Source: Longimicrobiales bacterium
GTDB lineage: Bacteria; Gemmatimonadota; Gemmatimonadetes; Longimicrobiales; Gaopeijiaceae
Length of the DNA: 64,000 nucleotides
Assembly: GCA_965204735.1 (NCBI GenBank)
Contig: OZ242008.1
Span: forward strand, 2,464,001 to 2,528,000
Direction: 5' to 3'
Under the pieces are notes generated by a model that did no database searches, was not told the origin of the DNA, and saw nothing but the letters and a program-made list of their open reading frames with translations. Of this stretch, positions 1 through 64,000 are shown piece by piece (position 1 is the stretch's first letter; every line of letters starts with the position of its first letter). Made by a program: the position numbers and the translations under genes.

Positions 1-290
1 GCAAGAGCGGCCAGGAGCTCGCGACGTGCTCGCCCGACCGTGGGCGGCTCGGGCCTGGGCGTCCACTCGTCGTCGCCGTCGTCCCAGATGCAAAGCCGGC
101 CAATGGTCGTGTCGCACTCGTGGGAGCGTCCGCCCAAGGTCCGGGGCAGCTCGCGCACGCGCAGCCGCTCGAAGCGGACCTGAAGGCTGCGGGCCTCGTC
201 GCGCAGGGCTGCGGAGTCGGGAGACTGGACGCCGAACGGCACCCATGACGCGGCCAGGAAGGGCCAGGACAGCATCGGAGGCGGGAGCAT
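1..290 (-). CDS. Hypothetical, probably exported protein; runs off the left edge
   Basis: Not in the ORF track. Manual translation from ATG 290 (or 275): MLPPPMLSWPFLAASWVPFGVQSPDSAALRDEARSLQVRFERLRVRELP...ECDTTIGRLCIWDDGD...RARRELLAAL, open to position 1. Confidence 0.65.
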   Translation of the reverse strand, partial: MLPPPMLSWPFLAASWVPFGVQSPDSAALRDEARSLQVRFERLRVRELPRTLGGRSHECDTTIGRLCIWDDGDDEWTPRPEPPTVGRARRELLAAL

Positions 291-444
291 CCTCGTTTCG
301 ACCGTCCGCAGGGTTGCCGGGGGCAGGTTGCCGAGGGTGGAGGCCGGGCGACATTAGTTGGGCCGCGATCGCACGCGCTGGGCACGCGCGCACTGGGCAA
401 AGGTTCAAGCCGCAAGACCGGTCAACCCCGCAGAATTGGCGCAG

Positions 445-2283
445 ATGAACGAGTCCCGCAAGAAGCCGGCAGGTTCGCGTTGGCGACGGGGCGCCCTGCT
501 GGTCGGCGGCTTGGCGGCGCTCGCGGCAGGCGCCCTGGGCTTGGCGTCGGCGGGGGCCTTCGGCCGCGTCCCTCAGCTTCCTTCGACAGACGCGCTCGGG
601 CAGGCGGCGACGGCCGCCGCCGCTTTCGCAGCGGTGCTGCTCGGGTCTTGGGCCCTGCTCGACCCGTCCCGGCGGGGGGCGGACCTTCCCCGCCCGGCAG
701 GGTCGCGCATCGGCCTGGTCCAAGGCGGGCTCGCCGCGGCCGCAGTCTCGACCGGCATCGTCCTGGCCGCCCGCAACTTGGACTTTCCCCTTCGAGTCGA
801 CGAGAGCGAAACGATCGTGCGGTACGTCGCGCAGCCCTTCGCCGTGGCCGCAAGCGACTACGGCGCCGTGAACAACCATGTGCTGCACACGCTGCTGGCT
901 TGGGTCGCCCACCAGGTCGGCGGCTGGAACCGCGTCGTTCTTCGGATGCCGGCGTTCCTGTCGTTCTGCCTTCTGCTTCCAGCTCTGTGGTGGTTCGCGA
1001 AGCGCGAGTACGGACGCACGGCCGCGACGTTCGCGACCACTCTCGCAGCCACTTCGCCCTACCTCGTCAACGTCGCCACGAGCGCCAGGGGCTACACGCT
1101 CATGATGCTCTTCGCCGTGGCGTCGCTGCTGTGCGGACAGGCGCTCGTCCGTCGACCGACCACGGGCAACAGCGCGCTTTGGGCGGCGTGGGCGGCGACA
1201 GTGGGCTTGGGGCTCTTCACGATACCGCTCATGGCGTGGTCCGCCGCCACCACGGTGATCTGGATGCTGCTGGCGCGTCGGCGCAGATGCGGTGGCGACG
1301 AGGCGGCCTGGCCCTTCCTGGCCAGAACGGCGGCTTGGTCGGCCGCGGCGGTCGTGCTGGCCGGCGTTCTCTACGCGCCGGCCCTGGCGAGCACCGCGGG
1401 CGTGACCGATTCCTTGATCGGCCGGGCCGTGGGGCCGCTGTCCAACAAGCTCACCGTGGACACGCTGGAGGACGTCGTGCGCGTCTGGCGGGATTGGCAC
1501 GCGGCCCTTCCTGCCTGGGCCGGAGGCGCGCTCTTGGCGCTGGTCCTTGTCGGAGCCGCGGTGCCGGGCCGAAGCTGCGGGCGTCGGGGGACCTTCTTGC
1601 CGGCCGTCCTGGCTGCCCCGGCTTTGCTGTGCTTGACGAAGCCATTTCCGCAGGCTCCCCGTTTCGCAGTCGCCACGCTGCTGCTGCTGACGATCAGCGC
1701 GGGCGCGGGCGCCGCCCTGGTCCTGGAGCGGGCCGTGGCGCGGACCCGCTCCCGTTGGCCGGGCGGCGGCGCGCCAAGCTTGGCGAACGTCCAGTGCGGC
1801 GCCGTGGTCCTCTTGCTCGTCGCCCTGACGTGGGCGGCGAGCCGGCCCGGAGTCGCGTCGCGGCACGGGTACCTGGGCGGGCAGACGCCGGGGTACCCGG
1901 TTCTGCAGAAGATGATCGCGTCGGTCGAAGGCCAGATGCGGTCGGGCGACTACTTTGCCGCCAGCAACGGCGCGCACCAGGCAATCGCATACGCCGCGAA
2001 CTTCCGCGAGATCGAGGCCCACGTGGGCCGGTATCCGCCCGTGCCGAACGCGCGCGGGTGGCCGGTCCACCAACTCTCGCCTTCGTCGGACGCGCCGTCC
2101 GTCCCGGCGCCGGATGGGCGGTTCTTCCTGTTCGACCCGGAAGACGCCCGCGCGCCCTCGACGAGCGCGGTCTCCACGGCCCGAGAGCATCTGGAGGCGT
2201 ACTGGCCAGGGTACGAAGTCGTCGCGCACTTTGCCGAGGGGCCCGCGTACTTGGTGAACGGTTGGACAGGAGCGCCGCAGTGA
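445..2283 (+). CDS. Multi-TM GT-C fold (PMT_2/GT39-like) glycosyltransferase
   Basis: Many hydrophobic segments; LRVDE acidic motif after a TM helix, NNHVLHTLL, LRMPAFL, SARGY. Start set at ATG 445 (MNESRKK). Confidence 0.7.
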   Translation: MNESRKKPAGSRWRRGALLVGGLAALAAGALGLASAGAFGRVPQLPSTDALGQAATAAAAFAAVLLGSWALLDPSRRGADLPRPAGSRIGLVQGGLAAAAVSTGIVLAARNLDFPLRVDESETIVRYVAQPFAVAASDYGAVNNHVLHTLLAWVAHQVGGWNRVVLRMPAFLSFCLLLPALWWFAKREYGRTAATFATTLAATSPYLVNVATSARGYTLMMLFAVASLLCGQALVRRPTTGNSALWAAWAATVGLGLFTIPLMAWSAATTVIWMLLARRRRCGGDEAAWPFLARTAAWSAAAVVLAGVLYAPALASTAGVTDSLIGRAVGPLSNKLTVDTLEDVVRVWRDWHAALPAWAGGALLALVLVGAAVPGRSCGRRGTFLPAVLAAPALLCLTKPFPQAPRFAVATLLLLTISAGAGAALVLERAVARTRSRWPGGGAPSLANVQCGAVVLLLVALTWAASRPGVASRHGYLGGQTPGYPVLQKMIASVEGQMRSGDYFAASNGAHQAIAYAANFREIEAHVGRYPPVPNARGWPVHQLSPSSDAPSVPAPDGRFFLFDPEDARAPSTSAVSTAREHLEAYWPGYEVVAHFAEGPAYLVNGWTGAPQ

Positions 2284-2705
2284 GGGAGAGCCGCAAGAAG
2301 TCGGTCGCGAAGGTCACTCGGGGCGTGGCCGTCCGGGACTTCCTGGTGTTCCAGCTGAAGTTGGCCCTGGAAGGGGTCAGGGACTTGCTGGCGATCAACC
2401 TGTCGGTGATTGCGATCGTCGTGGACATCCTGTCCGGGCGCGGGCGGCGACCCAGGCGGTTCTACGCCGTCGTTCGCTGGAGCCGGCGCTTCGACGGATG
2501 GCTGCGGCTCCACAGCATGAAGGGGATGCCGGAGGCGGAAGAGGACGGCAGGGACGGTGCGGACGGCCCGGAGTCCACAGGCGCCGGAAGCGAGGCCCCC
2601 GGGTCCCGCGTCGGCGTCGTTCCTCAGGACAAGCGACGGCTGGGCTCCGACGCCGACACCCTGGTGGAGCAGTTCGAGGAGCTGGTGAGGAAGACCCGGC
2701 GCTAG
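2280..2705 (+). CDS. Hypothetical membrane-associated protein (~141 aa)
   Basis: C-terminal part of ORF 480..2705. GTG start overlaps the upstream TGA (GTGA). RDFLVFQLKLALEGVRDLL...FYAVVRWSRRFDGWLRL reads as real protein. Confidence 0.65.
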   Translation: MRESRKKSVAKVTRGVAVRDFLVFQLKLALEGVRDLLAINLSVIAIVVDILSGRGRRPRRFYAVVRWSRRFDGWLRLHSMKGMPEAEEDGRDGADGPESTGAGSEAPGSRVGVVPQDKRRLGSDADTLVEQFEELVRKTRR

Positions 2706-2782
2706 CTGGGATCAGCGACCCGACGGACAGGGACATGGGCGCAGTTCAAGGAGCTGGTGAGGAAGACCCGGCGCTAGCTGGG
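2669..2782. repeat. 42-bp direct repeat x2 (1 mismatch) with a 30-bp spacer, duplicating the 3' end and stop codon of the upstream gene
   Basis: gcagttc(g/a)aggagctggtgaggaagacccggcgctagctggg at 2669-2710 and 2741-2782. Confidence 0.9.
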
Positions 2783-2815
2783 CCCGGCTAGGCTTGGCGG
2801 GGGCTCTCGGGGAAG

Positions 2816-2881
2816 TGGTGGCATTATGGTAGCAAAATGGTGGCATTATGGTAGTAGAATGGAGGCATTACGGCAGCAAGC
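2816..2881. repeat. 22-bp tandem repeat x3, AT-richer than its surroundings
   Basis: tggtggcattatggtagcaaaa / tggtggcattatggtagtagaa / tggaggcattacggcagcaagc. The third copy contains the Fic stop codon. Confidence 0.9.
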
Positions 2882-3749
2882 GTCTCGTCGCCGCGATCAA
2901 GGCGTCCACCGTGCGCACTGCCAGGAAGTGCACGAAAGGACGCAAGTCTCCCGTGTCCGCGGCTTGCAGGGCGTCGAAGTAGCCGTGTCGGGCGTCGGCG
3001 TCGATCACCGGCGGCGGCCAATGGCGGCGTGCGTAGAGGTAGGCGACGAGAGCCCGCGCGACTCGTCCGTTGCCGTCTTGAAACGGATGAATCTGCACGA
3101 AGCGGTGGTGCAGCCATGCGGCTTCGACTTCAGTCGGCGTCCCTTGGTCCATGTGGGCTTCGTGCATCGCCAGCAGCCGGTCCATTTCGGAGCGCACCTG
3201 CTCCGGTGGACAATACTCGTGCAGGTCGCCGGACAGGGTGATCGGGTTGTTGGGGCGAACCTTGTACTTCCCCTTGAGCAGCGGAACTTCGACGCGTCGG
3301 CCGGACACGGTCGCGCCCGTGGCGGTGTCCTGGGAGCGGGTGATGCAGGCGTGCCACTCGCAGATCAGCCCGTTCGAGAGCGGACGTCGGCCGGCCACGG
3401 CGTCGAAGACCATGTCGAGGCCTCGCCGCTGGTCCTCCAGGTGCGCGCCGAGTTCCTTGGCCGACAGCGTGGACTCTTCCCGCCCCACCACGACGGCTTC
3501 GAAGCCGCGCGCGACGAGCTGCTCCGTCAAGCCCCGGGTCAGGTCGTACAAGCCCTCGATGCGTCCCGTCTCGATGGCCCAGGCCCGGGCGTTCTCTTCA
3601 AGGAAGCGGTCGAGTCGGCTCCGGGAGGTACCGGGGCGCGTGGCGGACGCACGCGACGCCTGCCACTCCTGGTCGAGTTGGCGCACGGAGTCGCTCGCCA
3701 GAGCGTCCGGCTCCTGCTCGTAGTCCAAGATGGGCTTCCAGGCGGGCAT
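2868..3749 (-). CDS. Fic family protein (AMPylase) with N-terminal autoinhibitory motif (class II)
   Basis: Canonical HPFQDGNGRVAR; (S/T)xxxE(G/N) motif TGRIEG. Start ATG 3749 (MPAWKPI) within ORF 2868..4823. Confidence 0.9.
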   Translation of the reverse strand: MPAWKPILDYEQEPDALASDSVRQLDQEWQASRASATRPGTSRSRLDRFLEENARAWAIETGRIEGLYDLTRGLTEQLVARGFEAVVVGREESTLSAKELGAHLEDQRRGLDMVFDAVAGRRPLSNGLICEWHACITRSQDTATGATVSGRRVEVPLLKGKYKVRPNNPITLSGDLHEYCPPEQVRSEMDRLLAMHEAHMDQGTPTEVEAAWLHHRFVQIHPFQDGNGRVARALVAYLYARRHWPPPVIDADARHGYFDALQAADTGDLRPFVHFLAVRTVDALIAATRRLLP

Positions 3750-3811
3750 GGCTTTGCGGAGCAGCGAGTTGGACCGGCTCTTGGTGGCGCGTGTGTCGGA
3801 AGGCGGGGGAG

Positions 3812-6800
3812 TCAGAGAGGGTCGGTGTAGTTCAGCAGGTCGACGTGGTCCGGGAGCGCGCTTCCTTCGCGAAAGTAGAGAGCCCGAAAGCGCTTCATCT
3901 GCTTGATCTTGTCGATCAACGCCTTTTCTTGCCGGGAGTCGGCCACGTTCCTGACCAGCGCCTTGGCGTCGGCGTCGGTCAGCCGCAACACCAAGTAGTT
4001 GGCCACGGCCGAGAAGACGGACTTGTGAAAGTCCCTTGCTTCTTGCGACGCCAGCACCAGCGACACGCCGTACTTCCGGCACTCCTTCGCCATGGTGGGA
4101 ACGACGTTCAGCCGCGCGGCCCGGTGGGCCTCGTCGAAGACGACCGCGTGAGTGATCCGATCCTGAACTCCCCGCCGGAACATGTCCTTGTAGAGGCCGT
4201 AGAGGATCAGCGACGAGAAGGCTTTCTGGAGGCCGTCGCTCTGGCTGCGGTGGATGCGGATGACTGTGGGCTCCCCGCTCTCCCACAGGCTTCCGTGGGC
4301 CTTCCCCACATCGAAGAAGCCGTAGTCGTTGAGCTCCTCCAAGCGCACGAGCAGGTTCGCCAGCCCGCTGTCCCGGTTCTCCTGGTCCGCCAGGATCTCG
4401 AAGAACCGCTTGAACGGGGGTTCCCGGAGCTCCGTCGGATCGACGCCGGGGTCGGCCCACCCCTCCCGCACAAAGCTTTCCTTGACTGCGCTCCGAATCG
4501 CTTCCCCTTGCAGGTCCCCCAGCCCCGGGTAGATCGCGACGAAGATGTCGCGCAGCGCGCCCGCCACATTGAGGTAAGGCCGGTGAGCCGTCCGGTCGGG
4601 GATGTGCAGCGGATTGAAGCCGAGTCCGTCGAAGTCGACGAACCTGATCGAGCCCACGATCTCTTCCAGCTTCTCGTCCAGGTCCTGGTGGTACGAGAAG
4701 ACGATGGGGCGGACTCCGTGGTCGAGCATCTGGCGGCACAGGTTCAGAAGGCAGGTGGTCTTTCCCATGCCGGGCAAGCCCGCCACCAAGAGGTGCGGAT
4801 TGCCTTTGACGGTGAGCTTCCAAGTGACTTGCTCGCGCTTGAACCGGTCGGCGCCCAGGACGATGGCGGACTCCCGCGGCGACGCCGGGGCTTGATCCCG
4901 GACGGCGCCCCCGTTCTGCACCGTCGTCGCGAGTGCAGCCGGTTCCCCCGACAGAGGAGGCGACGGGGCATTGCTGGTCGCGGAAGCGACATCGGGCTCA
5001 AGGCTGGGCTGCTCGGCCCCGGTCGGCTCGGCCACCGGTTGCCCGACGGGGTGGTCGGGCTCCGGTACGCCGCTGGAACGCGGTCGCGGGGACCGGCGTC
5101 GCCCTTCGAGGTCGGGCAGGCCGCTGGGACCGAAGAGGTAGACGCCGATGTCGTCGTCGGGCGGCGAAAGGCGCTGGGGCGCCGACTCGGCGTACTCGGG
5201 ACAGAACACCCAGCCGAGGTCGGCGCCCGGCTCGTCGACGAAAGCGTAGGCGTCTCCCTTCCCCACCATGCGATCGATCTCGGCAACGAGGGCTTGATGC
5301 CGTTCGTCTGCGAGAGCGTGCCTGCGGGCCTTGTCCGCATAGAACCGCAGCACGCGGGCCAGCTTGGCGCGTCGGACCGCCCGAAACGACTGGGCAGCAG
5401 CGTCGTTGTACCAGGCGAACCAACCCTTGCGCAGCGAGGCGGTCTGCTTGCGGACGGCTCGCGTCACCTCGAGCGACCGAGCAGTGCGCAGGTGCCGCCG
5501 GTACTTAACTTCGACGAACCGGAACATCAGGCCCTTCCTGGGCGCGTTCGTCACGTAGATGATGTCGGGTCGCGGGACGCCGCGGGAAGCCCCCGTCGTC
5601 GGGGCCAACGGCGGGAGGAGGTCGCGCACGTCGTCGACCGGCACGAAGAACCCGTCGCGCAACGACGTCCAGCACGGGTTCCCGGCTTCGCTGGCGGCGC
5701 ACTTCGCCTGGACAAGGGCCAGCGCGATCAGTTCCGACGCGGGCACGTTCCTTCCGGTGAGCCTGATCGCCAGGCGGCCGCTGAGCGCCTTGAGCTGGTT
5801 CATGAGGAACTCGGCGTTGCTGCGGCTGCGGCTGAGTCCCATCCGATCCAGCGCTTGGTTCAGCAACCCCTGGACCTCGTCCAAGTTGGTAGTGGACGTG
5901 ATCAGCTGGAGGCACCCCAGGTCCTCCCTCTCCGGCACGCAGTCGATCACGTAGGCGTCGTAAATCTCCTTGTTGTCGTTGGGCGAATCGAAGTACTCGA
6001 CCCCCGCGTTTCGGTCCAGCGTGACGACCCAGTCGGCAAGCTTGTGCAGAGTCGCCAGACTGGCCTCCTTGTCGCCCGAGATGCGCGTGCGCAGGACGGG
6101 AACGCCCTCGCCGGCGCCGAGTCCCTGGGTCACGAGGCGCTGGACGTGGTTCTGCAACCGCATGAGCCGGTCGGTGTGGGTTCGGTTGCCCGGATGCTTG
6201 TCCCCTTCGTTCCATGCAGGGACCGCGCTGCGCCAGTTCGGTTCGGGCGAGCTCCAGTACTCCCTGTCGAAGAAGGACAGCAGCCCGAACGCGTGAAACG
6301 GTCGACTCCTCGGGTCGGCGTCGTCCGCGTGAACCCGAGACTCGAACGTGTCGAATGCGATCGCCAGATGAGCCGGCTCCGCCGGTTCGGCCTGTTCCTT
6401 GCGAGCCCAGCGAAGGCGCGGCACCCGAACGCCGCCGGGCAAGCTCAGCGACTTCAGCAGCCATCGGTCTTGGTCGGCCACGGTCCCCGCCCTGCGCCTT
6501 CGCCTCTCTTGGCGCTCGGCAATGAACCTGCCGACGATGCCAGCCTCTCGCGTCCTCTGCGAGGGGTACAGCTCCAACACGAAGGACACCCCCTTGCCGG
6601 CGCGGTCGCCGGTCCCGTTGTCGCTTTCCTTGCGCTCCTGTTCGTCCAGCTCTTTGGCGGCCTTGCCAAGGGCCCGGGCAACGGTGCGCCCGTCTCCGGC
6701 CCTGAGGGCGTGAACGCGGAGGGTGCGGCAACCGTCGTGGCACTCCATGTACTTCAGTATCTCGGTCCCGAGCACGTCGGCGCTCCGTGTCCCGACGCTG

Positions 6801-8923
6801 GGCTCCGCGCCGCTCCTGGCGTCTTCCTTGTCCCCGAGAGCCCGGCGAAGAACCGACACGGTGGCCTTGGGCTCCTTGTCGCTGTCGGGGACCATCCCGA
6901 CGGCGTGAAACCCCAGCGTGTCCGCAAAGACGAAGGCGTAGTGCGGCTCGAGTCCCGGAAGCATCGCAGGGAACATGGCCCCGTCGAGCACGCCGAACTC
7001 CTTTCGGATGTCCCGCGGGCGCATCTGCTCGGAGAAGGCGGCGTGGAGCACCAAGTTGTCGTAGGCGACGTGCCACGCCACCCTCAGGGGATGGCCGGGC
7101 AGGACGATCAAGCCGACGAGCCGACCGGACTGGGACTGGACCTCGACGGTGTTGGCCAGCGCCAGGGTCGGATCGTCCGCCGCCTCGTATAGGAGAGCCG
7201 TCCAAGCCCTCAGGTACTCCGTCACGTCCGCGAATCCGAGGACCTGGTCGTCGTAGACCTGACCGACGCCGCCAAAGTCGTCGAAGCGGGCCCTCATCTT
7301 CTGGCAGGTCTTCTCCATCTTCGCCCAATGGCCGGCCGTCACGCCTTCCGGACGAGCCAGCGGAACGAACTCCGGGTAGCCCACCCGTTCCCCGGACGCC
7401 CTCACCTTCACCCGCCAACGGCCGACTACGCCGCCGCTGATCCGCCACTGCTCCTCGACGTCCTTGATCAGCGACGGCCTCTGGACGCGAAAGCCGATCC
7501 GCTTGGTGGGCGACCTCCACTTGAGGAAGCCCTTGGCGTTCTTAGGCCGCCCGCCGTCGAGAGACGTCAGCCGAGCAACCTCTTCCCGACTGCCAAGGTC
7601 GATCAGCCCCTCGACAAAAGTGCGATGGAGCCTTCCCCCAACGCCGACCTCGGACTCCGCCGGTTGGCCGAAGCGTATCTCGAAATCCTCTGTCGCCTGC
7701 CGTGCCACGGTTTCCGCGCCCGGAACCTGGACCACGACCCGGGCCGGCACCACTGCATCTTCGGGAAGCGTCGCGAAGTCTTCTCCCACGAACGCGGACT
7801 TCTCAGTGGCAGTCCCCTTGTGGACGACCTCTCGGTAGGCCAACTCGTCGTCGCCTGTCGCGGTCATCACGCTCACCCGGTAGTGGACCGATTCCTTGGG
7901 CAGGCGCGCCGGACGAGTCTTCCAGCGGACCTCGAGCTTCGATTTGTCTTGGGTCGAGTCCGGATCGACGATCAGCCGCGGCGGCTCGTCGGCAGCGACG
8001 GGTTCGGCCAGTCCGCTCCACTTCAGCATGCGCCCGGTCTTGCTGCGCCAGGGCAGGAGCTGGATTTCGCGAATCTCGTCGAAGGCGTCTTCCACCTGCA
8101 GCTCGTTTACCCACAGGTGTCTCTTCTCCGACAGCGCCGCGAGGGCTTCTTGGCGCAGCTTTGGTACTTCGTCGCGGAGAAAGCGCTCCAGGTCTGCGAG
8201 CTGCCGATCCGTGGGGTCGAGGAGCCGCAGGGTCGCGATGCGTTCGGCGGGCATGAGTCCCGACGCGCCGGAGCCAAAGAGATGCTCGACAAACCGTTGC
8301 GAGGTGTCGAGATCGTCCACCGATTCCTGTCCGAGCCGACCTGCAACTGGCCACAGTCCCAACAGGTGCAGGTAGGCGCCTGCATGCCTTTTGTTTGCGG
8401 CAACCCGGCAGTAGAAGTCGTAGATCGTCCAGGGCGACACGCTGTCCCTGCCGCCAACTGCGCGGGCCTTGCCGACGGCCTTCTCCGCGTACTCTCGGTG
8501 CTTCCTCGACAGCTGCTTGGTTATCTCTCCTGCGGCGGTCGGGTGTGCGATACCGAACAGCTCTTGCTCGTCAACCTCTTGGGCTGCGTTGTAGATGCCG
8601 TCCATCCCGGCGCCAGCGCGATCCGTGTCCACGAGAAGCAGAGTCTGGCCTTCCTTGGCTTCCCGCAGTTCGACCGCCCAGTCCGCCGTGATCGTACGCG
8701 ACTCGGCGTCGGCAGCGTCCGCGACGCGAAGTATCTTCCACTCGTTCAGGTCGAAGTTGGCGTCGTGCGCCAGCAGCACCACGACATCGGGGGTCAGGCA
8801 CCGGACGAACGCCATCGTGCCGGGCCCCGGCTCGCCGAGGATCTTGGCAAACGACGCCGCAAACAAACTCCCGTGGGCGTAGGTCCAATCGTCAAACCCG
8901 AACTTCCCACTTGGCCGCGTCAC
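3812..8923 (-). CDS. DndH/DptH-like (MAD8-like) large protein: PD-(D/E)xK nuclease-like region plus C-terminal HerA/FtsK-type ATPase
   Basis: 1703 aa; PRPDIIYV...FVEVKYR; NPHLLVAGLPGMGKTT (Walker A), VVFDEAHR (Walker B), KECRKYGVSLVLASQ. Size and position match DndH/MAD8. Confidence 0.8.
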   Translation of the reverse strand: MTRPSGKFGFDDWTYAHGSLFAASFAKILGEPGPGTMAFVRCLTPDVVVLLAHDANFDLNEWKILRVADAADAESRTITADWAVELREAKEGQTLLLVDTDRAGAGMDGIYNAAQEVDEQELFGIAHPTAAGEITKQLSRKHREYAEKAVGKARAVGGRDSVSPWTIYDFYCRVAANKRHAGAYLHLLGLWPVAGRLGQESVDDLDTSQRFVEHLFGSGASGLMPAERIATLRLLDPTDRQLADLERFLRDEVPKLRQEALAALSEKRHLWVNELQVEDAFDEIREIQLLPWRSKTGRMLKWSGLAEPVAADEPPRLIVDPDSTQDKSKLEVRWKTRPARLPKESVHYRVSVMTATGDDELAYREVVHKGTATEKSAFVGEDFATLPEDAVVPARVVVQVPGAETVARQATEDFEIRFGQPAESEVGVGGRLHRTFVEGLIDLGSREEVARLTSLDGGRPKNAKGFLKWRSPTKRIGFRVQRPSLIKDVEEQWRISGGVVGRWRVKVRASGERVGYPEFVPLARPEGVTAGHWAKMEKTCQKMRARFDDFGGVGQVYDDQVLGFADVTEYLRAWTALLYEAADDPTLALANTVEVQSQSGRLVGLIVLPGHPLRVAWHVAYDNLVLHAAFSEQMRPRDIRKEFGVLDGAMFPAMLPGLEPHYAFVFADTLGFHAVGMVPDSDKEPKATVSVLRRALGDKEDARSGAEPSVGTRSADVLGTEILKYMECHDGCRTLRVHALRAGDGRTVARALGKAAKELDEQERKESDNGTGDRAGKGVSFVLELYPSQRTREAGIVGRFIAERQERRRRRAGTVADQDRWLLKSLSLPGGVRVPRLRWARKEQAEPAEPAHLAIAFDTFESRVHADDADPRSRPFHAFGLLSFFDREYWSSPEPNWRSAVPAWNEGDKHPGNRTHTDRLMRLQNHVQRLVTQGLGAGEGVPVLRTRISGDKEASLATLHKLADWVVTLDRNAGVEYFDSPNDNKEIYDAYVIDCVPEREDLGCLQLITSTTNLDEVQGLLNQALDRMGLSRSRSNAEFLMNQLKALSGRLAIRLTGRNVPASELIALALVQAKCAASEAGNPCWTSLRDGFFVPVDDVRDLLPPLAPTTGASRGVPRPDIIYVTNAPRKGLMFRFVEVKYRRHLRTARSLEVTRAVRKQTASLRKGWFAWYNDAAAQSFRAVRRAKLARVLRFYADKARRHALADERHQALVAEIDRMVGKGDAYAFVDEPGADLGWVFCPEYAESAPQRLSPPDDDIGVYLFGPSGLPDLEGRRRSPRPRSSGVPEPDHPVGQPVAEPTGAEQPSLEPDVASATSNAPSPPLSGEPAALATTVQNGGAVRDQAPASPRESAIVLGADRFKREQVTWKLTVKGNPHLLVAGLPGMGKTTCLLNLCRQMLDHGVRPIVFSYHQDLDEKLEEIVGSIRFVDFDGLGFNPLHIPDRTAHRPYLNVAGALRDIFVAIYPGLGDLQGEAIRSAVKESFVREGWADPGVDPTELREPPFKRFFEILADQENRDSGLANLLVRLEELNDYGFFDVGKAHGSLWESGEPTVIRIHRSQSDGLQKAFSSLILYGLYKDMFRRGVQDRITHAVVFDEAHRAARLNVVPTMAKECRKYGVSLVLASQEARDFHKSVFSAVANYLVLRLTDADAKALVRNVADSRQEKALIDKIKQMKRFRALYFREGSALPDHVDLLNYTDPL

Positions 8924-10752
8924 GGCTTCTCTCCAAACCGAGGTCGCAAGCGCTTCATCGCTTCCGCGTCGTTGACTCCGACCAGAAGGCCTAAGTCCCG
9001 GAGTCTACGCTCCAGGCAGCTCCGATTCGCTTGCAACACGGCGTTGGAAACCATCATTCCCGGCGGCGCTTGGTCGACGCAGAAGCCGTACCGCTCGCGA
9101 AGGACGGCGATGAATTCCCCGAACGACACCGCACGAAGACTCTTGCCCGAGCCCGATGGCAGCACATGGCGGTGCACTAAGTACTCCAAGACTGTATCGG
9201 TGAAGATCATCGACCGCACCACGCGGCTCTGGGGGCCAGGCGAGCCGGACGCCTTGCGCCTGGTCCGACGCTTGGTTGCCAGGCCGTTCGGACGATCCAT
9301 GTGCAGCGACGAATCCACAAGCTCACGCATGTGCGTTTGTATCTTCCGACCTTGCCACGACGTCAGCGCCTCCGCCAGCCGCCATACGGGATTGGGTTGA
9401 ACGTCAGCGCGGCGCAACTCCTCGGCAACGGCGGGGTAGTCGTTCTCGCTTGCCTCGGCCAGCTCGAGAGAGAGATCGTCAAAGCCGTCCAAGATTCGAC
9501 GAGACTCCCGACACCGATCGTGAACCACCTCGCCCAGGAAGTCAATCCACTCCTTTGCTACGGGACTCGAGGACAGCTCGTCCCTCTTGAAACGCTTCTG
9601 CACCGCACTGTTGTTGCGACTCCGATAGTCAAGCAGTCGAAGGGCCATCAACACGACCGGGAGACGCTCGAGCTTGCGGAGGTACTCGTCCATCGACTGT
9701 TCCGCGATGCTCCGAAGCCCTCGGTCCGCTCCTGCCGAAGTGTCCACAAACACGGACGAAGGCGACTTGTCCGCCAAATCTCCCGTGGCAGCCCAGCCCA
9801 GCACGACCTCCACGACACCGGCAACGATCGACGAGAGGCCTACGGCCATGCACGACTCGGTCATCTCCACGAACGCCTGCCTGGGCACGCTTGACTCATA
9901 CGCTCGCAAGAACTTGCGGATGTCCTCCGAGAACGCCCTCGAGACCTGGAACGCTATGGGACGCCTGTTGGGAATCGCAGCACCGCCTTTTCCCTTCATC
10001 GACGCCGGCGCCGCTTCTAGCGCCTGCGCGAGTCGGATCGTCAGCAGTTGGTCGATGCCGACCGCCTCGTCTTCGTCGAAGCAGTCGGCTGCCAGGTTGC
10101 CAACTGTGGAGCGACGTCGCATTCCCTTGCTGACAGCCCTGAGAAGGACGTTCTCGGTAAAAATGTCGTCCTCTGGTCTTCCCACGACAGGAAACCAAGT
10201 GCGCTTGCCGCCGTTTGTGGTCTCTCGGACGTAGTCCGTTTTCTGATTCGCCAGAATGGCAACGATTGTCTCCGGAACGTGGCGCAGGTTCACAACATGA
10301 TCTGGAAGGTCGATCCATGCCGCCATGTAGTGGGCGGGCGCCACGCGCTGGATTGGCTTTGATCGGCCCAGTTCGTATCCTCGGTTCTCCAGGCAGTAGC
10401 ACAGCAGGAGGTCGCCCAAGATCGCCTTCTCGACTTCGCCCTTGAACCCAAGGAAGTCGGAGGCGTCCTCGCGGGCCAGGCTCGAGGCCACCGACTGCAC
10501 CGTCGTGTTGCGCTTCCGGTGGCTCTTGGTGCCCTCCGCAGGCCCGAAGGTCTCGACAAAGCGGCCCGGCCCCCGACGCTGGCCGAAGCGAAACATGTAG
10601 AAGACGGCCGGCAAGACGGCGGACAGATCGAAGGCCAGCACCGAGATCGGCAGGACCTTCTCGTAGCTGTGCGACCATATCTCCCTGGTCATCCGGGAAC
10701 CGAGCACCTCGGCCGCCACCTCCCGGGGCGTGGCCCCCACGGCGTCACTCAT
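8920..10752 (-). CDS. DndG/DptG-like (MAD7-like) protein
   Basis: 610 aa, overlapping both neighbours. C-terminal wHTH-like FGEFIAVLRERYGF...LERRLRDLGLLVGVNDAEAM recalls the DptG C-terminus. The call rests mostly on synteny. Confidence 0.65.
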   Translation of the reverse strand: MSDAVGATPREVAAEVLGSRMTREIWSHSYEKVLPISVLAFDLSAVLPAVFYMFRFGQRRGPGRFVETFGPAEGTKSHRKRNTTVQSVASSLAREDASDFLGFKGEVEKAILGDLLLCYCLENRGYELGRSKPIQRVAPAHYMAAWIDLPDHVVNLRHVPETIVAILANQKTDYVRETTNGGKRTWFPVVGRPEDDIFTENVLLRAVSKGMRRRSTVGNLAADCFDEDEAVGIDQLLTIRLAQALEAAPASMKGKGGAAIPNRRPIAFQVSRAFSEDIRKFLRAYESSVPRQAFVEMTESCMAVGLSSIVAGVVEVVLGWAATGDLADKSPSSVFVDTSAGADRGLRSIAEQSMDEYLRKLERLPVVLMALRLLDYRSRNNSAVQKRFKRDELSSSPVAKEWIDFLGEVVHDRCRESRRILDGFDDLSLELAEASENDYPAVAEELRRADVQPNPVWRLAEALTSWQGRKIQTHMRELVDSSLHMDRPNGLATKRRTRRKASGSPGPQSRVVRSMIFTDTVLEYLVHRHVLPSGSGKSLRAVSFGEFIAVLRERYGFCVDQAPPGMMVSNAVLQANRSCLERRLRDLGLLVGVNDAEAMKRLRPRFGEKP

Positions 10753-13700
10753 GGTCGCCTCCTTCGTTTTCGATCACTAGCCGCTGGCGGGGAGAGCCCG
10801 GCTCGCTTCGGTCGATCACGGCTTTGATCCGGTAGGTCGCATCGTCGCGGATCGGGTTCCAGGCCACCAGCTCCCGGTCGTCTTCCCGGAGGAGGCGCTG
10901 GAGGAATATCGAGAGGTTCGCAAAGGTGTCGTCCGTCGAGACGTCGCCAAGCTGGTAGCCTTCCCCGAGCTCCAGAAGACGGTGGAAGAGCTCCGCGCCC
11001 ATGCGCAGTCGTTCCTCCAGGCCGCTGTCGCGCCGATAGACGAGATGGACGCATCGGTGAAGCAGAGAGAGTGGTCCCCTCGGGAACGACCGATTTCCGT
11101 CAGCCGTCGGGGGTGGCAACTCCGACTCCAGCCGGAATCGCGCAATCGGCTTTTCGGACCAGAACGCGGTCTCGGTGGGGGTGCGCGGCTGAATGCGAAG
11201 GGGAACCACGTCGTCGCGCCGCAAGGCCTGCGCTGGCAGGTCGCCCAGACGCGCGATCCCGCGGCAAAGATCGGTGCGCAGCTGGGCGCGGGCTTCGGCG
11301 TCGAGGAACGGCGCCTCTCGGAAACGCCGGATGTGGCGTCCCTGGGTCAAGCCGACGTCGTTCGTCTCGAAGTAGGCCCGTCGCCGGGCGGACGCCAGTC
11401 GCCGGGAGGCGTCTCGACCGTCTGGGGCGTCCTGCTCCAGGAGCAGCCTTCTGTCGACTTTGGGATCGGCGTCCAGAGCCGGGTCCAAGCGAACGAACTC
11501 GGCCAGCACCTCGCCCTGGCGGGCCGGCGACAACGGGTCGAAAGCCCTGTCCCAGTAAGCCCGGGAGGCGCTGCCGGCCTTCCCCTCGTGGTAGTCCGAG
11601 CAGTACTCGGTGCCGAAGAGAACGTACACCAGGGCGCCACGGAGCTCGCGGACGGTGATGTGGGTCTCTCCCCGGAAGTGAACGGCCTGCAACGCTTCGA
11701 AGAGACGCTGGCGAGCCGTCGTTCGCAACTTGTCGTCCTCCGAAAGGCCGGCGGGACCAAAGAGCCGGGTCGTCTGATACACGCCGCAGGCGTCTTGGGC
11801 GGAGCACGTGACGCAGGGCTCCCACTTCGCGACAGCGTCTTCGCCACCGTAGAGGCTGTCCACCAAGCGGTTCAGGAAGTCCGTCTTGATCGTCCCGGCG
11901 TTCCAGTCGATCCCTCCGACGTGGGAGCGGTCGTTCAAGCTGTAGAAGGCGATGTGGTCCTGGGCCGAAGCTTGGTCGTCGGCCGAAGCGTTGGCGCCCA
12001 GGCGTTCCAGCAGGGCACGGGTAAGTGCCGTTTCCCCGACATGCTCGATCCACTCCAGCAGGCGACCGTCGTTGACCGCCAGGAGGTGCACGACGTCTTC
12101 CTTTGGCGGGCCGTCCTGGAACGGCGCCAGGAAGTCGTCCAGCAGATCGTTGGCGGAACGACCCTCCCAAGCCGCCGAGCCGTCCAGGTTCACGCGAACG
12201 CGAAGTCCGTCCTCGACCACCCCTTCAAGAATGCGCTTGGCGGAACGGTGGCTGCCAAGTCCAAGTTTCTGGGCCAAGTGCTGGAGCAGCGCGGTCTTGC
12301 CGTCGCCTGCGTTGCCGCATAGCACCACGAGGCGCACCTGCCGGCCCCGCACTTCGTCGTAGAGAACTTTCTCGAGTTCCGTCTCGACGTAGGTACGCTT
12401 CGCAAAATCGCTGTCCAGGCCGCGGGTCTCCCGGTTGCCCCAGCGCGAACCGGGGTAGGACTGCAACAGGGAGCACAGCCACTCGGCTTCGTTCGGCGAG
12501 CGCTCGGCGGGCGCGACGACCGGCAGCGCAGGAGGTGGAGGCGACGGCGCCGAAACGTCGATCTCGCGAGAAGTCGGCTGATCGTCCCCCGGCGGCTCCT
12601 GGGTTTCGGCGGCGTCGGCAGGACGCGGCGTCTTCAACGCTTCGATGGCTTCGGCGCCCGAGGAGAAGCGCTGGGCGGAATCAGGGGCGGTGGCGCGATC
12701 CATGAACTCGGCCGCCCGCGGATAGGCGGCTCGGTTCCCGTGCTCCCAGTTCAGACCGCGTTCCTTCACTTGGCTTGTGTCGTGAACGAAGGGCTCTTTG
12801 TCGAAGAGCACATGAAAGAAGCTGGCCGCAAGCGCAAAGAAATCGTCGGACGGCTGGGCCTCTCCCTTGCGAACGCGGTTCGGCGAGCCGTATAGGACGG
12901 CGCCGGGCGACACCGGAGACTCGCCGATGGGCGTGACGAAGTCGTAGTCGGTCAGGACAAGGTGGTTCTTCGTCTGGTCCGGCTGCCCGAAGTCCTGCGT
13001 TCTGGAGACGATGACGTTGCCCGGGCTCACGTCTCCGTGCACCAACCCGTTGCGGTGCAGCACGGCCAACGCTTCGCACATCTCGCGCAGCCAGCGGAGA
13101 ACCAGCTCCTCAGCCTCCTCGTCCTGGTCCTCGGCGAGCAGTGGGACCACGCCGCCATAGTCGGCCAGCGCCGAGCCCTCGATCCAGGTCGCCAGGGCAA
13201 CGAACTCGTTGTCCCGCCACTCCGGCGCGACTTCGAAGACGGCGGCAAGCCCCGGGTGCCGGCTCACCGGCTGCCGAGCCCGTCGATAGCCTTGGCGAAC
13301 CTGCTCGCCGGTCGCCTCGTCGCTCACGACCTTGCCGACGAACGTGCCCACTTCCCGTCCCGTGGAGTCGTCAAGCTCGACCACCTTGAAGGCGGTCCCC
13401 ACTCCCCCCGACCCCAGGCGAGCCACCACGCGGTAGGTGCCGTTCCGGAAACGCACTTCCTGATCCTCGGTCCAGAACCGAGCCGCGGGAACAGCCGCTC
13501 GCGGAACATCCTGCCCCAGGAACGCTGCGAACTCGCTTGCCAGCTCCTCCAGAGACGGACGGTCCTCCGGCGGGCCCAGCCCTCTCGCAAGGACGCTCTT
13601 GACCTCGGGCGCCTGCCAGCCGTCGCTGCTCTCGTAGCCTGCGAAGAGCACGTGGAGGGACGCGCACAAGGAGTAGATGTCGGAGCGCTGGTCCGCGGCG

Positions 13701-14824
13701 GACAGGCCGTGTTCCCGCACCTCCGGCGCAACGCCTTCGTCGTGCTCGCGGACCTGGTATCCGGCGAGACTCGGGCTGTGAGCCACAGGGGTGCCAACAT
13801 GCTCGAATCCGGTGAGGACCGGCGAGTTGTCGTGCTTCACCAGGATCGTCCGGGGCGACAGGTTCCGGTGCACCAGTCCCAGCCCGTCGGCCGATTCGTG
13901 AAGCTCCTTTACGGCAATGATCGCCTGGCGGGCGAAGTCGAGGCGTTGCTTCAGTCCCCACGACTCGTCGGCAGCCCGCTCCTTGGCGCTGGGCACGGCC
14001 GGGTCCACGACCGTGAAGAACTTCATCTCGCCGCGGTACCCCGGGGCGTCCTGAAACGAGTCCAGGATCCGGGGCGCCCACCGGAAGCGCGACAGCTGAT
14101 GGTGAAGCGCGTCGTGCTCGCGCCGCGCCGCCCGCTCTGGATTTCCCGCCACGCCGGCGGACATGTCGTACAGGTGGAGGAACACCCGATCCTTTCGCGA
14201 CGAGTGCATCCCCTTGTAGATGCGGTGAAACGCTTCTTCCTCCGGCGTCTGCAGCTCGAGGTTCACGTAGCCGGCAAGCCTCCTGAGCGGCAGAGAGCCG
14301 TCGATGGCGATTCCGCTTCTGGTCGTCAGCTCCTTCGCCAGCCTCTTCACCTGCTGCTGCGAAAGCACCGGAGGTTCGTCTGGCCGGAGCGCCGACCGCC
14401 ACTCCTTCAGAGGATGAAACTCGACTCCTCTCACCTTCCTGCGGCTCGTCAGCCGCTTCACCTTGGAAGCCGGACGGGTCAGCAGGACCACGCCGTCCAC
14501 ATGAGGAAGGCTGGGCACGATCCTGCGGAGCGTGGTGCCGATCTTGCTGGCCTTGGTCGTGATCCGGTCGGCCTCGTCTTCCGCCATGTCGGCATGGGCG
14601 TCGCTCCAGTGCTTGACCTCGACCACCCGAACGCCGGGCGGGCCGATCGCCACCATGTCGATCTCTGCGGATTGAAGCTGGTGAGTGACGGAGAACATCA
14701 GATTTGTCAGCAAACACCAGTAATCGTCACCTGGCAGGGAGATCAGGCCGGCCTTGACCTTCTCCAGCGCCCGGCGCTCGCTCTCGGTGACGGCGGGGCC
14801 GCAGGGAACGGGGACGGCCCTCAC
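10745..14824 (-). CDS. NERD nuclease + pseudokinase + Ser/Thr kinase + DndF-like P-loop ATPase (MAD6-like)
   Basis: NERD EIDMVAIGPPGVRVVEVKHW; kinase 1 VHRNLSPRTIL/TGFE; kinase 2 LGSGGVG, VHGDVSPGNV, TDYD; P-loop VVLCGNAGDGKT, LAVNDGRL; CxxCx4C. Start probably GTG 14824 (track extends to 14956). Confidence 0.85.
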   Translation of the reverse strand: MRAVPVPCGPAVTESERRALEKVKAGLISLPGDDYWCLLTNLMFSVTHQLQSAEIDMVAIGPPGVRVVEVKHWSDAHADMAEDEADRITTKASKIGTTLRRIVPSLPHVDGVVLLTRPASKVKRLTSRRKVRGVEFHPLKEWRSALRPDEPPVLSQQQVKRLAKELTTRSGIAIDGSLPLRRLAGYVNLELQTPEEEAFHRIYKGMHSSRKDRVFLHLYDMSAGVAGNPERAARREHDALHHQLSRFRWAPRILDSFQDAPGYRGEMKFFTVVDPAVPSAKERAADESWGLKQRLDFARQAIIAVKELHESADGLGLVHRNLSPRTILVKHDNSPVLTGFEHVGTPVAHSPSLAGYQVREHDEGVAPEVREHGLSAADQRSDIYSLCASLHVLFAGYESSDGWQAPEVKSVLARGLGPPEDRPSLEELASEFAAFLGQDVPRAAVPAARFWTEDQEVRFRNGTYRVVARLGSGGVGTAFKVVELDDSTGREVGTFVGKVVSDEATGEQVRQGYRRARQPVSRHPGLAAVFEVAPEWRDNEFVALATWIEGSALADYGGVVPLLAEDQDEEAEELVLRWLREMCEALAVLHRNGLVHGDVSPGNVIVSRTQDFGQPDQTKNHLVLTDYDFVTPIGESPVSPGAVLYGSPNRVRKGEAQPSDDFFALAASFFHVLFDKEPFVHDTSQVKERGLNWEHGNRAAYPRAAEFMDRATAPDSAQRFSSGAEAIEALKTPRPADAAETQEPPGDDQPTSREIDVSAPSPPPPALPVVAPAERSPNEAEWLCSLLQSYPGSRWGNRETRGLDSDFAKRTYVETELEKVLYDEVRGRQVRLVVLCGNAGDGKTALLQHLAQKLGLGSHRSAKRILEGVVEDGLRVRVNLDGSAAWEGRSANDLLDDFLAPFQDGPPKEDVVHLLAVNDGRLLEWIEHVGETALTRALLERLGANASADDQASAQDHIAFYSLNDRSHVGGIDWNAGTIKTDFLNRLVDSLYGGEDAVAKWEPCVTCSAQDACGVYQTTRLFGPAGLSEDDKLRTTARQRLFEALQAVHFRGETHITVRELRGALVYVLFGTEYCSDYHEGKAGSASRAYWDRAFDPLSPARQGEVLAEFVRLDPALDADPKVDRRLLLEQDAPDGRDASRRLASARRRAYFETNDVGLTQGRHIRRFREAPFLDAEARAQLRTDLCRGIARLGDLPAQALRRDDVVPLRIQPRTPTETAFWSEKPIARFRLESELPPPTADGNRSFPRGPLSLLHRCVHLVYRRDSGLEERLRMGAELFHRLLELGEGYQLGDVSTDDTFANLSIFLQRLLREDDRELVAWNPIRDDATYRIKAVIDRSEPGSPRQRLVIENEGGDHE

Positions 14825-14828
14825 AGCC

Positions 14829-14875
14829 CTGCGCTCGTCGGCGGTACTGCGCTCGTCGCGGGCCCTGCGTTCATA
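14829..14875. repeat. Three short direct repeats at 18-bp period upstream of the kinase gene
   Basis: ctgcgctcgtcg at 14829 and 14847; ctgcgttcata at 14865. Confidence 0.65.
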
Positions 14876-14962
14876 AGGTGGTCTTTGGGGGGACGGGTGG
14901 GCGGGAACAGCTGCTCGGGCGGGCAACAGGATAGAAGGCGGCAGGACGGCAAGCAAGCCGGC

Positions 14963-16156
14963 TCACTCGATCGACGGTCCCACGGGCTGCAGGACTTGGG
15001 CCAGCTGCCTCAAGGGCACGGCTCGCACGCCATCCGCGAGGCGGTAGTCGGCCGCGCCCGCGTGCACGACGTCCAGCCGGTCGAGCTTCAGCGCGTCCAT
15101 GGCCGAACGCATGGAGCGGGTCAGGCGGGGCGACTCGGAGCGCTTGACCTCGAAGCCGTGGCGTCGCGTGCCGTCGACGATCAGCAGGTCCACTTCGGCG
15201 CCCGTGTGCGTAGACCAGTGGAAGCACTGCTCCGGCGAAGCGCCCGTCAGGTGGGTGATCTGCTGCACCACGAAGCCCTCCCACGACGCGCCGACCCTTG
15301 GATGCGAGAGCACGTCTTCGCGGGTGGTCAACCCCAGCAGCGCGTGCAGGATTCCCGAATCGCCGACGTACACCTTTGGCGAGCGCACTTGCCGCTTTGC
15401 GATGTTCTCGAACCAGGGCTGAAGCTGTCGGACAACGAAGACGGAGGTCAGCAGGTCCAGATAGCGTCGCACCGTGGTGTGAGCGACGCCGAACGCCCTG
15501 CCGAACTCCGATCCGTTCCACACCTGACCGTGCCAGTGGGCCAGCATCGTCCAGAAGCGCCGGAGGGTGACCGGCGACGTTCCGGCCTGGAACTCCCGCA
15601 CGTCCCGGGAGAGGAAGGTGCGGATGAAGTCGTCGCGCCAACGGCGGCTGGCGGGAAGCGAGCCGGCCAAGTACGAGCGGGGGAAACCTCCCCGCAGCCA
15701 CAGGCGGTCGGCGTCGGCGACCTCCTTCAGCCCGAAGCCGTCGAGTTCGTGGAACGCCACCCGGCCGGCCAAAGTCTCCGAACTCTGGCGGAGGAGCTCC
15801 GGGGATGCGCTCCCCAGCACGAGAAAGCGGGCGGGAACCCCGGGTCGGTCCGCCAGAACCCGAAGAAGTCCAAATACGTCCGGGAGGCGGTGAATCTCGT
15901 CCAGCACGACCAAGCCGCGGAGGGGTCGGAGCTCCAGGCCGGGCTCGGCCAGCCGGGCGAGGTCGACAGGGTCCTCCAGATCGAACCAGGCGACTGGTGC
16001 TCCGTGCGAGGCGGCGAGCCGTCGCGCGAGGGTCGTCTTCCCCACCTGTCGCGGGCCGACAAGGGCGACGACGGGAGACTCGCCCAGCAGCAGGCGCACG
16101 CGCCGCAGATGGTCTTCTCGGGGAACGTCGGTCGTCGTTCGGGAAGTGGTCATCAT
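14963..16156 (-). CDS. AAA_14 ATPase with wHTH and DUF4143 domain
   Basis: GPRQVGKTT, VVLDEIHR, LGSAS, RGGFP, SPKVYVGDSG, GASWEGFV, GAEVDLL...GFEVK. Start ATG 16156 or 16153. Confidence 0.9.
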   Translation of the reverse strand: MMTTSRTTTDVPREDHLRRVRLLLGESPVVALVGPRQVGKTTLARRLAASHGAPVAWFDLEDPVDLARLAEPGLELRPLRGLVVLDEIHRLPDVFGLLRVLADRPGVPARFLVLGSASPELLRQSSETLAGRVAFHELDGFGLKEVADADRLWLRGGFPRSYLAGSLPASRRWRDDFIRTFLSRDVREFQAGTSPVTLRRFWTMLAHWHGQVWNGSEFGRAFGVAHTTVRRYLDLLTSVFVVRQLQPWFENIAKRQVRSPKVYVGDSGILHALLGLTTREDVLSHPRVGASWEGFVVQQITHLTGASPEQCFHWSTHTGAEVDLLIVDGTRRHGFEVKRSESPRLTRSMRSAMDALKLDRLDVVHAGAADYRLADGVRAVPLRQLAQVLQPVGPSIE

Positions 16157-16193
16157 TGAAAAATGAACAGATGGCGCACAGATTTCAATGATG
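16151..16193 (-). promoter_or_regulatory. Perfect 11-bp inverted repeat enclosing a sigma70-like promoter
   Basis: catcattgaaa-N21-tttcaatgatg. On the minus strand TTGAAA-N17-CATTTT lies just before the ATG (possible leaderless mRNA). Confidence 0.6.
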
Positions 16194-16198
16194 CATCC

Positions 16199-16283
16199 GA
16201 TCGCTCCCCGCACGCGGAGGCGGCCGGGAGGGGTGCTGTCTGGAACGGTCAGGGCCGGATCGCTCCCCGCGTGCGGAGGCGGC
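16199..16283. repeat. 26-bp direct repeat x2 with an internal mini-palindrome, 33-bp spacer
   Basis: gatcgctccccgc(ac/gt)gcggaggcggc at 16199-16224 and 16258-16283. Confidence 0.85.
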
Positions 16284-16289
16284 GGCCAG

Positions 16290-16360
16290 TTGGCCCGGGT
16301 GGAGTCGAACCACCATCACCGGTTCCAAAGACCGGTGTCTTGCCGTTAGACGACGGGCCA
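16290..16360 (-). tRNA. tRNA-Gln (TTG), CCA not encoded
   Basis: TGGCCCGTCGTCTAACGGCAAGACACCGGTCTTTGGAACCGGTGATGGTGGTTCGACTCCACCCGGGCCAA: acceptor stem TGGCCCG/CGGGCCA, anticodon loop CT-TTG-GA, T-loop GTTCGAC. Confidence 0.95.
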
Positions 16361-16539
16361 AGGCCGGGACGTGCGAGCGAGCGCCCCGGGACGGGAGGCG
16401 CTTGGCGGGCTGGACACGGCTTCGTGACCTGGCCAAGCACGACCCACGCTTCGATAGTAGCGCAGATGGCCGCCCCTTCACAGCCCGGCCGCCGCCGGGT
16501 TGCCCGCTCCGCTCCTTCCTCGACGTCGCTCGCGCCCGC

Positions 16540-17469
16540 CTATTCCTTCGTCGCGGGCGAAGGCATGACGTCCAGGGTGGGGACCACGAGCGCGGCGGCC
16601 ACGCCGTCGATGGCGGCGACCCGCTCCACTGCCCGCTGGGCCGCCTCGTCCGTCTTGAAGACGCCGAAGAGGGCCGATCCGCTGCCCGTCAGCCCGGCCG
16701 CGACCGCCCCCGAGTCGGTCAGCGCAGACTTGACGGCGGCCAGCGCCGGCAAGCGCCGAAAAGCCGTCGGCTCGAAGTCGTTGCCCAGGCGAGCGGCCAA
16801 CGCGGCGAGCGGCCTCCAGTCGCCCGAGTCCAACCCGCGAAGACGCGCCGGGCCCGGGGGCAGCTTCAGTCGGTCCGACGCTTCTCGGTAGGCCGTCGCC
16901 GTTGCGACCCGACCTTGGGGCACCACCAGAGCCAGCGGCGCCGGGGGCGGGGGCGGACACGGCAGCACCCGGTCCCCCCTTCCCCAGGCAAGCGCGGAGG
17001 CCGCGCCCGTGCAGAAGAACGCCACGTCGGCGCCGATGCGGCCGCCCAGCGCCACCAGGGCGTCGGTCTTCAGCGGCCTGTCGTGGAGCGCGTTGAGGGC
17101 CGCGAGGGTTCCTGCCGCGTCCGACGAGGCGCCGCCCAGCCCGGTTCCGGCGGGGACGGCCTTGGCGAGCTCGACAGAGACCGACGGCGTCGTTCCCGTC
17201 GCCGCGAAGAAGGCTCGCGCGGCCCTGACCACCGTGTTGTCCCGCGTCGGCCCCACCTCGCCGGCGACGTCGCCCAGCCCCGGCGCGGCCCACTCGGCGG
17301 TGACGGCGCGGAAGGCGATTCCGGGGCCGGCGGTGCGCACGGTCACCCTGTCCCGCAGCCCTATTGCCTGGAAGAACGTCTCGATCTGGTGAAGACCCGC
17401 GTCCTCGCGGGCCAGGATGCGCAGGAAGAGGTTCACCTTGGCGGGACACCACGCCGAGACCTGGGTCAC
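16540..17469 (-). CDS. ispE: 4-diphosphocytidyl-2-C-methyl-D-erythritol kinase
   Basis: PAKVNLFL, VPAGTGLGGASSDAA, IGADVAFF, NDFE, LTGSGS. GTG start overlaps the upstream stop. Confidence 0.95.
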   Translation of the reverse strand: MTQVSAWCPAKVNLFLRILAREDAGLHQIETFFQAIGLRDRVTVRTAGPGIAFRAVTAEWAAPGLGDVAGEVGPTRDNTVVRAARAFFAATGTTPSVSVELAKAVPAGTGLGGASSDAAGTLAALNALHDRPLKTDALVALGGRIGADVAFFCTGAASALAWGRGDRVLPCPPPPPAPLALVVPQGRVATATAYREASDRLKLPPGPARLRGLDSGDWRPLAALAARLGNDFEPTAFRRLPALAAVKSALTDSGAVAAGLTGSGSALFGVFKTDEAAQRAVERVAAIDGVAAALVVPTLDVMPSPATKE

Positions 17470-18470
17470 GACGCGTCGCCTCTGCGGATGTCGCGGAACG
17501 AAAGGTCCAGGCGGCGAAGGTACCAGAGACCCATGAGCGTCACCGGAACGAAGCTGCCCAGGTGCCACGCGGTGGCGAAGGCGACGGCCGCCGCTTCCGG
17601 CGCCCCGTAGACGTTCACCAAGACCAGCCTGGCGGCCCAGTGAAAGGTCCCGACGTAGCCCGGAGCGGCGGGCACGGAGACGGCGAAGGCGAGGACGCTG
17701 TTGAGGAAGACCGCCGCGGCGAAGGAGAGGTCGATCCCGAAAGCGACGAAGCCCAGCCACAGCGAGAGGGACTGGAGAAGCCAGAGGCCGAACGTCCACG
17801 CCACTGCCGGAAGCGCCAGCCTCCAGCTGCGAAGCGTCGCCAGCCCCTCGAGGAAGCCGGCGAGGGCGCGGGTCGCGGTCGCGGCCCATCGGGAGGGCAG
17901 CAGCCGTTGCGCCAAGCGGCCGAAGGCGCCGACGCTCTTTTCCGGAAGCGCCAGCAGGACGAGCGCGAAGAGGAGCACGGCCCCAAGGACGCTCGACATG
18001 CCCCAGACGCCGGCCACCACCTCGGCGGGAAGCGAGGCGGCCGGAAACTCCGGGGTCGTCGCGACCACGAAGAGAAGCACGAGGAGCACCACTCCGTCGG
18101 CAAAGCGCTCCACGACCAGCGTCGCGAACGCCGTGGGGGCGGAAACGGGCTCCAGGCGGCTGTAGGCGTATGCGCGGGCGAACTCGCCCACGCGTCCCGA
18201 GGGCAGGAGGTTGTTCGCCATGAAGCCGATGCATGCGGCGGCGAAGCGGGAGGCGAAGGGGCTTCGGCGCTGCACGGGCGCCAGAAAGAACCGCCAGCGG
18301 GCGGCGCGCACCGCGAACCCGAAGGTGGTGACCGCGACCGCCGCCCCGAGGACCCGGAGGTCGGCCTCGCGAACCTGACGCCGGAGCTCCGCGAACTCCA
18401 GGTCGCGAAACACCCACCAAAGCAGAAAGGCCGCGAGCGCCAGCCCGGCGGCCGCCTTCCACCCCTTCAC
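17466..18470 (-). CDS. Lysylphosphatidylglycerol synthase TM-region (UPF0104) flippase-like protein
   Basis: RAARWRFFL, GFMANNLLPSGRVGEFAR, TLVVERFAD, PAAPGYVGTF. Confidence 0.9.
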   Translation of the reverse strand: MKGWKAAAGLALAAFLLWWVFRDLEFAELRRQVREADLRVLGAAVAVTTFGFAVRAARWRFFLAPVQRRSPFASRFAAACIGFMANNLLPSGRVGEFARAYAYSRLEPVSAPTAFATLVVERFADGVVLLVLLFVVATTPEFPAASLPAEVVAGVWGMSSVLGAVLLFALVLLALPEKSVGAFGRLAQRLLPSRWAATATRALAGFLEGLATLRSWRLALPAVAWTFGLWLLQSLSLWLGFVAFGIDLSFAAAVFLNSVLAFAVSVPAAPGYVGTFHWAARLVLVNVYGAPEAAAVAFATAWHLGSFVPVTLMGLWYLRRLDLSFRDIRRGDAS

Positions 18471-18480
18471 CGGCTTGGCG

Positions 18481-19251
18481 CTAGAACCCGACCGGCGGCG
18501 TCCAGCGGCCCGGTCGTCCCACGCGCTTCGGCGCCCGCAGAACGATCTCCTTCATCTCCCGGACCGCCCGCTCCAGGCCAACGAAGATCGCCCGCGACAC
18601 CACGCTGTGGCCGATGTTGAGCTCCTCCACGTGCGGAAGGGCTGCCACCGGCTCCACGTTCTCGTAGGTCAGGCCGTGGCCTGCGTGCACCGCCAGCCCG
18701 ACGGCGTGGGCGTGGACCGCGGCGTCCGCAAGTCGAGCAAGTTCGGCCGCCTTCTCGGTGTTCCCGGACGCGTTCGCGTACTCCCCCGTGTGAAGCTCGA
18801 CCGCGTGAGCGCCAAGGTGCGCCGACTGGTCCAGAGCCCCCCTGTCGGGATCGACGAACAACGACGTCCGAACACCTTCGGCCTCGAGCCGCCGCAAGGC
18901 GCTTCCCACCGAGTCCCGCACCTGGGGAGAGCCCAGGTCGAGGCCGCCTTCCGTCGTGACCTCTTCGCGCTTCTCGGGCACCAGCGTCGCCTGCATGGGG
19001 GCCACCTCCAGCGCCATGTCGACCATGGGGGACGACGCGGCCAGCTCGAAGTTGATCCCGGTGCGCACCGTCTCCGCCAGCAGCCGCGCGTCTCGGTCCT
19101 GGATGTGGCGCCGGTCCTCTCGCAGGTGGATGGTGATTCCGTCCGCGCCGCCCAGCTCGGCAACGACCGCCGCGCGCACCGGATCCGGCTCGTCGGTGCG
19201 GCGCGCCTGCCGAACCGTGGCCACGTGGTCGATGTTGATGTAGAGCCTCAT
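18481..19251 (-). CDS. pdxJ: Pyridoxine 5'-phosphate synthase
   Basis: [42 protein letters not shown]. Confidence 0.97.
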
Positions 19252-19270
19252 CTCCGAACCGTCCTCTCGC

Positions 19271-21040
19271 TCAGGCGTTCAATCCGCCATGTCCAAAGAG
19301 TCCCACCGAAACCCCGTCGATCCGTCCATCGCCACTGGTCCCTCTGCCCGGCCGCCTCGCCCCACCAGCCTTGCTTCTCCACTCGAACGCTCTTCCCACC
19401 CTCTGCACTGCATCGTCGTTCCTGTGCCACACCTTGCCCTTCTGTGCATCGGCGATCATCGCGCGAATCTCTTCGACAACCCTGGCACGACCCTCGTCGC
19501 CCACCCACCAAGGATACGGCATCCGCTCGAAGTCCTTGCTCTGTATATTCCTGGTGTGATTGACCACGGTCTTCAGTATCCTGTTCGCAGTGTCCGACAG
19601 AAGCCAGCCAAGAACAAAGTACAGTTCCTCGCGGTCCTCGCCCTGGCGCAAGAACGCGCACGGGGCTCCGCTGTCCAGAATGTATCCCGCCGGCAGGTAT
19701 CGCGGAACAAACTGCGCCGCCACAAGCTGCCAAGAGATCCCCTCCATACCAAAGTATCGCCGTCCTCCCACGCCACGCAGGTACCAATTCCCCGTCCGCT
19801 TGTGTGTCAACACGGCATCTCCTTCATCCTCCCAATAGATGTAGTGCGTGGGATCCGAGTACACTATGCGGCCGTTGGCCTTGTTGTAGGGTGCGTATCG
19901 CGAGTCCGGCAGCTGGATCACGGCAGGCTCGTCACGGCTCACGATACGAACTCGCCGTTCGGTCTCGCCCGCCCTTTCCGCTTCTGCAAGCATCTCCACT
20001 CGCCTAGTTGACAATCGCCCCAGTCGCGCGCGGTCCATCTCGTACTCGACCGTAACAGGCACTTGATGAAACTCAAATTCGAATGGTTCCTCGAGCCGAT
20101 TTCCGTCGACAACTTTACGGACAAACAACGCATTATTGCCAGTCGTCATGCCACTCGTCGCCACGAATCGATCTCCCAGCAACGGACCGTCGAAGAAGCG
20201 TGCAGCCTCTGCGTCCACACCCCAAGACAGGTTCGGGGTTGACATCACCGACCGGACCTCAATGACCTCGGTGTTTCGCACGAGGCGTTCTCTGGTTCCT
20301 CCCTTCACGAAGTCCAGCAACAGCATCGGGTAGCTCGTCTCGTCGGAAAAGACGTCGATGCCCGTGAGGGTCACGTCGCCGCGACTCATCAAGAACTTCC
20401 GAAGTCCCGCCATCGTCGGAATTGTGAGCAGCGTGTCACTGCAAATAAACGTCAGCCGGCCTTGCGATCTCAGCAGGTCTACGCACGCTACAATAAAGAA
20501 TGCGTAGGTCTCCTTCTTTATCTTCATGCCAAGACGCCTGCCCAGGCGCTTGTCCAGCACATCCTCGATTTCTCTATCGAACGTACCGCCGAACGGAGGG
20601 TTACCGACGACAAGATCAAAGCTCCCGTGGTCGAACCTCACTGCGCCGTCGGGTCCGTCGCAACTTGCCCCTGTTAGGTATGCCCGAAAGAAGTCCACGT
20701 TGCAAACTCGCGCAACGACTCCGCCTGGGACGCCGCAGTCCGCGATCGTCGCTCGAGCTCGCTGGGCCAAGCAGTCGTCCACCTCAACGCCGATCAACTC
20801 CCACTCTCCATCATCAGCGCGTGCTCGTCGCTGCTTGCCGGCTTGATCGACGACGGCGGAAAGAAACGCGCCGTCTCCACATGACGGCTCCAGAATGCGC
20901 TGGTAGTCTTCAAGTGGCAACGCGGCGACAATCCGACTCGCAAGAGATCGCGGCGTCATGTATTGGCCTCGCTGCTTCTTCTGCTCCCTCTCGTGCTTTC
21001 TTTGTCTGATCTGCGACTGGAGGGCGGCGGCGATGGCCAT
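19271..21040 (-). CDS. Solitary amino (probably N6-adenine) DNA methyltransferase with Eco57I/PglX-like target recognition domain
   Basis: [18 protein letters not shown] (motif I), [10 protein letters not shown] (motif IV); TRD motifs [37 protein letters not shown]. Lower GC than neighbours. Confidence 0.9.
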
Positions 21041-21078
21041 CGGTGCTTCTCCACAAGGCGGGACTGGTTGACTGTAAG

Positions 21079-22401
21079 CTAACCGGGGTCCAGCGCATTG
21101 CCTACCGCCGCGACGCGGACGCCACGGGTCGTGCTCAGGCGCCCGGCAAGGGAGGCGGGCACGCGGGCGACCACTTCGACCGTTCCGTCGACCTGGGTGC
21201 GCGACAGCACTTCGCCCTCACGGTAGAGCGCGGCCAGGGTCTTGCCGTCGGCGACGGGGAGATGGACGCGGACGCGGCGCAGTCGCCCCCGGACCCGGTC
21301 GGCCAGCAGGTCTCGGAGGGGCGTCAAGGTGGAGGGGACGCGAGCGGAGACGAACACGGCCGACGCCTCGCCGGCGCCCGAGGTCGCTTGTCGCTTCAGC
21401 GCCAGCAGCCGGTCGCCGGTCAGCAGGTCGGTCTTGTTGAAGGCTCGGATCCGGGGGCGGTCCAGCAGGTCGAGCTCCTTCAGGACCGATTCGACTACCC
21501 GCTGCTGCTTTGGCCAAGTCGGCTGGGAGGCGTCGATCACATGGAGAAGCACGTCGGCCTCCCGAGCCTCCTCCAAAGTCGAACGGAACGAAGCCACCAA
21601 GTGGTGCGGCAGCTTGCGGATGAAGCCGACCGTGTCGGTGACGAGCGCCTCGTGGCCGGCCCCCAGCCGCACCAAGCGCGTGGACGAGTCCAACGTGGCG
21701 AAGAGCCGGTCCTCCACGAACTGATCCACGCCGGAGAGCGCTTGCAGGAGCGACGACTTGCCGGCGTTGGTGTAGCCGACCAAAGCCGCCCGGAAGCGTC
21801 CTTCCCTGCCCTTGCGCTGCGTGGCCCTGGCCTTGGCAACGACGCGAAGCTTGCGACGAAGCTCGGCGATGCGGGCGCCCACCAGGCGGCGGTCGGTCTC
21901 CAGCTGGGTTTCGCCGGGTCCCCGAAGGCCGATCCCGCCTCGGATGCGGGAGAGGTGGCTCCACATCCGCATGAGGCGGGGGAGCAGGTACTGAAGCTGG
22001 GCCAGCTCGACCTGCATTCGCGCTTCGTAGGTCCGGGCGCGGTTGGCGAAGATGGCCAGGATGAGCTCGGTCCGATCCACGACCCGCACCTTCAGGAGGT
22101 CCTCCAGGTTCTTGCCTTGGGCCGGCGTGAGCTCGTCGTCGAAGACCACGAGGTCGGCGTCCAGCGCGCGGACCTGCTCGGCCAGCTCCTGGACCTTCCC
22201 CTTGCCCAGGTAGTAGCGAGGCTGGGGGGACCGGATGCGCTGCACCATCGTGCCGGCCACGACCCCTCCCGCCGTGTCGGTCAGGCGTCCCAGCTCGGCC
22301 AAGTGCTCGGCGGCCTCGCCGGCAGGCGCCGACTGGTCGGGCGTTCCCACCAGGACGGCCCGCTCGACGGGGACGCGCTCGTTCAGGAGCTCCGTGGGGA
22401 T
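21079..22401 (-). CDS. hflX: Ribosome-splitting GTPase HflX
   Basis: GKGKVQEL, DRTELILAIF, RGPGETQLETDRR, VGYTNAGKS, LFATLD, DTVGFI, NKTD. Start tentatively ATC 22401 after AAGGAGG. Confidence 0.95.
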   Translation of the reverse strand: MPTELLNERVPVERAVLVGTPDQSAPAGEAAEHLAELGRLTDTAGGVVAGTMVQRIRSPQPRYYLGKGKVQELAEQVRALDADLVVFDDELTPAQGKNLEDLLKVRVVDRTELILAIFANRARTYEARMQVELAQLQYLLPRLMRMWSHLSRIRGGIGLRGPGETQLETDRRLVGARIAELRRKLRVVAKARATQRKGREGRFRAALVGYTNAGKSSLLQALSGVDQFVEDRLFATLDSSTRLVRLGAGHEALVTDTVGFIRKLPHHLVASFRSTLEEAREADVLLHVIDASQPTWPKQQRVVESVLKELDLLDRPRIRAFNKTDLLTGDRLLALKRQATSGAGEASAVFVSARVPSTLTPLRDLLADRVRGRLRRVRVHLPVADGKTLAALYREGEVLSRTQVDGTVEVVARVPASLAGRLSTTRGVRVAAVGNALDPG

Positions 22402-23927
22402 CGGCCGCCTCCTTGTCGCCTCGCCTCGCGCCACTTCGCCAGGCGTTCCTTCGCCCGAGCCTCCCATCCCGCGTCTCCCGGACGGTAGAAGACCGCGTCC
22501 CCGACGGCGCTGGGCAGGTATCGTTGCGCCGACACGCCCCCGTGCTGGTCCGGGTCGTACAGGTACCCCTCGCCGTGACCCAGTTCCTTCATGAGCGGAG
22601 TGGGAGCGTTGCGCAGGTGAACGGGAACGGGAGCGGCGGGCGTCTCCCGGGCCTTGGCCAGGGCTTCGCCCCAGCCTCGGTAGAGACGGTTGGACTTGGG
22701 ACTCGACGCCAGGTAGACCGCCGCCTGCGCCAGGGCCAAGTCCCCCTCGGGCGAGCCCAGGAAGCGGTAGGCGTCCCGACACGCCATCGCCACCGCCAGG
22801 GCGCCGGGGTTGGCCAGCCCCACGTCTTCCGCGGCCATGCGTACTAGTCGGCGAGCGACGTACATGGGGTCCTCGCCGGCGTCCAGCATCCGGCCCAGCC
22901 AGTAGAGAGCCGCGTCGGGGTCGCCTCCGCGGACGGACTTGTGAAGCGCCGAGATGTGGTCGTAGTGCTGGTCCCCGGCCTTGTCGTAGGCGGCGAAGCG
23001 ATGCTGAATCGCGGTCTCGACGTGGGAGAGCGACAGAGCGCGGCCGTCCGTCTCGCCGTCCTTGGCCGCCGTGGGTTCGCCGGGCGGCTCGCTCCCTGCG
23101 GAGGGAGCGTCGGCGGCCTGCGCCAGAAGCTGGACCGCCCGCTCCAGAACGCCCAGCGCCCTTCGGGCGTCGCCGTCGGCGGCCTCGGCGATGCGCTGGA
23201 CGACCTCGGGCGGCGCGTCCACCCCCGTCTTGCCCAGACCCCGCTCCCTGTCGGCGAGGGCCGCGTCGACCACGGCGACCAGATCGGCTTGGGAAAGGGC
23301 CTCCAGCACCACCACCGGCGCTCGGGAGAGGAGCGGACGGACGATCTCGAAGCTGGGGTTCTCGGTGGTGGCGCCGACGAGCACGATCTCGCCTGCCTCG
23401 ACGACCGGAAGGAAGGCGTCCTGCTGGGCCTTGTTGAAGCGGTGGATTTCGTCGCAGAAGAGGATCGTGCCGCGGCCCGTCGCCTGTCGTCGGGTCCGGG
23501 CCTCGGCGATGATTCGGCGAACCCGGGCGACGCCTTCCGTCACCGCGCTGAAGGGCACGAACGCCGCGTCCGCCGATTCTGCGACCAGGCGTGCCAGGGT
23601 CGTCTTGCCCGACCCAGGGGGTCCCCAGAGGATGAAGCTGGAAACGCGGCCCTGGTCGATCATCGCGCGGACCGGGCCGCCCTTCCCCACGACCTTGTCC
23701 TGGCCTCGGAACTCGGCGAGGACGCGAGGACGCATGCGGGCGGCGAGAGGGACGGCGGGATCGGCGGGAGCCGAGACGGGATTGGCGGGACCCGAGGCGC
23801 GGTCGGCGGGAGCCGAGGCGGGGTCGGCGGAGGAGCTTCGGTGGGCGGCGCGACCCGCCGTGGGGCTGGCGACGTCGCCTGCCGACCGGCGTTCTCCTGG
23901 CGGGAAGAGGTTGAGCGTGTCGTTCAC
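22383..23927 (-). CDS. rarA: Replication-associated recombination protein A (RarA/MgsA)
   Basis: PLAARMRP, WGPPGSGKTT, DEIHRFNKAQQD, ATTENPSF, SALHKSVRG, VPVHLRNAPT. Confidence 0.95.
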   Translation of the reverse strand: MNDTLNLFPPGERRSAGDVASPTAGRAAHRSSSADPASAPADRASGPANPVSAPADPAVPLAARMRPRVLAEFRGQDKVVGKGGPVRAMIDQGRVSSFILWGPPGSGKTTLARLVAESADAAFVPFSAVTEGVARVRRIIAEARTRRQATGRGTILFCDEIHRFNKAQQDAFLPVVEAGEIVLVGATTENPSFEIVRPLLSRAPVVVLEALSQADLVAVVDAALADRERGLGKTGVDAPPEVVQRIAEAADGDARRALGVLERAVQLLAQAADAPSAGSEPPGEPTAAKDGETDGRALSLSHVETAIQHRFAAYDKAGDQHYDHISALHKSVRGGDPDAALYWLGRMLDAGEDPMYVARRLVRMAAEDVGLANPGALAVAMACRDAYRFLGSPEGDLALAQAAVYLASSPKSNRLYRGWGEALAKARETPAAPVPVHLRNAPTPLMKELGHGEGYLYDPDQHGGVSAQRYLPSAVGDAVFYRPGDAGWEARAKERLAKWREARRQGGGRSPRSS

Positions 23928-25288
23928 TCGGACGGATCCCGGCGGGCGGTCCCGGCGTTGGCCGAGGAGGAACCGCGGGCGGAGGGGACTCTTGGAAGGC
24001 GATCCGCTTCCCGATGGGCTTCGGCCAACTTCAGCAGCGCGACCGGCTCGTTGCGGCGGGGGTCCTCCCAGACGGCCTCGAGAAGGCGTCGGAGCACGCT
24101 CCCGACCGCCGGTCCAGGCGACCAGCCCCGCGCGATCAGGTCGCGGCCGCCGACCTTCAGCCCCGCCACCGACGTGGGAACGCCGTCTCGCAAGTCCCGG
24201 CGGGCCGCGCGGATCACGCGCAGCAGCTCCGCTGTCGGGGCCGCGCCGCCCTGTCCTGCCCGGTGGGCGGCGATCCATACGCGGAAGACCTCTCCGAGTC
24301 GCTGGGGTCCGATCTGCGCGGCCCAGCGTCGTCGAGCCGCCGCGCCGGCCGACACGTCGGCGCTCGGTCCGCGGCCGCCGGCTGCGACGACGGCGATCTG
24401 TTCCCGGTGGGCGTTGGAGAAGCGGAGGCGCCGCAGGATCTCGGTCGCGGCGGCCCTAGCCGACCCGCCCGACCTTCCCGCCGCCTCGAGCCCCAACGTC
24501 AGCAGGGTTGCGACCCGCCGGTAGGCTGCCTGGCCGGTCGGTCGAGCCCGGGTGACGTCGACCGCCGCGTACGCGCCGGCGTCCATCGGCCCCAGCTCGG
24601 GCAGGACCGCCGACAGCACGCCGGAGCGCTGGTAGAGGCGCAGCGTCCGCGACGGCGTCGAATCGGCCATCACCTTGAGGAGCTCCTCGCGCACCCGCTC
24701 CTGCGAGAGTCGGCCCAGCCCGGAAACGGCGTTCACCAGCCCTTCCCACGTGCGCTGCTCCACCGTCAGCTCCATCGCCCCGGCAAAGCGCAGCCCCCGC
24801 AGGACGCGCAGGTAGTCTTCCCGAAACCGGTTCTCCGGCGTTCCGACGGCGCGCAGGACCCGGGCCCGCAAGTCGTCGAGTCCTCCGTGAGGGTCGCGCA
24901 GCTCGCGGCGGATCGGATGCCACGCCATGGCGTTCACCGTGAAGTCGCGCCGGGCCAAGTCCTCCTCCAGGGTGTCGGCGAACGCGACGACGGCTCGACG
25001 ACCGTCCGTGGCCACGTCCCGGCGGAACGTGGTGATCTCGTACATGACCTTGTTGCTGCCGAAGACGCCCAGGGTGCCGTGCTCCGGACCCAAGGGGACG
25101 GTGCGACCAAAGACGCGTCGCATCTCGGCCGGGGTCGCCCGGGTCGCCAAGTCCCAATCCTCCCGCGGGTCCCTCCCATGGAGCGAGTCGCGCACCGCTC
25201 CGCCGACGGTCCACGTTTCGTGGCCCGCCCGCTCCAGCCGCTCCGTCAGCTCGCGGACGGCCGCCGGAACCATCAGCCGGATCGTCAC
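23924..25288 (-). CDS. CCA tRNA nucleotidyltransferase (PolyA_pol family)
   Basis: VGGAVRD, DWDLAT, EITTFR, EDLARRDFTVNAMA, RFREDYLRVLRGLRF. Confidence 0.9.
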   Translation of the reverse strand: MTIRLMVPAAVRELTERLERAGHETWTVGGAVRDSLHGRDPREDWDLATRATPAEMRRVFGRTVPLGPEHGTLGVFGSNKVMYEITTFRRDVATDGRRAVVAFADTLEEDLARRDFTVNAMAWHPIRRELRDPHGGLDDLRARVLRAVGTPENRFREDYLRVLRGLRFAGAMELTVEQRTWEGLVNAVSGLGRLSQERVREELLKVMADSTPSRTLRLYQRSGVLSAVLPELGPMDAGAYAAVDVTRARPTGQAAYRRVATLLTLGLEAAGRSGGSARAAATEILRRLRFSNAHREQIAVVAAGGRGPSADVSAGAAARRRWAAQIGPQRLGEVFRVWIAAHRAGQGGAAPTAELLRVIRAARRDLRDGVPTSVAGLKVGGRDLIARGWSPGPAVGSVLRRLLEAVWEDPRRNEPVALLKLAEAHREADRLPRVPSARGSSSANAGTARRDPSE

Positions 25289-26097
25289 CCCGCCAGGACG
25301 GCGCCCCCGTTCACGTTGAGGGTCTCGCCCGTGACGTGGCGCGCGAGAGCCGAACAGAGGAGCACGATGGGACCCGCCACGTCCTCGGCGGAAGCCACCC
25401 GCCCAAGCGGGATCGCAGCGTCGATCGCCGCCCGCCCGCTTCCGGAGAGCGGCGCTTCCGACATTTCGGTGTCCACCCACCCCGGGGCGACGGCGTTCAC
25501 GGTGATCTCCCGGCTCGCCACCTCGACGCACAGCCCCTTCACCAGGGAGATCAGGGCGCCCTTGGTCGCGGCGTAGTCGCCGTGGTACGCCTCGCCCCGC
25601 TGGCCGGCGGTGGAGCTCACCAGAACCGCCCGTCCGCCGTCGGTCATTCGGCGCAGGGCCTCGCGGGTGGTGTAGAAGATCGAGTCCAGGTTCACGGCGA
25701 CGGTGCGCCGCCAGCGGCCTTCCTCCATCTCCGACAAGGGAACGTCGGCGACCGGCCACGTCCCCGCGTTGCCCACGAAGATGTCCAGGCCTCCGAACTC
25801 GGCGTCCAGGCGGTCGAAGAGGCGCGTCGCGACCGCCGGGTCGGAGAGGTCCCCGCCTTCGGCCCAGCTTCGGACGCCCAGCGACCTCGCTTGGGCGACG
25901 ACGCTTCGGGCGTCCGCCTTCCTCCTGTGGTAGGAAAGCCCCACGTCGGCTCCGGCCCTGGCCAGCATCAGAACCGTCGCCGCGCCGACGCCGCGGGAGC
26001 CGCCGGTCACCAGCGCCCGCTTGCCGACGAGCCCCAGGTCCAACCCGTCGGTCGCCGGTCGCCGGTCCACGTCCCGATGCAGGGCTTCGTCAGGCAC
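25285..26097 (-). CDS. SDR family oxidoreductase (FabG-like)
   Basis: TGGSRGVG, GNAG, YAATKG, NAVAPGWVDT, VTGETLNVNGG. Confidence 0.92.
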   Translation of the reverse strand: MPDEALHRDVDRRPATDGLDLGLVGKRALVTGGSRGVGAATVLMLARAGADVGLSYHRRKADARSVVAQARSLGVRSWAEGGDLSDPAVATRLFDRLDAEFGGLDIFVGNAGTWPVADVPLSEMEEGRWRRTVAVNLDSIFYTTREALRRMTDGGRAVLVSSTAGQRGEAYHGDYAATKGALISLVKGLCVEVASREITVNAVAPGWVDTEMSEAPLSGSGRAAIDAAIPLGRVASAEDVAGPIVLLCSALARHVTGETLNVNGGAVLAG

Positions 26098-26884
26098 GGA
26101 ACCAAGTCGTCATCCGGCGCGCCAAGGGCTTGGCCACTTCGAGGCGGGGCACCGGAAGCGGGGCGAGTCCTCGGAAGAGACGTGCGGGGTTCGTCCTGGC
26201 AAGCAGCGCGGCCTGCTCCTCGCCGCCTTGGGCCAGCACTTCCGACACTCCGGGCTCCAGGTAGAGCCGGTAGCCGGGGCGTCCGTGGAAGTCGGACGAG
26301 AGGTAGTCGAGGAGGCCGGCCGCCAGCATCCGGAGGGCCAAGTGGGCCGCCGCGGCGCCGTACTGTCCCACGAGAGACCCGTAGTTGCACTGAAGGTAGG
26401 CCCCGGCGTCCTTCCAGGAACGGACGACTTCCAGATCGGGATCGATCCCGGCGTAGCGCTCGGGGTGAGCGACGATCGGCACGCAGCCCGCTTCCCGCAG
26501 CCGCGCCAGCACGGTGGTCGTCCGCGGAGGAACTTGGAACATGGGCCACTCCACCAGCACGAACGGGGTTCCGCCAAGCCGCAGGCGCGGGTCCGACAGC
26601 TTCGGGGTCGGCACGTCCATCTTGATCTCGAACCCCCGGCGGAAGTCCAGGTCGGGGTAGCGTTCCGACACCGCCGTCTTCACGACCTCCCACTGACGGT
26701 CCATGACCTCCAGCGTTTCGGCGTCCCGAGTCAGCGAGGCCCGGAGGTGGGGCGTGGCGACGATCCGCCGGACGCCGGCGTCGGTCATGCGGCCGATGGC
26801 GTCGAGGGAGTCGTCCAAGGTGCGGGCGCCGTCGTCCACGCCGGGGACCAGATGGCTGTGAAAGTCGCCGTAGCCGGAACTCAC
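26090..26884 (-). CDS. PHP-family tyrosine-protein phosphatase (CpsB/CapC/YwqE-like)
   Basis: DFHSHLVPGVDDG, ATPH, AHPERY, SSDFH. Confidence 0.9.
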   Translation of the reverse strand: MSSGYGDFHSHLVPGVDDGARTLDDSLDAIGRMTDAGVRRIVATPHLRASLTRDAETLEVMDRQWEVVKTAVSERYPDLDFRRGFEIKMDVPTPKLSDPRLRLGGTPFVLVEWPMFQVPPRTTTVLARLREAGCVPIVAHPERYAGIDPDLEVVRSWKDAGAYLQCNYGSLVGQYGAAAAHLALRMLAAGLLDYLSSDFHGRPGYRLYLEPGVSEVLAQGGEEQAALLARTNPARLFRGLAPLPVPRLEVAKPLARRMTTWFRA

Positions 26885-27228
26885 TGGCGCCGCTCGACGT
26901 CCATCTCACCGACTTGGCGGGCGACGCGACGCAGCTCTTCGCCCCCGCCGCCTTCCGCAAGGACCAGAAGACAGGCGAACGTGACGTGGGCGTCGGCGGC
27001 CAAGAGGGAGAAGGCCGCGGCCCTCTCTCCGGGGTCCTGCTGGGCGCACGACCTCATCGCCGTCTCCGCGGCGCGGAGGAGCGCGGCAACCGAGAGTTCG
27101 CGCGCCCCCTCCAGCACGCCCCCTGCCTCCAGGTGGGGGCGGAAGGCGGCCGGCACGGGCGGCTCGCGGGAGTCGATCCATCGGCGCGTCGTGGACGGCC
27201 GGGGTCCGGGGGTCCCGGCGGCGATCAC
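26881..27228 (-). CDS. Hypothetical protein
   Basis: 115-aa ORF with 4-bp overlaps to both neighbours; LLAADAHVTFAC segment. Confidence 0.65.
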   Translation of the reverse strand: MIAAGTPGPRPSTTRRWIDSREPPVPAAFRPHLEAGGVLEGARELSVAALLRAAETAMRSCAQQDPGERAAAFSLLAADAHVTFACLLVLAEGGGGEELRRVARQVGEMDVERRQ

Positions 27229-29888
27229 CGACTCAGGCCCTTCACGTACTTCGCTCCGGCCGCCACCGCGTCCCCGACCTTCCGGGGGTCGCCGACCCCG
27301 GCCTGCGCCATGTGGGGCCGTCCCCCGCCCCGACCGTCGGCGACCGCCGCGGCCGCGCGCACCACCGCGTCGGCCCGGACTCCCGCCGCGACGGCGCTGT
27401 CGGTGGCGAAGGCGAAGAGGGCGTGCTTGCCGCCGGGCATCTCCGCCGCCACGACGGCCACGGCCAGGTCCGACGACCGGCGGAAGGCGTCTCCCCAGCT
27501 TCGGGCGTCGCCCGCCCCCTGCACCTTCAGGCGAACGCCTCGGTACGTGCCCGGCCGGCCGTCAACCCGGAAGCCGGTCTCGGCGAGCGTCTCCGCGCCC
27601 CCGCCCGTCTGTCGCAGCTCCGCCACCATCGCCTGCAGGCCGGCCCTCTCGGCCCGCAGCTGCGCGACGCGACGCTCCAAGTTCTCCGGCAGCGTCTTGA
27701 GGGAGGCTGCCAGCCCTTCGATCCGGCGCCGATACGCCGCCAAGTGCCGGAAGGCGGTCGGGCCAGTCACGGCTTCGACCCGGCGCACGCCCGCCGCGAC
27801 GCCCGTTTCCGACGCGACGGAGAAGAGGCCGATCTCGCCCGTGCGGCGCACGTGGGTTCCCCCGCACAGCTCCATGCTGACGCCCGGCACCTCGACCACC
27901 CTCACCTCGGCGCCGTACTTCTCGCCGAAGAGGGCCATGGCCCCGGCCCGCACCGCCTCCTGGAAGGGCCTGACGCCGGTCCGAACGGGGTGGTCGGCCC
28001 AGACGGCCTCGTTGACCCGGGCCTCCACCGACGCGACCTCGTCGGCGGTCATCGGGGCCGTGTGGGCGAAGTCGAAGCGGAGGCGGTCCGGCGCGACCAG
28101 CGAGCCCCGCTGCGCCACGTGGCCGCCCAGAGCCGCGCGAAGGGCCGCGTGCAGGAGGTGCGTGGCCGTGTGGTTCCGCTCGGTGTCGTGGCGAGGACCT
28201 TCGTGGAGCTGGGCGACCACTTGCGACCCGACCAACTCCCCGCCTTCTGCGGAGAACTCCGCGCCGGGCCGTCCTCGGACCCACGTCAAGTCGCCGTCCC
28301 GGACCACGTCCTCCACCTCCATCGTCCAGCCGTCGCCCCGCACCTGCCCCCGGTCCGACACCTGGCCGCCGCCCTCGGCGTAGAAGGGGTTGTCCTCCAG
28401 CGCCATCTCCACGGCGCCGCCCCCTCGCCGGAAGCCGATCACCCTGGTGGCCGCCGAACGCGCTTCGTAGCCCGCAAAGCGCTGACGCGCATCGTCGGCC
28501 ACCTCTTGGCAGGCGAAGGCGCTCCGGCCCGAGTCGGCGCCCTCTCCGCTCCCGGCCGTCCGATCCGCCCGGGAACGTTCCCGCTGCTGGGCCAGCGCCG
28601 CCTCGAAGCCCTCCATGTCCACGTCCCAGCCCCGCTCGCCCGCCATGAGGCGGGTCAGGTCCGCGGGAAAGCCGAAGGTGTCGTAGAGCCGAAACACCTC
28701 GGCGCCGGCGACCACGGGACGAGGCCGGGTTCCTTCCGGCACGGGCGGGGCCACGGCGTCGAGGCGTCCCGTTCCCTCGCCGATCGTGGCCAGGAAGCGT
28801 TCCTCTTCGGCCCTGGTGGTGGCCAGGAGGTGCTCCCGCCGGGCGGCCAGCTCCGGGTAGGCGTCCGCCATCTCGGCGGCCACGGCGTCCACTACGGCGT
28901 CGAGGGTCGGCTCCCGGCGTCCCAGCAGCCAGGCGTGACGGACGCCCCTGCGCAGGATGCGCCGCAGCACGTAGCCGCGCCCTTCGTTGGACGGAAACAC
29001 GCCGTCGGCCAGAAGGAACGCCACCGCCCGCGCGTGGTCGGCCAGCACCCGATACGAGACGCCTTCCTGCGCGCCGGGCCGATAGGGGCGCCCCACCGCC
29101 TCCGCCACGCGGTCCAGCAACGGCAGGAAGAGGTCCGTGTGGTAGTTGGCGTCGGCTTTCTGAAGCACGGCCGCCAGCCGCTCCAGCCCCGCCCCCGTGT
29201 CGATGCTGGGCGCCGGCAGCGGACGCAGCGTCCCGGCTTCGTCCCGGTCGAACTGCATGAACACCAAGTTCCAGAGCTCCAGGAACTCGCCGGCCTCGCC
29301 TCGGGCTTCGAACTCCGCCGTGCCCGGCGCGACGGCCCGATCCTCCCGGGGCCGCAGGTCGTAGTGCACCTCGGAGCAGGGACCGCACGGCCCCGTGTCC
29401 GCCATCTGCCAGAAGTTGTCCTTGTCGCCCAGTCGGTGGATCCGCTCCCGGGGCACGCCCGCCACCTTCTCCCAGAGGTCCTCCGCCTCGCCGTCGGTGC
29501 GGTGCACGGTGACGAAGAGGCGATCCGGGTCCAGCCCCAGGTCCCCGGTCAGGAACTCCCAGGCGTACTCGACCGCTTCGCGCTTGAAGTAGTCGCCGAA
29601 GGAGAAGTTCCCGAGCATCTCGAAGAAGGTGTGGTGCCGCGCCGTCCGCCCCACTTCTTCCAGGTCGTTGTGCTTCCCTCCCGCGCGCACGCACTTCTGC
29701 GAGGTGACCGCCCGCCGGAACGGCAGCTCGTCCCGACCCAGGAACGCTCCCTTGAACTGGACCATCCCCGCGTTCGTGAAGAGCAGGGTGGGGTCGTCGG
29801 CGGGCACCAGCGGGGAGCTGGGGCGGACCTCGTGACCTCTAGCCTGGAAGAAATCGAGGAACTTCCGGCGGACCTGAGCGGCTCTCAT
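27225..29888 (-). CDS. alaS: Alanine--tRNA ligase
   Basis: DPTLLFTNAGMVQFK, HHTFFEMLGNFSFGDYFK, GPCGPCSE, NHTATHLLH, ELCGGTH. Confidence 0.98.
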   Translation of the reverse strand: MRAAQVRRKFLDFFQARGHEVRPSSPLVPADDPTLLFTNAGMVQFKGAFLGRDELPFRRAVTSQKCVRAGGKHNDLEEVGRTARHHTFFEMLGNFSFGDYFKREAVEYAWEFLTGDLGLDPDRLFVTVHRTDGEAEDLWEKVAGVPRERIHRLGDKDNFWQMADTGPCGPCSEVHYDLRPREDRAVAPGTAEFEARGEAGEFLELWNLVFMQFDRDEAGTLRPLPAPSIDTGAGLERLAAVLQKADANYHTDLFLPLLDRVAEAVGRPYRPGAQEGVSYRVLADHARAVAFLLADGVFPSNEGRGYVLRRILRRGVRHAWLLGRREPTLDAVVDAVAAEMADAYPELAARREHLLATTRAEEERFLATIGEGTGRLDAVAPPVPEGTRPRPVVAGAEVFRLYDTFGFPADLTRLMAGERGWDVDMEGFEAALAQQRERSRADRTAGSGEGADSGRSAFACQEVADDARQRFAGYEARSAATRVIGFRRGGGAVEMALEDNPFYAEGGGQVSDRGQVRGDGWTMEVEDVVRDGDLTWVRGRPGAEFSAEGGELVGSQVVAQLHEGPRHDTERNHTATHLLHAALRAALGGHVAQRGSLVAPDRLRFDFAHTAPMTADEVASVEARVNEAVWADHPVRTGVRPFQEAVRAGAMALFGEKYGAEVRVVEVPGVSMELCGGTHVRRTGEIGLFSVASETGVAAGVRRVEAVTGPTAFRHLAAYRRRIEGLAASLKTLPENLERRVAQLRAERAGLQAMVAELRQTGGGAETLAETGFRVDGRPGTYRGVRLKVQGAGDARSWGDAFRRSSDLAVAVVAAEMPGGKHALFAFATDSAVAAGVRADAVVRAAAAVADGRGGGRPHMAQAGVGDPRKVGDAVAAGAKYVKGLSR

Positions 29889-30044
29889 GGGATCGGCAAG
29901 GCGGAAGAGCAGGCGGGGAGACGGAAGGCGCCGTCGGCAACCGACGAAACGGCGCCGGACGGAGACCGCGGGAGGACTGGACTCCGAAAGCTAGTCCAAC
30001 CGGCCCGTCCCGCCCCATCCGGCGCCGCCCGGCCCGGGCCTCGG

Positions 30045-31178
30045 CTACACCACCCTTACCGCCGGCCCTTCCCTCCGCTCGGAGGCGGGAGCGCCGACCG
30101 AATCCGACTTCGACGCTCCGCCGGCCTCGGCGTCCTGCCGATCTTCGGGCTCCCCGATCCCCAGCGCCGCCAGCAGGCGGTCCTCGATCTCCTTCGCCAC
30201 GTCCTCGTTCTCGGCCAGGAAGCCTCGGACGTTCTCCTTTCCCTGTCCCAGCCGCAGGTCGTCCAGGGAGAACCACGAACCGGACTTCGTCACGATGCGG
30301 TGCTCCACGCCCAGGTCGATGAGGAGCCCGGTGTGGCTGATCCCCTGCGCGTAGAGGATGTCGAACTCGGCCTGCTTGAAGGGAGGCGCGCACTTGTTCT
30401 TGACCACCTTGACCCGGGTCCGGTTGCCGATGACTTCCTGGCCCTCCTTGATCGCCCCGATCCTCCGGATGTCCATCCGCAGCGAAGCGTAGAACTTGAG
30501 GGCCCGCCCCCCCGTCGTGGTCTCGGGCGAACCGAACATCACCCCGATCTTCTCCCGGATCTGGTTGGTGAAGATCACCGCGCAGTTGGAGCGGTTCACG
30601 GCCCCGGTCAGCTTCCGAAGGGCTTGGCTCATGAGACGCGCCTGGAGCCCGACGTGGGAGTCGCCCATCTCGCCTTCGATCTCCGCGCGGGGAACCAGCG
30701 CTGCGACCGAGTCCACCACGATCGCGTCCACCGCGTTGCTGCGGATCAGGACCTCGGCGATCTCCAGCGCCTGCTCGCCGGTGTCGGGCTGGGAGACCAG
30801 CAGGTCGTCCACGTTCACTCCCAGCTTCCTTGCGTACTGAACGTCCAGGGCGTGTTCGGCGTCGATGAACGCCGCGATGCCGCCGGCCCTCTGGCTGTTG
30901 GCGATGACGTGGAGGCAGAGCGTCGTCTTGCCCGACGACTCGGGGCCGTAGATCTCGGTGATCCGGCCCTGGGGCACGCCTCCGATGCCGATCGCCGCGT
31001 CCACGTTGATCGCCCCCGTGGAGATGCTGCCGATCTGGAGCGCGGCGCCGTCGGACCCCATGCGCATGATCGCCCCCTTGCCGTACGACCGCTCGATCTG
31101 GGTCACGGCCGTGGCGAGGGCCTTTTCCTTCTGCTTGGCCTCCAGGCCGTTCTTGCTGGATGCTTTCGTTCTGCTCAT
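30045..31178 (-). CDS. recA: Recombinase RecA
   Basis: [51 protein letters not shown]. Confidence 0.99.
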
Positions 31179-31299
31179 CGGTGAGACTCTCCTGTGGGGT
31201 CGAAGCCCTCTTGTGGGGGGAGCGAGTCACGGCGCCGGAAGGCGCGACCGAGCCCATCGGCGGGCGTGGACGTTCGTGAAACGCGAGCGGGCCTTGAAC

Positions 31300-31331
31300 C
31301 GAAGATAAAGCGAAATACCCCCGGAGTTCAA
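31300..31331 (-). promoter_or_regulatory. Candidate recA promoter overlapped by a TTCG-N7-TTCG direct repeat (possible SOS box)
   Basis: Minus strand TTGAAC-N18-TATCTT; plus strand cgaa-gataaag-cgaa at 31300-31314. Confidence 0.4.
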
Positions 31332-31513
31332 GTCCTCCTCTGACAAGGTAGGAGTCCTGGTGGGCGTTTCCATGCCTGGATGGGACTAGATTTCGGCGCC
31401 GCCGGGACGGACCCACCGGGCGGCCCCTCCCGGGGACGGCCAAGTGCGAGCCCCGGGCGGCCCGGCAGCCTGCTCCCCGCAAGACGCTGCTTCCCGCAAA
31501 GACGGACGCGCCG

Positions 31514-32935
31514 ATGACCGCACCAACCCGCGCCTACGACTTGGTGGCCGTCGGCGGCGGCACCGGAGGACTCGTCGCCGCCGCCGGCGCCGCCTACCTG
31601 GGGATGCGTCCTGCGATCGTCGAGAAGACCGCCTTGGGCGGCGACTGCCTCTGGACCGGGTGCGTGCCCTCCAAGGCCCTGATCGCGTCGGCTCGCCTGG
31701 CTCGGAAGATGGACCAGGCCGCAGCCCTCGGTCTCCGCCCGTCCAAGGGGGGCAACCGCGACTTCCGGGCCGTCATGGAGCGGATGCGCGCGGCGCGTTC
31801 CACGGTTGCGCACCACGACGACCCGGAGCGGTTCCGCAAGATGGGGGTCGGCGTTCACTTCGGAGCCGCCCGCTTCCTCGACGCCACCACGGTGGAAGTC
31901 GAGGGGGTGGGCCGCATCCGCTCCAAGCGCATCGTGCTCGCCACGGGCGCGCTTCCTTCGACGCCGCCGATTCCGGGGCTGGCCGAGGCCGGGCACTGGA
32001 ACCACGAGACGGTCTTCGACCAGAACGAGCTTCCCGAGTCGGTGGTCGTGCTGGGCGGCGGACCGATCGGCCTGGAGTTCGCCCAGGTGTTCTCGCGGCT
32101 GGGGGCCAAGACGACGGTGCTGGAGATGGCGCCGTCGATCCTGGTGCGGGAGGACCCGGACGTGTCCGCCTTCATGCAGCGCCTGCTGGAGGCGGAGGGG
32201 ATCGGCGTGCGCACCGGGACGAAGGCGACGCGGGTCCGGGCCGAGAACGGCCGGACGGCGGTGGAGACGGCCGACGGCGAGGCGGTGGCGGCGGGCCGAG
32301 TGTTCGTGGCGACGGGGCGGCAGCCGTGCACCGACGGGCTGGAGCTGGAAGCGGCGGGCGTGCGGACGGAGCGGGGGGCGGTGGTGGTGGACCGATGGCT
32401 GCGGACGTCGGCCGACTCCGTCTGGGCGGTGGGCGACGTGACCGGCGGGCTTCAGTTCACCCACGTCGCCGAGCACATGGCCAAGGCGGCGCTTCGGAAC
32501 GCCGTCGTGCCGGGCAGGGCCCGAGTTTCGTACGACCACGTGCCCTGGGTCACCTACACCGACCCGGAAGTGGCCCGGGTGGGGCTGGGCGAAGCGGAGG
32601 CCGCAGCGGCGGGCGGAACCACGTACCGCTACCAGATGGACGACCTGGACCGGGCGATCGTGGACGCCACGGCGGTCGGGTTCGTGAAGGTCTCGGCAGA
32701 CCGGAGGGGAAAGGTGCTCGGCGCGACGGTCGTCGCCCACGGCGCCGGCGAGATGATCCTGCCCCTGGTGATGGCCAAGCGGCACGGCCTGAGCCTTGCC
32801 CAGGTGGCCGACACCACCTTCCCTTACCCCACCATGGCGGAGGGAGTGAAGCGGGCATCGGGCGAATACATGCGGTCCCGACTGGACACGCTGGCCGGCC
32901 GTGCCCTCAAGCGAGCGATCCGGTGGCTGAAGTAG
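31514..32935 (+). CDS. FAD-dependent pyridine nucleotide-disulfide oxidoreductase (Lpd/MerA-like)
   Basis: GGGTGG, GGDCLWTGCVPSK, GGGPIGLE, YTDPE, PYPTMAE; no C-terminal CC pair. Confidence 0.9.
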   Translation: MTAPTRAYDLVAVGGGTGGLVAAAGAAYLGMRPAIVEKTALGGDCLWTGCVPSKALIASARLARKMDQAAALGLRPSKGGNRDFRAVMERMRAARSTVAHHDDPERFRKMGVGVHFGAARFLDATTVEVEGVGRIRSKRIVLATGALPSTPPIPGLAEAGHWNHETVFDQNELPESVVVLGGGPIGLEFAQVFSRLGAKTTVLEMAPSILVREDPDVSAFMQRLLEAEGIGVRTGTKATRVRAENGRTAVETADGEAVAAGRVFVATGRQPCTDGLELEAAGVRTERGAVVVDRWLRTSADSVWAVGDVTGGLQFTHVAEHMAKAALRNAVVPGRARVSYDHVPWVTYTDPEVARVGLGEAEAAAAGGTTYRYQMDDLDRAIVDATAVGFVKVSADRRGKVLGATVVAHGAGEMILPLVMAKRHGLSLAQVADTTFPYPTMAEGVKRASGEYMRSRLDTLAGRALKRAIRWLK

Positions 32936-34548
32936 AGGACCGGGCTCGGGAGGACCGGGCTCCGGAGGCCAGCGCTCTGGAAGCCAGGGCTCAGGCGCCA
33001 AGGACCGCGTCCGGCCGCAGGGGGGCCGCGCTTCGGCTGGCGGCGCTCGTGCTGATCGTGGTCGGAGGCTTTCTGGCCGCCCGCTTCACCCCCGTCGGCG
33101 AGTACCTGACCCGCGAGGGTGTCGGGGCCGCCGTCGAGCAGCTTCGCAACGCCCCGTGGGCGCCGGTGATCTTCATCGCGGCCTACGCCGTCGCCACCGC
33201 GCTGGCGGTTCCGGGCACGGTCCTCACCTTGGCCGGCGGCGCCGTCTTCGGCTTGGCGTGGGGGACGCTGTACAACGCCGTCGCCGCCAATCTGGGCGCG
33301 AACGGGGCGTTCGCCCTGGCCCGGGGCCTGGGACGGGACGCCGTGCGGCGCTTGGCCGGAGGCGACTCCAAGGCGCTGGCCCGGCTGGACGCCGCGGTGA
33401 GTCGCCACGGCTTCCAGGGGCTCCTGACCCTCCGCCTGATCCCCTTGGTGCCGTTCAACGTCCTCAACTTCGGTTCGGGACTCCTGCCCATGAAGTGGTC
33501 CACCTACGCGGCGGCGACGGCGATCGGCATCCTTCCGGGGACTGCCGTCTACACCTTCTTCGCCGAGGCCCTCCTCCGGGGCTCCCAAGAGGCGTCCAGA
33601 GACGCCCTGGCGCGGCTCTTCCTCGCCGGCGGCCTCCTTGCGCTGCTGAGCTTCCTGCCGGCGATCCTGAAGCGCTGCGGCGCGCGCCTTCCGGGCATGG
33701 GAAGCTTGGCGGTGGCGGCGGCGCTGGGGATCGGCGCGGCGGGCGCGGCCGCGGCCCCGCAACCGACCCCCGACCACGACGCGACCGGGCTTCCCGGCCA
33801 CGACGCCCTGACCCGGGTCCTTTCCGCGGTCGTCGAGGCGGACGGGAGCGTGGACTACCTCCGGCTGGCCGAGAGCTACGAGCGCCCGACCGGGTTGGCC
33901 GCCTACCTCCAGCTGCTGGCGGCCACGAAGGCGGCGGCGCTGGAGACCGCACCGACTCGGGAGCGGCTGGCGTTCTGGATCAACGCCTACAACGCCTGCA
34001 TGCTGAAGCGGGTGATCGAGCACTACCCCATTGCGCCCGCCGGCGGCTTCCGGGGCCTTCGGAACCGGGCTGCGGGACGGCCGGAGAACTCGGTGTGGCA
34101 GATCGAGGACGTGTTCACGGGACCCCACTGCCCGGTGGCCGGGGCGCTTCGCTCGCAGGACGAGATCGAGCACGAGATCGTCCGCCCCATGGGCGACCCG
34201 CGCATCCACTTCGCCGTGAACTGCGCCGCCCGCAGCTGCCCGCCTCTGGTCCCGCAGGCCTACGAGGGCGAATCGATCGACCGGCAGCTCGACCAGCGGG
34301 TCGCCGACTTCATGGCCGACTCGACCCACTTCTCCGTGGCCCGCGCCCACGGGCGCTCCGTGGTGCGGGTCAACAAGGTGCTGGAGTGGTACAAGGAAGA
34401 CTTCGGCGGAGAGGAGGGGGTTCTGTCGTTCCTGGCGGCCTACGCCCAGGGCGCACTGCGGGAAGCGCTGGAGCAGCCGAACGCCAAGCTCGAGTTCTTC
34501 GAATACGACTGGACCCTGAACGACAGCTCGACGGACGTGTCGCGATAG
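32923..34548 (+). CDS. Fusion of TVP38/TMEM64 (VTT/DedA) membrane domain and DUF547 domain
   Basis: VPGTVLTLAGGAVFG, LRLIPLVPFNVLNF, then without a stop LAFWINAYNA, IEHEIVR, DPRIHFAVNCAARSCPPL, WYKEDF, YDWTLND. Confidence 0.88.
   Translation: MAEVEDRAREDRAPEASALEARAQAPRTASGRRGAALRLAALVLIVVGGFLAARFTPVGEYLTREGVGAAVEQLRNAPWAPVIFIAAYAVATALAVPGTVLTLAGGAVFGLAWGTLYNAVAANLGANGAFALARGLGRDAVRRLAGGDSKALARLDAAVSRHGFQGLLTLRLIPLVPFNVLNFGSGLLPMKWSTYAAATAIGILPGTAVYTFFAEALLRGSQEASRDALARLFLAGGLLALLSFLPAILKRCGARLPGMGSLAVAAALGIGAAGAAAAPQPTPDHDATGLPGHDALTRVLSAVVEADGSVDYLRLAESYERPTGLAAYLQLLAATKAAALETAPTRERLAFWINAYNACMLKRVIEHYPIAPAGGFRGLRNRAAGRPENSVWQIEDVFTGPHCPVAGALRSQDEIEHEIVRPMGDPRIHFAVNCAARSCPPLVPQAYEGESIDRQLDQRVADFMADSTHFSVARAHGRSVVRVNKVLEWYKEDFGGEEGVLSFLAAYAQGALREALEQPNAKLEFFEYDWTLNDSSTDVSR
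32935..32994. repeat. 15-bp degenerate tandem repeat x4 (EDRAR EDRAP EASAL EARAQ)
   Basis: gaggaccgggctcgg gaggaccgggctccg gaggccagcgctctg gaagccagggctcag. Confidence 0.7.
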
Positions 34549-34682
34549 AGCGCCCGTCGTCGCCCTCGGCGGGCAAGGGCGAGTCTCTCCGGCGCGCGCA
34601 TCGGTCCTGGAGACCGTCGCGGGACGCGGGCCCGGCCGTCCACGGCTCGGCCCAAGGCGCGGAGAGCCTCGAAGTCGGCATC

Positions 34683-36047
34683 GTGATCCCCGCAATCGAC
34701 GAAGAGGAGGCCCTTCCCGCCCTTCTCGGCGACCTTTCGAGGCTGTCGCTGCCCAACCGAGTCGTGGTCGTGGACGGGGGATCGTCGGACGGAACCGTCG
34801 AGGCCGCTCGGGCCGGCGGCGCCCGGGTCATGCGAAGCCGCCCGGGACGCGCGCGCCAGATGAACGCCGGCGCGGCCTTCCTGCGCTCGCCGTGGCTCCT
34901 CTTCCTCCACGCCGACTCGCGGCTGGACTCGGCGGCCGTCCAGGCGCTGGAGTCTCACGTTCGGCGCCACAAGGCCGGACCCGATCCGGCCCCGGCGGCC
35001 TTCTTCAGCCTCGCCTTCGACCACCCCCACTTCTTCTACCGGCTGATCGAGCGGGGCCAGCGCCTGCGGGAAGAGCGCCTGGGGCTGATCTACGGCGACC
35101 AGGGGCTGCTCGTCCGCCGAGACGCCTTCCTTCGCGCCGGTCCCTGGCCCGACGAGCCGATCATGGAGGACGTGATCATGGCCCGTCGGCTGCGGGACGC
35201 CGGCCAGCTGGTCCGCCTTCCGGCCCACCTGGTCAGCAGCCCCCGGCGCTACGAGGAGGAGGGCAGGCTCCGGGCGTGGCTCCGAAACGCTTGGCTGATC
35301 TCGCAGTTCTTGGCGGGCGCCGAGCCTTCGGGGCTGGCGGCGGCGTATCCGACCCGCCGGGCGCGACTCCGACGGCGAAGCTCGAAGCCTCGGGCCGCCA
35401 CCCTGCTGATCTTCGCCAAGGCGCCCCGTCCGGGGTCGGTGAAGACGAGGCTGGCCCGAGCGCTGGGAGCGGAGACGGCCGCGACCGCATACAGGCGCAT
35501 GGGACGGCTGATCGTCGACCAGCTGGCCGACGCTCCCGCCGAGAGCGTCGTATGCTTCGACCCCCCGGACGCGGAGGACGAAGTGCGGCGGTGGCTGGAG
35601 CAACCGGATCCCAGGCCCGCCAAGCGCGACTCGGGAGAGGCGCAGGCCGCCAGACGCTACCTCCCCCAGGGCGCCGGCGACCTGGGAGCACGGATGTCGC
35701 GGATGTTCGACCAAGCCTTCGAGGGTGGGGGTCCGGTGGTCGTCGTGGGCACCGACGCGCCCGCCGTGGACTCGAGCGCCGTCGTCCGGGCGATCGACGC
35801 CTTGGAGACGGCCGACGTCGTCCTAGGTCCCTCCAGCGACGGCGGCTACTACCTCATGGCCCTTCGCAAGCCGTGCCCCGAACTCTTCCGCTCGGTCCCG
35901 TGGAGCACCTCCGCCGTCCTGTGGGAGACCGCGGAGCGAGCCCGGCGAACGGGGCTGCGCACCACGTACCTGGAGGTGGAGTCGGACATCGACACGGCCG
36001 ACGACCTGACGCCGGAGGCGGCGCGCCTCTTGGGCATCGCCACCTGA
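34683..36047 (+). CDS. Fusion of TIGR04283-type GT2 glycosyltransferase and TIGR04282/DUF2064-type transferase
   Basis: VIPAIDEE, VVDGGSSDGT, GRARQMNAGA, FLHADS, YGDQGL, IMEDV, SPRR; then IFAKAPRPGSVKTRL, QGAGDLGARM, VGTDAP, LGPSSDGGYYL, DIDT. Start uncertain, may extend to ~34545. Confidence 0.88.
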   Translation: MIPAIDEEEALPALLGDLSRLSLPNRVVVVDGGSSDGTVEAARAGGARVMRSRPGRARQMNAGAAFLRSPWLLFLHADSRLDSAAVQALESHVRRHKAGPDPAPAAFFSLAFDHPHFFYRLIERGQRLREERLGLIYGDQGLLVRRDAFLRAGPWPDEPIMEDVIMARRLRDAGQLVRLPAHLVSSPRRYEEEGRLRAWLRNAWLISQFLAGAEPSGLAAAYPTRRARLRRRSSKPRAATLLIFAKAPRPGSVKTRLARALGAETAATAYRRMGRLIVDQLADAPAESVVCFDPPDAEDEVRRWLEQPDPRPAKRDSGEAQAARRYLPQGAGDLGARMSRMFDQAFEGGGPVVVVGTDAPAVDSSAVVRAIDALETADVVLGPSSDGGYYLMALRKPCPELFRSVPWSTSAVLWETAERARRTGLRTTYLEVESDIDTADDLTPEAARLLGIAT

Positions 36048-36093
36048 CGTCGGTACGGCCGACCGGGCCGGGTCCGCTCCCGAGTCCGGCTCG

Positions 36094-37527
36094 CTACTCG
36101 CCCCGGGTCCGCTGCAGGCCGTGCTCGTAGCCTTGCCACACGCCGGGCGAGACGGGCACGTACACGATGTCGAACGGACGCTCGCGGGAACGGTCCGCGA
36201 ACAAGGAAACGCCCTGGTGCTCCCCGACCCGCTCGATGTCGGCGCACTCCAGTCGGAGGGGCTCGCCCGACTTGCTGTACTCGCGCTCCTCGAACTCGAT
36301 GGGCTCGTCGCCGGCGAACCATTCCCTGCCCTGGGCGTAGGCGCCCGCAAAGTCCACGGCCGGCCTCAGCTCCGAGATCGAAACCCGGCTCGGACCCACC
36401 AGCGTGTCGCCCTGGGCGGTGATCGTCACCTGCGCCTGAAGGCCGGTGGCCAAGCAGATCGTGGCCGAGGCGCCCGTGGGCAGGGGCGGCGCGACGGTGC
36501 GCTCCATCACCACGGTGTCCGGCGGCGGCGCCGGGAGCGTCACCGTGTCGGGCATGGGGCGCTCGGCCAGCCGCGGCTTGCACAGGCCGCCCGTCGCTCC
36601 GCAGAAGGCCACCGAGGCGAGGACGCCGAGCTTGCGGCTCCGGAAAGTCGAGTGCTCGTTGTAGTTCAGCCCCAGCGCGAACGCCCCGACTCGAATCCCT
36701 CCCATGTCCAGCTGCAAGCCGGCGTTCACGTCGAAGCCGTTGAACTCGGCCGTCACGTTGAGGAGGCGGTCGTCGCCCAAGCCGACGTGGATCACCGACC
36801 CGGCGAAGATCCCGTCCGACTCGGCGTCGCCGTACAAGTCGAGGTTGCTGCCGGCGCTGAAGAGCCCGCCGCCCCAGCCGACGGTGAGGGAGAAGTCGTG
36901 CTCGGGAAGGAATCCGGCTTCGATCCCCGGAAAGTGGGCGGTGGCCACCGCATAGGGAGTCAGGTTGGACGAGAACTCCCGCGTCTCCTCGCTCCATATT
37001 CGGGCGTCGGGGTATCCCAGGCGGTTGGGACGGTACTCGTCGGTCGCCGGATCGAAGGTGGGCGAGGTCACGTACCGCGCGCCCACGGCCAAGTCGAGAC
37101 CTTCGACCGACGCCGGAAGGACGGAGAGCCGGGCGAAGGCCCCCAGCAGGTCCCCGCCCTCGTTCGCGTCGTCGTAGTGCTGGATCGTGACGCCCAGCTC
37201 GGCCACGTCGAAGAGGCCCAGCGCGATCGAGCCGTCGGAGAGCCACTTCTCGAAGGGGCCGTCGGTGGCGATCACCTCGCCCGCTCGGTTCACCACCAGT
37301 CGGTCGGAGACGGAGAGCCCGAAGCCCGAGTAGGTGCCGGACACCGCCAAGTGCGGCAGCACGGAGGCCGCAGGCACGTCGATCAGGCCGGAGCCGTAGC
37401 GAAGCGTGCTGGGCATCTTCGACGACTGGGAGGACGCGCTTGGGACGACGACGGCGAGGACCAGGACGGCGGCGACGCCGCAGCGGGCGGCCGCGCCGGC
37501 GGGGAGGACGAAAGAACCGAACGTCAT
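36094..37527 (-). CDS. Exported, probable outer-membrane beta-barrel protein (YjbH-like) with Pro-rich linker and C-terminal domain
   Basis: Signal peptide; YGSGLIDVPAASVLPH N-terminal motif; alternating beta-strand pattern; LPAPPPDT linker. Confidence 0.6.
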   Translation of the reverse strand: MTFGSFVLPAGAAARCGVAAVLVLAVVVPSASSQSSKMPSTLRYGSGLIDVPAASVLPHLAVSGTYSGFGLSVSDRLVVNRAGEVIATDGPFEKWLSDGSIALGLFDVAELGVTIQHYDDANEGGDLLGAFARLSVLPASVEGLDLAVGARYVTSPTFDPATDEYRPNRLGYPDARIWSEETREFSSNLTPYAVATAHFPGIEAGFLPEHDFSLTVGWGGGLFSAGSNLDLYGDAESDGIFAGSVIHVGLGDDRLLNVTAEFNGFDVNAGLQLDMGGIRVGAFALGLNYNEHSTFRSRKLGVLASVAFCGATGGLCKPRLAERPMPDTVTLPAPPPDTVVMERTVAPPLPTGASATICLATGLQAQVTITAQGDTLVGPSRVSISELRPAVDFAGAYAQGREWFAGDEPIEFEEREYSKSGEPLRLECADIERVGEHQGVSLFADRSRERPFDIVYVPVSPGVWQGYEHGLQRTRGE

Positions 37528-37664
37528 CTGTTCACTCTCGGCTGAAGGGTCCGAAGATCCTGGTGCTCGCAACCCACGGACAAAGCTGGGGGCAGGGGCC
37601 CGTCGGTCCGGCAGGCGCACTTGTCTTGAAGATAATCGTTTCCGATGGGAACGACAGACCAGCT

Positions 37665-37952
37665 TCACTTCGGATCGGGGAGCGAACCCACGCCCTCGAT
37701 GCCCTTTTCCGCTCGCTTCAGCCCCCTTGCGATCCGCCACACCCAGACCAGGATCAGCGCCCAGGCGACGCCGTAGGCGGCGAAGACGTGCACGTACGGA
37801 CGGAGAGCGCCCCGCCCCGCTTCGGCCTGGAGCGCAAGCTCCTCGGCCCCTGCCGCGGCGCCTGGTCCGGCAAGGACGACGAGGGCGACGGCGCCGGCCC
37901 GCAGGCCGGGAAGCAGGAGACGGGGAAGCAGAAGGAAGGCGCGTCGGATCAT
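37665..37952 (-). CDS. ccmD: CcmD-family heme exporter protein
   Basis: Small; YVHVFAAYGVAWALILVWVWRI TM followed by a basic tail; directly after ccmC. Confidence 0.65.
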   Translation of the reverse strand: MIRRAFLLLPRLLLPGLRAGAVALVVLAGPGAAAGAEELALQAEAGRGALRPYVHVFAAYGVAWALILVWVWRIARGLKRAEKGIEGVGSLPDPK

Positions 37953-38674
37953 GGCGAGGCTCCGGCAGGAGCTCCGGTCCGCGAGTCGGCTCCCGCGACG
38001 GCGGCCGGGGTCCGGCGTCTGCTCAGGAGTTCGACCGAGTACCGGAGGCAGAAGAGTCCCAGGAAGAGCAACGTGAAGCCCGCCAGGGACACGAGAAGGG
38101 TGGTCAGCATGTCGGGGTGGAGCGTCGGTCCCTCCGGCTTGATCACCACGGCGTCGGGATGGATCGACCTGAACCAGCTCACGCTCACGTGGATCAAGGG
38201 GATGTTCAGGGCGCCGACCACGGCCACGACGGCCGCGAGCCGCCTCCCCTTGCGCGGATCGGGAACCGAGCCCCGGACCAGGAAGTACCCCACGTAGGTG
38301 AACCACAGAACAAGGGTGAGAGTGAGGCGGGGGTCCCACTCCCAGTAGGCACCCCATGCAATCTTGGCCCAGAGAGGACCCGAAGTCAGCATGATCGCGC
38401 CGAAGACCAGTCCCCCTTCCGCCGCCGCAACCGCCGCCGCGTCGGCCCGTTCGTCGTCGAGCCAGAGATCTGCGGCGCTGGCGAGGGCGGCCAGGCCGAA
38501 GGCCAGGAACGTGGTCCACGCCGCCGGAACGTGGACGTAGAAGATTCGCTGGACCACCCCCATCGACGCCTCGGTGGGCACCCAGAACGCCACCATCCAG
38601 TGGACGGCCAGGACCGCGGCGACGCCTGCCGCGACAAGGCGGAATCCCCAGGGCGCGGCGCTTCTCGGCTTCAT
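37949..38674 (-). CDS. ccmC: Heme exporter protein C
   Basis: RIFYVHVPAAW, WAKIAWGAYWEWDPRLT (WWD domain), RSIHP. Confidence 0.93.
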   Translation of the reverse strand: MKPRSAAPWGFRLVAAGVAAVLAVHWMVAFWVPTEASMGVVQRIFYVHVPAAWTTFLAFGLAALASAADLWLDDERADAAAVAAAEGGLVFGAIMLTSGPLWAKIAWGAYWEWDPRLTLTLVLWFTYVGYFLVRGSVPDPRKGRRLAAVVAVVGALNIPLIHVSVSWFRSIHPDAVVIKPEGPTLHPDMLTTLLVSLAGFTLLFLGLFCLRYSVELLSRRRTPAAVAGADSRTGAPAGASP

Positions 38675-38691
38675 CTGGCGGGCGGCTTCCT

Positions 38692-39369
38692 CTACTCCTC
38701 CGCCACGTGGCGGAACAGAACGGCGCCGGCGGCGAGGGACCCCAGGGCGAAGGCCCACAGGAGCCGCACGGGACCGGAAACTTCGGGCCAAGGGCGGCCC
38801 AGGAAAAGGCGCGTCGTGGCCGTGGCGCCGAAGAAGACCACCGGAGTCAGAAGGGGAAAGGCCAGGACCGGGAGCAGCGTGTCGCCCAGGGAGCTGTGGC
38901 TGGAGACGCGCCCGAAGAGGGTGCCGACCGCCGCCAAGCCGACGGTGCCGGGCAGCAGGACCGCCCCGTGGGACGCCAGTGGACCGGGGGAGCGCACGCC
39001 CAGGAACGCGGTCAGAGCGAAGAAGGCGAGCCCCGTCGCGATCCAGATCAGGACCAGGTTCGCCGCCGTCTTGCCCAGGAACACCGACGACCGGGACGCG
39101 GGAGAGAGCAGAACGTGGCGGAAGGCGCCGTCCCGGTCCTCCAGGTCGAAGGCGCGTCCGGCGCCGGCGGTGGCGGCGAAGAGGACCACCAGCCAGAGCA
39201 GGCCGGCGGCCACGCTGCGTCCGGGGACCTGGGTCCGGTCCAGGGACACGGCAAAGAGGAAGCCGGCCAGGACCACGAAGGCCGCCATCGCCGGCAGCCG
39301 CCCGCCGGAGCGGAACTCGGCCCGCAGGTCCTTGGCAGCGAAGAGCCATGTCCAGCGCAGTTGCCTCAT
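38692..39369 (-). CDS. ccmB: Heme exporter protein B
   Basis: KDLRAEFRS, VFLGK, LLPVLAFPLLTP; six TM segments. Confidence 0.9.
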   Translation of the reverse strand: MRQLRWTWLFAAKDLRAEFRSGGRLPAMAAFVVLAGFLFAVSLDRTQVPGRSVAAGLLWLVVLFAATAGAGRAFDLEDRDGAFRHVLLSPASRSSVFLGKTAANLVLIWIATGLAFFALTAFLGVRSPGPLASHGAVLLPGTVGLAAVGTLFGRVSSHSSLGDTLLPVLAFPLLTPVVFFGATATTRLFLGRPWPEVSGPVRLLWAFALGSLAAGAVLFRHVAEE

Positions 39370-40130
39370 CGGATTCCCGCTGGCGCCAGGGAGACTTCCG
39401 CGGAGCCGACGGCGGCGGGGCCGACGCTGCCGCCGTCGAGCGCCGCCGCCAAGTCGCCGGCCTCGTGGGACGCGGCGGCGCCCTCCAGCGCCTTTCGGCC
39501 CTCCCGCAGCACCAGGAACCGGTCGGCGAGACGGAGCCCCCGCGCCATGTCGTGGGTCGCGAGCACCACGATCCGGCCGGCGGCTGCGAGCTCGCCAAGG
39601 GCCGCCTCCAGGAGCGCGGCGCCGCCCAGGTCCAGGCCCGTGAACGGCTCGTCCAGGAAGACCACCTCCGGGTCGTGGAGGAGGGTGCGCGCCACGGCGA
39701 CCCGCTGCCGCTCTCCCCGCGAGAGGGCGCCCACGCGGGCGTCCGCCAACGCCCCCGCCCCGACCCGGTCCAGCGCGGCCTTCAGGGCGGCGTCGGCCTT
39801 CCGCCGACCGGCCGCCCGACCGTGCAGCCCCGCGAAGAAGCGCAGGTTCTCGGCCACGGTGAGCTTCGCGTACAGCCCCGTGCGGTGCGAGACCACCCCG
39901 ACCCGGGCCCGCCACGCCGGGTCCGAGCCGGAGACGGGCTCGCCGTCCAGGAGCACCACGCCCGCGTCGGGCTTCCGCTCGCCGCTGAGCACCTTGAGCA
40001 GCGTCGTCTTGCCGGCGCCGTTGGGACCGAACACCGCCAGCGCGCCCGTCGCGTCCGCCGACACGCTCACGCCGTCCAGGGCGCGGGCGGGTCCGTAGTC
40101 GCACACCAGGCCGCGCCCCTCCAGGGTCAA
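39366..40130 (-). CDS. ccmA: Heme ABC exporter ATP-binding protein
   Basis: GPNGAGKTT, LTVAENL, LSRGERQR, FLDEPFTGLD. TTG start overlaps the upstream TGA. Confidence 0.9.
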   Translation of the reverse strand: MTLEGRGLVCDYGPARALDGVSVSADATGALAVFGPNGAGKTTLLKVLSGERKPDAGVVLLDGEPVSGSDPAWRARVGVVSHRTGLYAKLTVAENLRFFAGLHGRAAGRRKADAALKAALDRVGAGALADARVGALSRGERQRVAVARTLLHDPEVVFLDEPFTGLDLGGAALLEAALGELAAAGRIVVLATHDMARGLRLADRFLVLREGRKALEGAAASHEAGDLAAALDGGSVGPAAVGSAEVSLAPAGIR

Positions 40131-40594
40131 GGGCGTTCTCCGTCTTCCCCGTCGGCGGCGACGGCAGCCCGGGAGGCATGGAGCCGCGTGCCGCACTTGC
40201 CGCAGTACTTGGCCCCGAACTCGTTGAGGCGACGGCAACCGGCGCACTGCAGTCCCTCCCGAAGCGCCCGCCGGATCGTCGCGATCTCGTCCTCCAGCGC
40301 CTGGGAGGCCCGGGCCGCCGGCGAATCCGTCCCGACCGTCTCGGGTCCCAGGCGGAGAAGCGCCTCTCGGGAGAGCTCGGCCCGGAGCCGCTCGTAGTCC
40401 TCGCCGTCGACCTTCCCGGTGGCCCGGTCGTACTCGAGGTCGCGAAGGGCCGCCAGCGCGACCCGCCGACGCGCTGCGGACTCGTCGTGCTGGTCCTCCC
40501 CGTCGTAGAGGAGCGCGCTCCGGCCGGACAGCACCGGTTCCAGCACGTAGAGCAGGATGCCGGCGGCCAGGAGGACGCCCCCGACCAGGGTCAT
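40127..40594 (-). CDS. CcmI-N-like membrane-anchored protein with C-terminal zinc ribbon
   Basis: N-terminal TM; ALRDLEYDRATGKVDGEDYERLR; CAGC...YCGKCG. Confidence 0.75.
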   Translation of the reverse strand: MTLVGGVLLAAGILLYVLEPVLSGRSALLYDGEDQHDESAARRRVALAALRDLEYDRATGKVDGEDYERLRAELSREALLRLGPETVGTDSPAARASQALEDEIATIRRALREGLQCAGCRRLNEFGAKYCGKCGTRLHASRAAVAADGEDGERP

Positions 40595-40598
40595 GCCG

Positions 40599-42662
40599 TC
40601 ACGCGGCCCGTCCCGTTGCTCCGGAAGGAGCCGACCGGGGCGCACGACGACGACCGCCAGGCGCCCGGACCCCGGAGTGCGCTCCGGCGGCGGGCCACAG
40701 CCCCACCAGCGTGCCGAACGCCACCACCACTCCCCCGAACCATATCCACGGGACCAGGGGCAGCACCTTGAACTCGAAGGAGGCTCGCTCGGTTCCGCTG
40801 CCGAAGTCCACCTCCCGCGGGATCACGTAGAGGTCTTCGAGCAGGCTGCTCCGGATGCCCACCTCGGTGGACGACTCCTCCATGACCGGATAGTAGCGGC
40901 GCTCGGGCCGCATCGCGGCGACGTGCTCGCCGTCCTTGCGCACCGTCAGCAGGGCGGTCCACCGCCAGTCGTTCTCGGGCACGTCGTCGCTGGCTCGGGG
41001 CCGAGAGTGGGAAAGGCTCTCGTAGGTCAGGCGGTACTCGTGGCCGAAGGCCGATCGGATCGCGGCCGTTTCGCCGGGCGCCATCTCGTGGACCTGGGCG
41101 ACGTCGAAGGCCGACCCCGCCACTCCCGTGAAGAGGATCACGACGCCGGCGTGGACCACGTATCCGCCCCAGCGCCGCCGGTTGCGCCGCACCAAGCCCC
41201 GCAACGCCCGCAGATGCCCCTCTCCGGCGATTCGCGCCCGAGCCCTGGTCCCCTTCCAAAACTCGGTGGCCACCGTGGTCATCACGAAGGCGGAGACGAC
41301 GAAGGTGGCCAGCGCGGTCCCGTGGCGAACGCCCGTCAGCCAGAGCACGGCCAGGACGGCGGCCGCGGCGGCGCACGGCAGGAGGAAGTTCTTGCGAAGG
41401 TTCCGTCGCGAGGCCCGCCGCCAGGCGATCACCGGGCCGATCCCCATGAGGGCCAGGAGGATCAGCCCGATGGGCAGGTTGACTCGGTTGTAGTACGGCG
41501 GACCCACGTTGATCTTCTGGCCGAAGACGCCTTCGGTGATCAGGGGGTAGAGGGTGCCCCACATCACCGCGAACGCGATCCCCACCAGCAGCAAGTTGTT
41601 GAAGAGGAACGCCGACTCCCGGGAGAGGAACGACTGGATGCGGCTCTCGCTGCCCAGGGAAGGCAGGCGGTGAACGATCAGCACGGCGCAGAAGGCGGCG
41701 GTCGCGCCCATGAAGCCGAGGAAGATGTAGGCGATCTTCAAGTTCTCGGCGAAGCTGTGGACGGACTCGATGAGCCCGGAGCGGGTCAGGAAGGTGGCGA
41801 AGATCGTCAGCAGGAAGGTGGCCGCCACCAGTCCCATGTTCCAGACCTTCAGCATTCCTCGGTTCTCTTGTATCTGGATCGAGTGAAGGAACGCGGTGGC
41901 CGTCAGCCAGGGGAGCAGCGAGGCGTTTTCGACGGGGTCCCAGAACCAGTAGCCGCCCCAGCCCAGCTCTTCGTACGCCCATCTCATGCCGAAGACGATC
42001 CCCAGCGTCAGGAAGAACCAGCTCAGCAGGATCCATCGGCGGGCGACGGCGATCCAGCGCGAGTCGAGGCGGTTGGCGAGGAGGGCGGAAACGGCGAAGG
42101 CGAAAGGAACGGCGAAGGCGGTGAACCCCAGGTAGAGCGTGGGCGGATGAATCGTCATCCAGTAGTTCTGGAGCTGGGGGTTGAGGCCTCGTCCGTTGGC
42201 GGGGGTGAAGTCCAGGCGCTCGAAGGGGTTCACGCCGGCAAAGAGAAGAACCACCAGCAGGAAGGAGAGGATCGCGAGAAGGACGCCGGCGGCGTAGGGC
42301 ATGAACTCGCGGTTGCGCGCCCGGTTCTGGAAGACGGCGATGCTCGTGAAGGCGGAGAGCAGAAGGGTCCAGAAGACCAGGGACCCGCGCTGTCCCGCCC
42401 AGAGGCCGGCGACCTTGAAGTAGGTGTCCAGCTCTCGGTTCGAGTAGTTGGCGACGTACCAGTACTCGTAGCGGCCGCCCACGAAGGCGGCGACGATGCC
42501 CAACGAAGCCAGCAGCAGCAGGAAGGTGACGGCGTAGGCGGTGCGCTCGCCGCTCAGCACCAGCTCGCTGCGCCCGGTCCTGCCCCCGGCGAAGGAAACC
42601 GCCGTCCCCCAGAGGGCGATGGGGAGCGCGGTCCACAGGGCGGTCTCGCCCAGGACCGTCAC
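40599..42662 (-). CDS. ccmF: Heme lyase CcmF/NrfE subunit
   Basis: WAGQRGSL, GRGLNPQLQ, IHPPTLYLG, WAYEELGWGGYWFWDPVENASLLPW, FLTRSG. Confidence 0.96.
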   Translation of the reverse strand: MTVLGETALWTALPIALWGTAVSFAGGRTGRSELVLSGERTAYAVTFLLLLASLGIVAAFVGGRYEYWYVANYSNRELDTYFKVAGLWAGQRGSLVFWTLLLSAFTSIAVFQNRARNREFMPYAAGVLLAILSFLLVVLLFAGVNPFERLDFTPANGRGLNPQLQNYWMTIHPPTLYLGFTAFAVPFAFAVSALLANRLDSRWIAVARRWILLSWFFLTLGIVFGMRWAYEELGWGGYWFWDPVENASLLPWLTATAFLHSIQIQENRGMLKVWNMGLVAATFLLTIFATFLTRSGLIESVHSFAENLKIAYIFLGFMGATAAFCAVLIVHRLPSLGSESRIQSFLSRESAFLFNNLLLVGIAFAVMWGTLYPLITEGVFGQKINVGPPYYNRVNLPIGLILLALMGIGPVIAWRRASRRNLRKNFLLPCAAAAAVLAVLWLTGVRHGTALATFVVSAFVMTTVATEFWKGTRARARIAGEGHLRALRGLVRRNRRRWGGYVVHAGVVILFTGVAGSAFDVAQVHEMAPGETAAIRSAFGHEYRLTYESLSHSRPRASDDVPENDWRWTALLTVRKDGEHVAAMRPERRYYPVMEESSTEVGIRSSLLEDLYVIPREVDFGSGTERASFEFKVLPLVPWIWFGGVVVAFGTLVGLWPAAGAHSGVRAPGGRRRAPRSAPSGATGRAA

Positions 42663-43081
42663 GCAGCCAGCTCCTCCTTGGCGGCCTCGTAGCGGCTGCC
42701 GCACTTGGTCAGGACGGTGTGGGCCCGGAAGACGCCGTCGGCGCCGAAGCTGCCCTCGAGCACGACCTCGGCCCGGTCGTTGAAGGTGTCGGGCAGCACG
42801 TCCTCGTACCGCACCGAGAAGACCGTCTCGGGGTTCTCCAGGTCGGCCACGGCGAACTCGTGGACGCTGCCCGCTCCGGCCGGCCGGTCCCAGGAGCCCT
42901 CGACGACCCGGCCGCCGACCTTTACGCCGACTTGGCGGAAGGCGGGGTCGGCCTCGATGCGCGCCAGCAGCTCGGAGGGCGTCAGGTAATACACCATGCT
43001 GGCGCTGATCCCGGTCCACATCAGGTAGGCCACCACGGCCCCGACGCCGACGAGACCAACGAAGAAGCGTCCATTTCTCAT
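42659..43081 (-). CDS. ccmE: Heme chaperone CcmE, CxxxY variant
   Basis: YYLTPSE, VGGRVVEGS, LPDTF, VLTKCGSRY. Confidence 0.92.
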   Translation of the reverse strand: MRNGRFFVGLVGVGAVVAYLMWTGISASMVYYLTPSELLARIEADPAFRQVGVKVGGRVVEGSWDRPAGAGSVHEFAVADLENPETVFSVRYEDVLPDTFNDRAEVVLEGSFGADGVFRAHTVLTKCGSRYEAAKEELAA

Positions 43082-43173
43082 CGCGGGTTGCCTCCTCCCG
43101 GCCCGAAAGAGCCGTTGCGGCGATTGGGGCCCGTTGCGGCCCCGGCGAGTGCCTTCAGAAGACAGGAGCGTTG

Positions 43174-44673
43174 CTAATCTACTCCCTCTCGGACCGTCGC
43201 CGCCAGGGCGCCCCGCACGGCGGCGTCCCAACCCTCCAGGAGCGCCGCCCGCTCCTTCGGCTCCATTGCCGGACGGAAGACGCGGCCGCCGGCGAAGGCG
43301 GCCCGGAACGCCTGCGGGGAAGACCACACGCCGGCGGCAAGACCCGCCAGGCCGGCCGCGCCCAGGGCGGTCGCCTCCACCATCGCCGGACGCTCGACGG
43401 GGACGCCCAGCACGCCTGCCGCGAACTCCATCAGCCAGTCGTTCCGCGCCGCCCCGCCGTCCACCTTGACCCGCTCGGCGCTCACTCCGGCGTCCCGGCG
43501 CATCGCCTCCACCACGTCGCGGGCGCCGTACGCCATCGACTCCAGCGCGGCGCGGACCAGGTGGGCCGCCGTGGTTCCCCGGGTGAGGCCGACAACGGCG
43601 CCCCGGGCGTCGGGAGACCAGTGGGGCGACCCCAGCCCGGCGAACGCCGGCACCATGTACACGCCGCCGTTGTCGTCGAGGGAGCGGGCGATCTCCTCGC
43701 TGCGGGCGGCGTCGTCCAGCAGCCCCAGGCCGTCCCGGAGCCACTGCACCGCCGCGCCCGCGGCCAGGATCGAGCCTTCCAAGGCGAAGGCGGGGCCTCC
43801 CCAGGCGTCGCAGGCGACGGTGACGAGAAGCCCGCCAGGGGAAGGAGGTCTGCGACGCCCCGCGTGGAAGAGGAGGAAGGCGCCCGTGCCGTAGGTGCAC
43901 TTCCCCTCTCCCGGCGCCCAGCAGCCCTGGCCCCACAGCGCGGCCTGCTGGTCACCGGCGACCCCGAGGACGGGGAGCTCGGCGCCCAGGGCGTCGCCCG
44001 TCGCGACGCCGAAGTCGCCGCAGCTGGGACGGATCTCCGGCAAGACCCGCCGGGGCACGCCCATCACGTCCAGCAGCTCGTCGCTCCAGCTCCCCTCGTC
44101 CAGGTCGTAGAGGAGGGTGCGGGAGGCGTTGGTGGGGTCGGTGGCGTGCACGGCGCCGCCGGTCAGGCGAGCCACCAGCCAAGCGTCGACGGTGCCGACC
44201 GCCAGCTCGCCCGCCTCGGCCCTCGCCGCCAGCTCCGGGCTGGCGTCGAAGAGCCAGCGCAGCTTGGTGCCGGAGAAGTACGGGTCCAGGAGGAGCCCCG
44301 TGCGCCTGCGGACCATCGGCTCGTGGCCCGCCTCCTTCATCGTCCGGCACATTTCCGCCGTGCGCCGGTCCTGCCACACGATCGCCCGGTGGAGGGGCTT
44401 CAGCGTCTCCGGGTCCCACGCCACCACCGTCTCCCGCTGGTTCGCGATCCCAACCGCCCGCACCGGGGTTCCCGCCGCCGCCAGCGCCCGCCGGGCCGTC
44501 TTCACGGCGACGCGCCAGATCTCCTCCGCGTCGTGCTCGACCCAGCCCGGGGCCGGGAAGCGCTGGGCGAACTCCGAGTAGGCGCGTCCCGTCACCCGCC
44601 CGTCGGCCGAGACGACGAGCGCCGTCGTGCCCGTCGTGCCCTGGTCCAGAGCCAGGACGGCTTCGGCGCTCAC
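43174..44673 (-). CDS. glpK: Glycerol kinase
   Basis: ALDQGTTG, PGWVEHD, NQRET, IVWQDRRT, DPYFSGTK, GDQQAAL, KCTYGTG. Confidence 0.97.
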   Translation of the reverse strand: MSAEAVLALDQGTTGTTALVVSADGRVTGRAYSEFAQRFPAPGWVEHDAEEIWRVAVKTARRALAAAGTPVRAVGIANQRETVVAWDPETLKPLHRAIVWQDRRTAEMCRTMKEAGHEPMVRRRTGLLLDPYFSGTKLRWLFDASPELAARAEAGELAVGTVDAWLVARLTGGAVHATDPTNASRTLLYDLDEGSWSDELLDVMGVPRRVLPEIRPSCGDFGVATGDALGAELPVLGVAGDQQAALWGQGCWAPGEGKCTYGTGAFLLFHAGRRRPPSPGGLLVTVACDAWGGPAFALEGSILAAGAAVQWLRDGLGLLDDAARSEEIARSLDDNGGVYMVPAFAGLGSPHWSPDARGAVVGLTRGTTAAHLVRAALESMAYGARDVVEAMRRDAGVSAERVKVDGGAARNDWLMEFAAGVLGVPVERPAMVEATALGAAGLAGLAAGVWSSPQAFRAAFAGGRVFRPAMEPKERAALLEGWDAAVRGALAATVREGVD

Positions 44674-45365
44674 GGGACGCCGCGCAGCTCCCGGCGGCCG
44701 TCCGGTCGGCCCGCCGGCGCGCTGCTCGACGCCCCGCCGCCCGCCGACTCGATCCTGCCCGGCTTGTAGTCGAGTCCGAGCTCGGTCAGCAGCCCGACGA
44801 AGGCGACCACCGAGAAGCCGACCACGGCGCAGTAGTCGCCCTCCACGTGCTCCACCAGCGCCGACCCGATTCCCTGGATGCCGTAGGCCGCGGCCTTGTC
44901 CATCGGCTCGCCCGTCGCCACGTACTCCTCGGCCCACTCTCGGGAGACCGGCCGAAAGCGGACGCGGGCCGTGGCCACTCGCGACGCCAGCCTTCCCGTC
45001 CAGGCCAGCGCCATGCCGGTGTACACGACGTGCACGCGTCCCGAGAGCGCCGAGAGCATCTCGACCGCTTCCGCGTCCGACCGCGGCTTCTCCAGCACCT
45101 CGCCGTCGAGCTCCACCACCGTGTCGCCGCCGACGACGAGGCGCGCGGGGGCCGTCGAAGAGACTCGCTCCGCCTTCTCGCGCGCCAGCCGCTCCACGTA
45201 GCGCCTCGGGGGCTCGTCGGGGCGCCGCGCTTCCTCCACGTCCGCCGGCGCCGCAGCAAAGGCGAGGCCGAGCGTCCGCAGCGCCTCGGCCCGCCGGGGA
45301 GACGCGGACGCAAGCACGATCGCGGGCGGCCCGCCTTTGCCCGCGCCCGCCCCCGGGCAGCCCAC
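44670..45365 (-). CDS. maf: Maf-family nucleotide pyrophosphatase
   Basis: VLASASPRR, GGDTVV, LEKP, LSGRVH, GEPMDKAAAYGIQG. Confidence 0.92.
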   Translation of the reverse strand: MGCPGAGAGKGGPPAIVLASASPRRAEALRTLGLAFAAAPADVEEARRPDEPPRRYVERLAREKAERVSSTAPARLVVGGDTVVELDGEVLEKPRSDAEAVEMLSALSGRVHVVYTGMALAWTGRLASRVATARVRFRPVSREWAEEYVATGEPMDKAAAYGIQGIGSALVEHVEGDYCAVVGFSVVAFVGLLTELGLDYKPGRIESAGGGASSSAPAGRPDGRRELRGVP

Positions 45366-45367
45366 GG

Positions 45368-45808
45368 CTAGCGCTCCACGAGAAGGGTCACGGGGCCGTC
45401 GGCGACCAGCGCCACCTCCATGGCGGCGCCGAAGCGGCCCGTCCGCACGGGCCGGGGGAGACGCCGTCCCAGGGCGGCCACGAACGACTCGTACAGCCGG
45501 GCGGCGACCTCGGGGGGCGCCGCCTTTGCGAACGAGGGCCGCCTCCCCTTGGTCGCGTCGCCGTACAAGGTGAACTGGCTGACCACGAGCACCTCGCCCC
45601 CCGCGTCCACCACGGAGCGGTTCATCCGTCCCCGCTCGTCCGAGAAGATCCGGAGACCCGCCAGCTTGTCGGCCATCCACCGGATCTTGACCTCGTCGTC
45701 GCCCGGCGCGAAGCCCGCCAGCGCAAGGAGTCCCGGCCCGATCTCGCCCACCACGTCCCCGGCCGCGGCCACCTTCGCCCGGGACACCCGCTGGACGACG
45801 ACCCTCAC
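45368..45808 (-). CDS. dtd: D-aminoacyl-tRNA deacylase
   Basis: VVQRV, VSQFTL, KGRRPSF, GRFGAAM, DGPVT. Confidence 0.97.
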   Translation of the reverse strand: MRVVVQRVSRAKVAAAGDVVGEIGPGLLALAGFAPGDDEVKIRWMADKLAGLRIFSDERGRMNRSVVDAGGEVLVVSQFTLYGDATKGRRPSFAKAAPPEVAARLYESFVAALGRRLPRPVRTGRFGAAMEVALVADGPVTLLVER

Positions 45809-45851
45809 CGGGGACCGGCCGACGCCGACGGGCGGTCCCGCGTCCCCGCCC

Positions 45852-47690
45852 TCACTCGACCGTGACGGACTTGGCCAGGTTTCTCGGCTGGTCCACGTCG
45901 CAGCCCCGCATCACGGCGACGTGATACGCGAGCAGCTGCAGAGGCACGACCGTCAGCACGGGCATCAGCGCCGGCACGGTTCCGGGCACGATCACCACGT
46001 CGTCCGCCAGCTCGTGGATTTCGCCGTCCTGAACGGTCGCGACGGCGATCACTCGACCGTGACGGGCCTTGATCTCCTGGATGTTGGCCAGGGTCTTCCT
46101 GTACACCGGGTCCTGGGGCGCGAGCACCACCACCGGCATGTCCTCGTCCACCAGCGCGATCGGTCCGTGCTTCATCTCGGCGGCGGGGTAGCCTTCGGCG
46201 TGGATGTAGCTGACCTCCTTCAGCTTCAAGGCTCCCTCCAAGGCGACCGGGAACTGATACCCCCGTCCCAGGTAGAGGAAGTTCGGCGCCTCGCTGTAGC
46301 GGCGGGCGATCTCCCGCATCTGGCCGTCCACTTTCAGCGCTTCTTCCAGGAGCGTCGGCAAGCGGCTGAGGGCGTGGACCAGCTCTCGCCCCTCGAGGAT
46401 CGACATGGACCTCCGACGGGCCAAGTAGAGCGTGAAGAGCGCCTGGGCGACGACCTGGCTGGTGAAGGACTTGGTGGACGCGACCCCGATCTCGGGTCCC
46501 GCGTGCAGGTAGATGCCGAAGTCGGTGAGCGACGCGATGCTCGATCCCACCGTGTTGACGATCCCCATCGTCGGGCACCCCCGGCGCTTGGCCTCCTGCA
46601 GGGCGGCGATCGTGTCCGCCGTCTCTCCCGACTGGCTGATCCCGATCACCAGCGTCTTCCGGGAAAGGACGGGGTTTCGGTAGCGGAACTCGGAGGCGTA
46701 CTCGGCCGCAACCGGCACCCGGGCCAAGTCCTCCAGCATGTAGGCCCCCAGCAGCCCGGCGTGCCAGCTGGTGCCGCACGCGGTGACGACGATCCTGTCC
46801 ACCGCCGCCAAGTCCGCGTCGGGCACCGAGACGCCTCCCAGCTTGGACGACCCTTCCTCTTCCAGCAGCCGGCCCCGCATCACTTCCCGCAGCGACGAGG
46901 GCTGCTCCAGGATCTCCTTCTGCATGTAGTGCTCGCAGGCGCCCTTGTCGATCGCCTGGGCGTCCCACGCGACGACGTGAAGGTGACGCCTGACCGCGCG
47001 GCCCGCCGGGTCGAAGGTGCGGTACTCGCGCGGTCCCAGCACCGCCGAGTCTCCGTCCCTGAGTCGGATCACCTTCTTCGTGTGGGCGACGATGGCGGAG
47101 GCGTCGGAGGCGACCAGGTACTCGCCCCGGCGTCCGATCCCGAGCAGGATGGGACTCCCGTGGCGTCCGACGACAAGCTTGCCCGGGTCGCGGGAGCTGG
47201 CCACGGCGACCCCGTAGGTGCCCTCGACCTGGGAGAGGGCCGCGGCCACCGCGTCTTCCAGCAGGTCGGTTTCCCGAAAGGCGAAGTCCACCAGGTGAAC
47301 CAGCGCCTCGGTGTCGGTCTCGCTGCGGAACTCGTAGCCCAGCTCCTCCAGCCGGGGACGGTGGACCGCGGCGTTCTCGATGATCCCGTTGTGGACCAGC
47401 GCGATGTCGCCGGCCGAAGAGAGGTGGGGGTGGGCGTTGGCCTCGGTCGGCGGACCGTGGGTGGCCCAGCGGGTGTGGGCGATGCCGCAGCTTCCCGCCG
47501 GCATGCGTCCGTTCACGACCTGCTCGAGCTCCCGCAGCTTGCCGGGCCGCTTCCAGGTGACCAAGCCCTCGTCGGGCGTGAGGACCGACAGGCCTGCCGA
47601 GTCGTAGCCCCGGTACTCCAGGCACTTGAGCCCTTCCATGAGGATGGGTCCCGCCTCGCGGGGTCCGACGTATCCGATGATTCCGCACAT
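45852..47690 (-). CDS. glmS: Glutamine--fructose-6-phosphate transaminase
   Basis: MCGIIG, LEYRGYDSAG, HTRWATHG, SQSGETADT, PRNLAKSVTVE. Confidence 0.98.
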   Translation of the reverse strand: MCGIIGYVGPREAGPILMEGLKCLEYRGYDSAGLSVLTPDEGLVTWKRPGKLRELEQVVNGRMPAGSCGIAHTRWATHGPPTEANAHPHLSSAGDIALVHNGIIENAAVHRPRLEELGYEFRSETDTEALVHLVDFAFRETDLLEDAVAAALSQVEGTYGVAVASSRDPGKLVVGRHGSPILLGIGRRGEYLVASDASAIVAHTKKVIRLRDGDSAVLGPREYRTFDPAGRAVRRHLHVVAWDAQAIDKGACEHYMQKEILEQPSSLREVMRGRLLEEEGSSKLGGVSVPDADLAAVDRIVVTACGTSWHAGLLGAYMLEDLARVPVAAEYASEFRYRNPVLSRKTLVIGISQSGETADTIAALQEAKRRGCPTMGIVNTVGSSIASLTDFGIYLHAGPEIGVASTKSFTSQVVAQALFTLYLARRRSMSILEGRELVHALSRLPTLLEEALKVDGQMREIARRYSEAPNFLYLGRGYQFPVALEGALKLKEVSYIHAEGYPAAEMKHGPIALVDEDMPVVVLAPQDPVYRKTLANIQEIKARHGRVIAVATVQDGEIHELADDVVIVPGTVPALMPVLTVVPLQLLAYHVAVMRGCDVDQPRNLAKSVTVE

Positions 47691-47700
47691 GGAGCTGAAG

Positions 47701-49212
47701 TTATCGCCCGGCGTCGGCGGACGGCTCGAGGGGACGGAGTTCGGCCAGCGCTTGGGCGGCCTGGTCCACCACTCGCCGAGCGGCGGCTTCGTCTCCGGCG
47801 TCCGCCGCCCCTGCCGGAGCTTCGGCGATGAGGCGCACCACTGGCTCGGTGCCCGACGGCCGGACGTGGAGCCAGCTGCGCGCCTCCGGCCACTCGATCC
47901 GGAGCCCGTCGCTCCGGTCCGTCCGGCCTTCGGGGAGACCCATCAGAAGGGCGTCGTACGCGGCGGGCAGGCTCTCCCTGCGGAAGCTCGTCTTCTCTTT
48001 GACGATTCGGTATGCGGGAAGCTGCGCGACGAGCGACGACGGAGTCCGACTCGCCGGCGCCGCAGCTGTCCCGGCTCCCGCCGGCTCTGCGGGCGCGAAG
48101 GGCGTCGCACCGCCTTCCGGCTCGCCGCCGTCCACCAGGCGCTGGAGGATCAACGCCGCCGCGGCCGCCGCGTCCCGGGTGTGGTGAAGCGCCGGCACGA
48201 TCACGCCTCCGTTGCCTTCCCCGCCCACCACGGCGCCTTCGGCGATCATCCGCGCCGCCACGTGTATCTCGCCCACCGGCGCCCGAACCACCGGACAGCC
48301 GTGGCGGGCGGCCGCGTCCTCCACCACCCGGCTGGTGGAGAGGTTCGCGACGACCGTCCCGGGGCGGCGGCGCAACACGACTTCGGCGGCCAGGGCCAGG
48401 GTCAGGTCCTCGCCCAGGGGGCGCCCCTCTTCGTCCACCAGCGACAGCCGATCCGCGTCCGGATCCACCGCGAAGCCCACCTGGGCGCCGGTCTCGCGGA
48501 CCAGCTCGCACAGCTCCCGCAGGTTCGCCGCGGTGGGTTCCGGGTCTCGGGGGAAACGGCCGTCGGGCGTCGCTCCGATCGCTTCCACCCGGCAGCCCAG
48601 CCGCTCCAGCAGCAGGGGCATGATCGCGTTGCCCGCGCCGTTCACGCAATCCAGGGCGACGGCGATCTTCGCGTCCCGGATCCGGTCGACGTCCAGGAAC
48701 GGAAGAGCCAGGATGCGCTCGAGGTGACGGGCGACCGCCCCGTCGTCGCGGTCGGCGTTGCGCAGCGCGTCCCAACGCGCCGGCGCCGGGTCGCGGGTGC
48801 GGAGGAACGTCATGAAGCGCTCCATGCGCTCCGGCGGCAAGAACGTTCCGGCCCCGACGGCGAGCTTGAGGGCGTTCCACTCGGCCGGGTTGTGGCTGGC
48901 CGTCACCACGATTCCCCCGGCGGCCCCGGCGTCCGCCACGGCCAGCAGCGCCGTCGGCGTCGGAACCACGCCCACTTCGGTGACCCGGCAGCCCGCCGAG
49001 AGGAGCCCCGCCACCACCGCCCGCTGGAGCATCGGCCCAGAGGTCCGAGTGTCGCGCCCCACCAGCACGGAGTCCCCGTCCCCCTCCTCCTGGAGAAAGC
49101 TGCCGTAGGCCGCCGCAAGGCCCGCGGCCAATCCGGGCCCGAGCGACTCCCCGACCTTCCCGCGGAAGCCGGAGACGCTGGCCATGAGGCCGGAGGGAAG
49201 GTGGACGGGCAT
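47701..49212 (-). CDS. glmM: Phosphoglucosamine mutase / phosphohexomutase
   Basis: SVSGFRG, VTASHNP, DPDADR, GGEGNGG, RPSGTEP; directly upstream of glmS. True start ATG 49212 within track ORF 47701..52497. Confidence 0.88.
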   Translation of the reverse strand: MPVHLPSGLMASVSGFRGKVGESLGPGLAAGLAAAYGSFLQEEGDGDSVLVGRDTRTSGPMLQRAVVAGLLSAGCRVTEVGVVPTPTALLAVADAGAAGGIVVTASHNPAEWNALKLAVGAGTFLPPERMERFMTFLRTRDPAPARWDALRNADRDDGAVARHLERILALPFLDVDRIRDAKIAVALDCVNGAGNAIMPLLLERLGCRVEAIGATPDGRFPRDPEPTAANLRELCELVRETGAQVGFAVDPDADRLSLVDEEGRPLGEDLTLALAAEVVLRRRPGTVVANLSTSRVVEDAAARHGCPVVRAPVGEIHVAARMIAEGAVVGGEGNGGVIVPALHHTRDAAAAAALILQRLVDGGEPEGGATPFAPAEPAGAGTAAAPASRTPSSLVAQLPAYRIVKEKTSFRRESLPAAYDALLMGLPEGRTDRSDGLRIEWPEARSWLHVRPSGTEPVVRLIAEAPAGAADAGDEAAARRVVDQAAQALAELRPLEPSADAGR

Positions 49213-49491
49213 GGGAGAAGCTAGCCGGGCGGGCGCCCGGCGGTCAAAGCTCGCGCAGCCGCGCCGACCGTCGCGCAAGCCGGGACAACGCCGCGGGCGC
49301 CGGGATCGGCGTCCAGAGCAGGTCGGCGGTCGATTGCGAGGATGGGCAACGCCGGGGGCGCCGGGATCGGCTAGATTGGAGGGCGGTCGGCCGCGACCGG
49401 CCGCCGGCGGTCGCCGCTCGCCGCGGTCGGCCGCCAGCTGGTTCGCCGTGGTCGGCCGCCACGTCTTCCTCCCGATGGAGCCGTTTCCGTC

Positions 49492-50694
49492 TTGACCCCC
49501 ACCGCCCCCTGCACTGGCTCCGAGGACCCGGTTCCGGCAGGCCGCGGCGCCGCCGACGCCTCGCGCTTCGCCACCCGTTGCGTCCACGCCGGCCAGGCGC
49601 CGGAGCCGACGACCGGCGCCATCACGACCCCGGTCTTCCAGACGTCCACCTACGTGCAGGAAGGCCTGGGCCGCCACCGGGGGTACGAGTACGCCCGCCT
49701 CCAGAACCCGACCCGGGAAGCGGCCGAGGCCAACATCGCGTCCCTCGAGGGCGCCGCCCACGGGATCGCCTTCTCCAGCGGGCTGGCGGCGTTCGAGTGC
49801 CTGGCGAAGACGGTCGCCGCCGGCGGCCACGTGGTCAGCGAGGAGAACACCTACGGAGGCACCACGCGGATGCTCACGCAGGTGCTCGCCCGCCTGGGCA
49901 TGGACGTCTCGCTCGTGGACTGCCGCGACCTGAACGCCGTGCGGACCGCTCTCCGCCCCGACACGCGGCTGGTGCTGGCCGAGACCCCGTCGAACCCCCT
50001 CATGCGGATCGCGGACGTCGCCGCCGTGGCCGAGACTGCGCATGGGGGCGGCGCCCTTCTCTGCGTGGACAACACGTTCGCGTCGCCCTTCAACCAGCGC
50101 CCTCTGGCCCTGGGCGCGGACGTGGTCGTCCACTCCACGACCAAGTACCTCAACGGCCACTCGGACGTGCTGGGCGGCATCCTCGTCCTCGACGACGACG
50201 CATTGGCCGACGAGCTGCGCTTCGTCCGCAAGTCCACCGGGCCCGTCCCCGGTCCCATGGACTCGTGGCTGACCTTGCGGGGCACGAAGACCCTGCACCT
50301 CCGCATGGAGCGCCACAACGAGAACGGCATGGCCGTCGCCCGCTTCCTGGAGGAGGCGCCGGCCGTGCGGGCCGTCCACTACCCCGGCTTGCCGTCCCAC
50401 CCGCAGCACGCCCTTGCCAGGCGCCAGATGAGCGGCTATTCGGGCATGCTGTCGGCCGACCTGGCGCCCGACGCGGCGAAGCGGCTGGTGGAGGGCACCC
50501 GCCTCTTCCGCTTGGCGGAAAGCCTGGGCGGCGTCGAGTCGATGATCTCGGTGCCCGCCGTCATGACGCACGCTTCGGTGCCCGAGGAAAGGCGGCGACG
50601 GATGGGAATCGGGAACGGCTTGGTGCGCTTCTCCGTAGGAATCGAGGACGCGAGGGACTTGCTGCGCGACTTGGAGCGGGCGCTGGACCCCTGA
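49492..50694 (+). CDS. Cystathionine gamma-lyase/synthase family PLP enzyme
   Basis: YARLQNPT, ETPSNP, VDNTF, HSTTKYLNGHSDV, LAESLGGVES. Confidence 0.93.
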   Translation: MTPTAPCTGSEDPVPAGRGAADASRFATRCVHAGQAPEPTTGAITTPVFQTSTYVQEGLGRHRGYEYARLQNPTREAAEANIASLEGAAHGIAFSSGLAAFECLAKTVAAGGHVVSEENTYGGTTRMLTQVLARLGMDVSLVDCRDLNAVRTALRPDTRLVLAETPSNPLMRIADVAAVAETAHGGGALLCVDNTFASPFNQRPLALGADVVVHSTTKYLNGHSDVLGGILVLDDDALADELRFVRKSTGPVPGPMDSWLTLRGTKTLHLRMERHNENGMAVARFLEEAPAVRAVHYPGLPSHPQHALARRQMSGYSGMLSADLAPDAAKRLVEGTRLFRLAESLGGVESMISVPAVMTHASVPEERRRRMGIGNGLVRFSVGIEDARDLLRDLERALDP

Positions 50695-50781
50695 CGGGGA
50701 ACCGAACGGAGCCGAGCCGGCCCGGGCGCCGGGACCCACGCGGCCGCTGTCGGCAAGCGGCCCCCAACGACAAGGACGACG

Positions 50782-51774
50782 ATGGCCACGGACGATCACG
50801 GCAGCGACGGCGACGCCCCCGCAACCCGCATCCTCACGGACATCTCCTCTCGGGCGTGGGAGCACAGCGCCGACCGGGCCGCCCTGGCCGCCCTTCGCAG
50901 GCTCCCGCTCTTCGACCAAGTGCTGCGCACGCTCTTCGGCTTCTTCGGCGAGAAGCCGATCCGGCTGGCGTTCCAGGCCAACGCGGTCCGCGTGGGGCCC
51001 AATCAGTTTCCCCGCATCTGGTCCCTCTACGAAGACGTCTGCCGGACGCTGGACGCGCCCAAGCGCTACCCTCTGCTCATCTCCCAGAACCCGGTCGTGA
51101 ACGCCGGCGCCTACGGAATGGAGGAGCCCTTCATCATCCTCAACTCCGGCGCCATCCAGCTGCTGGACGATCGCCAGGTGGCCTACGTGCTGGGACACGA
51201 GGTGGGGCACGTGCTGAGCGACCACGTGCTCTACCGCACGATGACCGAACTGCTGATCCGGCTTGCGGGGCTGGGGTTCCCCATCGTGGGAATCGCCGCT
51301 CGGGCGATCCTCGTCGGGCTGCTGGAGTGGTCGCGCAAGGCCGAGCTCTCGGCGGACCGAGCCGGGCTGCTGGCGCTCCAGGACCCGACCGAGGTCATGG
51401 GCACGATGCTCAAGATGGCCGGCGGCGGAAAGGACGAGGAGACCTCGCTGGCCGAGTTCATCCGGCAAGCAGAGGAGTACCGGGCGTCGGGCGACATGGC
51501 GGACCAGGTCTTCAAGGTCTTGAACCTGCTGGGGCAGAGCCATCCGTTCTGGGTCCTGCGGGTGTCGGAGCTCCGCGCGTGGATCGAGGAAGGCGCATAC
51601 GACCGGGTGGTCCGCGGCGACTACCAGCGCCGAGGCGAACCGGACCCGGCGTACAAGGAAGACTTGGCCGAGGCCGCCGGCGCCTACCGGGAGGGCGCAA
51701 AGGACTTCTTCGGCCAGATGGCGGGCGCCGCCCGGCGCGTCGGCGAGAACTTCCGCGACTCCTTCCGCAAGTGA
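50782..51774 (+). CDS. M48 family zinc metallopeptidase
   Basis: VNAGAYG, LGHEVGH, AELSADRAG, SHP. Confidence 0.9.
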   Translation: MATDDHGSDGDAPATRILTDISSRAWEHSADRAALAALRRLPLFDQVLRTLFGFFGEKPIRLAFQANAVRVGPNQFPRIWSLYEDVCRTLDAPKRYPLLISQNPVVNAGAYGMEEPFIILNSGAIQLLDDRQVAYVLGHEVGHVLSDHVLYRTMTELLIRLAGLGFPIVGIAARAILVGLLEWSRKAELSADRAGLLALQDPTEVMGTMLKMAGGGKDEETSLAEFIRQAEEYRASGDMADQVFKVLNLLGQSHPFWVLRVSELRAWIEEGAYDRVVRGDYQRRGEPDPAYKEDLAEAAGAYREGAKDFFGQMAGAARRVGENFRDSFRK

Positions 51775-51826
51775 GGAAGCCGTCGGGCGGCGGACGACCC
51801 GGCGCCCCGTCGCGGGCTTCCGCCTG

Positions 51827-53146
51827 ATGCGCATCTTGATCGTCGGCGCCGGCGGCCGGGAGCACGCGCTGCTTTGGAAGCTTCGGAAGGACGCCCCGGA
51901 CGCGGCCTTCTTTGCAACCCGCCCCAACGGGGGGATGGCCGGGCTGTGCACCGCGGTGGACCTTTCGCCGGACGACGTGGGGGGCGTCGCGGCGTGGGCC
52001 GCCCGGGCGCGGATCGACTTGGCGGTGATCGGCCCCGAGGCGCCCTTGGCCGCGGGCGTGTCGGACCAGCTGGCGGGCGCGGGCACGCCGGTCTTCGGGC
52101 CGTCGGCGGGGGCGGCCCGGATCGAGTCCAGCAAGGCGTTCGCAAAGGACCTGATGCGCGACGCGGGAGTGCCCACCGCCCGGTATCGGGTCCACTCGGA
52201 GCCGGAGGCCGCCGAGGCCCACATTCGGTCGGTGGGCGCCCCGGTGGTGGTGAAGGCGTCGGGGCTGGCGGCCGGGAAGGGCGCCGTGGTGTGCGGCTCG
52301 GTGGAGGAAGCGGCGGAGACGGCGCGGCGGATGCTCGGCGGAGCGTTCGGGTCGGCAGGCGCGCAAGTGGTCGTCGAGGAGTGCATGGAGGGCGAGGAGC
52401 TCTCGGTGTTCTGCATCGTCGACGGGGAGGCGTTCGCGACGATGCTGCCCTCGCAGGACCACAAGCAGATCGGCGAGGGCGACACGGGACCGAACACTGG
52501 CGGGATGGGCGCCTATGCGCCGGTGGGCTTCGTCACCGAAGCGCTGCTGGCGGAGGTGGGCGAACGGATCGTGGCGCCGACGCTGCGGGCGCTCGCCGAG
52601 TCCGGCTCTCCCTTCCGCGGGCTCCTCTACGCCGGCCTGATGATCACCGCCGAAGGTCCCAAGGTGGTGGAGTTCAACTGCCGCTTCGGCGACCCGGAAA
52701 CCCAGGCGGTGCTGCCGCTGCTCGATTCGTCGCTCTTGGAGCCGATGCTGGCGGTGGCCGAGGGGAGCGGGCTGAAGGGCCATGCGCCCGTCTTCCGCGA
52801 CGCCGCGGCGGTCGCCACCGTGGTCGCGGCCGACGGGTACCCGGGACCTTGTCCCAAGGGCCTGCCGATCTCCATTCCCTCGCTCCCAGGGGTCCACGTC
52901 TTTCATGCGGGAACCGTGACGGGCCCCGCGCCGGGCAGCTTCGCGACCTCGGGGGGCCGGGTCCTGGCAGTCACGGCGGTGGATCGGGACTTCGAGGCGG
53001 CTCGCGACGCCAGCCGAGCGGCCGCCGAAGCGGTGGAGTTCGAGGGCAAGCGCTTCCGGCGCGACATCGGCTGGCGCGAGTCGCGGCGCCGGCTGGGGCG
53101 CCCTGCAACCGAGTCGCAGGGCCGGCGCCCGCGTCCGCGCATGTAG
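51827..53146 (+). CDS. purD: Phosphoribosylamine--glycine ligase
   Basis: GGREHAL, IGPEAPL, GLAAGKG, GPNTGGMGAY, EFNCRFGDPETQ. Confidence 0.97.
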   Translation: MRILIVGAGGREHALLWKLRKDAPDAAFFATRPNGGMAGLCTAVDLSPDDVGGVAAWAARARIDLAVIGPEAPLAAGVSDQLAGAGTPVFGPSAGAARIESSKAFAKDLMRDAGVPTARYRVHSEPEAAEAHIRSVGAPVVVKASGLAAGKGAVVCGSVEEAAETARRMLGGAFGSAGAQVVVEECMEGEELSVFCIVDGEAFATMLPSQDHKQIGEGDTGPNTGGMGAYAPVGFVTEALLAEVGERIVAPTLRALAESGSPFRGLLYAGLMITAEGPKVVEFNCRFGDPETQAVLPLLDSSLLEPMLAVAEGSGLKGHAPVFRDAAAVATVVAADGYPGPCPKGLPISIPSLPGVHVFHAGTVTGPAPGSFATSGGRVLAVTAVDRDFEAARDASRAAAEAVEFEGKRFRRDIGWRESRRRLGRPATESQGRRPRPRM

Positions 53147-53191
53147 ATACGCCGACCCGAACCGTCAAGCCCCAACGAGAGGAGACCATCT

Positions 53192-53512
53192 ATGACCATC
53201 ACGACCACGCCCACACTCCAGGGCCGGCCGATCCGCGAATACCTGGGGATCGTTACGGGCGAAGCGATCATCGGCGCCAACATCTTCAAGGACCTTCTGG
53301 CTGGCATCCGCGACATCGTGGGCGGCCGCTCCGGCGCCTACGAGGACGCCCTGCGCACGGCCCGGGAGCACGCCCTGCGGGAGATGTCGCACGAGGCCGC
53401 GGCCCGGGGCGCCGAGGCCGTCGTGGGGGTGGACCTGGACTACGAGGTCCTGGGGTCCGGCCAAGGGATGCTCATGGTGACGGCCTGCGGCACCGCAGTC
53501 GCCTTGGAGTAG
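53192..53512 (+). CDS. YbjQ/UPF0145 family protein
   Basis: [35 protein letters not shown]. Confidence 0.93.
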
Positions 53513-53515
53513 GCC

Positions 53516-54403
53516 GTGCCCGAGCTTCCCGAGGCCGAGACGATCGCGCGGGGGCTGAATCGGGTCCTTCCGGGCCGGGTCGTGGCCCGGGTCTCGGTGC
53601 TCCGGGAGGACGTGGTGGACGGCCCGGCGGACGGCCTTGCAGCCGCCGTCGAAGGAAAGCGCTTCGGCGCCGCCGGCCGACGGGGCAAGAACGTGGTGCT
53701 CTCGCTCGGCGACTCGTCGCGGGTCGTGGTGAACCTGGGCATGACGGGCCGCCTGCTTCCCGATCGGGCCGCGAGCACCCACCCGGCCGTGCTCTTTCGC
53801 CTGGAGGACGGCGGCTTCCTCGTCTACGACGACGCGCGCCGCTTCGGCCGAGTGGCCTTTCTGGCCGCGCCCGAGTGGCGGCGCTGGTCCCGAAGCCTGG
53901 GGCCCGAGCCCCTGGCGCGGTCCTTCACCGCCAAGCGGCTCCACGGCATCTTGGCCCGCTCCCGGTCGCCCGTGCGCAACCTGCTCCTCGACCAGAAGCG
54001 GATCGCCGGCGTCGGCAACATCTACGCCGTCGAAGCGCTCTGGGCGGCCCGGATCCATCCGCGCACTCCTGCCGACGCCGTCGATCCCCCGTCCGCGGCC
54101 CGCCTGCACCGCGCGTTGCGCAAGGTCCTGCGCGACGCCATCCGCGCCCGGGGCACCACGCTTCGCGACTACCGCACGGCCGACGGCGCAGAGGGCGGAT
54201 TCGGCCCCGAGCTGCGCGCCTACGGACGCGCCGGCGAGCCCTGCGCTCGCTGCCGCGCGCCGATCCGCAGGGCCGTCTTCACCGGCCGATCCGCCTTCCA
54301 CTGTCCTCGCTGCCAGGGCGCCGGCCACGATCTCCGCTCGATCCACCCCATGGCCAGGCCCGTCCGTCCGGCGGCTCGGCTCGGCGGAGAAGCGCCGCGG
54401 TGA
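53516..54403 (+). CDS. mutM: Formamidopyrimidine-DNA glycosylase
   Basis: PELPEAET, RRGK, LGMTG, LLDQKRIAGVGNIY, CARC...CPRCQ zinc finger. Confidence 0.96.
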   Translation: MPELPEAETIARGLNRVLPGRVVARVSVLREDVVDGPADGLAAAVEGKRFGAAGRRGKNVVLSLGDSSRVVVNLGMTGRLLPDRAASTHPAVLFRLEDGGFLVYDDARRFGRVAFLAAPEWRRWSRSLGPEPLARSFTAKRLHGILARSRSPVRNLLLDQKRIAGVGNIYAVEALWAARIHPRTPADAVDPPSAARLHRALRKVLRDAIRARGTTLRDYRTADGAEGGFGPELRAYGRAGEPCARCRAPIRRAVFTGRSAFHCPRCQGAGHDLRSIHPMARPVRPAARLGGEAPR

Positions 54404-55914
54404 AGTCGGGTCTCCCTGCCCCGGCGGCTTTGCTGGCGGCCCTGCCCGCCCTGGCGGCCCTCGGCCAACCCGGCCCGTCCCGGTCGGGCCCCTCTCCCGG
54501 CGAGACGCTCCCGGTGGTGCGCCACGTCCTGTCCAACGGGATGACCTTCCTCGTCCTGGAGCGCCGCCAGTCCCCCACCGTGGCCTTGGTCCTCCACTAC
54601 CCGGTGGGGTCGGTCAACGAGCGCCTGGGCAACACCGGGATCGCCCACGTGCTCGAGCACATGATGTTCAAGGGATCGAGCGAGATCGGCGTCACGGACC
54701 CTGCCCGCGAGGCGGTCCTTCTCGACGCCATGGACGCGGCCCACGACACGCTGCTTCTGGAGCAGGCGGCGCCGCGTCCGGACTCTGCCCGCCTGCGGCG
54801 CTTGCGGCGGTCGATCGGCGCGCTGGAGGACCAGGCTCGCGCTCTGGTCGTGCCCAACGAGTTCGACCGCATCCTCTCGGCGGAAGGCGCCCGGGGCCTC
54901 AACGCCGTCACCAGCCACGAGTCGACGCGCTACTTCGTCGAGCTTCCCGCCAACCGGACGGAGCTGTGGTTCGCGCTGGAGTCGAACCGAATGGCCGATC
55001 CCGTCTTCCGCGAGTTCCACACCGAGCTGGACGTGGTGAAGGAAGAGCGCCGCCTGCGACTGGAGACCAGCCCCGGGGGCGTGCTGGAGAGCGCCTTCCT
55101 GGCCACCGCCTTCCAGGTCCACCCCTACGGCGTCCCCGTCGCCGGACACGCCTCCGACCTGGCGACGCTGACCCGACGGCAGAGCCGAGCGTACTTCCGG
55201 AGCTACTACGGGCCCCGCAACGCCGTCGCCGCCGTGGTGGGAGACGTGGACGCGGAGCAGATACGCGCGTGGGCCGAGGAGTACTTCGGCGCGCTCCCCG
55301 GCGGGCGACGGGCGCCGCCCGTCACCGCGCGAGAACCCCCGCAAGCGGGCGAACGCCGGATCGTGGTGGAGTTCGACGCCGAGCCCCGGTTGATGATCGG
55401 CTGGCGCGCCGTCTCCGGCGCTCACGAGGACGCCCCGGCGTTGCGGATGCTGGCATCCGTCCTCACCGGCGGCCGAACGACGCGTCTCTACCGGCGGCTG
55501 GTCGCCGGAGACCGGTCCGCAGTTCACGTCGCCGCCTACCTGGGACCAGGGTTCGCCCATCCAGGTCTCTTCATGCTGTCGGCGGTGCCTCGGGCGCCTC
55601 ACGGCCCAGCGGAACTCGAAGCTTCCGTCTACGAGGAGATCGACCGCCTCAAGGCGGCGCCCCCCGAACCCGCGGCGCTGGTCCGAATCAGGAACCAAGT
55701 CAGGGCCGGCGAGCTTCGGCGGCTCGCGTCCAACTTGGCGCTGGCCCAGCAGCTCGCCGAGTCGGAAGCCTCTCTGGGCGACTGGCGGCAGACCTTCTTC
55801 GATTCCCGCCGGATCCTGGACGTGACCCCGGCGGACGTCCAGCGGGCGGCCCGCAAGTATCTGGTCTCCCGGACCCGGACGGTGGCCGTCATGAAGCGAG
55901 CGCCGCCTCCGTGA
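54400..55914 (+). CDS. M16B zinc peptidase, catalytic subunit
   Basis: Signal peptide; GIAHVLEHMMFKG (HxxEH); VVKEERR. Confidence 0.92.
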   Translation: MKSGLPAPAALLAALPALAALGQPGPSRSGPSPGETLPVVRHVLSNGMTFLVLERRQSPTVALVLHYPVGSVNERLGNTGIAHVLEHMMFKGSSEIGVTDPAREAVLLDAMDAAHDTLLLEQAAPRPDSARLRRLRRSIGALEDQARALVVPNEFDRILSAEGARGLNAVTSHESTRYFVELPANRTELWFALESNRMADPVFREFHTELDVVKEERRLRLETSPGGVLESAFLATAFQVHPYGVPVAGHASDLATLTRRQSRAYFRSYYGPRNAVAAVVGDVDAEQIRAWAEEYFGALPGGRRAPPVTAREPPQAGERRIVVEFDAEPRLMIGWRAVSGAHEDAPALRMLASVLTGGRTTRLYRRLVAGDRSAVHVAAYLGPGFAHPGLFMLSAVPRAPHGPAELEASVYEEIDRLKAAPPEPAALVRIRNQVRAGELRRLASNLALAQQLAESEASLGDWRQTFFDSRRILDVTPADVQRAARKYLVSRTRTVAVMKRAPPP

Positions 55915-57536
55915 CCACGAAGGCCGTTCGTCGGACCGACGCCGGCGCCGTCCGCTGCGGGGTCCGCGCCGTCTTCGCATCCGCGACCTGGGCAGCCCTC
56001 GCGGCGGCCGCGTGGCTCGCCCTCGCGGCGGCCGCGTGGCTCGCCCTCGCCGTGGCGACGCTCCCCGTCGCCGCCCAGCGCTCGGACGCGGGCGAGTCGG
56101 CCGCGTCCCGCAACTCCGTGCGAGAGCGCATCGCCGCCCTCCGCTACCCCCAGCTTCGGTTCACGCCCCTTCGAGCGGAAGCTGCCGAGGTCAAGGGCGT
56201 CCCCGTGTACTTCGTCCAGGACCCGCAGCTGCCGCTGGTCACCTTCTACGCAGCGTTCAGGGGAGGGGCGGGCCGCTTCCCGCGAGAGCACCTCGCCGCG
56301 GCCACCGGGATGCCCGCCCTTCTGCGGACCGGCGGCACGGTCGAACTGCCGCCCGACGAGGTGGACGACCGGATCGAGATGCTCGCCCTTTCGATGAGCT
56401 TCGGCCAAGGCGCCGGCGGAGCGTCCTCCTGGGTCAACGCCCTGGTGGAGCACGCCGACGAAGCAGTCGCCCTGTGGTCCGACATGCTGCGCCGTCCCCG
56501 CTTCGACTCGGCCCAGGTCGAGCAGTGGCGCGGCGCCGAGCTGGAGCGGGTGCGCCGCCGCTCGGACGACCCGGCCTCGCTGGCCTTCCAGCTCTTCAAC
56601 CACATCATGTACGGCGACCACCCGGTGGGATGGACGACCGGACCCGCCGACCTGACGCCCGACGCCCTCTCACCGGAGCGGCTTCGGTTCGTCCACGAAG
56701 CCGTCTTCTGCACGGACAACATGACCCTCGGCGCAGCCGGCGCCGTGGACCGGGACCGCGCCCTGGAGCTTCTGGAGAGGATGCTGGACGGCTGGCCGTC
56801 GTGCCCGGGCCCGCTGCCCGACGAGCCGGTCCCCGATATCCGGCGGGCGCCGGGCGTCTTCGTGCGTCACAAGGAGATCGAGCAGAGCGTCTTGGTCATG
56901 GCTCACGCGTCTTCGCTGCGGCGGTCGGACTCCCCGGAGTACTTCGCCTCACGCGTCGGCAACTCGGTTCTCGGAGCTTCGGGCTTGTCGAGCCGCCTCT
57001 CGACCGTCCTGCGCACCCGGGAGGGGCTGGCTTACGGCGCCTCGTCGCTGTGGACGACTCCGGCGACGCACGACGGATTGGTGGGCGCCGTCACCCGCAC
57101 CAAGCCCGAGAGCACTCTCGCCGCCGCCCGCCTCCTTCTGGCGGAGATCGATTCGGTCGGCGCGGCGCCGCTGGAGGAAGAGGAGGTCGCCCTCGCGATC
57201 GACGAGGTGGTCAACGGCTTCGTCTTCAACTTCCAGACCCCGTTTCAAGTCGTGGCCCGCCAGATGACCTACCGCAGCCTCGGCCTGCCCGCGAACTGGC
57301 TGGAGCGCTACCTGGCCGGCGTGCGCGAGGTGACGCCGGCCGCCGTTCAGCAGGTGTACCGGAGAGAAGTCGACTCGTCGCGGATGACGATCCTGCTGGT
57401 CGGCGACACATCCCGGTTCGACGGCTCCCCTTCGGAACTGGGACCCGTAGAGGCGCTGGGCACGGCCCCCGCCCCGCCTTCGCGTCCTCAAGAAGCGCCG
57501 CTGCGGCCCGGCCGACAACAGGCCCCCTGTCGTTGA
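55911..57536 (+). CDS. M16B peptidase, non-catalytic partner subunit
   Basis: No HxxEH; SRLSTVLRTREGLAYG (R/Y pair); coupled to the upstream M16 gene. Confidence 0.88.
   Translation: MTTKAVRRTDAGAVRCGVRAVFASATWAALAAAAWLALAAAAWLALAVATLPVAAQRSDAGESAASRNSVRERIAALRYPQLRFTPLRAEAAEVKGVPVYFVQDPQLPLVTFYAAFRGGAGRFPREHLAAATGMPALLRTGGTVELPPDEVDDRIEMLALSMSFGQGAGGASSWVNALVEHADEAVALWSDMLRRPRFDSAQVEQWRGAELERVRRRSDDPASLAFQLFNHIMYGDHPVGWTTGPADLTPDALSPERLRFVHEAVFCTDNMTLGAAGAVDRDRALELLERMLDGWPSCPGPLPDEPVPDIRRAPGVFVRHKEIEQSVLVMAHASSLRRSDSPEYFASRVGNSVLGASGLSSRLSTVLRTREGLAYGASSLWTTPATHDGLVGAVTRTKPESTLAAARLLLAEIDSVGAAPLEEEEVALAIDEVVNGFVFNFQTPFQVVARQMTYRSLGLPANWLERYLAGVREVTPAAVQQVYRREVDSSRMTILLVGDTSRFDGSPSELGPVEALGTAPAPPSRPQEAPLRPGRQQAPCR
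55989..56060. repeat. 24-bp tandem repeat x3 in the signal peptide
   Basis: WAALAAAA WLALAAAA WLALAVAT. Confidence 0.8.
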
Positions 57537-57630
57537 CGGGGAACGTACCTTGTCTGTCGTCGGTGCGCCCCGGCGCCGTCTTCGCGCAAAGGCCCCGCGC
57601 CACGATCCTCCGGAGGAAGCAAGCGAGTCG

Positions 57631-59463
57631 ATGTGGCAGACCGAGTGGCAACGACCGCCCGCTGGTCCGACGCCCTACGTGCGCGACCGACGAGACTCCG
57701 CCCTTCGACCCTGGCACGTGGACATGGCTTCCGTGCTTCTGTGGGAGGAACACTGCGTCGAGTGCGCCGTCCCGGAGTGCTACGCCGTCTGCCCCTTGTA
57801 CGTTGCGCGAGAGGATCGGCAGTGCGCGCGGTTCAGGTACGGCATCTGCCCCGATCCCGCCTTCTCGGGACTCTTCCCGTTCGGGGCGCGAATCTCCTTC
57901 CGACGGTGGGGCAAGCTGGAGGCGCGCATCGCCCCCGGCGGCATGTCGCCCCGCCTGCTGGCCTGGGCCGCCGGCCTGGATCGAGCAATCTTGAAGCCCC
58001 TCACGTCGCTCTCTCGGCTGATGCGTCCGTTGAACCCGCAGATGAAGCTTAACCGGGGCTACCGCAAGCTCCGCGAACGAGCGCTGCACCAACTCGGCCG
58101 GTGGCGGTTTCGACACGACATCGCCGATTTCGACGATCTTGTCGTAGAGGCTTGGAACGAGTCCGACCGCTCGGTGCGAATGGTGCTGGAGTGCCATGAA
58201 GACCGTCGCGTCAGGCATCGAAGCGCGTTTTCCCTCCACAGCGGACACAACTTGGTTCGCATTCCGGCCAGGGAGTTCGAGCTGGACGGCGAGTCGCCCT
58301 TTCGAATGCAGTTGTATCCCGACGCAGACCGGGAATGCGAAGTCGTCTTTACTTGGCTCGACTTCGTAAAGTACACCCTCCACGCCCGGACGCACCTCCG
58401 TCCCGCCGACAAGGTGAAGTGCGTCGTCTGGGACTTGGACGGCACGCTTTGGGACGGAACGCTGGCGGAGGACGGTCCGGACGCCGTCTCGCCACGAGGC
58501 GAGGTCTTGGAGCTGATTCGTCGGCTGGACGAGCGCGGGATCGTGCAAAGCGTCGCCAGCAAGAACGACCACGAATCGGCGTGGCAGAAGATCACCAGCC
58601 TGCGCCTGGAGGAGTACTTGCTGTTCCCGGCGATCAACTGGGAGCCCAAGAGCCGCAACATTCCGAAGATAGCGAAGCAGTTCGACATCGGTCTCGACAC
58701 CATTGCGTTCATCGACGACTCTCCGGCCGAGCGCGCGGAAGTCGTCAACGAACTCCCTCACGTGCGAGCGTACGCCGAGACCGACGTCGCAACCCTCCTC
58801 GACCGCGCCGAGTTCGACGTTCCCGTCACCGACGCCAGCCGCCTCCGAAGAAGGTCCTACGTTGCCGAGGCGCGCAGACGAACGGAGTCCACGCGCTTCA
58901 GCGACGACCCGGACGATTTCTTGGCGCAGTGCAGGCTCGTGGCCACCATCTTCCGCCCCCGGCTGGAACGCGACAAGACGCGCTGCCTGGAGCTCCTCCA
59001 TCGTTCGAACCAGCTCAACCTTGCCACTCGCCGATACACGGAAGACGAGTTCCTGGCGTTGCTGGCCGACCCACGGATGTCGATCTTCGCCCTCCGATGC
59101 CGAGACCGATATGGAGACTACGGGCTTGTCGGCGTGGTGGCCGTGAGACGAGACGACGATGCTCCGATGCTGCTCGACTTCGTGATGTCGTGCCGCGTCG
59201 CGCACAAGAGGGTGGAGCATGCCGTCGTCGGCTGGCTTCAAGAACACTTCGCGGCGGGCGAGTCGCGCGCTCGAATCAGGGCAGTGTTCCACGCCACGCC
59301 GCGCAATGGCAAGCTTTGGGAGGTCCTGGTCGAAATCGGATTCAAGGTCGTGGAGAAGGGCGACAAGCATGTGCGAATCGAGTTGTCGGCCCAACATGCA
59401 CCCCCTAGGTCGGGGATCGTTCGGGTAGAGCATGAGGACGCCGGTACTTGTCGTCGCGGATGA
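57631..59463 (+). CDS. FkbH-like HAD-IIIC phosphatase/glyceryl transferase with N-terminal Cys-rich domain
   Basis: KCVVWDLDGTLW, ASKN, INWEPKS, FIDDSPAER, RSNQLNL, DRYGDYG, MSCRV; N-terminal CVECAVPECYAVCP. Confidence 0.9.
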   Translation: MWQTEWQRPPAGPTPYVRDRRDSALRPWHVDMASVLLWEEHCVECAVPECYAVCPLYVAREDRQCARFRYGICPDPAFSGLFPFGARISFRRWGKLEARIAPGGMSPRLLAWAAGLDRAILKPLTSLSRLMRPLNPQMKLNRGYRKLRERALHQLGRWRFRHDIADFDDLVVEAWNESDRSVRMVLECHEDRRVRHRSAFSLHSGHNLVRIPAREFELDGESPFRMQLYPDADRECEVVFTWLDFVKYTLHARTHLRPADKVKCVVWDLDGTLWDGTLAEDGPDAVSPRGEVLELIRRLDERGIVQSVASKNDHESAWQKITSLRLEEYLLFPAINWEPKSRNIPKIAKQFDIGLDTIAFIDDSPAERAEVVNELPHVRAYAETDVATLLDRAEFDVPVTDASRLRRRSYVAEARRRTESTRFSDDPDDFLAQCRLVATIFRPRLERDKTRCLELLHRSNQLNLATRRYTEDEFLALLADPRMSIFALRCRDRYGDYGLVGVVAVRRDDDAPMLLDFVMSCRVAHKRVEHAVVGWLQEHFAAGESRARIRAVFHATPRNGKLWEVLVEIGFKVVEKGDKHVRIELSAQHAPPRSGIVRVEHEDAGTCRRG

Positions 59464-60250
59464 CTTCGGTCTGTCCGCCGGAGTAAACAAGGGCGTCGTC
59501 GCGGCGTTCGAAGCCGGCATGCTCTCGGGCGCGTCGCTCATCGTCAACATGCCGGGCTTCGAGGAGGCGTGCAGGCTCGCGCGGCGACATGGGCTCCAAG
59601 ACAAGATTGGTCTTCATGTCAACTTGGCCGAGGGAACGCCGCTGACGGAGCCCATACGGAGCCATGCGAAGTTCTGTCGCGACGGCGTCTTTGCGTGGCC
59701 GCGGCGTCCGTGCTTCTCGCTGACGAATCGGGAGCGAGAGGCCGTGGCCGTCGAGTGCGAAGCCCAGTATCGCCGATATCGGGAAGCTGGCATGCGTCCC
59801 TTGCGGCTGGACTCGCATCGGCACATTCACAAGCACTGGCCGGTTGCGACGATTCTCCTTCGGCTGTCAAGGCCGTGGGGCGTACCGTCGGTGCGGCTGT
59901 CGGTCAATGCGGGCGCACGGCCCTGGTGGCACCCGAACCGACTGTACGGGACGGCGTTCAACGCCCGGTTGCGGCTGAGGCGGATGGCGGACACGAGGTA
60001 CTTCGGAGACATCGACGACGTGCGTTCGCTGTTGGGCAAGACGGCGCGCCGGGTCGAGATCATGGTCCATCCCTACATGGACCGCCGTCGCCGGCTTCAC
60101 AACCTCTTCGGCGCCCAGAGGCGAAGCCTTCGGGCCGATCTGGACGCCGTCAAGGACCAGGTCGTCGTCCTGCCGGACCTCGAGCAGGGCCGTCGGCGGC
60201 GGGGGCCGCCGCTTTGGCGCCGGTGTGAATTGCCGCGATTCCGCCGGTGA
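59432..60250 (+). CDS. ChbG/HpnK (YdjC) family carbohydrate deacetylase
   Basis: ADDFGLS, GLHVNL, LDSHRHIH, EIMVHP. Confidence 0.9.
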   Translation: MRTPVLVVADDFGLSAGVNKGVVAAFEAGMLSGASLIVNMPGFEEACRLARRHGLQDKIGLHVNLAEGTPLTEPIRSHAKFCRDGVFAWPRRPCFSLTNREREAVAVECEAQYRRYREAGMRPLRLDSHRHIHKHWPVATILLRLSRPWGVPSVRLSVNAGARPWWHPNRLYGTAFNARLRLRRMADTRYFGDIDDVRSLLGKTARRVEIMVHPYMDRRRRLHNLFGAQRRSLRADLDAVKDQVVVLPDLEQGRRRRGPPLWRRCELPRFRR

Positions 60251-60938
60251 GCGCCGACCAGCGCACGGCTTCGAAGCCGGCCTCCTTCATCCGTTCGGCC
60301 AGGGCCTCCGGCCCAGGGAAGCCCTTCACGGACTCGGGCAGGTAGGTGTAGGCCCAGCGGTGGCCCGAAACCACCCGTCCCACCCAAGGCAGGACATGGT
60401 GGAAGTAGAGCAGGTAGGCGGCCCGCAGGACGCGGCCCGGCGGCGTGGCGAACTCGAGCACGACCAAGCGTCCCCCGGGCGCGAGCACGCGTCGCAGCTC
60501 CCTCAGCCCCGCGCCCAAGTCCGACAGGTTGCGCACCCCGAAGCCGACGGTGGCGCCGGCGAAGCAACCGTCCGGAAAGGGCATCCGCTCGACGTCGGCG
60601 CACAGCGGCCGGACCCGTGAGCCTCTCGTCTTGAAGAGCCCGCGAGCGAGCATGGGGAAGGCGAAGTCGGCGCCGACCGCTCGGCCGCGAAAGCCGGACT
60701 GCCGGGCCAGCTCCAACGACAGGTCGAAGGTCCCGGCACAGGCGTCCAGGTAGGTCCCGGCGGGGTCGCGCTCCCACTGCAGCTCGGCCACGGCGCGACG
60801 GCGCCACCGCTTGTCCACGTTCAGGCTGAGCACGTGGTTGAGCAGGTCGTAGCGCGGCGCGATCTCGCTGAAGAGGGTCCGGACCCGCGCCGCTCGGGCG
60901 CGGCGCTGGGCGGGAGCTGCGTCTGGCGAACCTTCCAA
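60150..60938 (-). CDS. ubiE: UbiE/MenG quinone biosynthesis C-methyltransferase
   Basis: IAPRYDLLNHVLS, DACAGTFDL, FGVRN, LAPGGRLVVLEF, AYTYLPESV. TTG start 60938 after an AGGAG RBS. Confidence 0.92.
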   Translation of the reverse strand: MEGSPDAAPAQRRARAARVRTLFSEIAPRYDLLNHVLSLNVDKRWRRRAVAELQWERDPAGTYLDACAGTFDLSLELARQSGFRGRAVGADFAFPMLARGLFKTRGSRVRPLCADVERMPFPDGCFAGATVGFGVRNLSDLGAGLRELRRVLAPGGRLVVLEFATPPGRVLRAAYLLYFHHVLPWVGRVVSGHRWAYTYLPESVKGFPGPEALAERMKEAGFEAVRWSALTGGIAAIHTGAKAAAPAADGPARGPAGRRPGP

Positions 60939-61040
60939 CGGCGACTCCTGACGGAAGCGGGAAGCGTCGGCCGAACCAGCGGGCCGAGAAGTGCGGAGGG
61001 AACTACAAGATAGAAGGCGCTTCCGAGAAACGGCGTAGAG

Positions 61041-61088
61041 CTTGAAGAGCGGCGCCCCCCTTCGCTTGAAGAGCGGCGGACCCCTTCG
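61041..61088. repeat. 24-bp tandem repeat x2 in the divergent ubiE/sigma intergenic region
   Basis: cttgaagagcggcgccccccttcg cttgaagagcggcggaccccttcg. Confidence 0.85.
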
Positions 61089-61106
61089 GGAGTGGTACCT
61101 TTGCCC

Positions 61107-61703
61107 ATGGACACTTCGGTTCCCAGCGACCAGGCGCTGGCGGCCCAGGCGGCCGCGGGGCGCCAAAGCGCTTTCCGCGAGCTCCTCTCCCGCTACGAGA
61201 AGCCCGTCTTCGCCCTGGTGTACCGCATGGTTCGGGACCGCGCGCTGGCCGAGGACTTGGCCCAGGAGACCTTCATCAGGGCCTTCAGCGCCATCGGCAG
61301 CTACAACCCCCGCTACAAGTTCTCGAGCTGGATATTCAAGATCGCCAACAACCTGACGATCGACCACCTGCGCAGGAAGCGCCTGGACACGGTCTCCATC
61401 CACGGCGCGCCCCACGCCGTCACGGAAGACGAGCAGGCCCGCACCAGCTTGGACCTGGAGTCGCCCGACGAGCGCCCCGACACCTACGTGGAGAACCGCG
61501 AGCTGGGCAGCGAGATCGAAGCCGCCATCGGCCAGCTGCGGCCGGAGTACAAGAGCGTCACCATTCTGCGCCATGTGGAGGGCTATTCCTACAAGGAGAT
61601 CGCCGAGATCATGGAGTTGCCCCTTGGGACCGTGAAGACCTACATACACAGGGCGCGTCTGGAGCTTCAAGAGGCCCTTTCCCATCTGGATCCCAGGCGA
61701 TGA
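61107..61703 (+). CDS. ECF RNA polymerase sigma factor (SigW/RpoE-like)
   Basis: AEDLAQETFIRA, KFSSWIFKIANNLTIDHLR, SYKEIAEIMELPLGTVKTYIHRAR. Confidence 0.95.
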   Translation: MDTSVPSDQALAAQAAAGRQSAFRELLSRYEKPVFALVYRMVRDRALAEDLAQETFIRAFSAIGSYNPRYKFSSWIFKIANNLTIDHLRRKRLDTVSIHGAPHAVTEDEQARTSLDLESPDERPDTYVENRELGSEIEAAIGQLRPEYKSVTILRHVEGYSYKEIAEIMELPLGTVKTYIHRARLELQEALSHLDPRR

Positions 61704-61731
61704 GGAAGCCCCCCAAGCCGCTTCGCCGACG

Positions 61732-61758
61732 TGAAACCCTGCGCCCACGCCGGGCGTA
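61732..61758 (+). promoter_or_regulatory. SigW-type ECF promoter
   Basis: TGAAAC-N17-CGTA between the sigma and anti-sigma genes. Confidence 0.6.
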
Positions 61759-61787
61759 GAGGGCTCAACCCGAGCAGGAGCCCCGTG

Positions 61788-62750
61788 GTGAACGCAGTCA
61801 ACCGACAACCGAGCCCGCCGAGCGCGTCGGCCGAAAGGGCGTTCGCGTACCTGGACGGCGAACTCGACGCGGAGGAGCGCTCCGCCTTCGAGGCCGACGT
61901 GAAGCGGGACTCGGCCCTGGCCGCCGAACTCGCGGCCGCCCGCGCGTTCCTTCGGGCGATGGGAACGCTGCGCGAGCTCTCGCCGTCGCCGGACTTCGCG
62001 GTGCGCACCATGGCCCGCTTCCGCCTTCCGGCCTCGCCCTGGGCCCGCTTTTGGAGTTGGATGGCGGGCAGCGACCACGGGGTTGCCCGCAACCCGCTGG
62101 CCGCCTTGGTGGAAGGCGAGCTCTCGCGACGGCAGGCCGCGTGGATGACGGCCTACGTCGCGTCGGACCCGAAGGCGGCCGCCTCCCTGGCGGCATGGAA
62201 GCGCCTCCACCAGCGCCTGGAACGCCTCCCGGCGCTGGAGCCCGCGCCGGGGTTCCCCTTCAGGGTCATGGCGCGAGTCCCCGCCGCTCGTGCCCGCACG
62301 CCCGCCGCTCGCGCGCTGGCCGGCCGCTCTTGGGCCGCCGCGGTCGCCGACTGGACGACGAAGGCGCTGCCGCGCCGTCAGGAGCGCTTGGCCGCCGCGT
62401 CGGGAGTCGCGTTCGGACCGGTCGCCGCAGTGGCCGCCGTCGCCTGGGTCGTGTTCTCGAACCCGCTGGTGACCTTCTCCGTCGTGGCCTCGTTCGCCAC
62501 GGCCAAGATCGACGCGGTCTTCGGGCTCGCAGGCGCCTTCGTCGGCGACTTGGCGACCAGCACGGCCCGCAGCTGGACCGCCGGCCTGTGGAACTCGGGC
62601 TCCCAAGGCCTCTTGGACGGCGCGACGGCCGCGGCTCCGACTGTCGCGGCGGGACTTGCGGCCTTCGCCGCGCTCTCGTTCGCGTCGGCATGGGTCCTGT
62701 ACAAGAACGTCAAGGTTTGGGGAACGGAGAGACTTCATGCGCCTGCATAG
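61788..62750 (+). CDS. Putative transmembrane anti-sigma factor with duplicated ASD-like N-terminal region
   Basis: AYLDGELD...PSPDFAVRTMAR, repeated as ALVEGELS...PAPGFPFRVMAR; TM segments. GTG start after AGGAG. Confidence 0.75.
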   Translation: MNAVNRQPSPPSASAERAFAYLDGELDAEERSAFEADVKRDSALAAELAAARAFLRAMGTLRELSPSPDFAVRTMARFRLPASPWARFWSWMAGSDHGVARNPLAALVEGELSRRQAAWMTAYVASDPKAAASLAAWKRLHQRLERLPALEPAPGFPFRVMARVPAARARTPAARALAGRSWAAAVADWTTKALPRRQERLAAASGVAFGPVAAVAAVAWVVFSNPLVTFSVVASFATAKIDAVFGLAGAFVGDLATSTARSWTAGLWNSGSQGLLDGATAAAPTVAAGLAAFAALSFASAWVLYKNVKVWGTERLHAPA

Positions 62751-64000
62751 CCCGACTGGCCAGGCCGCCTGCGTCGCGAGCCTGCTCTTTGCTCCACCCA
62801 TGGCGGTCGACGGACAGCAAAGGCCGATCGTGGCCAACCGCGTGGAGGTCTCGTCCCGCGCCGCCTCCCTGCACCTCGAGTTCTCCGGCGGCGACCAACT
62901 GGAGATCGACTTCTCGGACGGCGTCGCCACCGCCAACGGCTCTCTCCTTGGCCGCTACGAACGAGGGGACGCTGTCGACCGCGCGTGGCGAGAGCTGCTG
63001 GAGGCAGCTGTCCCGCTGAGCGCCGAAGCTCTGGCCCGCGCGCTGGCCCGCTGGCGGCCGGACGAACTGCCGGAAACCGATCGGGCAATACTGGCCGACG
63101 TGGACCGGTTGCTGGAAAGAGCGCTCGCGGAGGCGACCGGGGACAGAGCGCCGAGCCGCGATCCGGCCCCCGCCTGGGAACGCCTCCAGGACCGGGACGA
63201 GGATCGGGCTCGGGCGATGCTTGGCTTCATGCTCAGGCACGGACACGTCCCCGGGCTCGGGGCGGCGGAACTGGACATGGAGTCCCTCGTGTTCGCCGTC
63301 GGCGAGGACCGGGTGGTTCCGCAAGGCGCTTCCGTGAACGGCAGCGTTCTCGTCGCCGACGGCGACTTGAGCGTGCGCGGGCGCATCCGCGGACACGCCA
63401 TCGTGGTCGACGGGACGGTCCGGCTGGAAGAGGGAGGACGGGTGGACGGGGACGTGCGCCTCGTGGACGCCGAGCTCGAGCATCGGGGCGGCTCGCTGCT
63501 GGGCCAAGTGATCCAAGTGCCGCGCGGGGGCGACGGCCGGGGAGCGGTCGAGGCGGGGCCGCTGCACGACCGGAGGGAAGCACGGCGCGACGACCGCGGG
63601 TGGGAGTTGGCCTCGCGCATCGTCGACGCGACGAAGGGCGTCCTCGAAGCTGCCCTTTCCTTCCTGTTCCTGGCTTGCTTGGCCCTGCTCTCGACCCGGC
63701 TTGCGGGAGACCGAGTGGACGCCGTGGCCCAGGTCGTCGGGACAAACCCGGCCCGAAGCGCCGCCGTCGGGTTCGCCGGAAGCTTCCTCGTCCTTCCCCT
63801 CTACGTGCTGGGCGTCGTGGTACTGGCCGTCACCATCGTGGGCATTCCGGTCCTGCTGGCCTGGGTGCCCCTCTACCCGGTCGTGGTGGCGGCGGCGGGC
63901 GCGGTGGGCTACGTGGCGGCCAGCGGCCATGTCGGCCGATGGGTCCTCAAGCAGGAGATCTCCAAGCTCGAAAGAGTGGACCGGCACAATCCAGTCCACG
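62737..64000 (+). CDS. Membrane protein with bactofilin-like beta-helix repeats; runs off the right edge
   Basis: Not in the ORF track. From ATG 62737: ...VNGSVLVADGDLSVRGRIRGHAIVVDGTVRLEEGGRVDGDV..., then TMs (LAVTIVGIPVLL). Confidence 0.75.
   Translation, partial: MRLHSPTGQAACVASLLFAPPMAVDGQQRPIVANRVEVSSRAASLHLEFSGGDQLEIDFSDGVATANGSLLGRYERGDAVDRAWRELLEAAVPLSAEALARALARWRPDELPETDRAILADVDRLLERALAEATGDRAPSRDPAPAWERLQDRDEDRARAMLGFMLRHGHVPGLGAAELDMESLVFAVGEDRVVPQGASVNGSVLVADGDLSVRGRIRGHAIVVDGTVRLEEGGRVDGDVRLVDAELEHRGGSLLGQVIQVPRGGDGRGAVEAGPLHDRREARRDDRGWELASRIVDATKGVLEAALSFLFLACLALLSTRLAGDRVDAVAQVVGTNPARSAAVGFAGSFLVLPLYVLGVVVLAVTIVGIPVLLAWVPLYPVVVAAAGAVGYVAASGHVGRWVLKQEISKLERVDRHNPVH

Follow-up and report, generated by a model that had tools for sequence, protein, structure and literature searches.

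How does a DNA-cutting cassette that lacks DNA-marking partner genes spare the DNA of its own host? The question is raised by three large, intact, overlapping genes, here called F, G and H, on the minus strand of the 64,000-nucleotide window analyzed from a Longimicrobiales bacterium (contig OZ242008.1, positions 2,464,001 to 2,528,000), whose genome is a single contig and 98% complete. Judged by its predicted domains, the trio is an anti-invader cassette of a described class, that of DndFGH and the MADS core. An earlier note on the window had proposed three overlapping genes with intact motifs, and the open reading frames, domain matches and conserved catalytic residues all agree with that proposal. 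The trio is under purifying selection, travels as an intact unit and keeps all of its catalytic sites, with no linked modification enzyme.

The three genes and their island

The genes overlap by 8 and 4 bp (Table 1), and their order matches the three linked genes by which Rakesh et al. 2024 define DndFGH. The longest reading frame of gene F (10745-14956) opens at a TTG, and the GTG start at 14824 was chosen from a codon model and the starts of homologues. The assembly is considered sound because two public contigs span the trio region: an independent sponge-metagenome contig covers 2813-20398 with 465 differences, and a second, which may come from the source sample, covers 2753-14865 with none. 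Relative to the congener G003 the dN/dS of the trio is about 0.16-0.23, and its catalytic residues are near-invariant across about 60 homologues.

Table 1. Features of the trio, its island and related genes elsewhere in the genome (window positions for genes, residue numbers for domains, C1 for genome coordinates)
Feature	Position	Strand	Remarks
Gene F	10745..14824	-	1359 aa, start GTG 14824
Gene G	8920..10752	-	610 aa
Gene H	3812..8923	-	1703 aa
Island	2740..16281	.	about 13.5 kb; AAA_14/DUF4143 gene, F, G, H, Fic gene; edges approximate
tRNA-Gln(TTG)	16289..16360	-	island insertion site at its 3' side
AAA_14 + DUF4143 ATPase (PADLOC PDC-S01)	14963..16213	-	island passenger; start codon uncertain
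Fic-domain protein	2868..3749	-	293 aa; island passenger
F, NERD nuclease domain	D56, E69, K71		PF08378 match
F, pseudokinase			HRN replaces HRD, DFG aspartate missing
F, Ser/Thr/Tyr kinase	K498, D598, N603, D626		intact motifs; Pkinase match
F, DndF core	Walker A 837-844, ND 918-919, N964
F, Zn-type cluster in DndF core	C1004/C1007/C1013/C1075/H1079
H, beta-sandwich	about 282-421
H, degenerate SAM-methyltransferase fold	about 684-999
H, PD-(D/E)xK nuclease	D1120, E1138, K1140
H, disordered linker			between nuclease and HerA/FtsK ATPase
H, HerA/FtsK ATPase	Walker A 1382-1389, D1597-E1598, R1616, Q1627
MAD2-like protein	C1:1632314-1635004		896 aa, S-like tail
Distant MAD3/MAD4-like pair	C1:243177-245095

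The congener G001 lacks the island at this site, its tRNA gene being followed, ~40 bp on, by the counterpart of the gene at window 2297-2702; none of the repeats listed is an att-like copy of the tRNA end. The flanking AAA_14/DUF4143 and Fic genes are those named in the earlier note, and both were rejected as fourth components, as they are not conserved beside the trio (one PDC-S01 gene lies near locus L068). A solitary N6-methyltransferase gene at 19271-21040, 4.4 kb upstream, was likewise rejected as a partner, being missing at the syntenic site of the trio-bearing G003. This congener also carries a partial second copy of gene F.

The product of gene F runs from NERD through pseudokinase, kinase and linker to a DndF core, the architecture that had been read from the sequence. 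It scores 136 bits against the MAD6 model (cut-off 460), its P-loop matches SspF/DptF (SspF P-loop profile, E 1e-13), and its core aligns with MADS-type MAD6 (HHalign probability 99.9) over a stretch that includes the C-terminal alpha+beta-domain region of DndF; the core profile had no significant match among PDB sequences. The kinase resembles those of PD-T4-6, MkoA and PglW. NERD and kinase sites are kept in all 61 full-length homologues (shorter copies excluded), and the DndF hallmarks (Walker A, ND, Asn in place of the Walker B Asp and an optional Zn insert in the lid, with strands assigned from sequence) in 59-61 of the 61.

Gene G, described before as DndG-like, is predicted from its AlphaFold model (pLDDT 84.5) to encode a winged-helix DNA-binding subunit of the DndG/MAD7 type. 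The sole strong structural match of the model is DndG 7EXX (Z 16.5, rmsd 6.9, 408 aligned, next row 4.7; Foldseek E 8e-5), with the triple winged-helix fold required of DndG by Rakesh et al. 2024; the G sequence is just 10-12% identical to that of E. coli DndG. Its score against the MAD7 model is 120 bits (cut-off 410), and the DndG fold of this MAD7-like protein ties MAD6-8 structurally to DndFGH. Homologues of G numbered 1284 among 8000 candidates scored. The DptG/DptH TIGRFAM models matched nothing in the trio genomes or the controls, and canonical DndG/DndH sequences are therefore absent from the trees.

Gene H encodes a DndH/MAD8-type protein, in keeping with the 1703-aa PD-(D/E)xK and HerA-type ATPase first suggested. 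Its C-terminus has mad8/DndH/HerA matches, with DptH 7ES4 the best PDB sequence match, and its middle part aligns with MAD8 (HHalign probability 99.8); the H profile had no significant match among PDB sequences. Beta-sandwich, inactive methyltransferase, nuclease and HerA/FtsK ATPase (with sensor Gln and arginine finger) follow in the order expected of DndH, at middling Z values of 7-8.8. The N-terminal inactive SF2, HTH, second beta-sandwich and two TRDs were not visible in a model built without residues 1-79, the first 38 modelled residues of which have pLDDT <50. The nuclease D, E and K are kept in 59, 58 and 57 of 60 homologues, respectively, and HerA Walker A/B in 60 of 60. The methyltransferase-fold and nuclease region is among the best conserved parts of H across phyla, unlike a variable sequence-specificity module.

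Kinship with described systems

Neither the orphan state nor the kinase fusion is new: Rakesh et al. 2024 (PMC10853773) describe stand-alone DndFGH and a NERD domain, inactive kinase and active kinase fused to DndF, and propose on computational grounds that DndFGH can work without a modification partner. The present trio has the gene order of their DndFGH and is likewise independent of dndABCDE. Gene F carries the N-terminal fusion and the core motifs that they list (Walker A, ND, an Asn at the Walker B position and the Zn insert), gene G has the DndG fold, and gene H, like their DndH of ~1700 aa, combines a beta-sandwich, an inactive methyltransferase and a nuclease with a captured HerA. The trio differs in the length of gene G (610 aa against a typical 450-500) and in the SAM-loop region, "completely eroded" there and seemingly partly conserved here.

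The trio also shares gene order, sizes and domain string with MAD6-MAD7-MAD8 of MADS (Maestri et al., bioRxiv 10.1101/2023.03.30.534895), along with homology over the F core, the C-terminus of G and the middle of H (22-28% identity; HHalign 99.8-99.9). However, it lacks a mad1-5 operon, scores far below the NCBIfam cut-offs and forms a separate deep branch, sister to MADS with support of 1.0, and its HerA Walker A reads G-L-P-G-M-G-K-T against G-V-Q-G-G-G-K-S, the ATPase domains being unaligned by BLAST. In the published MacSyFinder model for MADS only MAD6, MAD7 and MAD8 are mandatory, and a lenient run on the trio might call MADS. SspFGH (Wang et al. 2021, PMC8092258) and canonical DndFGH (PMC10470545) are F-G-H restriction trios too, but they are paired with phosphorothioation, toxic without it and devoid of the NERD-kinase front of gene F. 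Conversely, BREX type 2 PglW and Mokosh MkoA share that front and differ in C-terminal half and partner genes.

Marking genes in the genome and beside homologous loci

The earlier note's main claim, a MAD6-7-8/DndFGH-like module without modification genes, holds for the whole genome, in which no mad1-5 or dnd cluster was found, while the similarity to both families is real. No regulator, N6-methylase, ATPase, MAD4 and specificity subunit stand upstream in an operon, and the MAD2/3/4/5-like genes present lie dispersed, with no more than 23-35% identity to MADS proteins; there are also three Methylase_S matches. DndC, DndD and PF01507 (PAPS-reductase family) had no match in the genome while controls were positive, and DUF4007 had none in a search without a positive control. 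Accordingly, dndBCDE was not found, nor, from the lack of a PF01507 match, was sspBCD. PF01507 would, we assume, include SspD. Among the other trio genomes, DndC exceeds the cut-off in 10 of 33, and three of the 18 tested (G003, G086 and G063) have no PF01507 match. Of the trans-encoded self mark considered at the outset, the phosphorothioate form is thereby not supported for this genome. A trans partner of another kind is still conceivable because 34 of the 36 genomes with the trio carry a Type I HsdM, as do 13 of 18 relatives without it.

In the 32 genome loci the three genes stay together on every contig of sufficient length, and they have no common fourth gene. Flanks of 72 homologous loci (32 + 40) contained no mad1-5, dnd or ssp operon. 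This last result, together with the deep sister relationship to MADS, rejects a recent deletion of mad1-5 as the origin of the orphan state. A Type I-like methylase lies nearby in 7 of the 72, one of them MAD2-like (L030; 480 bits, cut-off 720). In five of the 32 genome loci the trio is altered by frameshift, by IS insertion or by fusion of G with H. A gene with a PAPS-reductase domain, without a PADLOC match, lies near L019.

Hosts belong to many phyla, and the trio is also found on two conjugative Rhizobium plasmids of cultured strains, pRphaR630c of R. phaseoli and pRA_T24_3 of R. anhuiense; it therefore appears to spread without a cognate mark. Among 103 pattern matches in viral contigs there was no relative. 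The lineage offers a clean test case, being intact, carried on two Rhizobium plasmids and free of a linked methylation or phosphorothioation operon in the loci scanned, in genomes that include some without any phosphorothioation-enzyme match. Literature outside most subscription journals yielded just two computational papers on a stand-alone kinase-fused trio and no experiments.

How host DNA might be spared

We tentatively favor, at a little under even probability, a self-contained anti-phage or anti-plasmid machine of the DndFGH class, a translocating nuclease that stays off until triggered by infection and needs no self mark. By analogy with the 2:2:1 DndFGH complex, which binds, translocates and nicks DNA, the three proteins would form a complex in which G and the front of H hold DNA, the HerA motor of H moves it and the PD-(D/E)xK domain cuts. 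The nucleotide-binding core of F may, following Rakesh et al., sense a cue (a nucleotide, phage protein or DNA structure) and license cutting, and the NERD nuclease and kinase could form a second tier, as a phospho-switch or a route to cell suicide. The unit trio, the lack of a shared fourth gene and the 72 flanks, in contrast to the four methylase-bearing relatives described below, speak for a triggered, mark-free machine. Against it, the experimentally tested relatives (MADS, SspFGH/DndFGH) all use a self mark: SspFGH (PMC8092258) and DndFGH (PMC10470545) damage unmodified host DNA, and MADS protection is lost without mad2-4 (bioRxiv 10.1101/2023.03.30.534895). Further counter-evidence is the frequency of HsdM, the nearby Type I-like methylases and the five altered loci given above, and two loci (L017 and L136) have lost NERD and kinases with G and H in frame, which argues against the kinase as an obligatory gate. 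The MADS preprint nonetheless reports that cells with mad6-8 but deleted for mad2 could be obtained and grown; loss of the methylase is therefore not bound to make a kinase-type trio lethal. Should the trio protect alone, it would show a restriction motor telling self from non-self without a mark.

It is possible, if on balance doubtful, that this widespread sister lineage of DndFGH/MADS has shed a dedicated self mark and either uses any host Type I methylase or senses SAM or an invader base modification in its dead-methyltransferase pocket and so turns on a translocating nuclease under kinase control. With either, self and non-self would be told apart by a logic that no member of the DndFGH class has so far been shown to use.

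The trio is unlikely to act as a substitute restriction subunit that docks on a resident Type I M/S complex encoded elsewhere, or reads its methylation, as MAD6-8 do with MAD2/MAD5. MADS needs mad2 (in the preprint's account), and in all four annotated sister-lineage relatives examined the operon has an N6-methylase gene upstream; an annotated S subunit comes next in three of them, and in the fourth the MADS gene order follows. An hsdM is directly upstream and co-oriented in three loci on different branches (L020, L082 and L115), and this genome has the Methylase_S matches, the MAD2-like protein and the MAD3/MAD4-like pair noted above. However, the L020 hsdM belongs to a different family from those of L082/L115 (27-33% identity), L020 and L082 each carry an additional hsdR of their own, sister loci lack such hsdM genes, and HsdM is common among controls too. 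No single methylase family is common to trio genomes: MAD2-like matches (E<=1e-25; at most 17 candidates scored per genome) occur in 17 of 36, none above the cut-off, and in the trio-less G002.

The other route, in which either G or the degenerate methyltransferase pocket of H recognizes, in the manner of Type IV enzymes, a base modification of the invader that the host lacks, is given a similarly low probability. It would make a partner gene unnecessary, the high conservation across phyla suits one fixed target, and the invariant G743-D744 loop and D858/F860, with an acid (E/D) at 784 in 57 of 60 homologues, fit a pocket that binds a ligand or a base. Yet the same residues, and the degenerate motifs, recur in MAD8, which the preprint reports to restrict unmethylated DNA, and Pfam detected no SRA, EVE or ASCH reader domain.

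Abortive infection by kinase and NERD as the main output, with G-H merely a DNA-scanning sensor, is improbable. The invariant sites of F and the resemblance of its kinase to those of PD-T4-6, MkoA and PglW favor it, but the H nuclease is also kept, canonical DndF has no such domains, and L017 and L136 lack NERD and kinases.

Very improbable is a cryptic restriction-modification enzyme of Type IIG kind, in which the 'inactive' domain of H would mark host DNA. The fold resembles several SAM-methyltransferases (Z 7-8.4) with motif-I-like and motif-II-like residues conserved, but model confidence in the region is modest (mean pLDDT 67), D-T-F-E stands where the catalytic [DNS]PP[YF] is expected, and MAD8 is equally degenerate, yet MADS-motif methylation is lost on mad2 deletion, according to the preprint.

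Finally, an inert MADS remnant left by loss of mad1-5, to which the broken loci and the partial second F of G003 might point, is largely refuted by purifying selection, conserved residues, the abundance of G homologues and a deep separate branch with another HerA type.

A conserved gene trio of a described kind

The trio of F, G and H is a well-supported, real and intact cassette of the defence type. The three overlapping genes described in the earlier note are present as minus-strand reading frames with overlaps of 8 bp and 4 bp, F most likely starting at GTG 14824 (1359 aa), and an independent sponge-metagenome contig also covers window positions 2813–20398. Family scans matched F to NERD, kinase and SspF/DptF-type P-loop models, the end of H to mad8, DndH and HerA, and G, below threshold, to MAD7. 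The only strong structural match of the predicted G model was DndG (Z 16.5, rmsd 6.9, 408 aligned; Foldseek E 8e-5). For H, the modelled residues 80–1275 (mean pLDDT 67) pass from a beta-sandwich through a SAM-methyltransferase fold to a restriction-nuclease fold, each a middling match (Z 7–8.8), and the C-terminus is a HerA/FtsK ATPase nearest to DptH 7ES4.

The motifs that the same note took to be intact are conserved well beyond this genome. Across 61 full-length F homologues (copies <1250 aa and duplicates left out), no change occurs in the NERD D/E/K, in Walker A and five Cys/His residues, or in the second kinase's Lys, HGD, Asn and Asp; both catalytic aspartates are missing from the first kinase. 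Walker A/B of H is retained in all 60 homologues of at least 1590 aa, and the nuclease D, E and K in 59, 58 and 57 of them.

The trio belongs to a computationally described kind and is no new class. Rakesh et al. 2024 (PMC10853773) report DndFGH components in 1798 taxa and all eight dnd genes in 316, term DndFGH a standalone system, and list both the Zn insert and the fusion of NERD with an inactive and an active kinase; a 2026 BREX paper restates this account. The literature covered, mostly from outside subscription journals, yielded no experiment on a stand-alone trio with the kinase fusion, and the trio merits a bench test.

Separation from MADS

Sequence comparison indicates that the stand-alone trio is a sister lineage of MADS and rejects an origin by MADS deletion, the recent loss considered in the earlier note, because stand-alone and methylase-linked lineages form separate branches at support 1.0 and carry different HerA domains. 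The split appears in both FastTree phylogenies, one for G (157 sequences with a single MAD7 outgroup, canonical DndG absent) and one for the middle region of H (20 + 5 sequences, canonical DndH absent), and the window proteins share 22–28% identity with genuine MAD6/7/8 over parts of their length.

The neighbourhood survey proposed earlier drew on 32 genome and 75 metagenome loci, three more Gammaproteobacteria genomes and two Rhizobium plasmids. For the 32 genome loci (29 with 1.3 kb or more of sequence ahead of F), 231 flanking proteins were compared with Pfam and 20 of those left unassigned with PADLOC; for 40 further loci with flanks, the 117 nearest proteins were compared with PADLOC (E<=1e-25). 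No mad1-5, dnd or ssp operon occurred in the scanned flanks of these 72 loci, where the neighbours were housekeeping genes, transposases and unrelated defence genes. As a positive control, in all four distant plasmid relatives (22–26% identity) the operon includes an upstream N6-methylase gene. Two Bacteroidota plasmids (L140, L142) carry a MADS-like operon of methylase, S, kinase, G and H, with a PP2C phosphatase gene next in line; no such neighbour was noted for the stand-alone trio.

Seven of the 72 loci do have a Type I-like methylase close by (L010, L020, L030, L079, a fragment at L080, L082 and L115), which is evidence against a strict no-methylase reading. These loci are scattered over different branches, have sister loci without a methylase and differ in methylase family. 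At L020, L082 and L115, full-length and on three separate branches, co-oriented Type I genes ending in hsdM lie directly upstream of F, an arrangement that could mirror the origin of MADS. The L030 methylase is MAD2-like (480 bits, cut-off 720) and follows, with a specificity fragment, a G-H fusion, and two methylase genes lie downstream of one of the Rhizobium copies. Separately, an in-frame deletion removed NERD and both kinases at L017, which could be a recent event or an assembly error.

Coordinates of features in the window, the own genome (G000, contig C1) and fetched loci (L)
Feature	Position	Remark
896-aa methylase protein	C1:1632314-1635004 = L033 10315-13005	0.8 Mb from trio
MAD3-like ABC ATPase, then MAD4-like gene	C1:243177-245095	30% and 35% identity
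Solitary Eco57I-like N6-methyltransferase	window 19271-21040 (-)	589 aa; lower GC; between hflX and pdxJ; not at syntenic G003 site
Direct repeat, 26 nt x2	window 16199-16283	island edge, behind tRNA
Direct repeat, 22 nt x3	window 2813-2878	island edge, behind Fic gene
Direct repeat, 45 nt x2	window 2666-2782	island edge, end of small gene
G-H fusion	L030 10013-16300	G residues 9-535 in frame with H from 143; 2095 aa
F of DndF core only	L017 8176-9996; L136 ~8130-9990	natural; G and H still in frame
Three-gene unit	L019 362-3699 (-)	556 + 285 + 278 aa; last with weak PAPS-reductase domain; no PADLOC match
Second partial F	L038 (G003) 11516-14194	NERD-kinase part only; ~870 aa; downstream of trio

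Modification partners and mode of action

The genome-wide search proposed in the earlier note (single contig, 4.14 Mb, 98% complete) gave no mad1-5 cluster, no match to DndC, DndD or PF01507 and, in a run without a positive control, none to DUF4007; F, G and H occur once each. None of the genome's ten N6-methylase-like matches exceeds the MAD2 cut-off, the best (170 bits) being an isolated protein with N6-methylase domain and specificity-like tail in one frame. There are four mad5-like matches, and the distantly related MAD3/MAD4-like pair lies away from all of these, with no methylase match linked to it. Two compared genomes (G002, G003) have MAD2-like matches of ~200 bits, also in long frames.

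We tentatively favour a triggered, mark-independent translocating nuclease. By analogy with DndFGH, for which these properties are described (PMC10470545), F, G and H would form a complex that translocates and nicks DNA; the F core would sense, as proposed for DndF in PMC10853773, and NERD and kinase would act as a second tier. SspFGH and DndFGH harm hosts lacking modification, unlike MADS, in which a mad2 deletion is obtainable and loses protection only (bioRxiv 10.1101/2023.03.30.534895).

A mark borrowed from a Type I system is unlikely. HsdM occurs in 34 of 36 trio genomes versus 13 of 18 trio-less relatives, DndC exceeds its cut-off in 10 of 33 trio genomes, and at least 17 of 36 have a MAD2-like match, none above cut-off among the candidates scored (up to 17 per genome); these counts, descriptive only since kin are non-independent and several genomes fragmented, speak against a single fixed trans mark and leave room for a promiscuous Type I partner. 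That the trio reads modified DNA is similarly doubtful, and suicide through kinase and NERD is improbable. There is little to commend a cryptic methylase: the H fold retains a glycine loop, acid and Asp/Phe pair, but a binding pocket is likelier than catalysis because MAD8 retains them too. A mere remnant is scarcely credible. One trio genome (G084, that of L024) has seven weak PAPS-reductase-domain matches beyond its main one, and these may represent a mobile gene in repeated copies.

The island and its congeners

As the earlier note had it, an AAA_14/DUF4143 gene and a Fic gene adjoin the trio, and together they occupy ~13.5 kb behind tRNA-Gln. The site is empty in the congener G001. In the congener G003, the only one of 60 relatives searched in which G was found, the trio sits at the equivalent site with different passengers and without the solitary N6-methyltransferase found close to it in the window. 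Between the two copies dN/dS is ~0.16–0.23; trio dS (0.9–1.4) lies above that of four flanking housekeeping genes (0.6–0.7), and the cassette may therefore have been exchanged. The partial F of G003 has the second copy of a small gene ahead of it and resembles what a tandem duplication would leave behind.
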